45,780 bases of DNA. It comes from an uncultured Ectothiorhodospiraceae bacterium (GTDB lineage: Bacteria; Pseudomonadota; Gammaproteobacteria; GRL18). How positions within the stretch are numbered: the stretch's first letter is position 1; the number at the start of each line of letters is the position of its first letter. The notes beneath the pieces were generated by a model. That model ran no database searches. It was given only the letters and a program-made list of their open reading frames with translations, and had not been told where the DNA came from. The translations under genes and the position numbers were made by a program. The DNA is taken from assembly GCA_964391585.1 (NCBI GenBank), contig CAYMMQ010000001.1, forward strand, positions 1-45,780. Reading direction: 5' to 3'. Positions 1 through 45,780 of this stretch are shown here, piece by piece.

Positions 1-264
1 TAACGGAACATTCCTCAATTATGACTTAGAAAAAATGAAAGTCTATTTTTCTAAGCAATATTCAAAATCTAAATTCAGTGTTGCAAGTTTCATGAAAACT
101 TGAATTTAATTTATCAGTACTTTTTAATTAAAATATAATTTTTTTCTAGTTCCTTGTTTCTTTTTTTGCTGCTTACCTTTTAGCGCTCCATAATGAAACA
201 ACAAAATGCAACGATTCCTAGCCAGACGGGTATCGAGTACTAAGCTGACTTAGTAGATAATATA

Positions 265-495
265 TTATATTTTAAAACCAATAACAGTAACATCATCATT
301 TCTTTCATACTCCTGTTGATATTTTTGTAACTCATATAGAAGTAACTCCTGTTGATCAGGGAACGATTCATTAGCATTTCCTTGTATTAATTGGGTAAAA
401 CGTTTTTTACCCATAGGAAAGCCATTTTTACCCCCATTTTGATCCAAATAGCCGTCTGTAGTCAAATACAATAAGAAGTATGGAATATTGCACAA
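265..495 (-). pseudogene. C-terminal remnant (about 75 aa) of a PP2C/SpoIIE-family serine phosphatase; the N-terminal part is missing
   Basis: The translation ...LYLTTDGYLDQNGGKNGFPMGKKRF...ERNDDVTVIGFKI matches the C-terminal TDG..(E/D)..n..g..fG..R and DD.T.i motifs of SpoIIE/PP2C domains. The only start is TTG, and an in-frame stop lies at 517-519. Hand translation of the minus strand over 517-700 gives only stop-riddled sequence. Confidence 0.45.
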
Positions 496-940
496 AAGCA
501 GTTGAGAGTTTATGTTTCAGAAAATTAAATATATTTACGTTCACAACATTCTTAGCCTCTATAAATATCATATGTCAGTTCTTAAAGAGTTAAAATGCTC
601 AAATAGATGTTTTCAAGTATTTATCATATAAAAAAAGTTAGAGTTAAATGTTAGCACAATCATAAAAAAACTTATATTACTGCAACAAATCAAAAATCCG
701 AGATATGATTAGACTTGTTTTTTAAAAATAAATTAATCAAACACCTTTGGCGAGCCGGAGGCTGAAATAGTTACCCGCTTATACGTTGAAATCCATAATT
801 AAATATTACATCTAACAACATAAATTTTCTAAAAGAATTCGTTAAATACTCATAATGAAGAAACTATGAAATATTCCTTTTAGCACGCTCTCATAAGAGG
901 GGGAGAGGAGAGAATCTGCAAATTTTCTTATATATGGAGG

Positions 941-2587
941 CTAAGCATTATTTGTATTTTGAAACACACCTTGGCTCATACTACAGACTCTGTCAGCAAC
1001 ATGGAAATAATGATCATCATGGGTTACCGCTAATACCGTTTTACCCTGTGCTTTTAGTTCAGGAAGAATCTTCATATAAAAATATTTTCTAAATTGCGGA
1101 TCCTGATCGGCAGCCCATTCATCTAATAAATAAATGGGTTTATCTTCCATCAGCGCCATTACCAAAGCCAGCCTTTTACGCTGACCAGTAGATAAATTGA
1201 TATTACTAAAATGATCATTTTCATATTTCACTTTATTACTCAGATCCATCATCTCAAGCAAAACTTCAAGACGTTCAAAGTCAATATTATCCACACCATA
1301 AATACGGTCAAATAGATGAAAGTCGGTAAGAATGATGGCAAACATATTTTGGAAATTTTTGATATTATGCTGGTCAACTGGAGTATTATCAACCATTGTA
1401 GTACCAGAGTCAGCTTTATACAAATGGGTGAAAATTTTTACAAACGTTGATTTCCCGCTACCATTTCCACCACGAATAAATAGCATTTCACCTCGTTTGA
1501 GCTCAAAAGAGATGGGGCCAATTCCAAATAACGGCTCACCTAATTCGCCTTTATAATGAAAATTAATATCATTAAGTTGTATCTTATCAAAGGTTTTAAA
1601 ATCAAACTTAGTATGGTAAGGGCTATAATCTGCCATATTATCAATTTCCTGCTCCAATTGTTCCAGAAAAAAAGCTGAACGATTAGCTCTAGAATAAGTT
1701 GGCACTGCACCGGTTATCATGTCAATCGGGCTCATCATAAAAATTAATATTGCAACGATTTTAGTGACTACTTCGCTATGTTGATCTGAAAATTGGGGAA
1801 CGATAAAAACAATACAACCCAGTAAGAAATAAGCAAAAAATTGAATCAAAATAGAACTATTAGCAAATACCTCATTAGTCAAATTTCTAATTTTTTCATT
1901 CTCTCTAGCTGTAATTGAGTGGTATTTAATGACAGCATCACTTTTTTTTCCATTTATTTTTAATTCTTTAAAACCTTCAATAATATTAGTAAGAGACTTA
2001 AAAAAAGTATCATCATGCTTGATGGATTTGTCGATTTGCTCCACGACCGTATCATTATAGTAACTATAAACGAAAATACCGCCAACCACACACGCTAGGG
2101 TTAAAACAAAGGCAATCTTTGAAAGGTAGAGAATATATAACATGCCGAAAAAAAACATCAATACACCTTGCACTGCCGCAATCATAATATAAGATGCATT
2201 TGAAACAGTCAGTGTATCTCCAGAGAGACGGGCCTGGATCTGTGACAACCCTAATTTTTCCATGCTTTCTAAGTTTGCAAAACGGACTTTATCTGAAATT
2301 CTGATCCGTAAATTTTTAACAATACTCTCTACTATTGACATTGATTTAACAAAAGAGATCCGTTTAGAAAAAAAATACAAGAGGAATACCACCACAAACA
2401 AGAAAAAGTAAAATACACTTACCTTGGTCTCCTTATCTGCAGCATGTTCGGCCGCTATATTAATAATAAAAATCAAGCAAATACTAGACAGCGAGGAAAC
2501 GACTGTCAGAATGATTGCCATTCTAACCGATTGTTTATTATCATTAAAAATCATCCGCAGTAGCGGCTTGTCACTTAAATCAATCAA
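941..2587 (-). CDS. Cyclic-peptide-type ABC exporter, fused permease/ATPase (SyrD/PvdE/YojI-like)
   Basis: 548 aa. The N-terminal half is hydrophobic with about 6 TM segments. Walker A is GGNGSGKST, the ABC signature is LSTGQRKRLAL, and Walker B is IYLLDEWAADQDP, the DEWAADQD form typical of the cyclic-peptide transporter family. The track start is TTG; ATG at 2554 is an alternative. Confidence 0.85.
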   Translation of the reverse strand: MIDLSDKPLLRMIFNDNKQSVRMAIILTVVSSLSSICLIFIINIAAEHAADKETKVSVFYFFLFVVVFLLYFFSKRISFVKSMSIVESIVKNLRIRISDKVRFANLESMEKLGLSQIQARLSGDTLTVSNASYIMIAAVQGVLMFFFGMLYILYLSKIAFVLTLACVVGGIFVYSYYNDTVVEQIDKSIKHDDTFFKSLTNIIEGFKELKINGKKSDAVIKYHSITARENEKIRNLTNEVFANSSILIQFFAYFLLGCIVFIVPQFSDQHSEVVTKIVAILIFMMSPIDMITGAVPTYSRANRSAFFLEQLEQEIDNMADYSPYHTKFDFKTFDKIQLNDINFHYKGELGEPLFGIGPISFELKRGEMLFIRGGNGSGKSTFVKIFTHLYKADSGTTMVDNTPVDQHNIKNFQNMFAIILTDFHLFDRIYGVDNIDFERLEVLLEMMDLSNKVKYENDHFSNINLSTGQRKRLALVMALMEDKPIYLLDEWAADQDPQFRKYFYMKILPELKAQGKTVLAVTHDDHYFHVADRVCSMSQGVFQNTNNA

Positions 2588-2610
2588 TTTTATGGTTTTT
2601 TCTAGGTTAT

Positions 2611-2650
2611 AAATAAATAAAAACCTACCACTTTTACAAGCAGTAGGTTT
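2611..2650 (-). terminator. Candidate Rho-independent terminator/attenuator between the DUF697-like gene and the ABC exporter
   Basis: On the minus strand: AAACCTAC(tg)cttgtaaaag(tg)GTAGGTTT followed by TTATTTATTT. That is an 8-bp perfect stem (10 bp with two G.U pairs), a 10-14 nt loop and a U-rich tail, 23 nt after the stop at 2673. Confidence 0.4.
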
Positions 2651-2672
2651 AGTTTAAAGCTTAGAAATTTTA

Positions 2673-3176
2673 CTAACTTGCTTTCTTAATATTTTCAGCT
2701 TTAGTCTTAGCATCATTGATATTATTTTTTAAATCTTCTTTAGCACTATCAATATCTAAGTTGTCTAGGTTACCGCAATTTTCAAAATGTTTAACAAAAA
2801 TTCTACCAATTGCATAAGTTGAACCACCCGTTAAAGTTGCCATCGTGACACCTCCTGCTGCCTGCCCCATAAATGGAACAAATTTAACAGCACTGGCAAA
2901 TAAACCAACACTAGCGACAGGCATAATCGAGCCTAATAAAGAGTATAATATACTTCTAGTTCGTTTTTCTGAAAAAGGAATATTATATATTTTAGCAAGT
3001 GAACGTACCATTTTTATCTGAAGCCAAATTAAACCCACAATATCAAAAACTGGTATTGGTATAAGACCAGTTCCCATACTATAAAGAACATGGTTTTTTA
3101 TCACCATATCAGCCTGTGCTTCAGTATCATATATGACTGAACTATCTGAAACTTCTTCTGCTGTTGCTGCTGTCAT
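2673..3176 (-). CDS. Small membrane-associated protein, DUF697 (YcjF-like) family
   Basis: 167 aa. The stretch GLIPIPVFDIVGLIWLQIKMVRSLAKIYNIPF fits the P.P..D......Q..M...la..Y signature I associate with DUF697. It has Gly/Ala-rich hydrophobic segments and a strong SD (AGGAGAG) 6 nt upstream of the ATG. Confidence 0.6.
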   Translation of the reverse strand: MTAATAEEVSDSSVIYDTEAQADMVIKNHVLYSMGTGLIPIPVFDIVGLIWLQIKMVRSLAKIYNIPFSEKRTRSILYSLLGSIMPVASVGLFASAVKFVPFMGQAAGGVTMATLTGGSTYAIGRIFVKHFENCGNLDNLDIDSAKEDLKNNINDAKTKAENIKKAS

Positions 3177-3351
3177 TTTACTCTCCTAATTATGAATGCC
3201 TAAAACATTATATTATGTAAATATTAAAATTACTAGTTAAAACAAATATTTGCTCCCTCCCCCCTCATCTATACTTTTTTTGACCCACTCATTATTTCTG
3301 CTCAAATTGAGACTTTTATTCATCTTAGCAGAAATAAATCACTTAGTTTGA

Positions 3352-6300
3352 TTATCTATACTCTACATCTTTGATTAAATATCTAAATATTTCAGGCGCA
3401 GTTATAATATCAGTATGACAATAAGCAAGCGGTTTCACGCTTACATTACAAGCAACAGTATTGATATTATTATCTGCTAAAGAGCTAATGTATTGATTAA
3501 ATTGCTCGGTATTTTCTACCACTATTGTTTCATCATACTGAGTTGCTTTGAACAATGTCACTCGTGTGTATTCTAATTTTTTTGACAATGCTTGAACATT
3601 GTTAAGCTTCTGCTCTGGTGTTAAAGAGGATAATACTTTTTCAATATAGTCATGCATATATCCTTGTTGATTTAAGTGTTCACGAGTATATTTAACTATC
3701 AAATCATGTGGAATTATACCTCGAATTTTTTCCAACTTAGGATCAGAGATCATGCTATCCAACAAGTATACACGAATATTTTGATAACCTTTAGATTCTA
3801 ACTGAGCAGCCATTTCCATTGCAATAAGACCACCTAATGACCAACCTAATAAAATAACCGGTCTAGCTTTTTGTTCATTTATAGGCACCTTGATCTGATT
3901 TAAGTAAAGTGTAGCCAGTTGTTTAAGATTGTCAATTTTATCTTCTCCATGAATATTATAATTATCAATACCAGTACAATGATAATATTGAGCCAATTGA
4001 GCTGCGAGTCCCTGATAAACTTCACAACCACCACTGCCGGGATGAATCATATACAAATTATTGCATTCATCATTTAAGCAACTAGCTGTTTGATTAAAAT
4101 GGTATAACAAGTTATCACTCTTTCGTTCTTGGTGATTTCTTAAATATTGCGTCAATTTCTCCACACTAGCATAAACAAACAAATCAGCAACTTTAATTTC
4201 TTTCGATAGGGCTAGTGAGATTTGGTAAGCCATTTGTATAGCTCGAATTGAATTACTGCCAATAGCAAAAAAATCATCTTCAATACCCACCTGCTGTAAG
4301 CCAAGAACTTCAGCCACAATTCGACATACTTGCTTTTCTAGTTCATCTCGAGGTGCTGTGTAGGCAACAATGGGGATCAACTGCGGCTGTGGTAAGGAAC
4401 GATGTTCAAGTTTCCCATTAGCATTCAAAGGCCAGCTATCAACCGCTATAAAGATAGCTGGGATCATATATTCTGGCAATTTCTTTAGCATGTACTGCTT
4501 TAATTCAGCCTTGCTAACCTCTTCTTTTGACTGATAATATGCGACTAATTGTTGCTCCCCGTGTTCTTCATGAGTAATAACTACCGATTGCTCCACTGTG
4601 GGAAATTGACTCATAACATGTTCAATTTCTCCCAACTCTATACGTAAACCTCGGATTTTTACTTGGAAATCATTGCGTCCAAGATATTCAATATTGCCAT
4701 CTTCCAGCATGCGAACCAAATCACCGCTTTTATACATTTTATCATAAGCATGATATTGGTCAGTAGCACTCATAAATGGATTATCTAAAAAGCGCTCATG
4801 AGTAAGTTGTGGGTGATTTAAATAGGCTCTAGCTACCCCTGCACCTGAAATATATAGTTCACCGATGATCCCCTGAGGTAGTGGATTAAGTGCGGCATCA
4901 AGGATATAGTATTTTTCATTCATCAATGGTTTGCCGATAATATTTGGCTGTTGTGCATAGGTGCAATCATATAAACTACTCCAAATAACCGTCTCGGTTG
5001 GACCAAAGACGTTTAACACCTGTTTAAAACATTTTTGCAGACGATTTAAGGTGTTCTGGCTCAAGGCTTCACCACCACTAAGACAAATCACATCAGCCAC
5101 TTCTGCTTGAGTAGATTTATTGGATTCATTAAATTGATGAGGCTCAATTTTATCCAACAACAATTGCAAAACAGAGGGGGTTTGCTGCAATACGCTAATA
5201 GCCTCCGTTTGAAGTAGTGTATGATTAAACTGCTCAATGTCACACAGTACCACTTTACCGCCATGTGCTAGCGGCAAGGCATATTCTAATCCAAAAATAT
5301 CAAAGGTGTATTGGGTCAGAGATAAAAAATTAATGTTTGGTGAAACCAATGGAAAATTAACAATAAAATTAGCAAAAGCATGGTGTTCTATCATCACACC
5401 TTTAGGTTGACCAGTAGTTCCTGAAGTGTATATCACATAAGCCAAATCCTGGCCGTGTGGAACTGATAGACCAACTGTTGGTTCCTGTTGCCAAGAAACA
5501 TCATCCAGTGAGATATTACATAATAATAAATCATTTTTTTGAACTATATCAGTCAATTCAGCCTGATAACTTGATTGCGTTAAAATCAGTCTCGTTTGGG
5601 TATCTTTAAGGATAAAACCCTTGCGCTCTTGAGGAAAACTGGGACTCATTGGCACATATGCTGCGCCAGCTTTTAACACGGCCAAAATCGCTATGAGCAT
5701 TGACACCCCACGATCTAGGCATAATACAACCAAACTATCAGATGATAATTCCTGAGCAAATTGTTTTTGATAGCTTCGACGAAGGTAACAGGCTAATTGG
5801 CTTGCTTGTTTATCAAGTTCTCGGTAAGTCAATTGTTGTCGATTTAAATACTGATGATAATATACAACCGCAGTAGCATCGGCATTACTCTGAGCCTGAT
5901 GATTAAACAGAGAGAGGAAAGTTAGCGCCGAATCAGTTTCCTTGTCGGTTCGATTATAATCATAGACCAACGATTGGAACTGCTCTTTAGTAATCAGGCT
6001 AATTTGATGATGTTTTTGCAGTAATTTCTGAGGAATTTGTTGAATAATTAACTCTAATTGTTGTAAAAGTCTTTCAATATATTTTGGCTTTGACAGGCTT
6101 TGATCATAATGTAGAATTAAATGTAATTGTCCTTGATACTCCTGTGCCACTAATGCCAGCGGATAATCCATTTTTTCAGTAGCTTGACGTAAAACTGGCT
6201 GTAATAGTGCATCGATTGCTACCTCAGGCATAGGATAATTTTCATAGATTAATAATGAATGAAATGCTCGTTTCCCTTGAGACTGTAATGATGCGAGGGG

Positions 6301-9300
6301 TACAAAGGCATATTGATTAAGGCCAGCTATCGATTGACTAATAGCTTGTAATTGCGCCAAAACAGTATTGCTGTCTGCCCAGTTAATAATCAAGGGTAAA
6401 GTATTAATATATAAACCAACACTTTGTTCTATCCCATCAACTGGAATAGCTCTACCTGAAACCGTGGTCCCGACAATGGTTTGTTCATCTCGGGTATATG
6501 ACTGAATTAATTTATGCCAAGCAAACTGCACCACGGTATTGGGGCCCAAACCATATTGCTGATTCAATGTTTGCAACGGCTCGATATCCAGACTAATGCT
6601 AGAGCTATCTTGCTGGCTCAAACTACGGATCGAATTTAAATCACTACTAGACTGCAGCATCAGACTTAAATCATTCGCAGCACCAATCTCTTTAATCTGT
6701 TGCTGCCAATATTGCTCTGCCGTTGCTAAATGTTCAACATAATACTGCTGAGCAAGAGAATAAGCTTGATCTTCAACTACCTGTATTTTTCTGCCATTAA
6801 ACAGCTCAGCATAATAACGATGGACTTTATCGAGTAATAAAGGAAAGCTCCAACCATCTGCAATGCTATGATGCTCGCTTTTTAATAAAGTGTAGTGTTG
6901 TGCATGCTGCTTAATCAAATGCAGTCGAAGCAAGGACGGCCGACTAAGATCAAAAGCAATTTCCCGATCTTGCTGCTGTATTTTAGTAATTGCCGCCTCA
7001 CGCTCAACATCGTGCGTTAAACAGCTTAAATCATGTACGGTAAATTGTAGCGAGACAGTTTTATGAATCAATTGCAGCGGCACTTCCATCCAGTTAAAGC
7101 TGCTGCGTAATATGGGATAAGTGGCAATAGCCAACTGCCAAGCCTGCTGAAAATATTCTGTATTTAAGGCTTGTGGATAATCAATTAAGATTTGCACTCG
7201 GTAGGCATCATCCTGTTGCTGAGTCAGAGTATGATAAATAAATCCTTGTTGCAAGGAATTTGCAGGATAAATCGCCTCAATTTGTTCGTTATATAATTGA
7301 TCAAATAAAACCAGTGAAATGGGTATGTTAAAATCAGCCGGTGAATGAATAATAACTTCTTTCGCCACTTGTTGTATGCAATGTTGGACAATTTCTGTTA
7401 AGGCAGATTTAAAGGTTTGAGCAAAATGCTCTAATTTTTCGATCGCCAGCTTCCCTTTTAGACTAAATTGTAATTGGCCATCGATTATCGCCCCATTAAA
7501 ACTCAGTAAATTAGTATTCAGATTGTTCGAGTTAACCGGCAACCCCGAAGAAATATTGGCAATTTGCCAATCTGCTGTATCAGTTTGACGATTATTAAGT
7601 ACACCTAGATAATTAAATGCAATCGCAGGTAAATCAACATTTCTCAAAATATTATTTTCAGCATGATGCTCTGTAGAATTATTGGCATAATATTTCAGTG
7701 CAGAGAAACCAATTCCCTTATCTGGAATAATTCGTAGCATTTCCTTAGTTTGACGGATTGCCGTAGCCTGATCGGGGTGGTATTGCAAGCGAACTGGGAA
7801 TGCAAGAGTAAACCAGCCCAAAGTGCGTGTTAAATCAACATCGGCGATGCTAATTTCTCGTCCATGTCCTTCAAGGCAAATTACATTTTCCTTTACTCCA
7901 CTAAGTTCAGCCAAAGATGAGGCTAGCGCAGTCAGCAATAAATCATTAATTTCAGTATAATAGGCTTGGTTCGCCTGTTGTTGTAATTGTTCAGTTATAT
8001 CTGTAGGGAAAATCAACTGCAACTCTGATCTACTATTAGCATCAAATTTTGATGCAATATCCACCGTAAAAGCCAATTTATCTTTCCAATAAGCCATCTG
8101 CGCTAAGTGTTGATTAGCGTAAGTTTTGACACTTTCTACCCAGTATCGATAGCTAGTGGTTTTCGGCATAAGATTTTCACCAGCATATAAGGTTTGTAAA
8201 TCATCACAAATAATACGCCAAGAAACTGCATCAACAATTAAATGATGCGCACTGAAAAAAAGGTACTGCGCTGTAGAACCGTTATCTTTACCCCAATTAT
8301 AAATATAAGCCATCTTGAACAAACAAGCTTGTTTGTTCAAGATGTCAAAGTCGCTCTGCCATTCTGTTAGAGTATTTTCCAATTCTTGCTCAGATATTCC
8401 CTGTGCATCTAAAACCCGTAGTGATGGTAAATCCAATTGTTGCCGATAAGTTTGTTGATAAAGTACCTGGTTAGCACTATTCATAGTTTTGCTAAAACAT
8501 AATCGCAAGGCATCATGTTGTTCTACGAGTCTAGGCAATATAGCCTCAAGGCGAGCGCTATCCAGTTTAGGCACTGCGATCATAAAGCTTTGATTCCAGT
8601 GTTGGTATACAGGGAAAATATTGGCTTGAACTTGCTCAAAAAACCAGTGTTGAATCGGTAATAAATCAAACTCACCCTGTAAAGTACCTTGTTCAGCACT
8701 AATTTCTCGATGTAATGTTATGCACTGCTCTGCCCAAGCAAGATCATCCAGCATTTTTTTAACGGTACGAGATTTAAAAATATCCTGCACCGAGATATTG
8801 AAACCGGCTTTACGCAAACGAGAGCTCAATTGAATACTTAAGATTGAATCACCTCCGATTTTATAAAAATCATCTTCAATTCCCACCCGATCATTGTTCA
8901 ATAATTGCTGTAAGATCTGGCATACTTGAGTTTGCGATTCATTAACCGCAGCTACAAAGTTAGCTTCCACTAAAAAAGTGGGCTCTGGCAAGGCCCTACG
9001 ATCAACTTTACCATTGGCGTTAAAAGGGAATTCAGCCAGTTGCATAAAAACTGCGGGGATCATATAGTCGGGTAAAACTTGTTGTAATTTATCAGTTAAA
9101 AAATGCTGTTCTAAACTTTGACTGGCTACATAATAAGCAATCAATTGCTTATTACCCTGATACTCTCTGGCGAGAACGAGAGTGTGAGTAATTTGAGAGA
9201 TTTTATTTAAGGCATGTTCTATTTCTGCCGGCTCAATTCGATAACCACGAATTTTTACTTGAAAGTCATTCCTTCCTAGGTACTCTAAATTTCCATTATC

Positions 9301-12300
9301 AAGCAGACGAACTCGATCTCCCGTTTTATATAAGCGCGAATAACCCCGATTTTTATCCGTTTCGCTCATAAAAGGATTATTTATAAATCGCTCCCGAGTA
9401 AGGGTTTCTCTATGTAAATATCCACGAGTTATGCCTGCACCTGCAAGATATAATTCCCCTCCCATGCCCTGTGGTACGGGATTGAGTGCTGCATCCAGAA
9501 TATATACCCGAGTATTTTCCAGCGGCCGGCCAATTGACAAGTCTGATTCATTAACAGCGGCGATCGTTGAGGTAATCGCAGCTTCAGTTACACCATATTC
9601 TGCAAATAATTGATACTGAGATAAACGCTTAATCGTCTGCTGTGATGGCGTATCCCCACCATAAATAATAGTTTTAAGCTGAGTAAGTCGGTGAAACTCC
9701 AGACTATCCATTAGTGCTGCGGGAAGAATTAAATGGCTTGCCTGTGTCAACAATTCGTGATGAAAATCGATTGATTGACTTATCAATAAGCGCGCACCAC
9801 TTAATAAAGGCAGAAAAATACTGGCCACCGAGGCATCAAAAGCATAAGAAACCCCAAGATATATGGCACTATCAGGATTTAATTGATAACGCCTAACTTG
9901 TTGGCTCAGGGTATTCACCACATTTTGATGTTCTACCATGACTCCCTTAGGCTGTCCGGTTGTTCCTGAGGTATAAATCACATAGGCCAGACTAGCATTG
10001 TCGATCTCTTTTATCGGCAGACTCAGCTTATTTGAGCAATCCAAGCTATCTATAGCTAAGGTAAGTGGTGTGAGTTGATTTTCACGCAATACTTTATGTA
10101 AAAGTGATTGTTGCCCTATTCTAGTTAAAATTAATGCTGTCTTGGTATCCGACAAAATATAAGCGATTCTTGTCGCTGGAGAGTTTGGTTCGATAGGCAC
10201 ATAGGCGGCACCGGCTTTTAATACGGCTAAAATAGCAATAATCATCTCGGCACTACGATCCATAAATAGGGAAATTAAGGTATCGCATTTAAGTTCGCTT
10301 CCGGTTTTATGCAAATAGCTTTGACGTAAATAAGCGGCTAATTCAGTCGAACGCTGATCTAATTGTGCATAACTTAATTGTTCTCTTTCTGTAATGATGG
10401 CAATCTGATGTGGCGTATTGGCTGCCTGAAGACTAAATAAAGCATCTAAGCTAGTTTCAACCAGCGCGGTATCGGTTTGATTATAATCATAAAGTAAAGC
10501 CTGTTTTTCACTCTCATCAAGTAACTCCAACTGTTGATGAGGATATTGTAGCTTGTATGGAATTTGTTCTAAAATCCGTTGTAATTGATTCGTTAAACGC
10601 TGTATTCCTGTATGGCTAAATATTTCCCCAGCATAGCTGATACTGAGGTGTAATTTATCTGTTTGTTCAGAAACCAATAAGGATATAGGATAGTCGACTT
10701 TTTCTATCGACTCTCGAAAAACGCCCTTAATAGGCGCATCCTTTTCTGCCTCAACTTGAGGATAATTTTCAAAAACCAAAATAGAATGAAAAGCCCGTTG
10801 CCCTCCGGTTTGTAAGCTAGCCAATGGCAAAAAAGCATAATGATTTAATTCTGATATCCCTTGCTGAATCTGTTGTAATTGCTCCAGGGTGGTTGCATCC
10901 TGCCAGTTGATGATTAAAGGCAATGTATTAATATACAGACCGACACTTTGTTCAATACCATCAATAGGAATCGCTCTGCCTGACACCGTCGTACCCACAA
11001 TGGTTTGCTCATCTTGAGTATACAGTGCAATCAGTTTATGCCAGCCAAACTGAACCAGAGTATTCAAGCTCAAACCATTCTCACGCCCCATTTTTCTTAA
11101 AACCTGACAATTAAATGCCAGTTGAAAGGTCTCGGGCTGGTTAATATGACGAATATTATTTAAGTCAACTCTTTCATCAGTAAACAGATGGGTTAAATCA
11201 TTGGCATCTAAGCTCTCTCTAACATGTTCAGACCAATAGTCATCGACCAAATATTTATATTGAGCATAATACTGCTGGGCTTTCTGATAGGCTTTATCTT
11301 CAATAATCTCAAGCCTATTACCCTGTGAATGACTGAGGGTGGCATAAAACTCATGTACCTGCTGCAACAAGATAGGGACACTCCATCCGTCAGCAATACT
11401 ATGGTGCTGACTCAGCAATAATGTGTATAACTTTTCCTGTTTAATTAAATGTATTCTGAATAGGCCAGGCTGTTCCAGATTAAATGCTAGTTGCCGATCA
11501 TCCTGCTGAATCTTAGTTATTTTTTCCGCATTATTAGCAGTCTCATTACCAGTGGTCAGATCATGTAATATAAAATTAAGGGTAGCTTGCTTGTAAATCA
11601 ATTGCAGTGGTTGCTCTTCCCAATTAAAACCGGTGCGCAAAATAGGATAAGTGGCAATTGCCATTTCCCAAGCCTGACGGTAACAATTAATATCGATATC
11701 CTGTAGATAATCCATCAATATCTGTACCCGATAGGCATCATCACTTTTCTGACTCAATGCATGATAAATAAAACCCTGCTGTAAAGAATTAGCGGGATAG
11801 ATTGCCGCAACCTGATCATCAAAAATCCGTTCAAATAAATCTAGAGAAATATTCACATTAAAATCTGCAGGGGTAAAACTTATCAGTCCTTGTTCCAACT
11901 GCTTATTACAGTGTTGAACAATTTGCTCCAAGGCTGTCTTAAAACCATGAGTCAGTTTGTCCATTGTGCTATTATTTAATCGACCATCGAAGGTAAATTG
12001 CAATACACCGTCAATAATCATTGCATTGATGGTGAGCAAATTAATTTCTTGATTTTTTCGGCTCATAGAGAGTCCAGATGTAACATTGCTTAACTGCCAA
12101 ACATTAGCATCCGTTTCCTGCGAATTATTTAATATACCGAGATAATTGAAGGTAATTTTGGGCAGAGAAAATTCTATTTTTCTCGTTTCTCCCCCGCTAT
12201 CAAGATTTTCCTCAGCAGCATATGACAGGGCACCGAATCCCAGTCCTTTATCCGGAATTGCTCGTAGCATTTCTTTGGTTTGCTTAATAAGCAATGAGAG

Positions 12301-15300
12301 ATTGTCAGGATTAGCAGCTGAATAATTGTTTGAAGCTTGCCAGTTCGGACATTGCAATTTGATCGGAAACATACTAGTAAACCAACCGATAGTACGGGAT
12401 AAATCAATATCATTATCCAGATTCTCTCTACCATGCCCTTCCAAGGTGACTAAATTGACACTCTCATTACTACATTCAGATAAAGCGATGGCCAGTGCAC
12501 TAAGCAATAATTCATTAATTTCAGTATGATAAGCCTGATTGACGTATTGTTGTAATGAACGGGTCATTTGTGAAGAAAAAATTAAGTCACGACTAATAGC
12601 AACTTCGGATTCATCTCTTTTTAAGTTATCCCAAAATAGCGAGGAAACAGCAGAGGTTTCAGTCCAATAACGCCGTTGCGACTGGTTTTTTTTTGCATAA
12701 CGAGTCATCCGATCAACCCAATAGCGATAACTGGTCGTTTTAGTTAATAATTGTTCACCGTTATATAAGCTTTGTAAATCAGCACAAATAATTCGCCATG
12801 AAACCACATCAATCAGCAAATGATGGGCACAGAAAAAGATATAATTCGGCTCATTTTTCGTGCAATCACTATGATACACATACCCAATACGAAACAATGG
12901 CTGAGAGCCGTTATTGGCTATATCAAAACCTGTTTGCCAATCGGTCAGGACTGCTTCAATCTGATCTGCAGTCATGTCTTTGCTATCCAGAGTCTGTAAT
13001 TCAGGTGGTGGTATATACTGATGATATTGCTGATAAGTTTGTGTTTGATGAGCCTCATCTTTTTCACGGATAAAAGTAACTCTTAACATATCATGATGCA
13101 TCATTAATTGAGGAATGACGGCATTTAAACGCTTGCTATCCAGTGATGGTACCTGCAGCATAAAACTTTGATTCCAATGATGATAGTCAGGCAGCAACCC
13201 CAACTCTAATTGGGAAAAAAACCAGTCCTGAACAGGCAGCAAGGTAAAACTTCCGCTTAAAATCCCCTGCTCTGCCTGTATTTCAACTGGCGACTCAGTT
13301 TGTGAATATTGTAATATCTGTTTTAAGATCTTCAGATTAAAAATTTCTTTAACCGGCACCATTACGCCGATTTTTCTAAGTTGCGAGCTCAGCTGAATAC
13401 TTAAAATCGAATCACCACCAATACGGAAAAAATCATCATTCATTCCTACCGTAGCTAAATCCAGTAAATTCGCTACTATTTTACATAGTTGTGTTTCACT
13501 TTCATTGCTTGGCGCTAGATAATTGGTATTGCTTAGCTGGTTTGGTTTAGGCAAAGACTTACGATCCAGCTTACCATTTGAACTCTGTTTAAATTCTTCT
13601 AAAGCAATAAACATCGCTGGGATCATATACTCCGGCAAGCGTTTCGCTAACGCCAAACGTAAGGCATTTTCATCAATTTTGGCATTGGCCTGATAATAGG
13701 CATACAATTGTTTATGCTCGTGTAATTCATGTGCGATAACAGCTGATTGAATAATTTGCGGATATTGGTTGATAGCATCTTCGATTTCTCCAGTTTCAAT
13801 CCTTAAACCTCGAATTTTAACCTGAAAATCATTGCGTCCAATATATTCAATATTGCCATTACCTAATAACCTCACCAAGTCACCGGTTTTATACAATCGT
13901 TCATAAACCAACACTTTGTCGGTTGCAGTCATAAAAGGATTGGGAATAAATCGTTCCTTGGTTAGATCTGGACGATTTAAATACCCCTTTGAAACACCAA
14001 TACCAGCAATATACAATTCACCAACAACGCCTTGAGGCACGGGATTATGCCATTTATCTAAAATATACAAACGAGTATTATCAATAGGCAGTCCAATCGG
14101 AACGCTATCCCAATCATAACCTAATTTACTGCAGGGGAAATAAGTCGAATCAATCGCAGTTTCCGTTGGGCCATACAAGTTATGCAATTGAGTAAAATGG
14201 TTTTGGTAGTTTGAATTCAGATCATTAAATCGCTCAACACTCTGTTTGCTCAATGCTTCGCCAGAGCAAAAAACATAATGCAATTGCTCACTCAATTGAA
14301 TCTTTGAGCTGTGCAGAAATTCTATAAAAGAAACAAACATGGATGGCACAAAGTGAATAACAGTGATCTTCAGTTGCTGAATCACTTCATTAAGCAGCTG
14401 CGGATCTTTGTGAACTTCCGGTGCTGCAATCACAATACAAGCGCCATATAAATTGGCCCAGAATAATTCCCAACCAGAAACATCAAAGGTATATGGCGTT
14501 TTTTGTAAAACTCTATCAGCGGCTGTTAATGGATAGGTATTTTGCATCCAAGCAAGACGATTAACCAATGCCTGATGACTGACCATGACACCTTTAGGCC
14601 TTCCAGTCGTACCTGAGGTATAAATCACATTTGCCAGCTGATTTGGCTGTACATTCACGGTAACTCGGCTGGTCACTTCTTTTTTCCACTCCCCATTATC
14701 CACGGCAACACAATAGCTCATATTCGCTGACGCTTGCTTATCAATAATGTCAGATAAGTGATGACAATATTGCAACTGGGTTAATAGTAACGGTGATTTG
14801 CAATCATCCAGCATAAAGCCAATCCGAACATCCGGATATTGCGGGTCGATGGGCACATAGGCGCAACCCATCTTGAGAACAGCCAGAATACTAATAAGCA
14901 TTTCCAGTGACCGATCAAAGCATAAGGCAATCAAACTTTCACTCGGCAATTCTTGTTCTTTTCCCTGTTCTTGTGCTTGTTCCTGCCGCTGTTGTTGCAA
15001 ATAAAAACGTTGCAGATAATGGGCTAATTGATTGGAAGCTTCATCCAATTCCCGGTAAGTCATTTGTTGCTGATCAAAAATTACCGCTATCCGATCGGGG
15101 GTAGTTTTAGCCTGAGCACTAAACAGCTCATGTAAAGCCTCTGATGGATAAGGCCGGTCAGTTTGATTATAATCATATAACAAGGCCTGTCTCTCGGCTT
15201 CGCTTAGCAATGCTATCCGGCTATGTGGCTGTTCAAGCCCGGCAGGGATTTGCTCTAATATACGCTGCAGTTGCTCTGCCAAATACTCCGCCCTAGCCAC

Positions 15301-18300
15301 TTCCATTAACGCTGCATCATAACTCAGCCCAATATGTAACTGCTCTCCTTGCTCATGGACGATTAAGGCCAGCGGATAATCCACCTTTTCAATGGCCGCG
15401 CGTAATTCTCCACGCAATGGCGAATGCTCATCTGCCGTTGTCATCGGATAGTTTTCATACACTAATAAAGAATGAAACAATCGTCTACCTTGGCGTTGCA
15501 ACGAAACCAACGGTGTAAACGCATAATTGTTCAACTCCGCAATCTGCTGGTTAATGTGCTGTAACTGTGTCAGTACACTATTATTTTTGCTCCAATCAAT
15601 ACGCAAGGGCAGTGTATTGATATATAAACCAACACTTTGCTCAATACCATCAATCGGAATTGCCCGACCAGATACTGTTGTTCCTACAATGGTTTGTTCA
15701 TCCGTGCTGTAAACATTAATCAACTTATGCCAAGCAAATTGCACCATGCTATTCAAAGTCAATCCGTGCGCTTTAGCCACTTGTTTAAGGCTATTGCTCG
15801 ATAAGCTCAACTCTAAGCTTTGTGGTCGGCTCAGTGTGCGAATCGTATCTAAATCAACTGTTTTAGACAGCAAACTACTTAAATCATTGGCACTACTCAG
15901 ATATTGCTGCTGCTGTGCCCAGTAAGCTTGAGACTCTTCCGCATGGCGGGCATAATAGATTTGGGCCTCTAAATAGGCCTTGTCGGCAACGACCTTTATC
16001 GCTTCGCCGTTTTCTAAAGCAGCATAATACTCAGCAACTCGAGACAGAACAACCGGTTCACTCCAGCCATCGGCAATACTGTGATGCTCACTTTTGAGCA
16101 AGGTATAGTGCTGCTCATTGTGCTTTATCAAATGCAGACGCAATAGCGACGGTTTACTCAAGTCAAAAGCATGGCTACGGTCTTGTTGTTGAATACGGTC
16201 AATTTGCTCCTGAGGGTTGGAACAATCCGAACCATCATGCAACTGAAACTCTAGCGCTGTGGTTTTATGGATTAATTGCACCGGGGACTCTTCCCAGTTA
16301 AAACTGGTACGTAAGATGGGATAAGTTTCTAAGGTATATTCCCAAGCACGTTTGAAACGCTCAATATTAATTGCATGCGGATAATCAATTAAAATCTGCA
16401 CCCGATAAGCATCGTCTTGCGCATGACTTAAAGCATGATAGATAAAACCTTGTTGCAAGGAATTTGCCGCATAAATACCCTCAATATTATCGTTGTATAA
16501 GCGGTCAAACAACTCAAGGGATATTGCTGCATAAAAGTCACTGGGAGTCGCTTGCTGTTGTCCCTCATGGATACACTGCACACAATGGCTGACCAGGTTT
16601 TCTAAATGCGCTTTAAACGCTGCGCTAAAAAGGTTCAGTTGTTCTTGGTTCAGGCGGGTATTAACATCAAATTGTAATACCCCATCAATCACCAAGCCGT
16701 TAATATTAATCAGGTTGTTATCGTGATTAGAGGCTGCCATTGACTCACCACCATCCATATCAGCCAGTGGCCAGTCGTTCTCTTGTTGCTTTGAATCAGA
16801 ATTAAACACCCCTAAATAATTAAAACTAATCGGTGGCAAATGTTCTTGCTCTGCCGACAGCATTAAGGCGCCATAACCAATTCCCTTATCGGGGATGGTG
16901 CGTAGCATCTCTTTGGTTTGCCTGATGGCCAGCGAGAACTCTGTCTCATGCAGTAATCTCACCGGAAATAAGGTGGTAAACCAGCCTAAGGTCCGTGAGA
17001 CATCTAGCTTGGCATCGATGCTTTCCCGGCCATGCCCTTCTAAGGTAATCAAGTGCGCCACACTGCCACTTAATTCTGTCAAAGCTGTGGCTAATGCAGT
17101 CAGTAATAAATCATTTATCTCAGTAGAATAAGCCTGATTAGCCTGATACAAAAGCTGCTGTGTCAGCAAGCTTGAGAAGATAACTTTGCTATCACGCTGT
17201 TCATCCGTCGCAGCCGGCAAGCGACTATTTCCCTCCGAAGATAACACATCAGACCAGTACGCTTGTTGCGTTGGATGTTGTTGCGCATAGCGAGCAACGG
17301 CCGACACCCATTGACGATAACTCGCACTTTTGGGCAGCAAGGTTTCACCAGCATACAAGCTGCGCAAGTCTTCCGCAATAATCCGCCAGGAAACCGCATC
17401 AATAATTAGGTGATGGGCACTGAAAAAAACGTAGTTGCTCACTTGATGTTCAACGCGATAGTTGCTGACATACCCCACACTAAATAAGGGTTTGGCCACA
17501 TTAAACAGTTCATAATGACTTTGCCATTGGGTGAGTGCCTGACTCACCTCTTCAGAGCTCAGACCTTGTGCATCTAAGCATTGCAACTCAGGAGCGGTCA
17601 TTTGTGCCTGATAACGTTGCTGATAACAGACCTCGTTTGTTTCTTTTTTTATCTCTTGGCTAAAGCTAGTTCGCAACATATCATGATGCGCCATAAGCGT
17701 CACTAAGATGGCAGACAACCGGTGTGGTTCGAGCGCAGGGACTCTCAGCATAAAACATTGATTCCAATGCTGATAAGCGGGCAGCAAACCTGATTCCATT
17801 TGGGTAAAAAACCATTGCTGTACCGGCAATAGCGCAAAACTACCGCTTAAGAGACCTTGTTCACTATCCATCTGCGTTTGTGGCTGCGCCGATACCAACA
17901 TTCGTTTCACTGTTTTGTGCTGGAATATCGCCTTCACCGACAAATGAATATCCATTCTGCGTAATCGAGAACTCAGCTGAATACTTAAAATAGAATCTCC
18001 TCCAATTCGGAAAAAATCATCCTCAATACCCACTTGTTCAACGTTCAGCAACTCAGCAATGACATCACACACTTGACTTTCTTGTTCATTGCGCGGCGCA
18101 ACATAACCGCCACCGCTAAAGCTCGGTGACGGCAGTGCGCGGTAATCCAGCTTACCGTTAAGGGTCTGTTTAAATTCGCCTACAGCGATAAACTGGGCCG
18201 GTTGCATATAGTCCGGTAATTGCTGTTGCAGACTCTCTCGTAATGCTTCTTCATCAATAGCAAAAGCATCATCTTTCGTATAATACGCTAGCAGTTGTTT

Positions 18301-21258
18301 ATGACCTTGCCAATCATGGGCAACCACCACCGCCTGTACAATGCCAGGAAATTGTTTAATCAGGGCTTCTATTTCACCGGGTTCAATTCGAAATCCTCGA
18401 ATTTTAACCTGACTATCATTACGACCAATGTATTCAATATTGCCATTGTCCAACCAGCGAACCAAATCTCCGGTTTTATACATTCTGGTATGCCCATTTT
18501 GGGTGTCCATCTGGCTAGCAAAAGGATTAACCAGAAAACGCTCTCGGGTGAGTTGTTCACTGTTTAAATAACCCCGCGCCACACCAGCACCACCCACATA
18601 TAATTCACCGACTAGGCCGGGTGCCACCAGGTTCAAAGATTTATCAAGAATATAGGTTTTACGACCATTAATCGCTCGACCTATCGGTACGCTACCGTTG
18701 AATTCTTGGTGACAATTATAGGTGGTGGCAAAAGTAGTGGTTTCGGTCGGACCATAACCATTCAGTAAAAATTGCGGGCCCTGAGCATGATCTGACAAGG
18801 CCTTAATCAATCCAGGATCAAGCGCTTCACCCCCTGTGAGTAAATAACGAAGGGATTGAAACAAAGTATTATCGCTCAAATATAAACTATCAAACAGGGT
18901 CTTTGTCAGCCACAGTATGGTCACCTCAAACTCTTCAAGCTGTCGCTTGAATCGACCCAGGTTGGACAATAAGTCTTTGCTATTACTGGGTAAAACTAAT
19001 TTTGACCCATTCAGTAAAGCACCCCAGATTTCCAAGGTCGCCGCATCAAAAACCGGTGAGGCCAATTGCATAAAACAATCCGTCGGTTGTATCAACAAAT
19101 AGTCATTATTTTTAACCAATGACACCACCGCCGCATGCTCAACCATCACGCCCTTCGGATGTCCCGTAGTCCCCGAGGTATAAATCACATAAGCCAAATC
19201 ATCCATCCGTCCCGTATCAACGGGTGCTGTGCTCGGCGCTTGCACCCAGTCCGATGAGTGTTCTTCCACATTCAGTACGGCTCCGTTGAGCTGATGGCTA
19301 TTCATCACTTCTAGCAATGCAGTAACTCGGCTTTGACCCGTTAAGATTATTTCAGCCTCGGTATCGGCCAAAATATAGGCAATCCGCTCTGACGGATAGT
19401 CTGGATCTAGGGGGACATAAGCACCACCTGCCTTTAATATTGCCAGAATGGAAATTATCATTTCCACACTGCGATCAAAATACAACGCAATTAATTTGCC
19501 GCGTGGTATCACCGTGCCATATTGTTGTTCATAGATAGCACACAAATAATGAGCTAATTGATTTGAACGCATGTCTAATTCGGCATAACTCACTTGTTCA
19601 ATATCAAAAGATGATGTTTGTATTAAGGCTGTCGCCTGTGGGTAGCGCTTTGCTTGTTCACTAAACAATGCTTGGATCGATTGCAGTGGATAAGGTTGTT
19701 CCTCGGGGTTGTAATCATAAATTAACGCATTCCGCTCCACTTCACTGAGTAGACTATAACTGTTAATTAAGGCCTCAGAATTAGCGCTAATTTGTTGCAA
19801 CAAATAAACAAACCGATTAGCTAAAGTCTCTATGCTATGACGCTTATACAAAGAAGTCATATAAGCAATATCCAGATGCAATTGCTGCTGTGCATCCTCA
19901 CTCATAAATATTTCCAGATCAAACTTGGCTATCTTATATTGATCGTCTTCATACAGACGAAATGGCATATCATCTGCAAGTTGATTATCAAAATTCTGGA
20001 AGGTAAAAATAATATCAAATAAGGGGTGTCGCCCCGTATCACGTTGAATATCTAATAATTCAACTATTTTTCCAAAAGGCACATCCTGATTAGCCTGTGC
20101 TTCCATTACTCGCTTGGCAACTTGTGCTAAAAAGTCATCGAAGGATTGCTGTCCATACACCTGATTTCTAATAACCAAGGTATTGACAAAAAATCCGATC
20201 AGCTTTTCAATTCCAGGATAATGTCTATTCGCCGTTATAAAACCTAAACTAATATCTTGTTGATCGCTATATAGTGATATAAGAATATTGAAGGCACTCA
20301 GCAAATAGGTATATAAAGTCACACCACTCTTTTGAGCCAATTGCTTTATTTTAAGCGAAAGTTGCCGATCAATTACAAGCTGATAGCGTTCGCCAGAATA
20401 ATTAATATGCGAAGGCCTAGGAAAATCAGTTGGGAGAGCAAGTGATTGCATTCCATCCAGTCGTTGCTGCCAATAAGCCAATTGCTTATCTAACGCTCCC
20501 GATTGCAGATGGTATCTTTGCCAGAGGGAAAAATCTTTATATTGAATTATCAATTCAGGTAGCAGAGTAGTCTGATGCATTTTATCTGACCGATAAAAAT
20601 GGTTGATCTCTGCAAATAAAATATCAATACTCCAACCATCAAATGCAATGTGGTGAAAATTGATTAACAGATAGGTTTTTTCCGGTAGCGAGTATAAGGT
20701 GACAGCGATAGGTAAATCGCATGTTAAATCAAACTGATGATGAGCATCTTTGTTTAACTGAAGGGAAAAATGTTGCTCAGATGTTAATTCGAGATGAGCT
20801 ATTTTTAGCTCTGCTGCTATAACTTCTTGAAACGCATCATCATCTCCAGATTGTTTTATCAGCGTTCTTAAAACTTCATGACGTTGAACAACCTCATTTA
20901 TCGCTTTTTGCAAGCGATTGATTTCAGTACCGGCATTTATTTCCAGAACAATGGGAATATTATAGGCATTACTCCCCTGCTCATACTGCTCAATAAAATA
21001 CAGGCGCTCCTGAGCATAAGAAAGTACTGTTTGTTGCTCAGTAGATTTATAGATAATCGGCAGATGTGCATCACTAACAACTTGTGATGCCTTAAGTGTC
21101 TCTATAATTTCATTTTTATGCAGTTTAATTAAGGCAAACCACTCATTTTTATCGGCCACTTCTTGCAATAGCTTATATTTGAGTTTATTTCCTTCTTCCA
21201 CCCAGAGCAAAATCTTGTGTTGATTGATCAGATATAGCAGTTGTATGACATCGTCCAT
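3352..21258 (-). CDS. Non-ribosomal peptide synthetase NRPS-2, four modules: dock-C-A-T-E / C-A-T-E / C-A-T-E / C-A-T-TE
   Basis: 5,968 aa. Four A domains carry the core SGTTG(H/R/Q)PKG. T-domain Ser codons are at 17992-17994, 13408-13410, 8845-8847 and 4249-4251. Three E domains read HHL(I/L)(I/V)D(A/V)VSW. The first C domain has HHIAFDGWS, and three post-E C domains have HHSIADGWS (His codons at 16081-16086, 11401-11406, 6868-6873). The TE has GWSLGG with its Ser codon at 3838-3840. Confidence 0.97.
   Translation of the reverse strand: [5968 protein letters not shown]
3355..7281 (-). other. NRPS-2 module 4 (termination): C(DCL-like)-A(Gly-like)-T-TE. Approximate borders: C 6001-7281, A 4390-6000, T 4144-4350, TE 3355-4116
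   Basis: Motifs seen: [10 protein letters not shown] (C), [20 protein letters not shown] (A), [14 protein letters not shown] (T), and HPGSGG...GWSLGG with a C-terminal His (TE). The hand-derived code is DILQLGVIWK. Confidence 0.85.
7309..11811 (-). other. NRPS-2 module 3: C(DCL-like)-A(unassigned specificity)-T-E. Approximate borders: C 10528-11811, A 8986-10527, T 8743-8946, E 7309-8706
   Basis: Motifs seen: [10 protein letters not shown] (C), [20 protein letters not shown] (A), [14 protein letters not shown] (T), LPIQHWFF and [10 protein letters not shown] (E). The A domain has atypical FDASVAS and EYGVTE motifs. Confidence 0.8.
11839..16485 (-). other. NRPS-2 module 2: C(DCL-like)-A(Ser-like)-T-E. 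Approximate borders: C 15244-16485, A 13549-15231, T 13303-13509, E 11839-13281
   Basis: Motifs seen: [12 protein letters not shown] and [10 protein letters not shown] (C), [19 protein letters not shown] (A), [14 protein letters not shown] (T), LPVQDWFF and [10 protein letters not shown] (E). The hand-derived code is DVWHFSLIDK. The A domain carries a Q/E-rich insert ([16 protein letters not shown]). Confidence 0.85.
15233..19746. repeat. Copy A of a 4,514-bp direct repeat (A-T-E-C unit, inside NRPS-2)
   Basis: I checked the two breakpoint regions plus five 60-nt lines spread across the repeat against the sequence offset by +6,449, and found no mismatch. The encoded ~1,505 aa read the same in both proteins by eye. 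Six antisense or out-of-frame shadow ORFs recur with exactly the same offset and sequence. Confidence 0.95.
16519..21045 (-). other. NRPS-2 module 1: C(LCL-like)-A(Val-like)-T-E. Approximate borders: C 19759-21045, A 18130-19746, T 17890-18093, E 16519-17862
   Basis: Motifs seen: [10 protein letters not shown] and HHIAFDGWS (C), [20 protein letters not shown] and [10 protein letters not shown] (A), [14 protein letters not shown] (T), LPVQQWFF and [10 protein letters not shown] (E). The hand-derived specificity code is DALWLGGTFK. Borders are about +/-60 nt. Confidence 0.85.
21085..21258 (-). other. N-terminal docking domain of NRPS-2 (TubC-N / beta-hairpin docking type)
   Basis: aa 1-58 read [31 protein letters not shown]...[15 protein letters not shown]. 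This fits the LL..L...gI.LWvE.g.L.Y....L......i..HK.EI...L pattern of TubC N-terminal docking domains. It precedes the C domain, which starts near [10 protein letters not shown]. Confidence 0.6.
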
Positions 21259-21266
21259 TAAATTAC

Positions 21267-24200
21267 CTATAACTCGCCGCTTTCATAAATTTCTTCATTC
21301 ATTATTTTACTGTTTATTAAGTTCGCCAAATTGCGAATCGTACTATTTGTCATAAAGTCCGTATAACTTAAATCCACATTAAATTCATTATTAATCTGAT
21401 GCAAAATACTAATTGATACAATAGAATTAACCCCTAATCGAAAAAAGTCATCTAAAACACCAACCGTTTTACAAGCTAATATCTTAGTGAAAACCTGTAT
21501 CAGCCATTGCTCTGTTGCATTGTCCTCAAAGCTAGGTTGTTCCGGTAAAATAGCACCGTTGCAACTATCTGTATTTACCGTAGCTGTACTAGCCGTTACT
21601 GTATGAGCTCGTAACTTAACCTTTTTTGCGATAAGCTGGCGTTCAGCTTCGCTTAACACGTTTATCCGACTATGAGGCTGCTCAAGCCCGGCAGGGATTT
21701 GCTCTAATATACGCTGCAGTTGCTCTGCCAAATACTCCGCCCTAGCCACTTCCATTAACGCTGCATCATAACTCAGCCCAATATGTAACTGCTCTCCTTG
21801 CTCATGGACGATTAAGGCCAGCGGATAATCCACCTTTTCAATGGCCGCGCGTAATTCTCCACGCAATGGCGAATGCTCATCTGCCGTTGTCATCGGATAG
21901 TTTTCATACACTAATAAAGAATGAAACAATCGTCTACCTTGGCGTTGCAACGAAACCAACGGTGTAAACGCATAATTGTTCAACTCCGCAATCTGCTGGT
22001 TAATGTGCTGTAACTGTGTCAGTACACTATTATTTTTGCTCCAATCAATACGCAAGGGCAGTGTATTGATATATAAACCAACACTTTGCTCAATACCATC
22101 AATCGGAATTGCCCGACCAGATACTGTTGTTCCTACAATGGTTTGTTCATCCGTGCTGTAAACATTAATCAACTTATGCCAAGCAAATTGCACCATGCTA
22201 TTCAAAGTCAATCCGTGCGCTTTAGCCACTTGTTTAAGGCTATTGCTCGATAAGCTCAACTCTAAGCTTTGTGGTCGGCTCAGTGTGCGAATCGTATCTA
22301 AATCAACTGTTTTAGACAGCAAACTACTTAAATCATTGGCACTACTCAGATATTGCTGCTGCTGTGCCCAGTAAGCTTGAGACTCTTCCGCATGGCGGGC
22401 ATAATAGATTTGGGCCTCTAAATAGGCCTTGTCGGCAACGACCTTTATCGCTTCGCCGTTTTCTAAAGCAGCATAATACTCAGCAACTCGAGACAGAACA
22501 ACCGGTTCACTCCAGCCATCGGCAATACTGTGATGCTCACTTTTGAGCAAGGTATAGTGCTGCTCATTGTGCTTTATCAAATGCAGACGCAATAGCGACG
22601 GTTTACTCAAGTCAAAAGCATGGCTACGGTCTTGTTGTTGAATACGGTCAATTTGCTCCTGAGGGTTGGAACAATCCGAACCATCATGCAACTGAAACTC
22701 TAGCGCTGTGGTTTTATGGATTAATTGCACCGGGGACTCTTCCCAGTTAAAACTGGTACGTAAGATGGGATAAGTTTCTAAGGTATATTCCCAAGCACGT
22801 TTGAAACGCTCAATATTAATTGCATGCGGATAATCAATTAAAATCTGCACCCGATAAGCATCGTCTTGCGCATGACTTAAAGCATGATAGATAAAACCTT
22901 GTTGCAAGGAATTTGCCGCATAAATACCCTCAATATTATCGTTGTATAAGCGGTCAAACAACTCAAGGGATATTGCTGCATAAAAGTCACTGGGAGTCGC
23001 TTGCTGTTGTCCCTCATGGATACACTGCACACAATGGCTGACCAGGTTTTCTAAATGCGCTTTAAACGCTGCGCTAAAAAGGTTCAGTTGTTCTTGGTTC
23101 AGGCGGGTATTAACATCAAATTGTAATACCCCATCAATCACCAAGCCGTTAATATTAATCAGGTTGTTATCGTGATTAGAGGCTGCCATTGACTCACCAC
23201 CATCCATATCAGCCAGTGGCCAGTCGTTCTCTTGTTGCTTTGAATCAGAATTAAACACCCCTAAATAATTAAAACTAATCGGTGGCAAATGTTCTTGCTC
23301 TGCCGACAGCATTAAGGCGCCATAACCAATTCCCTTATCGGGGATGGTGCGTAGCATCTCTTTGGTTTGCCTGATGGCCAGCGAGAACTCTGTCTCATGC
23401 AGTAATCTCACCGGAAATAAGGTGGTAAACCAGCCTAAGGTCCGTGAGACATCTAGCTTGGCATCGATGCTTTCCCGGCCATGCCCTTCTAAGGTAATCA
23501 AGTGCGCCACACTGCCACTTAATTCTGTCAAAGCTGTGGCTAATGCAGTCAGTAATAAATCATTTATCTCAGTAGAATAAGCCTGATTAGCCTGATACAA
23601 AAGCTGCTGTGTCAGCAAGCTTGAGAAGATAACTTTGCTATCACGCTGTTCATCCGTCGCAGCCGGCAAGCGACTATTTCCCTCCGAAGATAACACATCA
23701 GACCAGTACGCTTGTTGCGTTGGATGTTGTTGCGCATAGCGAGCAACGGCCGACACCCATTGACGATAACTCGCACTTTTGGGCAGCAAGGTTTCACCAG
23801 CATACAAGCTGCGCAAGTCTTCCGCAATAATCCGCCAGGAAACCGCATCAATAATTAGGTGATGGGCACTGAAAAAAACGTAGTTGCTCACTTGATGTTC
23901 AACGCGATAGTTGCTGACATACCCCACACTAAATAAGGGTTTGGCCACATTAAACAGTTCATAATGACTTTGCCATTGGGTGAGTGCCTGACTCACCTCT
24001 TCAGAGCTCAGACCTTGTGCATCTAAGCATTGCAACTCAGGAGCGGTCATTTGTGCCTGATAACGTTGCTGATAACAGACCTCGTTTGTTTCTTTTTTTA
24101 TCTCTTGGCTAAAGCTAGTTCGCAACATATCATGATGCGCCATAAGCGTCACTAAGATGGCAGACAACCGGTGTGGTTCGAGCGCAGGGACTCTCAGCAT

Positions 24201-27200
24201 AAAACATTGATTCCAATGCTGATAAGCGGGCAGCAAACCTGATTCCATTTGGGTAAAAAACCATTGCTGTACCGGCAATAGCGCAAAACTACCGCTTAAG
24301 AGACCTTGTTCACTATCCATCTGCGTTTGTGGCTGCGCCGATACCAACATTCGTTTCACTGTTTTGTGCTGGAATATCGCCTTCACCGACAAATGAATAT
24401 CCATTCTGCGTAATCGAGAACTCAGCTGAATACTTAAAATAGAATCTCCTCCAATTCGGAAAAAATCATCCTCAATACCCACTTGTTCAACGTTCAGCAA
24501 CTCAGCAATGACATCACACACTTGACTTTCTTGTTCATTGCGCGGCGCAACATAACCGCCACCGCTAAAGCTCGGTGACGGCAGTGCGCGGTAATCCAGC
24601 TTACCGTTAAGGGTCTGTTTAAATTCGCCTACAGCGATAAACTGGGCCGGTTGCATATAGTCCGGTAATTGCTGTTGCAGACTCTCTCGTAATGCTTCTT
24701 CATCAATAGCAAAAGCATCATCTTTCGTATAATACGCTAGCAGTTGTTTATGACCTTGCCAATCATGGGCAACCACCACCGCCTGTACAATGCCAGGAAA
24801 TTGTTTAATCAGGGCTTCTATTTCACCGGGTTCAATTCGAAATCCTCGAATTTTAACCTGACTATCATTACGACCAATGTATTCAATATTGCCATTGTCC
24901 AACCAGCGAACCAAATCTCCGGTTTTATACATTCTGGTATGCCCATTTTGGGTGTCCATCTGGCTAGCAAAAGGATTAACCAGAAAACGCTCTCGGGTGA
25001 GTTGTTCACTGTTTAAATAACCCCGCGCCACACCAGCACCACCCACATATAATTCACCGACTAGGCCGGGTGCCACCAGGTTCAAAGATTTATCAAGAAT
25101 ATAGGTTTTACGACCATTAATCGCTCGACCTATCGGTACGCTACCGTTGAATTCTTGGTGACAATTATAGGTGGTGGCAAAAGTAGTGGTTTCGGTCGGA
25201 CCATAACCATTCAGTAAAAATTGCGGGCCCTGAGCATGATCTGACAAGGCCTTAATCAATCCAGGATCAAGCGCTTCACCCCCTGTGAGTAAATAACGAA
25301 GGGATTGAAACAAAGTATTATCGCTCAAATATAAACTATCAAACAGGGTCTTTGTCAGCCACAGTATGGTCACCTCAAACTCTTCAAGCTGTCGCTTGAA
25401 TCGACCCAGGTTGGACAATAAGTCTTTGCTATTACTGGGTAAAACTAATTTTGACCCATTCAGTAAAGCACCCCAGATTTCCAAGGTCGCCGCATCAAAA
25501 ACCGGTGAGGCCAATTGCATAAAACAATCCGTCGGTTGTATCAACAAATAGTCATTATTTTTAACCAATGACACCACCGCCGCATGCTCAACCATCACGC
25601 CCTTCGGATGTCCCGTAGTCCCCGAGGTATAAATCACATAAGCCAAATCATCCATCCGTCCCGTATCAACGGGTGCTGTGCTCGGCGCTTGCACCCAGTC
25701 CGATGAGTGTTCTTCCACATTCAGTACGGCTCCGTTGAGCTGATGGCTATTCATCACTTCTAGCAATGCAGTAACTCGGCTTTGACCCGTTAAGATTATT
25801 TCAGCCTCGGTATCGGCCAAAATATAGGCAATCCGCTCTGACGGATAGTCTGGATCTAGGGGGACATAAGCACCACCTGCCTTTAATATTGCCAGAATGG
25901 AAATTATCATTTCCACACTGCGATCAAAATACAACGCAATTAATTTGCCGCGTGGTATCACCGTGCCATATTGTTGTTCATAGATAGCACACAAATAATG
26001 AGCTAATTGATTTGAACGCATGTCTAATTCGGCATAACTCACTTGTTCAATATCAAAAGATGATGTTTGTATTAAGGCTGTCGCCTGTGGGTAGCGCTTT
26101 GCTTGTTCACTAAACAATGCTTGGATCGATTGCAGTGGATAAGGTTGTTCCTCGGGGTTGTAATCATAAATTAACGCATTCCGCTCCACTTCACTCAATA
26201 GACTGTAGCATTCAAGTGGGACGTCTATATTTTCATGAAGATTAGAGAATATAGTTCGTAAGATTTTACTTAAAGTCAGTATTTGGGCCTTGCTATAGGA
26301 TTTATCTCGATATTCAATACGAAGTTCTAGTTGTTCTTGCAAGTCAAACTCAAAATAAAGTTCGTATTTAACATGTGCAGGTAAAGCCTCATTCTGAGTA
26401 ACATACCATTGACTATCCCGCGCCATTTTTGGCTCTAGGGTCATAAATATATTAGGCAATTTTTCTAGCGGATCGCTAGTCTGTCGAATTTGCTGTAATA
26501 ACTCGTCATAAGGAAGTGTGCTTAGCAAGCTTTGCTGTACACCCTCAAAAACAGTCTGTAATAAGTGGACAAAGTTTTCCTTCTCATCTATTTGGATACA
26601 ACTAATTTCATTAGCCAAAAAATTACCAAACACCGGCTCGCTCAGTGCAGATCGTAAAGATTTTACACCTCCAACACTTAAGCAGCTTTCATCACTTATT
26701 TTATATAATAACAAATAGGTAACACTGAGCAATAATGAGTAAAAACTAACGCCCTGTTGTTTAGCTAAATTACATAAATGCTGAGTATCATGTAGCGAAA
26801 GAATTTCAACGATAAAGTGTCCTACACTATCATTTTGATGACTTACTATTTTATCTATTGTAAAATCATTACTTCCAGCAAATAAATTCAGTGGATGAAT
26901 ATTCTCCAGTAAAAACTGAAAATCTTGACGCGTTGGTGGAAGCTGAATTGTAGCAGTAGCTTTGGGCAGTTGCGCCTGACTATCCTTTAATAAAATTTTA
27001 AGTTGGGGCACAAACAAGTTATACATGGCATCACCATCAGCAATAAGATGGTGAAAAATTGCTGCTAATTTATACCCTGATTCACCAATTTGAAATAAAG
27101 CGAAACGATATAGAGGTCCTTGTTGTAGATCAAATGGCTGGTTGAGCAAAAGACTCAACTCTCGTTTATATGCTTGTTGATCAGCTATTTGATGAAATGT

Positions 27201-29348
27201 TACTAGCTGAGCAGAATTATCTAAAACCGGTCCAGCAATAAACCGCTTATACGATTCATCACAGCAACAACGCAAGATAAGATGATGATTGATCACACGG
27301 ATGAGTGCTTGATTGAGTTGCTCGATATTCACACGAACAGTTTTAAAATCAATACTTATATGTTCGTTATATAACACCTCATGACTGATAAGCTGATGAC
27401 TGATAATCAATTGCTGCATAGGGTTAAATGCCAGACTATGAATATCCATAAATTCTTCAGTATTCTGACCAGCTGATTGCTCAGCTTCGATAAAAGTGGC
27501 TAATTGTCTGATGGTTTGACAAGATACAATTTCCCGAACGCTAATCAAATAACCCGAGTGGCGCAGTTGCGCAGCAAGTTGAATACTGAGAATCGAGTCA
27601 CCACCAATAGCAAAAAAATTATCTTCGATTCCAACGTGTGGTAAATCAAGAAGCTTTCCGACCAAGTGGCACAAGAGCTCTTGTAAGCTATTTTCTGCTG
27701 CTTGATATTGATCCGACTGCCCCTGCAATAATTTAAAATTAACTTCGGGTAAGGCTGTTCTGTCCAATTTGCCGTTTTGGGTCACTGCAAATGATTTCAC
27801 TTGTTTTAGCAAACTAGGGAGCATATATTCAGGTAATTGTTTGCTTAACCAATGATTTAATTGCTCAGTATCAATGGAGTGATCCGCACTAAAATAGCCA
27901 ATTAAATATTGTTGTCCTACATGTTCAGCAACTTTCACAACACACTGCTTTACACTAAAAAACTGGCTAATAGTATTTTCAACCTCTCCCAGTTCAATGC
28001 GCAAACCTCGAAGTTTTATTTGCGAGTCGTTGCGGCCCAAATATTCAATATTTCCATCCCCAAGTTGGCGCACCATATCACCCGTTTTATATAAACGCGT
28101 ATAACCAGCTAGTTCATCATCAGCAGTCAAATATGGATTTGCAATAAAACGTTCCTGTGTCAATTCTGGCTTATTAAGATAAGCTCGTGCTAAACCAGCA
28201 CCACCGATATATAATTCACCTGTATTTCCAACTGCTACTCTATGCTGTTTATCATCTAGAATATATACTAGTGTATTAGCAATGGGCCGCCCTATTGGCA
28301 CACTATTATGTACCTCATTAAGTTGGCTACAGGCAAAGAATGTAGAGTCAATAGTTGTTTCAGTCGGACCGTACAAATTATGTAACTGAGCTTGGCTCTG
28401 TGCATCTAAGGAGTTGTTAAATTGCTCCACCGTTTTTAATGCTAAAGACTCTCCTGAGCAAAAAACATAACGTAACTGGACAGCAAATTGTTTCTGCGTT
28501 GCAGCAAGATAGTCCTGAAATGATTGCAGCATTGAAGGTACAAAATGCAATACGGTAACATCATATTCGCAGATCAACTGTTCTAATTCTTCTGGATATT
28601 TATGACTCTCTGGTGGTGCAATAACGATACTTGCGCCATACAAGTTAGCCCAAAGTAACTCCCATACAGAGACGTCAAAAGTGTAAGGCGTTTTTTGCAA
28701 GATTCGATCATCAGAAGATATAGGATAAGTTTCCTGCATCCAAGAAATACGATTAAACAATGCAGCATGCTCTATCATCACGCCTTTAGGTTTACCCGTA
28801 GTCCCAGATGTGTATATAACATAAGCCAGATTTTCTTTGTCTAGCATATTGCACAAAGGAGTTAGACTTTCATGAATCCAATCATTTTCATCCATTACCA
28901 CACATTGCGCTTCAAGCCTAATCTGCTGAAGAATCATTGTCAGTTTGTCTTGGTATTGGCTTTGACAACAAATAAGAGGAGAATTGATATCTTGTAAAAT
29001 ATAACTGATGCGATCATCTGGATAATGGGGATCAATAGGAACATAAGCAGCGCCAGCCTTAAAAATGGCTAATATAGCGATAATCATTTCCACACTGCGA
29101 TCAAGGATTAACGCAATCAAAGTCTCTGTTGCTAAGACCTTGCCATATTTAAGCTGATATCGATTTTTCAAATAATGAGCTAGTTGGTTTGAACGTTCAT
29201 CCAAATCCTGGTAAGTTAGGTGTTGGTCTTGAAAAATCAGTGCAATAGCTTCTGGTGTAACTTTAAGTTGTTCTGAAAACAACTGAAGGATGGTAGATGC
29301 AGAGTGGTTTTTATCAGTGTGATTAATTAAATCTTCTTGGGTAATCAT
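21267..29348 (-). CDS. Non-ribosomal peptide synthetase NRPS-1 (initiation): A-T / C-A-T-E / C-T (no A domain in the last module)
   Basis: 2,693 aa. It starts directly with an A domain (AYVIYTSGTTGKPKGVMIEH). T Ser codons are at 27594-27596, 24441-24443 and 21423-21425. It has a divergent C domain (FHHLIADGDAM), then A-T-E-C identical to NRPS-2 module 1, then a linker and a final carrier domain (DDFFRLGVNSIVSI). The TAG stop lies 8 nt before the NRPS-2 ATG. Confidence 0.97.
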   Translation of the reverse strand: MITQEDLINHTDKNHSASTILQLFSEQLKVTPEAIALIFQDQHLTYQDLDERSNQLAHYLKNRYQLKYGKVLATETLIALILDRSVEMIIAILAIFKAGAAYVPIDPHYPDDRISYILQDINSPLICCQSQYQDKLTMILQQIRLEAQCVVMDENDWIHESLTPLCNMLDKENLAYVIYTSGTTGKPKGVMIEHAALFNRISWMQETYPISSDDRILQKTPYTFDVSVWELLWANLYGASIVIAPPESHKYPEELEQLICEYDVTVLHFVPSMLQSFQDYLAATQKQFAVQLRYVFCSGESLALKTVEQFNNSLDAQSQAQLHNLYGPTETTIDSTFFACSQLNEVHNSVPIGRPIANTLVYILDDKQHRVAVGNTGELYIGGAGLARAYLNKPELTQERFIANPYLTADDELAGYTRLYKTGDMVRQLGDGNIEYLGRNDSQIKLRGLRIELGEVENTISQFFSVKQCVVKVAEHVGQQYLIGYFSADHSIDTEQLNHWLSKQLPEYMLPSLLKQVKSFAVTQNGKLDRTALPEVNFKLLQGQSDQYQAAENSLQELLCHLVGKLLDLPHVGIEDNFFAIGGDSILSIQLAAQLRHSGYLISVREIVSCQTIRQLATFIEAEQSAGQNTEEFMDIHSLAFNPMQQLIISHQLISHEVLYNEHISIDFKTVRVNIEQLNQALIRVINHHLILRCCCDESYKRFIAGPVLDNSAQLVTFHQIADQQAYKRELSLLLNQPFDLQQGPLYRFALFQIGESGYKLAAIFHHLIADGDAMYNLFVPQLKILLKDSQAQLPKATATIQLPPTRQDFQFLLENIHPLNLFAGSNDFTIDKIVSHQNDSVGHFIVEILSLHDTQHLCNLAKQQGVSFYSLLLSVTYLLLYKISDESCLSVGGVKSLRSALSEPVFGNFLANEISCIQIDEKENFVHLLQTVFEGVQQSLLSTLPYDELLQQIRQTSDPLEKLPNIFMTLEPKMARDSQWYVTQNEALPAHVKYELYFEFDLQEQLELRIEYRDKSYSKAQILTLSKILRTIFSNLHENIDVPLECYSLLSEVERNALIYDYNPEEQPYPLQSIQALFSEQAKRYPQATALIQTSSFDIEQVSYAELDMRSNQLAHYLCAIYEQQYGTVIPRGKLIALYFDRSVEMIISILAILKAGGAYVPLDPDYPSERIAYILADTEAEIILTGQSRVTALLEVMNSHQLNGAVLNVEEHSSDWVQAPSTAPVDTGRMDDLAYVIYTSGTTGHPKGVMVEHAAVVSLVKNNDYLLIQPTDCFMQLASPVFDAATLEIWGALLNGSKLVLPSNSKDLLSNLGRFKRQLEEFEVTILWLTKTLFDSLYLSDNTLFQSLRYLLTGGEALDPGLIKALSDHAQGPQFLLNGYGPTETTTFATTYNCHQEFNGSVPIGRAINGRKTYILDKSLNLVAPGLVGELYVGGAGVARGYLNSEQLTRERFLVNPFASQMDTQNGHTRMYKTGDLVRWLDNGNIEYIGRNDSQVKIRGFRIEPGEIEALIKQFPGIVQAVVVAHDWQGHKQLLAYYTKDDAFAIDEEALRESLQQQLPDYMQPAQFIAVGEFKQTLNGKLDYRALPSPSFSGGGYVAPRNEQESQVCDVIAELLNVEQVGIEDDFFRIGGDSILSIQLSSRLRRMDIHLSVKAIFQHKTVKRMLVSAQPQTQMDSEQGLLSGSFALLPVQQWFFTQMESGLLPAYQHWNQCFMLRVPALEPHRLSAILVTLMAHHDMLRTSFSQEIKKETNEVCYQQRYQAQMTAPELQCLDAQGLSSEEVSQALTQWQSHYELFNVAKPLFSVGYVSNYRVEHQVSNYVFFSAHHLIIDAVSWRIIAEDLRSLYAGETLLPKSASYRQWVSAVARYAQQHPTQQAYWSDVLSSEGNSRLPAATDEQRDSKVIFSSLLTQQLLYQANQAYSTEINDLLLTALATALTELSGSVAHLITLEGHGRESIDAKLDVSRTLGWFTTLFPVRLLHETEFSLAIRQTKEMLRTIPDKGIGYGALMLSAEQEHLPPISFNYLGVFNSDSKQQENDWPLADMDGGESMAASNHDNNLININGLVIDGVLQFDVNTRLNQEQLNLFSAAFKAHLENLVSHCVQCIHEGQQQATPSDFYAAISLELFDRLYNDNIEGIYAANSLQQGFIYHALSHAQDDAYRVQILIDYPHAINIERFKRAWEYTLETYPILRTSFNWEESPVQLIHKTTALEFQLHDGSDCSNPQEQIDRIQQQDRSHAFDLSKPSLLRLHLIKHNEQHYTLLKSEHHSIADGWSEPVVLSRVAEYYAALENGEAIKVVADKAYLEAQIYYARHAEESQAYWAQQQQYLSSANDLSSLLSKTVDLDTIRTLSRPQSLELSLSSNSLKQVAKAHGLTLNSMVQFAWHKLINVYSTDEQTIVGTTVSGRAIPIDGIEQSVGLYINTLPLRIDWSKNNSVLTQLQHINQQIAELNNYAFTPLVSLQRQGRRLFHSLLVYENYPMTTADEHSPLRGELRAAIEKVDYPLALIVHEQGEQLHIGLSYDAALMEVARAEYLAEQLQRILEQIPAGLEQPHSRINVLSEAERQLIAKKVKLRAHTVTASTATVNTDSCNGAILPEQPSFEDNATEQWLIQVFTKILACKTVGVLDDFFRLGVNSIVSISILHQINNEFNVDLSYTDFMTNSTIRNLANLINSKIMNEEIYESGEL
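21324..22934 (-). other. NRPS-1 terminal A-less module: C(DCL-like)-linker-T. Approximate borders: C 21693-22934, linker 21528-21692, T 21324-21527
   Basis: The C domain is identical to the NRPS-2 C at 15244-16485. After ...LEQPHSRINVLSEAERQ, only about 50 aa of S/T-rich linker (LIAKKVKLRAHTVTASTATVNTDSCNG...) precede a carrier domain (FFRLGVNSIVSISIL). No adenylation motifs lie in between. Confidence 0.8.
21682..26195. repeat. Copy B of the 4,514-bp direct repeat (A-T-E-C unit, inside NRPS-1)
   Basis: Same evidence as copy A. Identity stops at 21681/15232 (c vs t) and at 26196/19747 (c vs g). Short stretches of partial similarity continue beyond both ends, in the coding for LSEAERQ and YSLLSE. 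Confidence 0.95.
22968..27437 (-). other. NRPS-1 module 2: C(divergent)-A(Val-like)-T-E. Approximate borders: C 26196-27437, A 24579-26195, T 24339-24542, E 22968-24311
   Basis: The C domain has FNPMQQLII...FHHLIADGDAMYNL. The A-T-E part is nucleotide-identical to 16519-19746 (offset 6,449). Confidence 0.85.
27495..29348 (-). other. NRPS-1 loading module A(Ser-like)-T. Approximate borders: A 27747-29348, T 27495-27701
   Basis: No N-terminal C or starter domain. Motifs seen: FDVSVWE, YVFCSGES, HNLYGPTETTIDST and NGKLDRTALP. The hand-derived code is DVWHFSLIDK. The T motif is FFAIGGDSILSIQL. Confidence 0.8.
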
Positions 29349-29440
29349 GTAGCAACCAGTTTTTTAAATTTTATAGCTTTAGGATAAGGAATAATGTGCT
29401 CTCAGGTCCCAATAACTTATTTACTCCAGCAAAGATAAGC

Positions 29441-29448
29441 GGGGGGGG
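29441..29448. repeat. G8 homopolymer tract (C8 on the coding strand) 93-100 nt upstream of the NRPS-1 start
   Basis: The sequence is aagcGGGGGGGGtaaaaccattgctCCCCCatac. An 8-nt G run is unusual for this AT-rich DNA. It can pair with the CCCCC at 29462-29466. Confidence 0.6.
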
Positions 29449-29606
29449 TAAAACCATTGCTCCCCCATACAAATAAATGAGCATAAATAAACTATACTTG
29501 TTAGGAGAGTTAATCTTGCCGTCATTAGGTTAACTTTAAAATTATGTTAGTGTTACTAATCATTTTCTACTAGAAAAAATATCATAAACTTATCATGCCT
29601 TATGAA

Positions 29607-31025
29607 CTATTTTTTATTAATAAGCATATTTATCATATCAGTCAGCACATAAGATGCGACCAAAGGAGCATAAGCGTTGGCTTGTTCACTACCTAAATCA
29701 CCCGTTCCATTCATCAATAATACAATATCAGTATTGCCATATTTTGCTACCCAAGAACCGTAAGGAGGCAAATAACCATCATGACCAAATATCTCTATTT
29801 TAGTTCCATCATAGGTCTTAGAGTAGGACATCGTCCCCAAACCATAACTATGAATACCTACATTATCAGTCACTGCCTGCTGAGTAAATTGTTTTGTATG
29901 TAACTCATCACTGAGCAATAAACCGTCATTATATGCTCTAGCCCAAATCAATAAATCATCTAAAGTAGAAATCATTCCACCTGCAGACCAAGCCATTGGA
30001 GGATTTAGATAAAAAGTATTATTCAATAACATATAAGATGAATTACCTTCATAATCATAAACTTTGTCATAATTATAACCATAAGCATATGGAGTCGGCA
30101 TATTTAAATCTATCGCTAAAGATGTGTGTAGCAGATTCAGTGGTTGCAAAATATGTTGTGATAGAGCTTCAGCATAGCTAATACCGGTTATTTTCTCAAT
30201 AATTAAACCCAAAATCATGTAGTTTCCGTTATTATATAAAAACTCTGCATTTGGATTTGAATACTTTACATTACTATAAGTGATAACATCCATCGGGTTA
30301 GTAAAAACATATCCAGGGTTACCTAAAACAAAAGTGTTATAAAACTCTAGATTAGACAGATATTTTGACAACCCACTTCTCATTTCCAGTAAATTCTCAA
30401 CCGTAATGATATCTCCCATTACAATACCTAGTTCTGGCACTAGACTGTTTACGGTTGCATCAAGCGACAATTTACCCTGATCAACCAGTATTAAAGTCAG
30501 AGTGGAAGTAAATGTTTTGCTAATACTACCAATACGGAAATGTAGATCTGTCGTCATAGCTTTTTTATCTTCATAGACAGAATAACCAGTCGCTCCTTTC
30601 CATACCTTCCCGTCCGCAGTCCTAACAGCCATAACAGCACCGATTCCTTTATTATTTTCTACGGTTGTTTTAAAAGCATTATCGAGCTCTTGGGAAAGTG
30701 TATCATTTATCGATTTATCTTTTATCTCAGCAGGACATTCCGTTAAAGTTAAATAATCATTAATTAAGCCAAGCGAGCTAATCTCTGTGCCTAGTTTTGG
30801 TATATAACGAAAAACCTCTTCACCAGACAAAGCTAAGTAGGAAGCAGTTTTTGGATAGTATTTATAGTTATAACTTTCTGATGTGCCGGTGGTCGCATTA
30901 AGTGCTGGAAAATATGTTGGGCATTTACTTTCTGCCCATGAAAATAACTTTTCTGAATTCTGATTAGCTGCAACCACATTCAAACTGAACGTTGTGAAAC
31001 TTATTAATAAAATAAATTTTTTCAA
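29607..31025 (-). CDS. Secreted beta-lactamase-fold serine hydrolase (class C / DD-peptidase / D-aminopeptidase-like family)
   Basis: 472 aa with signal peptide MKKFILLISFTTFSLNVVAA. It has an SxxK motif (FRIGSISKTFT), a Y.N motif (LYNNGNYMILGLIIEKITGISYAE) and an H.G motif (GHDGY). TTG start with a strong SD (TAGGAG) 8 nt upstream. Confidence 0.85.
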   Translation of the reverse strand: MKKFILLISFTTFSLNVVAANQNSEKLFSWAESKCPTYFPALNATTGTSESYNYKYYPKTASYLALSGEEVFRYIPKLGTEISSLGLINDYLTLTECPAEIKDKSINDTLSQELDNAFKTTVENNKGIGAVMAVRTADGKVWKGATGYSVYEDKKAMTTDLHFRIGSISKTFTSTLTLILVDQGKLSLDATVNSLVPELGIVMGDIITVENLLEMRSGLSKYLSNLEFYNTFVLGNPGYVFTNPMDVITYSNVKYSNPNAEFLYNNGNYMILGLIIEKITGISYAEALSQHILQPLNLLHTSLAIDLNMPTPYAYGYNYDKVYDYEGNSSYMLLNNTFYLNPPMAWSAGGMISTLDDLLIWARAYNDGLLLSDELHTKQFTQQAVTDNVGIHSYGLGTMSYSKTYDGTKIEIFGHDGYLPPYGSWVAKYGNTDIVLLMNGTGDLGSEQANAYAPLVASYVLTDMINMLINKK

Positions 31026-31439
31026 ATGACTACTCCTAATTAGATTAAATAAATACTATTGTTCTTATTTAGTATTAAGTTAAAATAGTAAAGAAACCAA
31101 ACTTAAAAATACTCTACATCAGTTTTTTTAAAAAAGCAAAACCTCCCCATTTGTTAAGATACTTCTTGTTTAGTACCTCTATCTAATTTCATAAACCTAC
31201 CGTTATAATACAGCACTATAACTCAACTTGATAGATTAATAAACTTAAGTATTAGTCAGCATAATCGATGGCATAATTTTTTCTTAATGGTTATAGTCTA
31301 AAACAGCAGTTTAATAAAGTTTATGTAGGTTTTCTTAAGCGATAACACTTTTCTCACCTTGAAAATAGGATGTTTAAGAGCTCAGTCATTTATTCTTATT
31401 ACCATTATATGTTAGCACAACTGATAGCTTTGATTTATA

Positions 31440-32237
31440 ATGAAATGGTCTTTATTACAAATAAGTGTTCCCAATAATTATATGAATTTTTCATCATCTC
31501 TCATTTTACCTAAAAGATTACAAAAACCTCGCCAGACTGGTCTCACTGAGATTATGGATGTTGGCACCCCAACCATGTTGTTTAAAGATTATATCAATGA
31601 TTTTCATCCATTTATTGATTTTATCAAATTTGGCATTGGCTCTGGTTTAATTACCCCAAATCTAAAAGATAAAATCCTCTTTGCTAAAAAGTATGATATT
31701 CAAGTATGGTTTGGGGGAACTTTATTTGAAAAGTTTTTATCTCAAGATCGACTGAATGAATATCTTGACTTTCTACGTCAATATGAAATTAACTGGATTG
31801 AAATATCCAGTGGCACGCTAGGCCAAAGTCATGATGAGGTATTAAAAATTGTTGAACAATTAAAATCTGAATTTTATGTTGTAGCAGAAGTGGGCTCAAA
31901 AGAATCATCAAAAATTATGCCTCCCAGTCAATGGATTAAAGAAATCCAAAATTTATTAACGCTTGATTGTAAATATATTATTTTAGAAGGCAGAGAATCT
32001 GCTACTGCGGGCTTATATCGAAAAACTGGAGAAATTAGAGATGGTTTGATCGCCGATATTGTTAACAACATCGCTATGGACAAACTCATTTTTGAAGCCC
32101 CTACACCAAGCACTCAAAACCATTTTATTAAACACTTTGGTACGAATGTTAACTTTGGTAATGTTAAGTTTACTGATATATTATTATTAGAAAGTCAGCG
32201 CTTTGCACTACGAAATGAAACGTTTTTTATTACTTAA
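31440..32237 (+). CDS. comA: Phosphosulfolactate synthase family protein (ComA / YitD-like, PF02679-type)
   Basis: Family-wide blocks were seen: KPRQTGLTEIMD, IDFIKFGIGSG, WFGGTLFEKF, NWIEISSGTL, VAEVGSKE, ILEGRESATAGLY, LIFEAP, FGTNVNFGNV and LLLESQRFALR. The start may be ATG 31440 or ATG 31482. Confidence 0.85.
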   Translation: MKWSLLQISVPNNYMNFSSSLILPKRLQKPRQTGLTEIMDVGTPTMLFKDYINDFHPFIDFIKFGIGSGLITPNLKDKILFAKKYDIQVWFGGTLFEKFLSQDRLNEYLDFLRQYEINWIEISSGTLGQSHDEVLKIVEQLKSEFYVVAEVGSKESSKIMPPSQWIKEIQNLLTLDCKYIILEGRESATAGLYRKTGEIRDGLIADIVNNIAMDKLIFEAPTPSTQNHFIKHFGTNVNFGNVKFTDILLLESQRFALRNETFFIT

Positions 32238-33738
32238 ACTAGGGATCTTTGTGACAACAAAAAACTTAGATAATAACTTAACAAATAATATAATTAACAG
32301 CAATCACAAAAACGAACGCCGCTCATCTGCTAGGCAGAGTGGGCTGGTAAGTAATAAACCGGCTATTTGGCTTATTGCTATTCTCATACCTTTTTTATTA
32401 TTTTACTTTTTACAAAAAGTAGGTATAGAACGCAATACAGCAATTTTTTCTGCAATTGTAAGCATTACCATTATCATGTGGATAAGCTCCTTATTACCTG
32501 AATTTATTCCCGCATTAATTGCATTATTACTGATCTTATTGTTTGGTTTGGCGCCCAACGATATTGTCTTATCAGGGTTTTCTTCTCCAGGATTTTTACT
32601 ATTATTTAGTGTAATGGGTTTAGGTGTTGTTATCACCAGTTCAGGCTTAACAAGGCGCTATACTTTATGGTTAATTAAAAGTATTCCTGAAAACCTACTA
32701 GCAAACCAAGTTGGTATTTTTTTAACCGGTCTTTTTGTTAACCCAATTGTTCCGACCATTAATGGTCGAGCAATGATAGTTGCTCCTATTTTAAAAAATA
32801 TTGTTTCTGGTTGGTCTGATAAAGATAAAAACAAATCTGCTACCCCTTTATACACTACCGCCTTAGATGGTATTAATTATTTATCTCCTGTTTTTCTAAC
32901 AGCAGCACCTGCAAACCTGATGCTATATGGTCTACTACCACCTCAGGAGCAACAAGCATTTGAGTTTATGTTTTGGATTTATGCCGCATCAATCGTTGGC
33001 CTGGTCATGTTTTTCCTGTATTTTTTAACAAGTGTAATTTTTTTTAGCTCTTTCACCCAAATCAAAATCAATAAAGAAGAAATCAAAAAAGAATATTCCC
33101 AACTTGGAAAACTCTCTTGGAGTGAATGGGTTGCTATTTCTAGTATTATTTTAATCGCAATTGGCATGACTACAACATCTTTACACAAAATACCTATTTC
33201 TCTAATTACTTTTGCTATTTTATGTTCAGCACTGATTATGGGTGTTTTAACAAGGGAGCAATTTACCAAAGACATTGATTGGTCTTTTTTAATGTTACTC
33301 GCCAGCATGGTGGGCACTTTAGAAACCATGAATCACTTAGGTATTGATCAAAGCTTAATTGAACAATTTAATTGGTTAGGCGAATATATGCGAAATGACT
33401 TTGCACTTTTTGTATTATTTTTAACCATCTCAATATTAATTGTCAGGATTTTCATTCCTCTTAACCCTGCTATTTTAATTTTTGCAGCGGCCTTACTTCC
33501 AATATCCTCTGGGGCGGGAGTGAGCGCATGGGTGATCGGTTTTATCATTTTACTCATGTGTGGAACTGCTTTTTTTGGTTATCAATCCCCTTATATTTTA
33601 TATTTTCGTCACTTATTAAATAACGAAGTACCTTATATTGATAGAAAGTTCCAAGTATTTCAGCTTATTTTAGTTTTGGTTAAACTTGCTGCCATTTATA
33701 TTTCTATTCCATTTTGGGTGCATATAGGTATCTTATGA
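32203..33738 (+). CDS. Ion-transporter-superfamily anion permease (DASS/SLC13-like), copy 1
   Basis: 511 aa with at least 10 hydrophobic segments. GLTRRYTLWLI plus VPTINGRAMIVAPIL in the N-terminal half, and IPLNPAILIFAAALLPI in the C-terminal half, resemble the paired re-entrant-hairpin (SNT-type) motifs of DASS permeases. It is paralogous to 40536-41960. The start is uncertain: TTG 32203, ATG 32215, or GTG 32251, which is preceded by an AGGGA SD. Confidence 0.7.
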   Translation: MHYEMKRFLLLKLGIFVTTKNLDNNLTNNIINSNHKNERRSSARQSGLVSNKPAIWLIAILIPFLLFYFLQKVGIERNTAIFSAIVSITIIMWISSLLPEFIPALIALLLILLFGLAPNDIVLSGFSSPGFLLLFSVMGLGVVITSSGLTRRYTLWLIKSIPENLLANQVGIFLTGLFVNPIVPTINGRAMIVAPILKNIVSGWSDKDKNKSATPLYTTALDGINYLSPVFLTAAPANLMLYGLLPPQEQQAFEFMFWIYAASIVGLVMFFLYFLTSVIFFSSFTQIKINKEEIKKEYSQLGKLSWSEWVAISSIILIAIGMTTTSLHKIPISLITFAILCSALIMGVLTREQFTKDIDWSFLMLLASMVGTLETMNHLGIDQSLIEQFNWLGEYMRNDFALFVLFLTISILIVRIFIPLNPAILIFAAALLPISSGAGVSAWVIGFIILLMCGTAFFGYQSPYILYFRHLLNNEVPYIDRKFQVFQLILVLVKLAAIYISIPFWVHIGIL

Positions 33739-34778
33739 GTAAACAATTTCTTAGTAAAATGCTTAGCTTGGTATTTTTATTATCCATTTTTATCCCTGCT
33801 ATTTACATGAACTTGTCAAAACCTCGAGTAATGATAGTACAAAGTTATCACCCCGATTATGCTTGGACTCGGGAAACTGATATAGGTTTAAAGCGTGTTG
33901 TTGATTCTTGGACTGACTATAGCGTAACTTGGCATTATATGGATACGAAGCGAATCAACGGAAAAGAGTGGTTGGACCGTTCAGGCCTTATAACTAAACG
34001 AGCAATTGATCAAACAGATCCTAATGTGTTAATTGCTGTTGATGACTTTGCCCAAGACTTAGTGGCAAAACATTATGTCAATAGCTCAAAAATGAATATT
34101 GTTTTTGCAGGAGTCAATGGTAGTGTAGATGCTTATAACTATAATAATGCCAAAAATGTCACTGGAATCTTTGAGCACAAACTATTGGTTCCGATTCAAG
34201 AAGTGATTTTAACCATAGAACAAAAAAAATCGTTACCTAAATTGAATCCAAAGCTTTTATATCTTATGGATCCTTCTGATTCATTAAAGCAAGGACGTGT
34301 GTCAATTGATAACTTTGCTTGGGCACCTATTCAATACTTTGGATCAATTATCGCAAATGATTTTGAACATTGGCAAAAATTGGTTTTAAGTATAGGCAAA
34401 AAAGTAGATTATATTATCGTTTCAAATTATCGAAAATTGCCTCGAAATAAAGAACAGCAAGTGTTTGTTAACCCACATGAAGTGATGCAATGGACTGAAG
34501 CACATTCTCCTGTTCCTGTTATTGGAATTAATTCATTTAATGTTGAAGATGGCGCTATGATTTCGGTAGGTGCATCTCCTTATGAGCAAGGTGAAGTTGC
34601 TGCTAAAATGGCCAATAAAATTATTAAAGAAAATATTAGCGCCAATCAAATTCCTTTTCAACAAAATAAAATGTATATTATAGCCTTACGCAAAGAGGCC
34701 TTATTAAAACGCCACATCCAATTACCTTCTATTTATGAAGCCTTTGGACGAGCAACTGAAAATTTTATTGAAAACTAA
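33735..34778 (+). CDS. Membrane-anchored periplasmic-binding-fold protein (ABC_sub_bind/PF04392-like), copy 1
   Basis: It has an N-terminal signal anchor (MSKQFLSKMLSLVFLLSIFIPAIY). The blocks KPRVMIVQSYHPDYAWT, NVLIAVDD, NIVFAGVN and AKNVTGIFE are typical of the PF04392-type binding or sensor fold. The ATG at 33735 overlaps the permease TGA (ATGA). The track offers TTG 33714 as a longer alternative. Confidence 0.6.
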   Translation: MSKQFLSKMLSLVFLLSIFIPAIYMNLSKPRVMIVQSYHPDYAWTRETDIGLKRVVDSWTDYSVTWHYMDTKRINGKEWLDRSGLITKRAIDQTDPNVLIAVDDFAQDLVAKHYVNSSKMNIVFAGVNGSVDAYNYNNAKNVTGIFEHKLLVPIQEVILTIEQKKSLPKLNPKLLYLMDPSDSLKQGRVSIDNFAWAPIQYFGSIIANDFEHWQKLVLSIGKKVDYIIVSNYRKLPRNKEQQVFVNPHEVMQWTEAHSPVPVIGINSFNVEDGAMISVGASPYEQGEVAAKMANKIIKENISANQIPFQQNKMYIIALRKEALLKRHIQLPSIYEAFGRATENFIEN

Positions 34779-35037
34779 GAAATTATACAGTGAAGCTTTT
34801 TATTATTCGCCGTTTTGCAATATCGTATAACAAACAACAACTCCAAATAAGCTACTGCATAAGCTTTCATCACTAGCCCTGAACCGTTAAATCTTTATTT
34901 TGATCTGAACGCATGTAATATTAATCTTATCAAGTGCAGTTGCAACAAATAAAGTTTCCACCAAAACTAAAAAGAAGGATTCATTATTACAAAATGATAA
35001 CAAAATTAATTCTCACAATGGATATAACTTTTTAAGT

Positions 35038-36639
35038 CTAAGGTAAAGAAGTCAAGATTTTTAAGTTAATACCCTCGTCTAATGCCTGAGTCGAAGACAA
35101 TAACAAGCCAACTTCAAATCTTGAGTTTGCAATAGCATTGATCAAGCCACTCAATGCATTAAAATATACCACAGCAGCAGCATCCAAACGATCCTGCAAG
35201 GTTAACAAACTATTAATTTCTCTTAAATCATCAATGCTCTGACCGCTAACTAAAGCCATCATAGAGCTTACATAAGATTTTAACGATTTATCCGCTTCAA
35301 ATGCTTTATTCCGACTTGTCATTAAAACATTAACGTCATTGTGAACACTTAACTTTAGCTGTCTTATGGTTTCATTTAATTGTAAACTTGCCATTTCTTT
35401 AGCTGCAAAACTCGAGCTATAAGCTCCTTTAGCGGTACTATTGCTTAATGGATAATTTAAGACTAAGGCTCCTGAAAAGGCTGGCGTTCTAACCCGGTAA
35501 GAAGCCGATTGCCACATATCATGAAGACTATTACCATAACTAAAACCGTCTGTGCCGTAACTAAAAGAAAGATTCAAACTGGGATTAAGGTTATTTTTTT
35601 CTCTTGCTAATAGTATTTGTGCTGCGTCTAACCTGATTTTAAGAGCCTGTATATCATTGCGGTTTTGCAATGCCATATTTGTCCAACTATCTGTTAATGT
35701 TACCGCATCTAAATTTTTCAGTTCTTCTCTCCAATTTTTTGGAAACCCTTCTACATTAGGCTTTCCTAATGTTTCTATCGCAGTTGCTTGTATTCCCATT
35801 GCGCTTGCTAAAGCTATTGCTGATGCTTGCAGCACTTTTTCAGACTCAATCAAGCTACTCTGTTTTTCTGCTCGATAACCCGCTAACAAATGGTTATCTG
35901 AATGATTTGATTTTCTGTGCCAAGTATCAATAGTTCGCTTAGATTCAGCAAGGTAAGCATTAATAGAATAAGCTGCCACATAATCCCAATAGCGATTTAC
36001 AGTTGTTAAAACCGTTTGCGACACCAAGTGTTTATAATCAGCTTCTGTAGCCCTAGACTCAAGAATAGCAGCATTTTCTGCAGCACCTGAAGACACCTTG
36101 CCAGAACCTTTTAACAAAGGGATGTCAACTTTGAAGTTAAGTTGAGTTGAATTAGTTGTTGGGATTGCAGCACCCATCGGGTCAGGAACTGGGTGATCAT
36201 ACTGAGTCATTAAATAGGATAAGCTAGTAGAAATTCCATTACGGAATTTTTTAGTAATCGAGGTACTAAGTGAATGAACATCTTGATCAAGATAGGTTCT
36301 AGGCTCGCTACCAACTATAGGCAAACCTAACTCGTAGGGGGACTTAGTTATCAAGGCTGAGTTAGTTTGGGCCATAAAGGATAAGTTAACATCAAAAGCA
36401 CCTGCTTGTGACTTTTCAACTGCCTTAGAAAAATCAACCGATAATTGTTTCAATTTAATGTTTAGCGAGTCCTGTAAGGTAGACTTAACTGCACTATAAA
36501 GATTAAGCTGTATTTCCTGTTGTTGAACTCCTTGTTGTTGTTCATTGGCATATAAAATATTAGTAAAGAGAAGTAATAATAGCAAGATTTTAGCTGGCAG
36601 AAATTTATTTTTAAATTTCAAACTTCTAAAAAAAGTCAT
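35038..36639 (-). CDS. TolC-family outer-membrane efflux protein
   Basis: 533 aa with a signal peptide (…LLLLLLFTNILYA). The start LNLYSAVKSTLQDSLNIKL... is typical of OEP repeats, and there are two long helical/beta repeat halves. The ATG overlaps the upstream stop (TAATG). Confidence 0.8.
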   Translation of the reverse strand: MTFFRSLKFKNKFLPAKILLLLLLFTNILYANEQQQGVQQQEIQLNLYSAVKSTLQDSLNIKLKQLSVDFSKAVEKSQAGAFDVNLSFMAQTNSALITKSPYELGLPIVGSEPRTYLDQDVHSLSTSITKKFRNGISTSLSYLMTQYDHPVPDPMGAAIPTTNSTQLNFKVDIPLLKGSGKVSSGAAENAAILESRATEADYKHLVSQTVLTTVNRYWDYVAAYSINAYLAESKRTIDTWHRKSNHSDNHLLAGYRAEKQSSLIESEKVLQASAIALASAMGIQATAIETLGKPNVEGFPKNWREELKNLDAVTLTDSWTNMALQNRNDIQALKIRLDAAQILLAREKNNLNPSLNLSFSYGTDGFSYGNSLHDMWQSASYRVRTPAFSGALVLNYPLSNSTAKGAYSSSFAAKEMASLQLNETIRQLKLSVHNDVNVLMTSRNKAFEADKSLKSYVSSMMALVSGQSIDDLREINSLLTLQDRLDAAAVVYFNALSGLINAIANSRFEVGLLLSSTQALDEGINLKILTSLP

Positions 36640-36812
36640 TAATCCTTCCCCTTTTTAATTTCTGATACAATAACTAATAAAATACCGACTATTGGCGTTA
36701 GTAAAATGGAGGCGAAAAAATACCCCCAAAAACCCATTTTCCGGTGTCGACCCAAATAACCAACGATTAAGCTAGCTAAAATAGAGGTAATAATTAAACC
36801 AACAATTAACAT
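36639..36812 (-). CDS. Mini membrane protein (57 aa, two TM helices)
   Basis: The sequence is MLIVGLIITSILASLIVGYLGRHRKMGFWGYFFASILLTPIVGILLVIVSEIKKGKD. I chose ATG 36812 because of the AAGGAAG SD upstream; the track's TTG 36842 would add 10 aa. The stop overlaps the TolC-like start. Confidence 0.55.
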   Translation of the reverse strand: MLIVGLIITSILASLIVGYLGRHRKMGFWGYFFASILLTPIVGILLVIVSEIKKGKD

Positions 36813-36909
36813 ATCTCTTCCTTTTTCATACTTTATTCCCAATTATTTTTAACTTAAGGTAATAGGTACAGTTTAAGTGAATTATATTCTAGCTCAATAC
36901 ACTAATAAA

Positions 36910-38442
36910 TTATAGTTTAGACTCTTCCAGTGATTTAAACTTACCTTGCTGTAACACTTTGAAAATGATTTTGTTATTTTTTAATTCACCTCGTATATTA
37001 AACTGGTATTGCCCATTGACTCCAGTCCAGTCTGTAATATGGCGCATATTTGAGGCCAAATCCCTAGGCGAGCTGGAACCAACAAGGTAAACACTGTATG
37101 CTATTAAATTGACTGCATCAAACGCTAGAGTTGCTTCCAAGTCTGGCTGAACTCCATATTTCTCTTGATATAACTGGAAAAATAATTTGCTATTTTTTAA
37201 TTTTGTTGTCGGATTAAATACCGAAGGAATGGTCAAGCCACTAGTTTCAACGTTAAGAGAGGAATTAATTAAACTTTCTGACTCCAATGCTCGAGTACCT
37301 ATAAACTTAAAAGAATACCCCATTAGTTGAGCCTGTGTCATTATTTTTGCCACAAGCTTTGTCCAATCGGTGACTAAATATATCGCATCAACTTTCTTAC
37401 TTGCCATTTCAGAAATTATCTCTGAAAAATCACTCCTTTTTTGGAAAAAACGCTTAGTGTATGCCACATTAACCCTCTGTTTGACAGCGTTTTCCAAAAA
37501 CATTCTACCCAGTTCATCAGAAGCATCGCTCTCGCCAATTAAAACAGCGACATTTTGAAAGGATTGTTTAGCAAAGAATTTCACAGATTCCTGAGCGATA
37601 ACTTCATTATTTGGTAATAACCTGAATCCTAGTTGCATATTTTGACGTAATAGATTAACTCTAGAATCTGTAGCTATAAAGTGCATTATACCAACTTGTT
37701 CATATAATTGAGAAAATAACTTATTATTTGGACTTTGCTGGCCATCAACTGCTGCAACTACCGACTTCATATTGCGAATTTCATTTGACAGTTTCAAGAA
37801 TGAAATATTATTGTTCTCAGCTGTTTTCAAAATAACCCGTATTTTTCTTACTTTAGATATGCTTTTTTTATTGATCAGTTCAGCTGCTAACTGAGCCCCA
37901 TTGTAAAAAGTAGAATCATCATCAATATTTTTTATAACCACTATATCTAGGTATGACTTCTTATACAAAAAAATAGTATCTTGATACCACTTCTTTTTAA
38001 GGTCAATTCCTAAGAATAATAATGTCTGATGTAATACAGAGTTGTTACGGTAATTTAACAACCCACTATACCAGCTATTTTGTTCATAATTATTTTGACA
38101 ATAATTGACGATATTTTTATGCCTTTTACAAAGTTGTTTACTCGTTAAATAATATTTTTGGCTTAAAAACGCCTTACACGTTAATTTTTTTTCTGGGAAA
38201 AATTGACATTCATTATCGGTTTCTAAAAAGGCATCACACTTAACATTATTAACTTCGAAAGAATCACTTAATGCATACATTCGACAAGATGAATTCTTAT
38301 CTTGCTGAGCTAAATATTCAAACCTTGATTTTGACAATTGCTCAGAGCTTTCACCACAGCCAACTAATAGCAAAAACATGCAAATTACAATAATATAGAG
38401 TCTACCAAACGAAGTAGGGAATATTTGAATATTACTTAGCAT
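36910..38442 (-). CDS. Lipoprotein with a Cys-rich N-terminal region and a type-1 periplasmic binding domain (LivK/Peripla_BP_6-like)
   Basis: 510 aa with lipobox LLVGC (Cys29). Six Cys fall between aa 53 and 115. The C-terminal ~330 aa carry PBP1-like blocks (VAVLIGESDASDELGRMF, VDAIYLVTDW, LAFDAVNLIAYS, TGVNGQYQFN.RGE). The ATG overlaps the SPFH stop (TAATG). Confidence 0.7.
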   Translation of the reverse strand: MLSNIQIFPTSFGRLYIIVICMFLLLVGCGESSEQLSKSRFEYLAQQDKNSSCRMYALSDSFEVNNVKCDAFLETDNECQFFPEKKLTCKAFLSQKYYLTSKQLCKRHKNIVNYCQNNYEQNSWYSGLLNYRNNSVLHQTLLFLGIDLKKKWYQDTIFLYKKSYLDIVVIKNIDDDSTFYNGAQLAAELINKKSISKVRKIRVILKTAENNNISFLKLSNEIRNMKSVVAAVDGQQSPNNKLFSQLYEQVGIMHFIATDSRVNLLRQNMQLGFRLLPNNEVIAQESVKFFAKQSFQNVAVLIGESDASDELGRMFLENAVKQRVNVAYTKRFFQKRSDFSEIISEMASKKVDAIYLVTDWTKLVAKIMTQAQLMGYSFKFIGTRALESESLINSSLNVETSGLTIPSVFNPTTKLKNSKLFFQLYQEKYGVQPDLEATLAFDAVNLIAYSVYLVGSSSPRDLASNMRHITDWTGVNGQYQFNIRGELKNNKIIFKVLQQGKFKSLEESKL

Positions 38443-39305
38443 TACTGATTCCCAAGAATAATAGGCAATCCGCCTTCCCCAGAACCAATAACAACTACTT
38501 TAGCATTTTCAGATGTGGATAGCTCCAAAGTTGCTTTAACCCCCTGCCACTTGATTATTTTATCCGTCAGTGTAGTAGAAACAATTCCTTGAAATTCCTT
38601 TATGCCCTTTGCTTCAATTATTTTTCTGTTAGCTTCTTGTTGAGCTACTTGTAGAATGATATTATATTTTTTAAGCTTTTCCTGCTCCACCAGTTTAGCT
38701 TCAATTGCATCTTTGAGTAGTTGGGGTAATTCTATGCTTCGGATAATAATATCTTTAACCACAACATAATTTTGACTACTTTCTTCAATAGCCATATTCA
38801 ATATATTGGTCAGCACCCCATCTTTATTAGTATAAATATCTTCTGCCTCTAACTCCCCAGCTTTAATCCTTATTACTGACTCTATTTGAGGCAATAAAAT
38901 TTTTAGATATTCTGGCCCTATTCGCTGGTGTAAAAAACCCAGCATTTGATACTCAGGATGATATCTGATAGCAAGCTTTAAGGTTATTGGCAATCCTTTA
39001 TTTGTTAAAACCACCATTTCATGTTTAATGGTTTGAATTCTCACGGTATAAATATACATAGTATTCCAAGGCAATACAAAATGTAACTTTTCAGGGTAGA
39101 CATAATCTACTTCTGTGCCTTTTTCTGGACCTAAACTAAAACGCCGGTATAAAACACCCGCTTCGCCTGAAGCAATCGTAACGAACATATCTCTGGCGAA
39201 GAACACAACTATCAATAATAAGATTAAGATAGTAACAACAAGGAAAGGAAGTTTGGCTTTAACCCAGCCCTTAAAGCGCTTAGTCATTGGTAATTTTTTA
39301 GACAT
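38442..39305 (-). CDS. SPFH/band-7 (prohibitin/HflC-like) membrane protein
   Basis: 287 aa with an N-terminal TM (LPFLVVTILILLLIVVFFA). The SPFH core reads IASGEAGVLYRRF...FVLPWNTMYIYTVRIQT...LKLAIRYHP, followed by a C-terminal coiled-coil-like EAKLVEQEKL...QQEANRKIIEAKG. Confidence 0.8.
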   Translation of the reverse strand: MSKKLPMTKRFKGWVKAKLPFLVVTILILLLIVVFFARDMFVTIASGEAGVLYRRFSLGPEKGTEVDYVYPEKLHFVLPWNTMYIYTVRIQTIKHEMVVLTNKGLPITLKLAIRYHPEYQMLGFLHQRIGPEYLKILLPQIESVIRIKAGELEAEDIYTNKDGVLTNILNMAIEESSQNYVVVKDIIIRSIELPQLLKDAIEAKLVEQEKLKKYNIILQVAQQEANRKIIEAKGIKEFQGIVSTTLTDKIIKWQGVKATLELSTSENAKVVVIGSGEGGLPIILGNQ

Positions 39306-39465
39306 TTAGTTTATTAAGAATCCATTAAATTTAAAATTTATTAACAAATAAAATCATTCATACTGTCTTATCTAGCCCTATAACGCCTACAAGATTTATA
39401 AATTATCGATTATTTAGTAACAGCAATATTTACCATCTATTTTTGCTAGCTATAAAAGCTTAAAA

Positions 39466-40539
39466 TCAATCTTTATAATGCACTTTAAGTTGACTAGATG
39501 ACTCATGTAAATTAGGTAAATTAATCTTTCGCTTCTTAAGGATAGCCGGATCAGAATATAAAACATATCGACCATTGGCTTTCATTGCAATCTGTTTTGC
39601 AGGAATTTTTTGAGTTATAATTTGCTCTGCCATATTCGCAGCAACTTCTCCCTGCTCAATCCCAGACGTTCCAATTGACAACATTGCCCCATCCTTTACA
39701 TTAAACCCATTAATTCCAATAACTGGAACAGGTGAGTTTGCTTCTGTCCAACTCATCACATCATCTGGGGCAGCGAACCAATGTGCAATACTAGAAACAG
39801 GGAGTGCCCGATAATTAGAAACCATAATATAATCGGTTAGGTGACTATTTTCCATAACAATTTTTTTCCACATAGTCAAATCTTTAGCTTCAATCGAGCC
39901 GATATAATCTATTGGTTCCCATTGATAACTATCAATAACAACACGTTCACCTAGCAAGCTTGAAGGATCCAGTATGTACAATAATCGCGGAGCTGGTTCA
40001 TTCTCATTTCCCTCCTTGTTTATAGCGTTTTTCTTACTATTAAATTTTTTGCTTTCTATTTGTTGAATAATTTCTTTAACCCCATCCAATTGTTTATATT
40101 CAAAAATGCCTGTGACATTTTTTGCGCCAATATAACCATATTGATCAGCCGATGAATTAATTCCCGCAAAAACAATATTCATATTAGGATCATCTACAAA
40201 ATATTTGCCAACATACTTTTGAGCATTATCATCTATAGCTATCAATACATCAGGGCGTAATTGTTTAATCGCCTGCCTTGCCATTAAACCTGAATCTTCT
40301 GACATGATAGGAGATGAAAATCTTTTGGTATCCATATAGTACCAACTAACAGCAATATTTTGCCAATTATCAATCACTCGATGTAAACCTTTATTTACTT
40401 CTTGAGTCCATAAATACTCAGGATTATAACTATGTACAATCATCACTCTTGGTTTATGTGCGCGAAATACTACTGCAGAGATAATCAAACCAATCAAAAT
40501 TACCACCCCTAACCAAGAAGCTGTTTTTATTTGCCTCAT
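39466..40539 (-). CDS. Membrane-anchored periplasmic-binding-fold protein (PF04392-like), copy 2
   Basis: Roughly 50% identical by eye to 33735-34778 (KPRVMIVHSYNPEYLWT, DVLIAIDD, NIVFAGIN, AKNVTGIFE, SPVPVIGINGFNVKDGAM, EQGEVAANMA). The ATG at 40539 forms an ATGA overlap with the permease stop. TTG 40560 is the longer alternative. Confidence 0.6.
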   Translation of the reverse strand: MRQIKTASWLGVVILIGLIISAVVFRAHKPRVMIVHSYNPEYLWTQEVNKGLHRVIDNWQNIAVSWYYMDTKRFSSPIMSEDSGLMARQAIKQLRPDVLIAIDDNAQKYVGKYFVDDPNMNIVFAGINSSADQYGYIGAKNVTGIFEYKQLDGVKEIIQQIESKKFNSKKNAINKEGNENEPAPRLLYILDPSSLLGERVVIDSYQWEPIDYIGSIEAKDLTMWKKIVMENSHLTDYIMVSNYRALPVSSIAHWFAAPDDVMSWTEANSPVPVIGINGFNVKDGAMLSIGTSGIEQGEVAANMAEQIITQKIPAKQIAMKANGRYVLYSDPAILKKRKINLPNLHESSSQLKVHYKD

Positions 40540-41960
40540 AAAAAACCTGTAACTTGCCAAAATGGAATAGATAAATAAATTACTATATATCGAAGTAACA
40601 AAAGAAGAACTTGAAATTTATTCCCCTCCTGAAAACCAGCAGGAATAGATTCCGCCTCACGTTCTCCTACAACATAACTTTTTTGGTACGGAGAAAAAAC
40701 ACGAATCGAAGTAAACAGTAAAACGATCAAGCCTAATAACCAAGGATTAATACCTGAAAACACCGATAATGGTAATAAAACAAAACAAAAAATCAAGGCA
40801 ACAACCTGCTCGGACATAAATTGTCTTGCCATCACAATCAATATAGTTAATAACATTACAAAGATAGCAAACTGTTGTGCAATAAACTGACTTAACCATG
40901 TTAGCTGGCTAATCATAAGAGCATCTAGTTGCAAATATTCCATTACAGCAAAAACACCTGATGCACATGCCAACAAAAGTAAAAAATCCCAATTTATTTT
41001 AGATATAAAATATTTCCAATGATTACCAGAAACAAGCAAAATAATAACTAATACCCCAAAACATAGATGTGAAAGTGGTTGTTGATGTATGTTTTGGGTT
41101 GATATACCAAGCAGTAAGACTCCAATAGCCATTAAAACCATCCTCTCCATTGAGCTAAATGCACCTGGAGATTGGAAATACTCACTCATTGATTTTTCAG
41201 TCAGCACAACTTTTTGTAACGGCTTCCAATACCAAGAGGAAAGGATCAGATATAACACAAACATCAATAAAGTCGTCACGGAGCACGCATATAACCAGAA
41301 AGAAAAAGTAAAAAGTGACTGGTTCTGATTAGAAAGGAAAGCTAATACAAAAAAATTTGCCGGAGCAGCTGTTAATAGTAGTGGGGAAAAAAAATTTACC
41401 GCATCTTGAGATGTTGTAGTCAACATAACATTTTTTTTTGCTAGCCCAATTTCAGTCCTTGTTTCTAATATTGAGTTAAGCATAGGCAAAATAATTTTTT
41501 CACGCTTATTATCACTAAGAGTAAAAGACTGATACAAAAAGCCAACTATTAACATTGCACATTGCTGAAAAAATCTATTTGCCGGTAAATGGCGCAACAA
41601 AAAAGCTCCTGTTCGTATCGCTAGCCCAGAACGCACAACAGCGAGACCTATTCCCATTAAGCTAAAAGCTAAAATAAATATTGGTGAAGAAAACCCCGAT
41701 AAGGTAATATTTTCTGGCGCCAAGTCAAATAGTAGTAGCAACAGCAAAGCTAACATTGCCGGAACAAAATCAGGAACAGGAGCAAATAACCATAGCGTAA
41801 CACAGCCCAAACAAATCGCACTAAATATTGATGTGTTATTAGCGACTCCATTTAAGTTGAGCACAACATAAGTTGCCATTGGGAGCACTAACAATACTAA
41901 GTAACTAAGACTTTGTTCTGCCACAAAGTTATTTAGAAGTTTTTTTATATTTATATTCAA
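40536..41960 (-). CDS. Ion-transporter-superfamily anion permease (DASS/SLC13-like), copy 2
   Basis: 474 aa, polytopic, and paralogous to 32203-33738. For example, FSAICLGCVTLWLFAPVPDFVPAMLALLLLLLFDLAPENITLSGFSSP compares with FSAIVSITIIMWISSLLPEFIPALIALLLILLFGLAPNDIVLSGFSSP. TTG start with a GAGGA SD. Confidence 0.7.
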   Translation of the reverse strand: MNINIKKLLNNFVAEQSLSYLVLLVLPMATYVVLNLNGVANNTSIFSAICLGCVTLWLFAPVPDFVPAMLALLLLLLFDLAPENITLSGFSSPIFILAFSLMGIGLAVVRSGLAIRTGAFLLRHLPANRFFQQCAMLIVGFLYQSFTLSDNKREKIILPMLNSILETRTEIGLAKKNVMLTTTSQDAVNFFSPLLLTAAPANFFVLAFLSNQNQSLFTFSFWLYACSVTTLLMFVLYLILSSWYWKPLQKVVLTEKSMSEYFQSPGAFSSMERMVLMAIGVLLLGISTQNIHQQPLSHLCFGVLVIILLVSGNHWKYFISKINWDFLLLLACASGVFAVMEYLQLDALMISQLTWLSQFIAQQFAIFVMLLTILIVMARQFMSEQVVALIFCFVLLPLSVFSGINPWLLGLIVLLFTSIRVFSPYQKSYVVGEREAESIPAGFQEGNKFQVLLLLLRYIVIYLSIPFWQVTGFL

Positions 41961-41983
41961 ATAAATTTCCTCATTATGACTTA

Positions 41984-42661
41984 TTAGCTCAAACTTAATA
42001 GTGGAGGGTAAACTTTTATTGCAGTTATCAAAAAAGACTCAGTATTCTCAACTAATACTTCACAACCATACTTTACTCCTTGGTAGTAACAATAAATTTG
42101 CCTATCACACATCATGAACCTCAGTTCGCGACAATCCATAAATTTACCACAGGTTTCTGATAAGGCTTTCACAGCACACTCTTTTAAACTAAAAAGCACC
42201 ATCTCTGCTTGCATATGTTTTGATAGTGTTGTCATTAACTCCAATTCACTTTCATCGTAAATAAACATATAGGCTAAACCGCTCAATGAGTTTTTTGTAA
42301 CCGATAAATTTATCACGTCAACACCAATGCTCATCCAGGCTACTTTTGTTGTGAGGACAACTACTGCAACGGCCAAATCAATATCATGGCTAATCGAGCC
42401 AATAACACCTTGTGGCCATAAAGGTTGATGCAATTCACCTACCCCAATATACGAGCATTGAATATCAATCATTTTCAATGCTTCTCTGGCGCACCATCGC
42501 CCACTTGAAAATTCAAGTTTACGTTGCTCTACTGCATCAGAAACTATCTTTCTCTCTGCTTTTGTAATAGGATATGCATTGATATTAACCACCACAATGG
42601 CTGCATCAGGAGAAAAAAATCCTTCCAGTATCGTCTGTGCCACATATTTATTATCATCCAT
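41984..42661 (-). CDS. 4'-phosphopantetheinyl transferase, Sfp/EntD type
   Basis: 225 aa. Motifs seen: RKLEFSSGRWCAREAL, PLWPQGVIGSISH, IGVDV and FSLKECAVKAL (the (F/W)(S/C/T)xKE(S/A)xxK motif). It lies 23 nt upstream of permease copy 2 on the same strand. Confidence 0.8.
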   Translation of the reverse strand: MDDNKYVAQTILEGFFSPDAAIVVVNINAYPITKAERKIVSDAVEQRKLEFSSGRWCAREALKMIDIQCSYIGVGELHQPLWPQGVIGSISHDIDLAVAVVVLTTKVAWMSIGVDVINLSVTKNSLSGLAYMFIYDESELELMTTLSKHMQAEMVLFSLKECAVKALSETCGKFMDCRELRFMMCDRQIYCYYQGVKYGCEVLVENTESFLITAIKVYPPLLSLS

Positions 42662-43059
42662 TAAAAACTATTCTAGTCATTTAGCAAAGGGATACAAGAC
42701 CATAAACGTAGCGAAGGGATCATATCAGGCCCCGTCTGATTGTAAGTGAAATACATAAATAAGATGAAAATAGTATCGAATGAACCAGAGTTTTACTCAA
42801 GAGAGAAATATTTTGCTCGATATTATTATTTAATCCTTAACAATATAAATTAGTGGATACATAGTCATCCTAGAAATTTAAATCTCAGTTCTAATTAACT
42901 AGAAACAAGCAAAAAAATAGTATAGTATTGAGTTCACTAAGTCAATAACTGAATACCTAATCTTATAGCTTTACAGTCTAGATGTTTGGAAATGTCGCGA
43001 GGCTTTTTTTTGCCGATTGAGTGAAGAGGTGCTACATGATTGCGGTGAAAATCAAAGCT

Positions 43060-43112
43060 ATCTTAAGCTAAGAACTTTATAGATAAATTTCTTAGCTCAG
43101 TCGACATTTCTC
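43060..43112. repeat. Copy 1 of a ~52-bp imperfect direct repeat flanking the FGE-domain gene
   Basis: atcttaagctaagaactttatagataaatttcttagctcagtcgacatttctc aligns gap-free with 44558-44609 at 40 of 50 positions by hand count. Confidence 0.55.
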
Positions 43113-43124
43113 TATTGAGCCTAC

Positions 43125-43158
43125 TTTTGGTCAATGGTTGTTTTTGGTCAATGGTTGT
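43125..43158. repeat. Perfect 2 x 17-bp tandem repeat (ttttggtcaatggttgt)
   Basis: Read directly: 43125-43141 is identical to 43142-43158. It is intergenic, about 200 nt upstream of the 43354 start. Confidence 0.9.
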
Positions 43159-43353
43159 AGGTATGATGCGTCTCATCAGTTAAGGCTGTACTTAAAAACT
43201 TTATAAATACTGATGTCAATTTATAAGCTCTATAATGAGTAATTTTAGTACTTCACCATAAATTTGCTCGAATATTTTTTGCATTTAATTACAATGAGCT
43301 TGATAAGAACTACGAACATGAAAAAGTAATACATCTACCCAAATACTCACCTC

Positions 43354-44526
43354 ATGAAAATTAGTAAAGTTTTAAGCAAATACATAATGAAATATATACA
43401 AATACTCATCATTTCTCTTGTGCCTTTTATAGCGCAATTTTCCTTTGCTAGCAATTTACCTATATCAGTACAAATTGATAAAAAAACCAAAATCATAGAG
43501 TATTTGATGAAAAACCAAAACTGCCACCTAATAAATAAACATATTGATCAATTGCAAAACCTAACACCTATATTGCCGTTATCAATACAGTTTTATCAAA
43601 GCACTTGCTATTATAAACAAGGCGATATGAAAAAAACTTTGCAGTCTCTAGAAGCTTATTTTTCTAGCGTAAAAAATACAGACAGCAACTATTTGCAAGC
43701 ATTAGAAATCTATATTTCTGCCGAAAAAACGCTGTTGATAAAAAAAGAAGCGGATGAACAACAGCGCCTCTCCTTACAATTAGAAAAAAAACAAACCGAA
43801 CTACAACTTCAGCAGTCTAATGAAATTGAACTTCAACGACAAAAGGCTCTTTCAAAAATACAATGGCCCATGATAAATATAAATGCAGGTTGTTTTTATA
43901 TGGGGTCACTTGAAAATAATGAAGAAAAACCCATGCATAGAGTATGCTTGGATAAGTCCTACTCTATTGGACAATTCGAAGTCACTCAACAACTATGGCA
44001 AGTTGTAATGCAAGAAGGTAGTTTAAACTCTAGCAGCAATAGTTCTTGCATATCTAATGACTGTCCGATAACCTCTGTTAGCTGGAAAAACATTCAAATA
44101 TTTATCGATAAATTAAATAAAATTGACAATAAACATTATCGCCTACCTAGCGAAGAAGAATGGGAGTATGCCTGTCGCAACCTCGGTAAAAATCAACGCA
44201 GTTGCACCGAAAATAGTCTTAATGCTATTTCTCACTCTTATAGTGCTAAAGTAACGTCGCTAAAAGAAGTCAAACAAACACCCCATAACCTTATTGATAT
44301 TTTTGGTATGAATGGTAATGCCTCTGAATGGGTTATGGATGATTTTAGTCCGAACTATCACATTAACAATCCAATCATCCCTTCACAAGCCCGTGCAAAA
44401 CCAACTAAAGTAATTCGTAACGCATGCTGTTATAACTCTGATGACAGAATTAATTTAAACCGTTTTGGCCACGTTAAAACTTACGCTGATGACTCTGTTG
44501 GTTTTCGCCTCGCTCAGGATTTATAA
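43354..44526 (+). CDS. Secreted or anchored protein with a helical/coiled-coil N-terminal part and a C-terminal FGE-sulfatase (SUMF1-like) domain
   Basis: 390 aa with signal-like IQILIISLVPFIAQFSFA. It has a Q/E/K-rich coiled-coil stretch (EADEQQRLSLQLEKKQTELQLQQSNEIELQRQKA). FGE-domain blocks seen: CFYMGS, KPMHRV, FEVTQQLW, YRLPSEEEWEYACR, NGNASEWVMD and SVGFRLA. Confidence 0.75.
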   Translation: MKISKVLSKYIMKYIQILIISLVPFIAQFSFASNLPISVQIDKKTKIIEYLMKNQNCHLINKHIDQLQNLTPILPLSIQFYQSTCYYKQGDMKKTLQSLEAYFSSVKNTDSNYLQALEIYISAEKTLLIKKEADEQQRLSLQLEKKQTELQLQQSNEIELQRQKALSKIQWPMININAGCFYMGSLENNEEKPMHRVCLDKSYSIGQFEVTQQLWQVVMQEGSLNSSSNSSCISNDCPITSVSWKNIQIFIDKLNKIDNKHYRLPSEEEWEYACRNLGKNQRSCTENSLNAISHSYSAKVTSLKEVKQTPHNLIDIFGMNGNASEWVMDDFSPNYHINNPIIPSQARAKPTKVIRNACCYNSDDRINLNRFGHVKTYADDSVGFRLAQDL

Positions 44527-44557
44527 AAATTAGAAACTTATAGCTGTGATGCTTGGA

Positions 44558-44609
44558 ATCTTAAGATAAGTCATTTATAAATAAAGTTCTAAACTCTGTC
44601 GATATTTTC
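44558..44609. repeat. Copy 2 of the ~52-bp imperfect direct repeat flanking the FGE-domain gene
   Basis: atcttaagataagtcatttataaataaagttctaaactctgtcgatattttc. See copy 1. Confidence 0.55.
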
Positions 44610-44839
44610 AATGATTGTGAGTATAGGCTATACTTTAAAAGTCTTCTATTTATATTAAAAACGGCATCAACTTACCGCTTCTATAAGAAAAAAGAGTTTA
44701 AATAGGTGCTTGAAAAATCATCCTTTTACTTTATTTCTGTATTAAAACAACCTGAAAATATCATTTATTCATATAAACTCCGTTTTTTAGAACACTTTTA
44801 CCTAGAACTGAAGCAAAAACCTTGATTTTTCAAGTGGCG

Positions 44840-45337
44840 CTAAATTATTCTCAAAAACTCATAAGGAATGTTTTCAGCTGGCATATAGACACCATTAACC
44901 GTTGCACCGCCTGTCGCACTGATATATTGCATCGACGCATCCATATTGAGTTGCAAGTTTTGGTAATACACCTCATAAGACTGCCCATTGATCATGTAAT
45001 TAATCGGGCCGCCATCATAGGTTAATTTTACTTCTAAAGGCTGTGTATTACTTGAGTATAAAATATTAAAACCACCTGTCATACTAAAACCATAAGCTTT
45101 ATCATAACTAAACTGGTTAAAATAAATCGCTAGATTACCTGAAGTTTGTGCTGCATAAGTTGCAGGGTTAAAGGTAACACATAAATCACCTTTAATAGTC
45201 ACCGATCCTGTTCCTTGAAAAGCTGCAACTTGCTCAGCAGAGCTTGTCATTGAAATATTTTGACATTGTTCTTGAGCAAAGGAAAGTTGACTGATAAAGC
45301 AAAGCGATAAAATCAGTAATATATTATTTTTAAACAT
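44840..45337 (-). CDS. Small secreted protein of unknown function
   Basis: 165 aa with signal peptide MFKNNILLILSLCFISQLSFA. The mature part is beta-rich and G/Y/N/T-rich, with two Cys. A good SD (AAGAGGA) lies upstream of the ATG. I recognise no family. Confidence 0.6.
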   Translation of the reverse strand: MFKNNILLILSLCFISQLSFAQEQCQNISMTSSAEQVAAFQGTGSVTIKGDLCVTFNPATYAAQTSGNLAIYFNQFSYDKAYGFSMTGGFNILYSSNTQPLEVKLTYDGGPINYMINGQSYEVYYQNLQLNMDASMQYISATGGATVNGVYMPAENIPYEFLRII

Positions 45338-45441
45338 GTTATCATCCTCTTAAATGGTTTGACATATTCTGCCATAACAGCTACTTTTATTTCTAGTGTT
45401 TTGTTTTATTTCTCGCATTTTCAAATATTTGTGTATTAAAA

Positions 45442-45780
45442 ATGAGTCAATCACCAATTAAACTTACTAGTGATACTTCTATAATCGATAAAAAAACTCT
45501 ATCGACTTCAACTTCTCAGCCAAACACAAATCAATCAACAGCTAACAATCAGTCTACAAATAGTTCACAAAGCACATCACAAACTGCTACATCAACTAAT
45601 GCTACATCAACTAATGCTACAACAACTAATGCCTCATCTGTAAGTAACGTTAAGCAGTCGACTAATGTTCAGACGAGTACTAATAATAGCAATACTACTC
45701 AGGTCAGTACGACGCAAACAACTAAAGCGACACATAACTCCGAAGTTAGTAATTCCGCTTCAAATATTGAAACAACTTCA
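45442..45780 (+). CDS. Partial (5') ORF encoding an S/T/N/Q-rich low-complexity protein; it runs off the window end
   Basis: Hand translation from ATG 45442 gives MSQSPIKLTSDTSIIDKKTLSTSTSQPNTNQSTANNQSTNSSQSTSQTATSTNATSTNATTTNASS..., 113 codons with no stop to position 45780. It is absent from the ORF track, presumably because it has no stop. Confidence 0.45.
   Translation, partial: MSQSPIKLTSDTSIIDKKTLSTSTSQPNTNQSTANNQSTNSSQSTSQTATSTNATSTNATTTNASSVSNVKQSTNVQTSTNNSNTTQVSTTQTTKATHNSEVSNSASNIETTS
45586..45630 (+). repeat. 3 x 15-bp in-frame tandem repeat (gctacatcaactaat x2, gctacaacaactaat), encoding ATSTN-ATSTN-ATTTN
   Basis: Read directly from the sequence. Confidence 0.85.

Follow-up and report, generated by a model that had tools for sequence, protein, structure and literature searches.

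Recombination has been described as the main force in NRPS evolution, with breakpoints inside the core of A domains and with the native C-A linker and interface usually preserved, multidomain exchanges being rare exceptions (Baunach et al. 2021; PMC8097286). In Pseudomonas lipopeptide synthetases, A domains within a cluster resemble one another more than they do their orthologs in sister clusters, identity falls within a few nucleotides, and self-reinforcing recombination hot spots have been proposed (Gotze et al. 2019; PMC7472662). Gene conversion occurs widely in assembly-line PKS genes, where GRINS are duplicated regions homogenised by gene conversion with an unusual nucleotide composition, most marked at third codon positions; proteobacteria reportedly have few GRINS, and NRPS modules seldom carry them (Nivina et al. 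2021; PMC8256042). The exchange unit (XU) takes the WNATE motif in the C-A linker as its fusion point (Bozhuyuk et al. 2018; summarised in PMC7242659). Duplicated genes that evolve in concert in bacteria, including tufA/tufB and the rrn operons, have been surveyed with mention of neither NRPS genes nor GC effects (PMC6053082). Here we analysed a 45,780-nt stretch of DNA from an uncultured Ectothiorhodospiraceae bacterium (hereafter the window), in which two adjacent NRPS genes carry an identical multidomain unit.

Using the ORF list, Pfam, phmmer domain mapping and core motifs, we assigned both genes to the minus strand: nrpsA (21267-29348; 2,693 aa; A1-T1-C2-[Ar-Tr-Er-Cr]-filler-T3) and nrpsB (3352-21258; 5,968 aa; docking-Ca-[Ar-Tr-Er-Cr]-A5-T5-E5-C6-A6-T6-E6-C7-A7-T7-TE), separated by an 8-nt intergenic gap (21259-21266). 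The C-terminal end of nrpsA is a C-T module without an A domain, and nrpsB has a weak N-terminal TubC_N docking match and a C-terminal Thioesterase domain. Direct string comparison within the window showed that 15233-19746 in nrpsB and 21682-26195 in nrpsA are the same 4,514 nt (0 mismatches; offset 6,449), a run that cannot be extended by even one base on either side. Beyond it, identity is 73% on the left and 60% on the right over 30 nt, and ~30-45% over 200-1,000 nt. Self-BLASTN of the window returned the pair at 99.74% over 4,565 nt, partly similar edges included, and the remaining paralogous module pairs at 64-70% over long stretches.

Each copy, read on the minus strand, encodes the C-A linker followed by an intact A-T-E-C unit (nrpsA aa 1052-2556; nrpsB aa 505-2009), with domain calls backed by Pfam and NCBIfam matches. 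The A domain of the nrpsA copy carries the Val-like Stachelhaus code DALWLGGTFK, and the C domain of the unit is, by its position after the E domain, DCL-type. Adenylation motifs A3 (TSGTTGxPK), A8 (GRxDxQVK) and A10 (NGKxD) are intact in both copies, as are the carrier serine (GGDSI), the epimerase HHxxxD, EGHGRE, GxGYG and FNYLG, and the condensation HHxxxDG. The 1,935-nt spacer between the copies (19747-21681, minus strand) is unique sequence and holds the last 15 codons of Cr/linker, a 37-aa filler, T3 of nrpsA, the stop, the 8-nt gap, and the docking region and Ca of nrpsB. A preliminary description of this DNA had reported the exact repeat, its extent over one complete A-T-E-C unit per gene in two NRPS genes, the composition of the spacer (terminal T, stop, 8-nt gap, docking and first C) and the divergence of the other modules; string comparison (100%, exact borders), self-BLASTN, which puts those modules at about 65% nt, and domain mapping bear out each of these. 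The minus-strand genes, the A-less C-T module, the GC3/GC4 island and the 15 synonymously differing edge codons go beyond that description.

Both borders fall at the motif of C-domain end and C-A linker, within linker coding as had been described: between YSLL and SEVERN on the N-terminal side, and between GLE and QPHSRI..LSEAERQ on the C-terminal side. Flanks of partial similarity, previously put at 15-30 nt, are indeed present, their measured lengths being 12 nt at the N-terminal edge (19747-19758, partner 26196-26207, minus strand; YSLL, 9/12 nt identical) and ~39-45 nt at the C-terminal edge (15194-15232, partner 21643-21681, minus strand; QPHSRI(AL/NV)LSEAERQ). The N-terminal edge marks where homology starts between two otherwise unrelated domains, C2 and Ca, whose proteins are 26% identical. 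At the C-terminal edge, codon-level alignment revealed 15 codons just past the border that are homologous between the copies and differ mostly at synonymous sites, the two copies being far closer to each other here than to the ends of C6 or C7.

We compared the window with an orthologous cluster on a metagenome contig (L011), the single related genome found, so that two lineages are represented (W, window; L, L011; A and B, the nrpsA and nrpsB copies). L011 aligns collinearly with the window over both genes at ~76% nt and keeps the 8-nt intergenic gap, with 82% aa identity in the docking-Ca region and 77-88% nt identity to the spacer. There too the unit occurs twice, at the same positions, and the two L011 copies are nearly identical to each other (3417-8411 versus 11501-16495; 99.64% over 4,995 nt, exact core 4,795 nt). 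In both clusters the copies become homologous from the same codon, (Y/F)SLL, onwards. The mismatches of the L011 repeat lie at its two ends only, a clustering that is the one hint here of non-reciprocal transfer.

In a four-way codon alignment of ~1,500 codons, WA-WB and LA-LB were each 100% identical (a value that would be partly by construction, with a true identity of perhaps ~99%, had the graph of either assembly collapsed the repeat), whereas all four W-L pairs were 61-83% identical. In the unique flanks, orthologs were 77-88% identical and paralogs ~40%. The W-L dS was ~1.0-1.6 with a dN/dS of 0.05-0.11, in repeat and flanks alike. Zero differences in 4,514 nt bound the divergence of the copies at <~7e-4, which is <0.3% of the W-L distance and holds independently in both lineages. 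W and L therefore each present the pattern of concerted evolution, with paralogs ~100% alike within a genome and ~76% alike between genomes; the unique flanks behave as ordinary orthologs.

The preliminary description had favoured a very recent, freshly caught event, that is, a single copy-paste or duplication of an exchange-unit-like A-T-E-C block between the genes with breakpoints in the linkers. Zero mismatches over 4.5 kb, borders within the C-A linker coding and the divergence of all remaining modules fit such an event, yet L011, at a dS above 1, has both copies at the same positions and with homology beginning at the same upstream point, the C-domain end and linker of the recipient were already homologous and show synonymous differences of their own, and a GC island in nrpsB passes the present border up to the end of the L011 tract. 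We consider a single recent duplication extremely improbable. Instead, the duplication appears to be old, because the two-copy arrangement, its positions and the homology-start codon recur in L011 across a dS of ~1-1.6; gene order and the 8-nt gap are likewise common to these two lineages. By this comparison of sequences the duplication would predate the window/L011 split, and only the latest homogenisation would be recent. The exact repeat dates that last homogenisation and not the duplication. The earlier claim of a recent event is thus set aside, and its secondary option, that the copies are being actively homogenised, is favoured by the data; homologous recombination or gene conversion, which it also named, is the right class of mechanism. 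The docking-Ca-Ar adjacency is found in L011 and also in a distant homolog (L010), which makes nrpsB the probable ancestral context of the unit.

An exact multi-kb repeat is also typical of collapsed de Bruijn graph nodes or consensus polishing, and L011 comes from a metagenome assembly in which a simple loop (x-R-spacer-R-y) can be traversed via a single R node. The second copy could accordingly be absent, or two distinct but similar modules could have been collapsed or over-polished to one consensus. However, the copies join in frame to different unique sequence on both sides with sensible domain orders, the assembled path is the only linear one that uses every unique segment, and two independent assemblies of organisms only 76% identical agree on the topology, one of them with real mismatches at its tract edges. 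Repeats less than ~98-99% identical are not merged by assemblers, so the contrast with the 76% between genomes holds. An artefact is therefore unlikely in our judgement; a collapsed repeat could inflate the "100%" identity and cannot create the pattern.

The two clusters differ downstream of the nrpsA copy. L011 retains an A3 domain, and its repeat extends 112 aa into A3/A5. When the tail of nrpsA was globally aligned with L011 gene A, both as protein and as nucleotides, the window, without A3, was seen to have a 111-nt (37-aa) filler (21525-21635, minus strand) where its ortholog has roughly 574 aa of A3 and linker. We looked for a source of these 37 aa and none was detectable; the filler is the scar of A-domain loss. 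It is followed by T3, the terminal carrier domain of nrpsA (21315-21509, minus strand; LGVNSI with the serine present; Pfam PP-binding, 52.6 bits), which is 83% identical in nt to T3 of L011. Judged from these alignments, the ancestral downstream end of the tract was ~112 aa inside the next A domain, and the window's downstream border lies in the C-A linker only because the A domain that followed was deleted. The corresponding N-terminal part of A5 (nrpsB aa 2010-2165; 14764-15232, minus strand) is unrepeated in the window and inside the repeat in L011. This stretch is still GC-enriched (GC4 0.545 versus 0.345 background, p=0.004), and the best GC3 segment in nrpsB reaches ~aa 2226, beyond the present repeat border. 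A GC island that continues past the present nrpsB border to the L011 tract end shows an older, longer tract.

These borders can be set against the described systems. As in Pseudomonas (PMC7472662), segments within the cluster are closer than orthologs and identity drops sharply; the Pseudomonas exchanges are mostly A domains or C-A didomains that start just C-terminal of the C-A linker, whereas here a 4.5-5 kb A-T-E-C(-A N-part) tract in two genes starts at the junction of C domain and linker, has stayed identical through a split with dS above 1, and is a GC island. The ancestral downstream border, 112 aa into the next A and just before the divergent A core, follows the rule for NRPS breakpoints (PMC8097286). 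Unlike that rule, the upstream border runs between linker and C domain, and the identical unit follows two C domains with a mutual identity of only 26%. Like the XU (PMC7242659), an A-T-(E)-C unit is joined to foreign upstream C domains in the C-A linker region. Unlike the XU, its upstream border, between LL and SEVERN, is ~12 aa upstream of the WNATE equivalent YDYN(P/Q)(E/T)(E/D), its ancestral downstream border was inside an A domain, and the unit is a resident duplicate rather than a pathway-to-pathway swap. The repeat thus differs from an A-T-C unit whose two ends both lie at WNATE, and of the exchange-unit analogy drawn previously the logic stands and the borders do not. As with tufA/tufB and the rrn operons, paralogs are closer within a genome than orthologs between genomes over long time spans, although housekeeping genes make up most of the long-lived cases known in prokaryotes and this one is an NRPS unit.

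Base composition sets the tract apart in both lineages. GC4 is 0.54 in the repeat versus 0.345 in its surroundings in the window and 0.70 versus 0.39 in L011, and GC3 is 0.43 versus 0.32 (p=4e-16) and 0.505 versus 0.32 (p=2e-37), respectively. The island is coextensive with the tract and steps at its borders. The repeat exceeds the length and identity that define GRINS (>500 bp at >80% identity to another region of the cluster; here 4,514 nt at 100%). GRINS, however, show intense GC/TA skew (PMC8256042), whereas the repeat has raised G+C with skew as in its surroundings (0.11/0.07): against a threshold of >0.15 for mean absolute GC skew and TA skew (150-nt windows, 30-nt step), GC/TA skew was 0.113/0.072 in the window and 0.119/0.082 in L011, equal to non-repeat regions and without the GRINS type of skew.

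The composition could instead be a relic, if the unit were foreign DNA from a GC-richer donor at both positions, either acquired before the split and still ameliorating or imported independently in each lineage. The distinct GC3/GC4 and an enterobacterial-like NNG/NNC preference in the four-fold codon families of the unit would suit a foreign origin, and GC-rich homologous clusters do exist (L010; 61% GC, 54% identical to Ar-Tr-Er). Yet the E (47-49%) and C (54-59%) domains of the unit are no farther from the other modules than those are among themselves, and no relative closer to the unit than to the remainder of the cluster was found (best matches 45-53% versus 48%). Four-fold sites are moreover ~85% randomised between the lineages (identity 0.378 versus 0.270 expected; S/W correlation phi 0.097, CI 0.004-0.19), and with such saturation a passive relic would require an ancestral GC4 of ~1.16, and of no less than 0.93 at the limit of the CI. 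Foreign origin also leaves the within-genome identity unexplained, and we regard it as very unlikely.

Given ~85% randomisation of synonymous sites between the lineages, a GC bias that is active and linked to conversion is likely. Conversion itself appears GC-biased since the tract is a sharp synonymous-site GC island in both lineages. The shift is small at two-fold T/C sites (Phe, Tyr, His), which is not what a simple gBGC model predicts. That in two AT-rich lineages recurrent GC-biased conversion raised GC4 from ~0.35-0.39 to 0.54/0.70 exactly within the tract, and maintains these values in the face of AT-biased mutation, is a proposal to which we give an even chance. Recombining DNA reportedly tends to be GC-richer, as in the 2015 work of Lassalle et al. 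on GC-biased gene conversion. We are aware of no report of a converting intragenomic pair whose tract is a sharp GC4 island in an AT-rich bacterium.

Together, these observations lead us to infer, with good though incomplete confidence, that recurrent gene conversion acting on an old duplication keeps the copies identical in concerted evolution. An old duplication would have placed a ~5 kb unit (C-A linker, Val-like A, T, E, C and the first ~112 aa of the following A) once in nrpsA and once in nrpsB. Recurrent intrachromosomal gene conversion, a non-reciprocal homologous recombination, would then overwrite one copy with the other, and under purifying selection the pair would evolve in concert, identical inside a genome and ~24% diverged between lineages. 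Tract ends are the ends of homology: upstream at the junction with the unrelated C2 and Ca, and originally downstream at the point where the A domains that follow diverge in their specificity-conferring cores. In the window lineage, loss of the A3 that followed the nrpsA copy left the C-T module, with usable homology now ending in the C-A linker; the last 15 codons by the deletion, too near the homology end for conversion, would have drifted synonymously. If conversion is GC-biased, the tract would become a GC island. We infer recurrence from the window and a single related genome, hence from two lineages; a single conversion in each lineage not long before sampling would fit as well, as a coincidence in two lineages that is not impossible. 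RecA-type conversion requires stretches of identity and so cannot by itself explain the origin of the dispersed duplication.

For genome scans, the locus is a warning that an exact repeat is not a date for its duplication. It also offers a compact test bed for the still debated GC bias of bacterial gene conversion, with two copies, sharp borders and an ex-tract segment from a datable deletion. If GC-biased conversion is true, the tract would be an unusually clean locus-level gBGC footprint in bacteria, and a compositional conversion signature in NRPS genes distinct from GRINS. In this peptide-antibiotic assembly line, an identical linker-A-T-E-C unit sits in frame, with its motifs intact, behind C domains that are 26% identical, and has long been under purifying selection, which gives natural support for joining NRPS units at the junction of C domain and linker. 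The C-A interface is respected at the ancestral downstream border, with the specificity-determining A cores staying outside the tract.

Both large open reading frames lie on the minus strand and encode adjoining non-ribosomal peptide synthetases, nrpsA (29348..21267; 2,693 aa; A1-T1-C2-Ar-Tr-Er-Cr-T3) and nrpsB (21258..3352; 5,968 aa; docking-Ca-Ar-Tr-Er-Cr-A5-T5-E5-C6-A6-T6-E6-C7-A7-T7-TE). Direct comparison confirmed the exact direct repeat reported in the preliminary description, in which 15233-19746 and 21682-26195 match over 4,514 nt with 0 mismatches at an offset of 6,449. The exact run could not be extended by one base at either end, and identity outside it was 73% and 60% over the first 30 nt, then ~30–45%. 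Each minus-strand copy encodes a C-A linker and a complete A-T-E-C unit (Ar-Tr-Er-Cr; nrpsA aa 1052-2556 and nrpsB aa 505-2009), with all catalytic motifs intact. A self-BLASTN of the window returned no second pair comparably close to this repeat; the remaining paralogous NRPS module pairs, described earlier as diverged, were indeed only 64–70% identical over long stretches, with motif patches of at most 75–86% over 60–160 nt. A 4,514-nt exact repeat cannot have arisen by chance. The minus-strand spacer between the copies (1,935 nt) encodes the Cr end, a filler, T3, the stop codon, an 8-nt gap, and the docking region and Ca. The Stachelhaus code of the repeated A domain is DALWLGGTFK, which we take to be Val-like, and A1 and A5 share the code DVWHFSLIDK, presumably Ser-like. 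The predicted product accordingly begins Ser-D-Val-X-D-Val-D-Ser.

We then sought relatives of the cluster. Exact-protein look-ups of nrpsA, the beta-lactamase-fold gene and ComA returned no record, a protein database search gave a best match of 48% identity, species-representative genomes yielded only relatives at 33–46% identity to nrpsB aa 1-504, and the whole repeat region had no megablast match among plasmids. One metagenome scan recovered an orthologous cluster on contig Ga0209692_10000266 (L011), which matches nrpsB aa 1-504 at 82% aa identity. The two clusters are collinear across both genes (~76% nt identity) and have the 8-nt intergenic gap in common; gene A of L011 (3,233 aa) reads A1-T1-C2-Ar-Tr-Er-Cr-A3-T3. 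L011 carried its own near-identical pair, a direct repeat (3417-8411 versus 11501-16495) of 4,995 nt at 99.64% identity; 4,795 nt of it form an exact core, and its 18 mismatches all fall within the first 168 nt and last 32 nt. In a distant homolog, L010 (ENA metagenome contig, 61% GC; 45–54% aa identity), an Ar-like module follows docking-Ca, as in the window. At L010 positions 1112-1121 the same gene junction is found (A-T-stop, 8-nt gap, docking-C-A), so the nrpsA/nrpsB split point is much older than the window/L011 clade; the L010 carrier motif LGLNSI resembles LGVNSI in the window.

The preliminary description had offered two readings of the repeat, a freshly caught duplication or active homogenisation. 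A four-way codon alignment (~1,500 codons) refuted the first and supported the second: the window copies are 100% identical to each other and the L011 copies likewise, whereas all four window-L011 comparisons of the repeat gave 61–83% (mean ~76%). In the unique flanks, positional orthologs were 77–88% identical and paralogs ~40%. Between window and L011, dS was ~1.0–1.6 and dN/dS 0.05–0.11, alike in repeat and flanks, values that point to an old, functional unit under purifying selection. With 0 differences in 4,514 nt, inter-copy divergence is below ~7e-4, <0.3% of the inter-lineage distance. That the copies are so close in each of two independent lineages speaks for frequent homogenisation and makes one lucky homogenisation event much less likely. 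Purifying selection alone was ruled out as the cause of copy identity, since synonymous sites are identical too, and a simple tandem duplication by unequal crossing-over was rejected because the 1.9 kb between the copies is unique and itself conserved between the orthologous clusters. Non-reciprocal homologous recombination (gene conversion), in which one copy would be overwritten by the other, is the established mechanism for such a within-genome identity pattern, and we infer its action here. Alternatively, assembly could have turned ~99% identity into an apparent 100%, through a collapsed graph node or over-polishing, above all in the metagenome contig. However, the copies continue in frame into four unique sequences that differ from one another, the assembled order is the sole linear path using all unique segments, and two independent assemblies, from organisms only 76% identical, have the same topology; collapse or polishing would also leave the contrast with the 76% between genomes unexplained.

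The repeat also coincides with a GC island. GC at third codon positions (GC3) was 0.43 in the window repeat versus 0.32 in the rest of both NRPS genes (p=4e-16), and 0.505 versus 0.32 in L011 (p=2e-37), where it steps exactly at the repeat borders; the contrast was larger at four-fold sites (GC4; window 0.54 versus 0.345, L011 0.70 versus 0.39). A dome-shaped profile, as from a conversion-dose effect, was not evident along the repeat, which instead formed a plateau. In the window's nrpsB the enrichment continues beyond the present border (GC4 0.545, p=0.004) to ~aa 2165-2226, the point at which the tract of L011 stops. This stretch records how far the tract once reached, and the data suggest nrpsB as the ancestral context of the unit. 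As to whether the island is a relic of foreign DNA, the unit is no protein-level outlier among the cluster modules, a donor search gave nothing closer than 45–53%, and in the inter-lineage comparison four-fold sites are ~85% randomised, within the repeat as well as outside it (identity 0.378 versus 0.270 expected in the repeat; 0.382 versus 0.266 outside). Under a model assuming homogeneous rates, a passive relic with the S/W state correlation found at four-fold sites (0.097; CI 0.004–0.19) needs an ancestral GC4 of ~1.16, and still no less than 0.93 at the limit of the CI. An active process limited to the tract is the better explanation, for which GC-biased repair of conversion heteroduplexes would be the obvious candidate, a reading drawn from unpolarised substitutions and with the caveat that two-fold T/C sites show little shift. 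With mean absolute GC and TA skews of 0.11 and 0.07, below the 0.15 threshold, the repeat falls outside GRINS, a PKS repeat class.

The nrpsA copy is not followed by an A domain. Instead, the linker ends after LSEAERQ, and a filler of 37 aa (111 nt; 21525-21635, minus strand) runs directly into T3, a genuine carrier domain at the nrpsA C-terminus (within 21270-21680, minus strand; PP-binding, 52.6 bits; motif LGVNSI). The nrpsA terminus is a C-T module without an A domain. In L011 the same place is occupied by an A domain, A3 (code DALLSGAVCK), and its linker (574 aa versus the 37-aa filler in the window lineage); L011 gene A is 540 aa longer than nrpsA because A3 is retained. No source of the 111-nt filler was found in L011 or the window in any frame, and an apparent A10 remnant (CNGAILPEQP) was dropped when alignment to L011 gave no support. 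With the C-end and T3 segment as query, no close relatives were recovered; the search showed only that other NRPSs, too, contain contiguous C-T didomains. As no free-standing adenylating enzyme is encoded within the window, loading of T3 must occur in trans or by A1 or Ar, unless T3 is skipped.

The repeat's ends can be read against this loss. In both genes the N-terminal border falls between YSLL and SEVERNALIYDYN, and the L011 repeat starts at the same codon, (Y/F)SLL. C2 and Ca, the C domains preceding the two copies, are only 26% identical, so upstream homology begins at the (Y/F)SLL-SExER motif. The C-terminal border falls between AGLE and QPHSRI(NV/AL)LSEAERQ. Beyond it lie only 15 homologous codons, encoding nearly the same peptide with many synonymous differences; the C6 and C7 ends are less similar to either copy than the copies are to each other here. 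These 15 codons would be too near the end of homology for inclusion in conversion tracts. The L011 repeat continues through the linker and ~112 aa into A3/A5, beyond which the A3 and A5 cores are unrelated (42–50% nt). L011 shows that the ancestral tract reached into the next A domain and stopped immediately before the core that bears specificity, in agreement with the published rule that breakpoints of natural NRPS recombination lie within the A core and spare the C-A interface (PMC8097286). The C-terminal linker breakpoint, a by-product of the A3 deletion, is no exchange-unit junction. The proposed likeness to exchange-unit (XU) borders thus holds in part: the upstream border lies at the junction of C domain and linker, close to the XU fusion site WNATE but not at it, while the downstream border is that deletion by-product. 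The C-terminal parts of L011 A3 and A5 (around motifs A8-A10; ~17150-17560 versus 9150-9510) are 74–77% identical in nt, so the two domains diverge chiefly in the specificity core, a pattern suggestive of a longer ancestral duplicate or an older conversion patch there.

Further features were observed within and around the two genes. C2 (26196-27431) had a very low score with general NRPS models (40.6 bits; Ca, 19747-20985, 295 bits) and so may be an unusual C subtype. Within the E6-domain coding of nrpsB, a perfect 34-nt palindrome at 8311-8344 (CATCTTGAACAAACAAG joined to CTTGTTTGTTCAAGATG, centre AAGCTT; chance expectation ~3e-6 in 46 kb) codes for DILNKQACLFKM in a variable loop and is no insertion relative to E5 or Er. 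Neighbouring genes encode an ABC exporter, a DUF697 protein, a beta-lactamase-fold protein, a PPTase and an outer-membrane efflux protein, which suggests that the host is Gram-negative, with a GC content of ~33%. The beta-lactamase-fold gene (PF00144; 29607-31025, minus strand) lies directly upstream of nrpsA on the same strand; such genes in clusters for D-amino-acid-rich peptides are often D-stereospecific peptidases for resistance or maturation. Two diverged inverted copies of a Na/sulfate-symporter-like and ABC_sub_bind-like gene pair (32203-34778, plus strand, versus 39466-41960, minus strand; ~65–70% nt) stand on either side of an OEP/periplasmic-binding/SPFH block and are adjoined by a ComA (phosphosulfolactate synthase) gene (31440-32237), a hint that metabolism or transport of sulfonates is linked to the cluster.

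Gene conversion is already known in PKS assembly-line modules (PMC8256042), as is within-cluster A-domain homogenisation in Pseudomonas NRPSs (PMC7472662). Less usual here is the size and make-up of the tract, which takes in a complete A-T-E-C unit, lies in two genes and has its upstream border where the C domain meets the linker; its persistence across a deep split and the GC island over the same stretch are likewise less usual. GC bias in bacterial gene conversion can be tested cleanly at this locus, which also provides natural evidence on which junctions between NRPS units are tolerated.

Follow-up and report, generated by a model that had tools for sequence, protein, structure and literature searches.

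NRPS modules without their own adenylation (A) domain are already known and are usually met as finished designs. In HMWP2 of the yersiniabactin system (ArCP-Cy1-A-PCP1-Cy2-PCP2), the cis-loading of PCP1 and PCP2 and the trans-loading of PCP3 are both done by one A domain (PMC9547227). The carriers of the A-less modules in CmnI/VioI, from capreomycin and viomycin (PMC12400406), and in WS9326A (PMC7539972) are charged by A domains elsewhere. For plipastatin, an engineered deletion of A6 resulted in module skipping, which required T6, as deletion of T6 gave nothing; an engineered deletion of A7 truncated the line (PMC5984369). At subunit interfaces, the last five residues of the Kj12B C-terminal docking domain (CDD) bind the N-terminal docking domain (PMC6195595). 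Concerted evolution is also described for NRPS and PKS clusters, where paralogous modules are closer within a cluster than orthologous ones between clusters (Medema et al. 2014, PMC4256081).

The window, i.e. the whole stretch of 45,780 nucleotides that was analysed, contains two consecutive NRPS genes, Table 1. According to Pfam and the specificity codes, NRPS-1 has the order A1(Ser)-T1-C2-A2(Val)-T2-E2-C3-spacer-T3-docking tail, and its Pfam stretches are two AMP-binding, three Condensation-family and three PP-binding. NRPS-2 starts 8 nt past the NRPS-1 stop codon, with the order docking domain-C4-A4(Val)-T4-E4-C5-A5(Ser)-T5-E5-C6-A6-T6-E6-C7-A7(Gly)-T7-TE. After the C domain corresponding to C3 it runs on via ..SEAERQALLYDYNQTD.. 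into an A domain, as the first-pass annotation of this DNA had said. Exact-protein look-ups for NRPS-1 and the neighbouring gene gave no match, and a word-index protein search with the 129-aa NRPS-1 tail gave none either. The window sequence is present in hydrothermal-vent and microbial-mat metagenomes.

Table 1. Location of the features of the NRPS locus within the window.
Feature	Position	Strand	Extent	Basis or remark
NRPS-2 gene	3352..21258	(-)	5968 aa	ORF, Pfam, motifs, specificity codes
Repeat copy 2 (A4-T4-E4-C5), NRPS-2	15194..19755	(-)		blastn
C4, first NRPS-2 condensation domain	19723..21039	(-)	aa 74-512	Pfam; HHIAFDGWS
TubC-type N-terminal docking domain, NRPS-2	21079..21258	(-)	aa 1-60	
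NRPS-1 gene	21267..29348	(-)	2693 aa	ORF, translation, Pfam, specificity codes
C-terminal docking peptide	21270..21314	(-)	aa 2679-2693	..SKIMNEEIYESGEL; alignments
T3 carrier domain	21315..21509	(-)	aa 2614-2678	PP-binding E 5.9e-14
Spacer	21522..21635	(-)	38 aa (aa 2572-2609)	LIAKKVKLRAHTVTASTATVNTDSCNGAILPEQPSFED, after ..LSEAERQ (Q2571)
C3 condensation domain	21630..22931	(-)	aa 2140-2573	Pfam, motif; HHSIADGWS at aa 2272
Repeat copy 1 (A2-T2-E2-C3)	21643..26204	(-)		blastn; downstream end is the deletion breakpoint
Sfp-type 4'-phosphopantetheinyl transferase	41984..42661	(-)		Pfam 4PPT_N 2.1e-21, ACPS 5.4e-9

C3 is located directly downstream of E2 (T2-E2-C3), has an intact HHxxxDG motif (HHSIADGWS) and, according to the repeat mapping, is the same sequence as C5 of NRPS-2 apart from the last ~16 codons. 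Its position after E2 and the intact motif agree with the DCL type proposed earlier, and C3 would thus be expected to take a D-configured donor. LSYAQERLYF and HHIAFDGWS, the two motifs reported for the next C domain, are both present in C4. This domain would receive the chain from T3 and, since no E domain precedes it, an L-configured donor is expected.

The A-less C-T end described for NRPS-1 is real according to Pfam, tblastx and blastn. When the NRPS-1 tail was searched alone, no AMP-binding match was obtained at Pfam E<=10, and in tblastx and blastn against the window the tail matches only other T domains. A linker ahead of the carrier domain is present as stated, but it is 38 aa long before helix 1 and not ~50. 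In the alignment with the ortholog from L011, a related uncultured organism, this spacer occupies the place of ~540 extra aa, corresponding to the A3 domain and the A-T linker. It is predicted to be disordered, with pLDDT <50 over most of its length. No matches to the spacer were found in L011, L090 and L010, and it has no similarity to the ortholog at the nucleotide level (294/300 shuffles score as high) or at the amino acid level (p=0.22-0.83). We rejected two candidate identities. A cryptic A domain was not found with Pfam at E<=10, with tblastx and blastn-short against the window, or against L011, L090 and L010. For a relic of the A10 motif and A-T linker, shuffling was unsupportive at both the nucleotide and the amino acid level (p=0.57); BLASTP pairs IAKKVKLRA of the spacer with VSGKINYRA of the ortholog, at a similar distance to the serine, a pairing to which shuffling again gives no support.

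In contrast to the missing A domain, the carrier is retained. T3 scores 52.5 bits against PF00550 (cut-off 20.8), and in the AF2 model it forms a four-helix bundle with block-mean pLDDT of 81-93, in which helix 2 starts with Ser2642 (LGVNSI). The best Foldseek matches are PCPs (0.9-1.4 A rmsd), and PaxA T1-CDD ranks first. The phosphopantetheine serine lies within FFRLGVNSIVSI and is encoded by the TCT codon at 21425-21423, exactly where it had been placed. Around it, the GG(H/D)S motif takes the form G-V-N-S, which the ortholog shares. As modelled, T3 is an intact four-helix carrier with its serine, and phosphopantetheinylation is predicted; the Sfp-type transferase encoded in the window would be needed for priming all carriers, T3 included. 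The remaining carrier domains of the cluster share only 20-26% identity with T3.

The short acidic tail noted after the carrier is also found, and the last 15 aa end in ..NEEIYESGEL. Its E-x-G-E-[LI] end is kept in L011 and L090, and an acidic tail of 15 aa with this end is seen in three relatives. On the acceptor side, the single-sequence Pfam TubC_N match of the NRPS-2 N-terminus has an E-value of 2.6e-4, which is under the curated cut-off. A profile built from the window, L011 and L008 sequences matches AerJ (8aqq, 1.3e-7), TubC (2jug, 5.1e-4) and Kj12B-NDD (6ewt, 2.6e-3) in the PDB. Judged by these profile matches, the N-terminal docking domain of NRPS-2 is homologous to TubC/Kj12/AerJ. 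As in the TubC, Kj12 (RXP) and PaxA docking pairs, a structured N-terminal domain on the acceptor would meet a short C-terminal peptide following the donor T; unlike in those pairs, the pairing in the window is a predicted one. The chain appears to be handed over from T3 and its tail to the C4 domain of NRPS-2.

The L011 cluster is ~75% identical to that of the window, and its NRPS-1 ends in C-A-T-tail. The complete order is A-T-C-A-T-E-C-A-T, in which the final T and the tail correspond to those of the window, with a length of 3233 aa vs 2693 aa (a difference of 540 aa), and three AMP-binding stretches in Pfam vs two. Over aa 1-2573 of NRPS-1 the identity is 75.5%, and the synteny of a beta-lactamase-family gene, NRPS-1, an 8-nt spacer and NRPS-2 is kept. 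C4 is 83% identical (dN/dS 0.074) and the T3 core 84% (dN/dS 0.107) at the amino acid level, with dS between the window and L011 saturated at 1.1-1.7. The L011 A3 domain has the code DALLSGAVCK, is not accompanied by an E domain and fills the slot between two D-Val positions. This slot matches the earlier expectation of an L-donor for the next C domain and of an additional L-residue between the D-Val positions, at least as far as the code and domain order predict it. On the basis of the codes, the predicted L011 product is Ser-D-Val-X3-D-Val-D-Ser-D-X6-Gly.

Outside L011, the best match to the docking domain and C4 among 5.8 billion proteins is found in L090, with 48% identity. The gene upstream ends in A-T-tail directly before the start of the docking domain/C gene; the 8-nt spacer, the E-x-G-E-[IL] end and an unusual carrier motif, G-[LV]-N-S-I, are all shared with the window. 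Used as the query against GTDB genomes, the NRPS-2 N-terminus found matches of 33-46% identity only. In L008 the gene upstream of the NRPS-2-like start is an acyltransferase and therefore uninformative on the junction. The A-less architecture is thus not conserved, as the homologous T and tail are preceded by an A domain in L011 and also in L090. Since an A domain is present at the junction in both, the A-less state is a lineage-specific loss, a polarity suggested by one close ortholog and one distant relative, the candidate ortholog L090. The C3-T3 end is very probably the remnant of an ordinary C3-A3-T3-docking-tail module whose A domain was lost in the window lineage. Of the three readings offered by the first-pass annotation, the scar was therefore the right one for the origin; the sign it had named for a deletion scar, a normal C-A-T in an orthologous cluster, is seen in L011. 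The whole A domain and A-T linker were exchanged in frame for the 38-aa disordered spacer. The left breakpoint immediately follows ..LSEAERQ, where the C-A linker begins, and homology to the ortholog resumes at helix 1 of T3. T3 and its terminal docking peptide were retained, facing the TubC-type docking domain of NRPS-2. When contigs from X1-X4 were searched for an intact A3 allele with L011 A3, only generic motif matches were obtained; the reach of this search is limited, as its identity floor of 80% lies above the ~75% shared by the two species and the contigs have a depth of ~3x.

Compared with the described systems, the window shares with HMWP2 a C-type domain directly before a carrier at the C-terminus of a subunit, ahead of the hand-over, in a module without its own A domain. 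However, the HMWP2 arrangement has evolved and is conserved, with the same residue (Cys) wanted at each position, whereas the ortholog of the window module carries an A domain of its own, and the specificity code of that domain is a different one. Given this different specificity, any cis-loading in the window would be makeshift and the residue would be changed. In CmnI/VioI and WS9326A, C is likewise joined to T without an A domain, but there the partner A domains are identified and a specific interaction is demonstrated, while the window encodes no such partner and its A-less state is not conserved in the relatives. The closest functional analogue of the change in the window lineage is plipastatin, where A was removed from C-A-T and T was kept. 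The plipastatin deletion was made in the laboratory and lies within a subunit, whereas the change in the window is natural and located at a subunit interface, leaving an orphan T with a docking tail. Two related uncultured bacteria thus show the before and after states, C-A-T and C-spacer-T, a natural experiment with a conserved carrier and docking tail and a breakpoint at the C-A linker, but not a new kind of machinery.

The breakpoint coincides with the end of a long repeat. The two copies in the window are 4562 nt long, 99.76% identical by blastn and 6449 nt apart; all 11 mismatches are confined to the outermost 39 nt at one end and 9 nt at the other, leaving the core 21682-26195 without a difference. 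In L011 the repeat is 4995 nt with 99.64% identity, and all 18 mismatches are at the edges. Both species thus have the A-T-E-C repeat, with copies that are 99.6-100% identical in the same genome and about 75% identical from one genome to the other, from which we infer that it predates the split and has been kept uniform by gene conversion. Judged from these identities, the copies are paralogous modules under concerted evolution. The identical core with frayed edges is as expected from the described cases; the difference is that this two-species case is unusually clean, that the tract borders are resolved to the nucleotide and that one tract is truncated by a domain deletion. With two module blocks of 4.5-5 kb held identical in each of two species, the locus is a very clean example of gene conversion.

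The module was suggested earlier to have been created at or adjacent to the repeat border. As written this is unsupported, since the repeat is found in both species and A3 is intact in L011. The L011 repeat extends 433 nt further, into A3/A5, so the deletion defines the present repeat border of the window and not the reverse. The deletion cut into the conversion tract, truncated the repeat and now marks its border. In the 48 nt beside the breakpoint, 12 sites differ between the window copies, compared with 9 and 16 sites vs L011. This edge divergence, as large as that from L011, hints that the repeat border at the breakpoint is not brand new. The argument from the frayed edge is ambiguous, and it would not hold for a conversion tract that had its end at the C-A linker even before the A domain was lost.

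After the loss, module 3 could no longer charge its own carrier. We consider it probable, with reservations, that the line still runs through C3-T3, with T3 charged by a neighbouring A domain or with the module skipped. Aminoacylation of T3 by a neighbour followed by condensation by C3, by analogy with HMWP2, is a possible but tentative route, and its product would be a heptapeptide with Val or Ser at position 3. The candidates for loading would be the sequence-identical Val domains A2, in the same protein, and A4, in the docked partner, or the Ser domain A1. In L011 one C-domain sequence serves two acceptor residues, the A3 substrate and Ser, which indicates that C3 is tolerant. In contrast, the low identity of T3 to the carriers of the cluster means that non-cognate loading may be poor. 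Module skipping, in which the chain passes without elongation and the peptide is one residue shorter, a hexapeptide without residue 3, appears rather unlikely; it would present a D-Val donor to C4, which has no E domain before it.

A line that is stalled or truncating has to be taken seriously, even if we do not favour it. The loss of the A domain would then have inactivated module 3, the chain would stall on T2 or be hydrolysed, and the locus would be an early pseudogene that has not yet decayed, a scenario to which we give a similar, less than even, weight. The engineered A7 deletion in plipastatin, which truncated the line (PMC5984369), is a precedent. The 45.8-kb window contains neither a stand-alone A domain nor an MbtH-like gene. 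Across contigs, the strains bearing the allele diverge by only a fraction of a percent, and a recent deletion is therefore possible. One contig from X2 has a TAG at codon 851 of NRPS-1 (S851*), but this nonsense variant is known from that contig only, at a depth of ~4. The population variants, 5 synonymous vs 8 non-synonymous, do not look strongly constrained, a thin observation given few variants in low-depth contigs. On the other hand, the NRPS-1 and NRPS-2 ORFs are intact (~26 kb together) and every core motif is present. The spacer is open and in frame, for which we estimate a chance of ~2.5% for random filler of that composition and of 1 in 3 for a simple deletion. Relative-rate tests show no acceleration in the window lineage for the docking domain-C4 region (26 vs 20 changes, p=0.46) or for T3 (3 vs 2 changes), and the edge at the breakpoint is as diverged as the species split.

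Still further, the orphan C-T-docking unit could be an old, selected A-less relay, charged by A2 in cis or by A4 across the interface, or passing the chain uncharged; we regard this as doubtful. If it is true, a wild lineage has altered or shortened its peptide by the loss of a single domain at the C-A linker, and an evolutionary intermediate of module loss has been captured. The C-A linker is the fusion point also used by NRPS engineers. More generally, an active shortened line would mean that natural assembly lines tolerate the loss of a single domain by non-cognate loading or skipping, which bears on NRPS engineering and on the prediction of products from sequence, and an inactive one would be a dated first step of cluster decay.

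Loss of the A domain in a separate, later step than the formation of the repeat is the origin we prefer. Alternatively, the event that formed the repeat, or a single aberrant conversion between its copies, also removed the A domain. C-A linkers are known recombination points, both repeat borders are located in such linkers, and the breakpoint is the end of the homology between the copies, to the codon. However, the repeat is older than the species split and its left border is shared by L011, which has an intact A domain, and the 12 differing sites flanking the breakpoint do not fit a fresh copy-paste. Conversion is ongoing and separable from the deletion, as the NRPS-2 copy in X1 bears an NRPS-1-type edge, and neither microhomology nor a donor for the spacer was found in searches of the window, L011, L090 and L010. 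A common event for repeat and deletion is therefore unlikely, but an aberrant conversion event is possible as the trigger of the deletion.

It is very improbable that the C-T end is a purpose-built A-less module, in which C-T is ancestral, a dedicated trans A domain is encoded elsewhere and the A domain of L011 is a secondary acquisition. There are well-documented cases of C-T modules that lack an A domain and are served in trans (PMC7539972, PMC12400406), and the A3 domain of L011 is chimeric, with its first 433 nt belonging to the A5-type repeat. Yet A-T-tail is found in the close ortholog as well as in the more distant L090, and the gain of an A domain precisely between C and T takes more steps than one deletion. 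Moreover, the 45.8 kb contain no A domain or MbtH-like gene to act in trans, and the spacer is disordered and without conservation.

Finally, a 4.5-kb perfect repeat in two copies is a classic cause of misassembly, but a mis-join that dropped the A domain has a negligible probability, since the unique sequence of the spacer and T3 adjoins the edge of C3 that is specific to NRPS-1 and an independent metagenome contig crosses the junction. This contig, an 828-nt Logan contig from the hydrothermal-vent metagenome X1, matches 20848-21675 with 0 differences, and its path includes the NRPS-2 start, T3, the spacer and the end of C3. A 159-nt contig from X2 is identical to 21248-21406, covering the T3 C-terminus, the docking tail, the intergenic spacer and the NRPS-2 start.

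NRPS-1 and NRPS-2, the neighbouring peptide synthetase genes, lie head to tail with 8 nt between them, and their domains were assigned by Pfam and motif mapping, see the table. The first-pass annotation had proposed that NRPS-1 ends in a condensation and a carrier domain without an adenylation domain. This holds: in the tail, i.e. the end of NRPS-1 after C3, there is no AMP-binding signal in Pfam even at E<=10, the carrier domain is matched at E 5.9e-14, and the position it gave for the T3 serine codon is correct. Translated searches with the tail matched other carrier domains only. According to AlphaFold2, tail residues 40-118 form a confident four-helix bundle of the PCP fold with the serine at the start of helix 2, and Foldseek aligns the tail model with PCP domains at ~1 A rmsd, the top match being a PaxA T1-docking construct.

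Features of the cluster and specificity codes of the adenylation domains
Feature	Location	Strand	Description
NRPS-1	21267-29348	minus	2693 aa; A1-T1-C2-A2-T2-E2-C3-T3
NRPS-2	3352-21258	minus	5968 aa; docking domain-C4-A4-T4-E4-C5-A5-T5-E5-C6-A6-T6-E6-C7-A7-T7-TE
C3	NRPS-1 aa 2140-2573		motif HHSIADGWS
Spacer	directly after ..LSEAERQ (Q2571) of NRPS-1		38 residues, LIAKK...PSFED
T3 (PP-binding)	NRPS-1 aa 2614-2678		
T3 Ser2642 codon	21425-21423		
Acidic tail	final 15 residues of NRPS-1		ends EEIYESGEL
Beta-lactamase family (PF00144)	29607-31025	minus	directly upstream of NRPS-1
ABC transporter and DUF697 protein	941-3176	minus	fused membrane and ATPase domains, 548 aa (transporter); directly downstream of NRPS-2
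FGE-sulfatase family	43354-44526		
A1			code DVWHFSLIDK
A2 = A4			code DALWLGGTFK
A5			code DVWHFSLIDK
A6	8700-10300, NRPS-2		code DAA-IGEITK; unusual, gap at one pocket position
A7			code DILQIGVIWK
A3 of L011			code DALLSGAVCK

The C3-T3 junction adjoins a 4562-nt repeat (21643-26204 against 15194-19755, 99.76% identical); the spacer and T3, unlike the repeat, are unique sequence. An assembly error at the junction is ruled out by an 828-nt Logan contig from a hydrothermal-vent metagenome (X1), which equals 20848-21675 with 0 differences and spans the start of NRPS-2, the tail, T3, the spacer and the edge of C3 that is specific to NRPS-1. There is also an exact match to 21248-21406 in a microbial-mat metagenome (X2).

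When the 127-residue tail was searched against 1.84 billion representative proteins, one close relative stood among thousands of generic carrier matches, the fragment P0017, in which a complete A domain is followed by a T domain and tail as in NRPS-1. The orthologous cluster of this related uncultured organism is found on its contig, L010, and on the 157-kb contig L011. In L011 the upstream beta-lactamase-family gene (296-1798, 77.8% nucleotide identity) and the 8-nt intergenic spacer are both kept, and the start of NRPS-2 is 80.6% identical. Its NRPS-1 (3233 aa) shares 75.5% identity with that of the window across aa 1-2573, after which ~540 extra residues precede the T-tail; Pfam finds three AMP-binding stretches there and two in the window protein. 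The best remaining match among 5.8 billion proteins is a docking domain and C domain of a more distant relative (L090), 48% identical to the window. In the gene that follows, A4-T4-E4 has a collinear counterpart (54% identity), and the upstream gene ends in A-T-tail with the carrier motif G-[LV]-N-S-I, the terminus E-x-G-E-[IL] and an 8-nt spacer, as in the window. Because C-A-T is present in both sister and outgroup, we infer that the A-less state is derived, in agreement with the earlier suggestion that orthologs with a normal C-A-T would mark a deletion scar.

The NRPS-2-like gene of L090 is split inside an A domain (3187-3248) into two ORFs of 689 and 627 aa; the probable cause is an assembly frameshift at low coverage, or else the gene is a true pseudogene. 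For T3 and the docking domain (window 21079-21521), dS against L011 is 0.66-0.79, below the 1.15-1.5 of neighbouring domains; noise from a small sample, constraint on the nucleotides around the gene junction or a more recent exchange may account for it.

Homology with L011 ends after the CAG of Gln2571 and resumes at the D2609 codon before NATEQW (window 21524). The 114-nt spacer between these points resembles nothing in L011, L090, L010 or the window, and is predicted by AlphaFold2 to be disordered. One BLASTP alignment hinted at an A10 relic, but it scores no better than shuffled sequence. The architecture is like that of HMWP2 Cy2-PCP2 and other A-less modules. One feature that defines an evolved A-less module is lacking, however: the orthologs do not share the arrangement. 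The description that fits best is a natural deletion of the A domain in an otherwise canonical, docking-linked NRPS. For the question of whether an assembly line can put up with losing one domain, the window and L011 provide the natural states before and after the loss.

The first-pass annotation also had the junction created at or next to the repeat border, which the comparison does not support in that form. Between 21682 and 26195 the window copies show no difference, and all 11 mismatches fall at the two ends. L011 carries a repeat of its own (4995 nt, 99.64% identity, mismatches at the edges only), whereas between the two organisms the repeat segments are only ~75% identical. These identities bear the hallmark of concerted evolution by gene conversion, already known for NRPS and PKS modules (PMC4256081), and the pair is a clean case at the module level. 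In L011 the conversion tract reaches 433 nt into A3 and A5 (9760-10159 and 17844-18243), past the border in the window, where the tract ends at the deletion breakpoint. From this we infer that the deletion set the present border and that the repeat did not create the junction; an aberrant conversion event is a possible trigger of the deletion. With the tract entering both domains, A3 of L011 is chimeric: the ~144 aa at its N-terminus are of A5 type, and the remainder has no more than 43% identity to any A domain in either cluster. In X1 contigs (window 15114-15232, 21646-21675) the A5 start is joined to an NRPS-1-type C-domain edge, and the repeat is identical right to the breakpoint, whereas the last 48 nt of the window copies contain 12 differing sites. 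The joint shows conversion to be still active, with variable tract ends, and separable from the deletion.

The specificity codes were extracted by alignment, and we take their Stachelhaus readings to be Ser for A1 and A5, Val for A2 and A4, and Gly for A7. On these readings the L011 product should be Ser-D-Val-X3-D-Val-D-Ser-D-X6-Gly, X3 and X6 being the residues of A3 and A6, which the codes leave unassigned, and X3 matches the L-residue previously expected between the two D-Val positions. In L011, C3 and C5 are identical in sequence yet serve two different acceptor residues, so C3 lacks narrow selectivity.

NRPS-2 starts with a TubC/Kj12/AerJ-type docking domain. Because in the Kj12 system the donor subunit binds this domain through its last five residues (PMC6195595), T3 and the tail appear to link NRPS-1 to C4, which would explain why T3 was retained. 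Its own module would be unable to charge it. Three outcomes have precedents. That the line is truncated or stalled, as after the engineered A7 deletion in plipastatin (PMC5984369), is a real though tentative possibility. Non-cognate charging by a neighbouring A domain is about as possible; in HMWP2 the A domain serves PCP1 and PCP2 in cis and PCP3 in trans (PMC9547227), and CmnI is loaded by CmnA-A1 (PMC12400406). Skipping, seen with a need for T6 after the engineered A6 deletion in plipastatin (PMC5984369), is somewhat less likely here; it would bring a D-Val donor to a C domain without an E domain before it.

Continued function of the line through the remnant, somewhat more likely than not, is favoured by the open, in-frame spacer, ~26 kb of intact reading frame across the two genes, with all core motifs intact, dN/dS of 0.11 for T3 and 0.07 for C4, and a window branch that is not accelerated (26 against 20 changes in the docking domain-C4 region, p=0.46, and 3 against 2 in T3). 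A further favourable point is that, at the breakpoint, the 12 sites among 48 nt make the copies as different from each other as each is from L011. Against it count a possibly recent deletion, the low identity of T3 to the other carriers (20-26%), the D-Val donor that skipping would entail, and the low-depth contigs, where 5 synonymous differences stand beside 8 non-synonymous ones, S851* in X2 among them. The latter is a G>T at window 26797 (NRPS-1 codon 851, in C2) that turns TCG (Ser) into TAG in the sole X2 contig there, at a mean depth of ~3.9; should the variant be real, the X2 population has a broken NRPS-1.

The cluster flanks (31440-34778 (+), 39466-41960 (-)) encode a ComA-like phosphosulfolactate synthase, two Na/sulfate-symporter-family transporters and ABC-type substrate-binding proteins. 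Together with the FGE-sulfatase-family gene they suggest a sulfur or sulfonate theme around the cluster, a theme not evidently linked to the NRPS. Lying beside the synthetase of a D-amino-acid-rich peptide, the beta-lactamase-family gene could encode a D-stereospecific peptidase for self-resistance or processing, or a PBP-like hydrolase. The ABC transporter and DUF697 pair is likely a peptide export module.

What the first reader, a model, noticed from the sequence alone, without database searches (positions are those of the whole stretch)
32203..41960. Two diverged, convergently oriented copies of a translationally coupled permease plus membrane-anchored binding-protein cassette: possible new binding-protein-dependent secondary transporter
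Cassette 1 (32203-34778, plus strand) and cassette 2 (39466-41960, minus strand) each encode a DASS/ion-transporter-superfamily permease immediately followed by a ~350-aa protein. That protein has a signal anchor and a PF04392-like periplasmic binding fold. The binding proteins are roughly 50% identical by eye, the permeases less so, and the nucleotide sequences are clearly diverged, so this is an old duplication. In both cassettes the permease stop and the binding-protein ATG form the same ATGA overlap (33735-33738 and 40536-40539). This argues for conserved 1:1 co-expression. As far as I know, established binding-protein-dependent secondary transporters are the TRAP and TTT types. A DASS-like permease obligately paired with a tethered PF04392-fold protein is not a described architecture. 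Alternatively, the second protein may be a sensor or regulator of the permease.
Basis: partly seen in the sequence, partly recalled or inferred. Interest (0 to 1): 0.72.

Follow-up and report, generated by a model that had tools for sequence, protein, structure and literature searches.

The report
DASS-like permease with tethered binding protein
The window holds two copies of a conserved two-gene module, a DASS-fold membrane permease translationally coupled to a membrane-anchored periplasmic binding protein. The pair travels together in five bacterial phyla and is probably an undescribed kind of binding-protein-dependent secondary transporter.

Summary
Both cassettes, both ATGA stop/start overlaps and the identities (binding proteins 50%, permeases 35%) are as described.

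- **Pairing:** It is not local chance. 75 of 78 testable homologous binding-protein genes from genomes of five phyla have the permease directly upstream. 21 of 21 testable permease-seeded metagenome loci have the binding protein directly downstream. 79 of 95 junctions overlap by 4 or 1 nt.
- **Folds:** The permease model has the full DASS fold. It lacks both SNT motifs and keeps the arginine typical of DASS exchangers. The partner is an uncleaved-anchor, PF04392-like type I binding protein with a cleft-like set of invariant residues.
- **Partners and regulation:** No ABC, TRAP or TTT partner is conserved. 57% of family permeases carry a cytoplasmic cyclic-nucleotide-binding domain.
- **Origin of the two copies:** They are not a local duplication. 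Cassette 2 sits in a conserved NRPS-linked operon. Cassette 1 (ComA-linked) is absent from that block in relatives.
- **Literature:** I found no paper describing this pairing.
- **Limits:** Transport, ligand and interface are untested. A regulatory or sensor role for the binding protein remains a serious rival.

The parts
31440..32237 (+). ComA-like (2R)-phospho-3-sulfolactate synthase, first gene of the cassette 1 operon
   Evidence: PF02679 at 242.5 bits. A ComA gene lies next to the pair in 11 other loci, directly upstream of the permease, separated from it by a His_Phos_1 gene, or downstream of the BP.
32203..33738 (+). Permease 1: DASS-fold membrane protein, canonical member of the family (probable start 32215 or later)
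   Evidence: PF00939 at 90.6 bits. AF2 pLDDT 90.2. Foldseek TM 0.75-0.84 to DiT2.1, NaS1, NaCT and VcINDY. It violates none of the 36 family-conserved columns and is 72% identical to L080/L089.
33735..33738 (+). ATGA stop/start overlap, cassette 1
   Evidence: Sequence read. The same type of junction occurs in 79 of 95 pairs.
33735..34778 (+). BP1: N-terminally anchored PF04392-like type I periplasmic binding protein
   Evidence: PF04392 at 38.8 bits. AF2 pLDDT 92.1, with a TM helix at residues 3-27 and the first strand at residue 31. Foldseek top hits are 3LKV, 3LFT and 6HNI/6HNJ.
40536..41960 (-). Permease 2: divergent DASS-fold paralogue with an altered hairpin-tip region
   Evidence: PF00939 at 56.2 bits. 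It is at most 37% identical to canonical members and differs at 8 of 36 family-conserved columns. Orthologues are P0237 (66%) and P0238 (62%).
40536..40539 (-). ATGA stop/start overlap, cassette 2
   Evidence: Sequence read. The same 4-nt overlap is present in L104, L105 and L106.
39466..40539 (-). BP2: anchored PF04392-like binding protein, partner of permease 2
   Evidence: 50% identical to BP1. It differs at only 2 of 33 family-conserved columns.
41984..42661 (-). 4'-phosphopantetheinyl transferase, 23 nt upstream of permease 2 in the conserved minus-strand operon
   Evidence: PF17837 and PF01648. Same position in L104-L107.
35038..39305 (-). Band_7/SPFH (38442-39305), Peripla_BP_6 lipoprotein (36910-38442) and TolC-like OEP (35038-36639), downstream of BP2 on the same strand
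   Evidence: Pfam hits. Same gene order in L104/L105.

Best explanation
Each cassette encodes a two-subunit, binding-protein-dependent secondary transporter.

Proposed mechanism (inferred):
- The second gene product is held on the periplasmic face of the inner membrane by an uncleaved N-terminal helix. Only about 4 residues separate the helix from the globular domain.
- It captures a small solute in the cleft between its two lobes and docks on the periplasmic face of the DASS-fold permease.
- The permease carries the solute across by an elevator movement of its transport domain.
- The permease has an arginine where sodium-coupled DASS proteins bind Na1, and it lacks both SNT motifs. Coupling is therefore probably not the classical Na+ symport and may be exchange-like.
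- In 57% of family members a cytoplasmic N-terminal cyclic-nucleotide-binding domain probably gates activity. The two window copies lack it.
- The solute is unknown. Recurrent sulfur-related neighbours (ComA, sulfotransferases, SulP) make a small sulfo- or oxy-anion the leading guess for the canonical type.

The two cassettes:
- Cassette 1 is the canonical, ComA-linked type.
- Cassette 2 is a divergent type recruited into an NRPS-associated operon. Its permease hairpin region is altered, which suggests a changed substrate or role.

Shown: anatomy, folds, conserved pairing and conserved coupling.
Inferred: complex formation, ligand delivery and direction of transport.
For: **Pairing.**
- The permease is directly upstream on the same strand for 75 of 78 testable BP genes in GTDB genomes.
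- The BP is directly downstream in 21 of 21 testable permease-seeded metagenome loci.
- The most distant permease hits, P0235 at 29% identity and P0234 from Pseudoalteromonas luteoviolacea, are also followed by a PF04392 gene.

**Coupling.** 79 of 95 junctions overlap by 4 or 1 nt.

**Co-divergence.** Permease and BP distances correlate at r=0.83, Mantel p=0.001.

**No other partner.** Only these two genes are conserved in the neighbourhood. There are no ABC, DctQ or TctB genes.

**Folds.** The permease is DASS-like. The BP is PF04392-like and closest to SBPs of ABC importers.

**BP cleft.** 33 BP columns are at least 95% conserved across phyla. Most sit at the C-terminal ends of beta-strands of both lobes, where type I PBPs bind ligand.

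**Periplasmic location.** Some BP variants carry RodZ_C or LysM_OapA domains. The N-flank of the anchor is the more positive side.

**Other conserved features.**
- F14 in the anchor is 95% conserved.
- The extreme C-terminus of the permease (IPFW..G.L) is conserved.

**No signalling fusions.** None occur among the best 150 BP representatives.

**Precedent.** SBP recruitment by elevator-type carriers is described as an emerging theme in PMC12344293.
Against: - No transport, binding or interaction data exist, and no complex model could be run.
- The permease lacks both SNT motifs and resembles exchangers. No SBP-dependent exchanger is known.
- In the cassette 2 clade the permease loses family-invariant residues at the presumed substrate site (P181, P184, D359; R189 and Q461 in the orthologues). 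The BP cleft residues stay intact. That is odd if the BP cleft and the permease site handle the same ligand.
- Signalling context is pervasive: cNMP domains, and adjacent PF04392-like sensors fused to SpoIIE or histidine kinase with STAS and RsbW-like genes.
- The conserved BP cleft is rich in acidic and aromatic residues, which is not the obvious chemistry for an anion.
- Operon co-inheritance alone would produce the distance correlation.
Confidence: 0.5

Rival explanations
1. The binding protein is a periplasmic sensor or gate rather than a substrate-delivery subunit. Ligand binding to BP switches the permease on or off, or makes the pair a 'transceptor' that reports to cytoplasmic signalling through the cNMP domain or a partner-switching module. 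The permease binds its own substrate directly, or in the cassette 2 clade no longer transports.
For: - 47 of 83 permeases carry an N-terminal cNMP-binding domain.
- In the clade of cassette 1 the pair sits beside PF04392-like sensors fused to a SpoIIE phosphatase or HisKA/HATPase, plus STAS and RsbW-like genes.
- These sensor domains share the N-lobe motifs SY..Y.WT and DD with BP (sequence read).
- BP cleft residues are invariant even where the permease hairpin tips diverge.
- Peripla_BP_6-MscS fusions and SulP-STAS-cNMP genes recur nearby.
Against: - Orthologous BPs are never fused to output domains in the best 150 representatives. The long ones are tandem BP domains or carry RodZ_C/LysM.
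- The permease keeps a complete, high-confidence DASS transport fold with invariant R152, R189, R415, E308, H328 and Q461 in the canonical clade.
- Tight 1:1 translational coupling is the pattern seen for TAXI-GltS and many transporter subunits.
- Adjacent sensors with SBP-like domains are also common next to genuine SBP-dependent transporters (general knowledge).
Confidence: 0.28
2. The binding-protein-like subunit is a structural accessory with no small-molecule ligand. Its transmembrane helix and membrane-apposed domain would stabilise or enlarge the scaffold of the permease, as DctQ does in TRAP systems, or help its assembly.
For: - The linker between anchor and domain is very short (helix 3-27, strand from residue 31).
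- The anchor residue F14 and the juxtamembrane N26/K29/P30/R31 are conserved.
- The pairing is obligate, with no third membrane subunit.
Against: - Invariant residues cluster at the inter-lobe positions typical of ligand clefts, not only near the membrane.
- The model is an open two-lobed PBP closest to ligand-binding SBPs.
- Apart from F14 the anchor helix is poorly conserved.
- DASS proteins normally obtain their scaffold by dimerising (PMC7553777).
Confidence: 0.1
3. The two genes are merely neighbours in an operon with unrelated functions. An ordinary DASS carrier would sit next to an orphan SBP that serves an ABC transporter encoded elsewhere.
For: - PF04392 proteins characterised so far serve ABC importers.
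- Three BP genes have no permease directly upstream: L008, L063, and the second of the two tandem BP genes downstream of the L071 permease.
Against: - Adjacency, strand, order and overlapping stop/start are kept across five phyla and down to 29% permease identity.
- The permease subfamily was never found without the BP when downstream DNA was available.
- There is no conserved ABC gene nearby.
Confidence: 0.03

Closest known systems
TRAP transporters (TC 2.A.56; DctP or TAXI SBP plus DctQ/DctM)
   Same: Secondary carrier of the ion-transporter superfamily with the elevator fold. The SBP gene is co-transcribed with the membrane component. DctM shares the DASS fold: the permease gives weak PF06808 hits and Foldseek hits to SiaQM at TM 0.5-0.6.
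   Different: The SBP here is a PF04392-like type I PBP, not DctP or TAXI. There is no Q subunit. The membrane protein is much closer to DASS proper than to DctM. The BP is tethered by an uncleaved helix. The Na1 site is probably occupied by arginine.
TAXI-GltS system of Bordetella pertussis (PMC12344293)
   Same: An SBP family known from one transporter class is genetically linked and translationally coupled to an unrelated elevator-type secondary carrier. In both cases the claim rests mainly on genome context.
   Different: The SBP family differs (TAXI vs PF04392-like) and so does the carrier family (GltS/ESS vs DASS-like). TAXI-GltS has natural fusions and a measured glutamate affinity. No fusion or ligand is known here.
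DASS family (TC 2.A.47), especially the exchanger clade (DiT1/DiT2.1, LaINDY, CitT)
   Same: Full DASS fold. The best sequence matches among solved structures are DiT2.1 (73 bits) and DiT1 (62 bits), against 32 bits for VcINDY. R189 aligns with the Arg of the DiT 'ARA' motif. I infer this is the exchanger Na1 surrogate described for LaINDY Arg159.
   Different: Both SNT motifs are replaced (T-I-N/T and P-L-N). There is no His at the Na2 position. TIGR00785 scores are far below cut-off. The family has an obligate binding-protein partner and often an N-terminal cNMP domain. No DASS protein is known to use an SBP.
PF04392 (ABC_sub_bind) SBPs of ABC importers: TrpX, CD0873, VC 3LKV
   Same: Same fold (Foldseek E 1e-10 to 1e-13) and a weak Pfam match.
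   Different: Only 14-18% identical. The anchor is an uncleaved helix rather than a lipoprotein or secreted form. The N-lobe motifs SY..Y.WT and DD are distinct. No ABC partner is present. Known ligands of the family are L-Trp, L-Tyr and L-Phe; the ligand here is unknown.

Membership tests
DASS (TC 2.A.47 / PF00939 / TIGR00785) | Pfam PF00939 above gathering score | tested here: met
   90.6 and 56.2 bits against a cut-off of 27.
DASS (TC 2.A.47 / PF00939 / TIGR00785) | NCBIfam TIGR00785 'dass' subfamily cut-off | tested here: not met
   98.2 and 71.4 bits against a cut-off of 198.6.
DASS (TC 2.A.47 / PF00939 / TIGR00785) | DASS fold (scaffold plus transport domain with two re-entrant hairpins) | tested here: met
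   AF2 pLDDT 90.2, pTM 0.87. Foldseek TM 0.75-0.84 to 9mcu, 8y5w, 7jsj and 6okz.
DASS (TC 2.A.47 / PF00939 / TIGR00785) | Two Ser-Asn-Thr motifs at the hairpin tips that bind substrate and Na+ | tested here: not met
   The profile alignment to VcINDY places T185-I186-N187 and P419-L420-N421 at the SNT positions. Neither Asn position is conserved in the family. Motif definition from PMC7553777.
DASS exchanger clade (DASS-E) | Arg as Na1 surrogate and His as Na2 surrogate | tested here: inconclusive
   Near-invariant R189 (≥95% of family permeases; Pro in the permease 2 orthologue P0237) aligns with the Arg of DiT1/DiT2.1 'ARA'. No His is present at the second site. Equivalence to LaINDY Arg159 is inferred, not aligned directly.
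DASS (TC 2.A.47) | Obligate homodimer | not testable with these tools
   No multimer prediction was available.
PF04392 ABC_sub_bind SBPs | Pfam gathering score | tested here: inconclusive
   BP1 scores 38.8 bits, above the 25.9 cut-off. BP2 scores 22.6 bits, below it.
PF04392 ABC_sub_bind SBPs | Type I PBP fold closest to solved PF04392 structures | tested here: met
   The top five Foldseek hits are 3LKV, 3LFT and 6HNI/6HNJ.
PF04392 ABC_sub_bind SBPs | Genetic linkage to ABC permease and ATPase genes | tested here: not met
   No ABC genes appear among the conserved neighbours in 79 loci.
TRAP transporters | DctP- or TAXI-type SBP | tested here: not met
   The BP is PF04392-like with no DctP or NMT1_3 hit.
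TRAP transporters | DctQ small subunit plus DctM large subunit | tested here: not met
   No Q-like gene is present. PF06808 scores 28.7 bits against 90.6 for PF00939. SiaQM ranks below all DASS structures.
TTT transporters | TctC SBP with TctA/TctB membrane proteins | tested here: not met
   No PF03401, TctA or TctB hits in the cassettes or among conserved neighbours.
Binding-protein-dependent secondary transporter (functional class) | Conserved co-occurrence and co-expression of an SBP with a secondary carrier | tested here: met
   75 of 78 and 21 of 21 loci; 79 of 95 overlapping junctions.
Binding-protein-dependent secondary transporter (functional class) | Transport requires the SBP, and the SBP binds the transported solute | not testable with these tools
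   Needs biochemistry or genetics.

The most novel reading that the evidence does not exclude
The pair is not a nutrient importer. It is a new kind of transmembrane signalling or gating device: a tethered periplasmic binding protein controls a DASS-fold protein, whose conformational change is read out in the cytoplasm by a fused cyclic-nucleotide-binding domain or a neighbouring partner-switching module. In the NRPS-linked cassette 2 clade the transport site has decayed while the coupled pair persists.
Probability: 0.17. Interest if true: 0.85.

Novelty: new variant of a known kind. Interest (0 to 1): 0.72.

Why it matters
Binding-protein dependence among secondary transporters was thought to be confined to TRAP and TTT systems. 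A TAXI-GltS system was added in 2025, and its authors asked explicitly for further classes, to test whether the elevator mechanism is what allows SBP coupling (PMC12344293).

This module would be such a class. It is built on the best-understood elevator fold (DASS/SLC13) but with a different SBP superfamily, a tether and frequent cyclic-nucleotide control.

It is widespread: 364 clusters at 50% identity score E≤1e-30, in five phyla. Carriers include cultured Pseudoalteromonas, Agarivorans, Duganella, Desulfobacter and Halochromatium, so the hypothesis is directly testable.

It would also correct annotations. The genes are currently named 'SLC13 family permease', 'anion permease' or 'ABC transporter substrate-binding protein'.

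Tried and rejected
- **Local tandem or inverted duplication.** Rejected. Cassette 2 has its own orthologues (62-66%) in a conserved block: FGE | PPTase-perm-BP-Band_7-Peripla_BP_6-OEP-beta-lactamase-NRPS. That block lacks cassette 1 in L104/L105. Each cassette 1 protein is closer to proteins of other organisms (72%/69%) than to its cassette 2 counterpart.
- **Mobile-element borders around cassette 1.** Only chance-level repeats were found.
- **Riboswitch or other RNA clue to the ligand.** Nothing in the window at E≤1, apart from one spurious lncRNA hit. Nothing at gathering score in 10 loci.
- **Promoter and terminator scan.** Counts do not exceed shuffled sequence, so it is uninformative.
- **Organism identification.** The exact-sequence look-up found the proteins in NCBI but returned no name.
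- **First permease alignment for the metagenome scan.** It was too diverse and was repeated with a narrower one.
- **Paper on the DiT structures.** None is held.
- **TRAP, TTT or ABC membership.** Rejected; see the membership tests.
- **Natural permease-BP fusions.** None among the listed hits. The long BPs are tandem BP domains or carry RodZ_C/LysM.
- **Inter-protein covariation.** About 95 pairs are too few to attempt it.


Full report
**1. The observation**

- Permease 1 is at 32203-33738 (+). The public annotation, P0124, is 507 aa, which puts the start at 32215.
- BP1 is at 33735-34778 (+).
- Permease 2 is at 40536-41960 (-).
- BP2 is at 39466-40539 (-).

Both junctions read ATGA.

Pfam places the permeases in PF00939/PF03600. 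It places BP1 in PF04392 at 38.8 bits; BP2 scores 22.6 bits, just under the cut-off. NCBIfam's DASS model scores far below its cut-off for both permeases.

BP1 and BP2 are 50% identical. The permeases are 35% identical.

**2. Is the pairing real?**

*From the binding protein.* An alignment of BP homologues was used to scan one genome per GTDB species. It returned 79 loci. I built HMMs of the window proteins and searched six-frame ORFs of the loci.
- 75 of 78 testable BP genes have a homologue of the window permease immediately upstream on the same strand.
- The exceptions are L008, L063 and the second of two tandem BPs in L071.
- Three further BP genes lie at contig ends and could not be tested.

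*From the permease.* A permease alignment seeded a metagenome scan. All 21 loci with downstream DNA carry the BP gene directly after the permease. So do the loci of the two most distant permease hits, P0235 (29% identity) and P0234 from Pseudoalteromonas luteoviolacea.

*Junctions and co-divergence.*
- Of 95 junctions, 79 have a 4-nt (NTGA) or 1-nt (TRATG) overlap. Ten have gaps of 30 nt or less. Six, mostly cyanobacterial, have larger gaps.
- Pairwise distances of the two proteins correlate at r=0.83, Mantel p=0.001. Operon co-inheritance would produce this, so it shows the genes move as a unit and no more.

*Neighbourhood and spread.*
- Clustering all neighbouring ORFs shows that only these two genes are conserved.
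- Hosts span Pseudomonadota (gamma, alpha, beta), Desulfobacterota, Nitrospirota, Cyanobacteriota and Verrucomicrobiota.
- A profile search of 1.84 billion cluster representatives finds 364 at E≤1e-30.

*Caveat.* Both scans were seeded by short conserved peptides. They are biased towards canonical members.

**3. The two proteins**

*Permease 1.*
- It models confidently: pLDDT 90.2, pTM 0.87. Residues 1-50 are disordered.
- It has the complete DASS fold, with TM 0.75-0.84 to AtDiT2.1, NaS1, NaCT and VcINDY. TRAP SiaQM ranks lower.
- By sequence it is nearest the plastid exchangers DiT2.1 and DiT1 (73 and 62 bits) rather than VcINDY (32 bits).
- That alignment puts T185-I186-N187 and P419-L420-N421 where VcINDY has its two SNT motifs. 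Neither Asn position is conserved in the family.
- The near-invariant R189 (it is Pro in the permease 2 orthologue P0237) aligns with the Arg of the DiT 'ARA' motif. In DASS exchangers an Arg three residues after the motif Asn occupies the Na1 site as a permanent sodium surrogate (PMC7553777). Equating R189 with it is my inference.
- The exchanger His at Na2 is absent.

*Permease variants in the family.*
- 47 of 83 family permeases carry an N-terminal PF00027 cNMP-binding domain. This fixes the N-terminus in the cytoplasm. With the odd-numbered DASS topology (established knowledge) it puts the strongly conserved C-terminal IPFW..G.L motif in the periplasm.
- Both window permeases are of the short type, without this domain.

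*BP1.*
- It models at pLDDT 92.1. There is a helix at residues 3-27 and the first beta-strand starts at residue 31, so the globular domain sits on the membrane.
- The fold is closest to the solved PF04392 SBPs: 3LKV, 3LFT and CD0873. Their known ligands are Phe, Trp and Tyr. Identity is only 14-18%.
- Thirty-three columns are at least 95% conserved across all clades. Most follow beta-strands of both lobes: S37, Y38, Y42, W44, D103, D104, F124, G126, E147, D179, Y232, F268, E284 and Q285. In type I PBPs that is where the cleft lies. This is inferred from the secondary-structure map, because no coordinates were available.

*BP variants.*
- Some carry the periplasmic domains RodZ_C or LysM_OapA. 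This supports a periplasmic location, as does the more positive N-flank of the anchor.
- None of the best 150 BP representatives has a signalling output domain. The ~640-aa ones are tandem BP domains.

**4. The two cassettes are different things**

*Cassette 1* is canonical.
- It is 72%/69% identical to L080/L089 and departs from no family-conserved column.
- It is preceded by a ComA phosphosulfolactate synthase gene. ComA lies next to the pair in 11 other loci, often with a His_Phos_1 phosphatase.

*Cassette 2* is divergent.
- Permease 2 is at most 37% identical to canonical members. It differs at 8 of 36 conserved columns, concentrated in the first hairpin (P181S, P184L) plus D359N.
- It has orthologues, P0237 (66%) and P0238 (62%), which additionally lose R189 or Q461.
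- BP2 keeps 31 of 33 conserved columns.

*Synteny.*
- The contigs of those orthologues have the window's minus-strand gene order: FGE-sulfatase | PPTase - permease - BP (4-nt overlap) - Band_7 - Peripla_BP_6 - OEP - beta-lactamase-like - NRPS. There is no ComA-permease-BP unit between OEP and the beta-lactamase-like gene.
- So in the window cassette 1 (31440-34778) is an insertion into that block, or was lost from the relatives. No flanking repeats mark it.
- The convergent arrangement is therefore incidental.

**5. Context elsewhere**

*Clade of cassette 1.* The pair lies beside a protein with a PF04392-like periplasmic domain fused to DUF3369 plus a SpoIIE phosphatase, or to a histidine kinase. 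STAS and RsbW-like genes are also present, which makes up a partner-switching module.

*Sulfur-related neighbours recur:*
- ComA.
- Two sulfotransferase families.
- FGE-sulfatase-domain proteins, in 7 loci and in the window at 43354-44526.
- SulP-STAS-cNMP.

*Other recurrent neighbours.* An OEP precedes the permease in three loci. Peripla_BP_6-MscS fusions are adjacent in three.

No riboswitch was found.

**6. Interpretation**

The best-supported reading (confidence 0.5) is a two-subunit, binding-protein-dependent secondary transporter. A tethered PF04392-like PBP delivers a solute to a DASS-fold elevator carrier. That carrier is probably not classically Na+-coupled and is often gated by a cyclic nucleotide. 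The substrate is unknown; a small sulfo- or oxy-anion is a weak guess from context.

The main rival (0.28) is that BP is a sensor or gate. It is favoured by two things:
- the heavy signalling context;
- the intact BP cleft alongside a drifting permease site in the cassette 2 clade.

A purely structural accessory (0.10) and mere neighbourhood (0.03) are less likely.

**7. Known or new?**

Full-text searches found no description of this pairing. The 2025 TAXI-GltS paper states that before it only TRAP and TTT carriers were known to use an SBP, and it asks for further classes.

The module fails the defining tests for TRAP, TTT and ABC systems, and the SNT test for classical DASS. I rate it a new variant of a known kind, namely SBP-dependent secondary transport with a new carrier/SBP combination. 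Function is still to be shown.

Noticed in passing
window 3352-29348 (-), with 941-2587, 29607-31025 and 41984-42661: A very large NRPS locus. It has two synthetase genes of 5968 and 2693 aa, an ABC exporter, a secreted beta-lactamase-fold protein and an Sfp-type PPTase. G+C is 38-45% inside the NRPS genes against 31-34% in the flanks. The same operon frame recurs in L104/L105.
   Followed up: partly
window 31440-34778 versus L104 15526-18973: ComA-permease 1-BP1 lies in opposite orientation between the OEP and the beta-lactamase-like gene. Those two genes are adjacent (392-nt spacer) in the related contigs, so this is an insertion or a loss. No flanking repeats were found.
   Followed up: yes
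L001 1183-3546; L017 7714-9862; similar genes in L002-L006, L010-L013, L018, L021, L024, L032, L058, L080, L082, L084, L087, L089: Large sensors with a PF04392-like periplasmic domain sit next to the pair, together with STAS and RsbW-like genes. The domain shares the SY..Y.WT and DD motifs with BP. It is fused to DUF3369 plus a SpoIIE phosphatase, or to HisKA/HATPase.
   Followed up: partly
L026, L033, L055, L056, L103 and 42 other loci: 57% of family permeases have an N-terminal cyclic-nucleotide-binding domain. Others (P0125, P0126, P0150, P0181; L009) have a 300-400-aa N-terminal extension with at most a weak LysM hit.
   Followed up: partly
P0361, P0364, P0367, P0370, P0375 (no loci held): Proteins of about 640 aa made of two tandem BP-like domains. 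L071 has two separate BP genes after one permease, and L051 has two complete cassettes in tandem.
   Followed up: no
L029 1217-4069; also L033 and L048: Peripla_BP_6 fused to an MscS-type channel domain, adjacent to the pair in three genomes. The window has a separate Peripla_BP_6 lipoprotein (36910-38442) overlapping the stop of an SPFH gene by 1 nt.
   Followed up: no
L063 2762-10182: An orphan, divergent BP gene sits between a LanM-like (DUF4135/LanC) gene and nitroreductase plus YcaO genes, which looks like a RiPP cluster. A full cassette lies about 15 kb away on the same chromosome (L065).
   Followed up: no
L060 3775-5667; L061 3552-5992: The permease is split into two or three ORFs in a Limnothrix MAG and a gammaproteobacterial MAG. 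These are possible pseudogenes or assembly frameshifts.
   Followed up: no
window 32979-33329 (-): A 116-aa ORF antisense inside permease 1. It has no support and is probably spurious.
   Followed up: no
window 43354-44526 (+); L022, L035, L041, L042, L045, L046, L104-L107: FGE-sulfatase-domain proteins recur next to the pair. They lie directly downstream of BP in Desulfuromonadales-type loci and divergently upstream of the PPTase in the cassette 2 block.
   Followed up: partly
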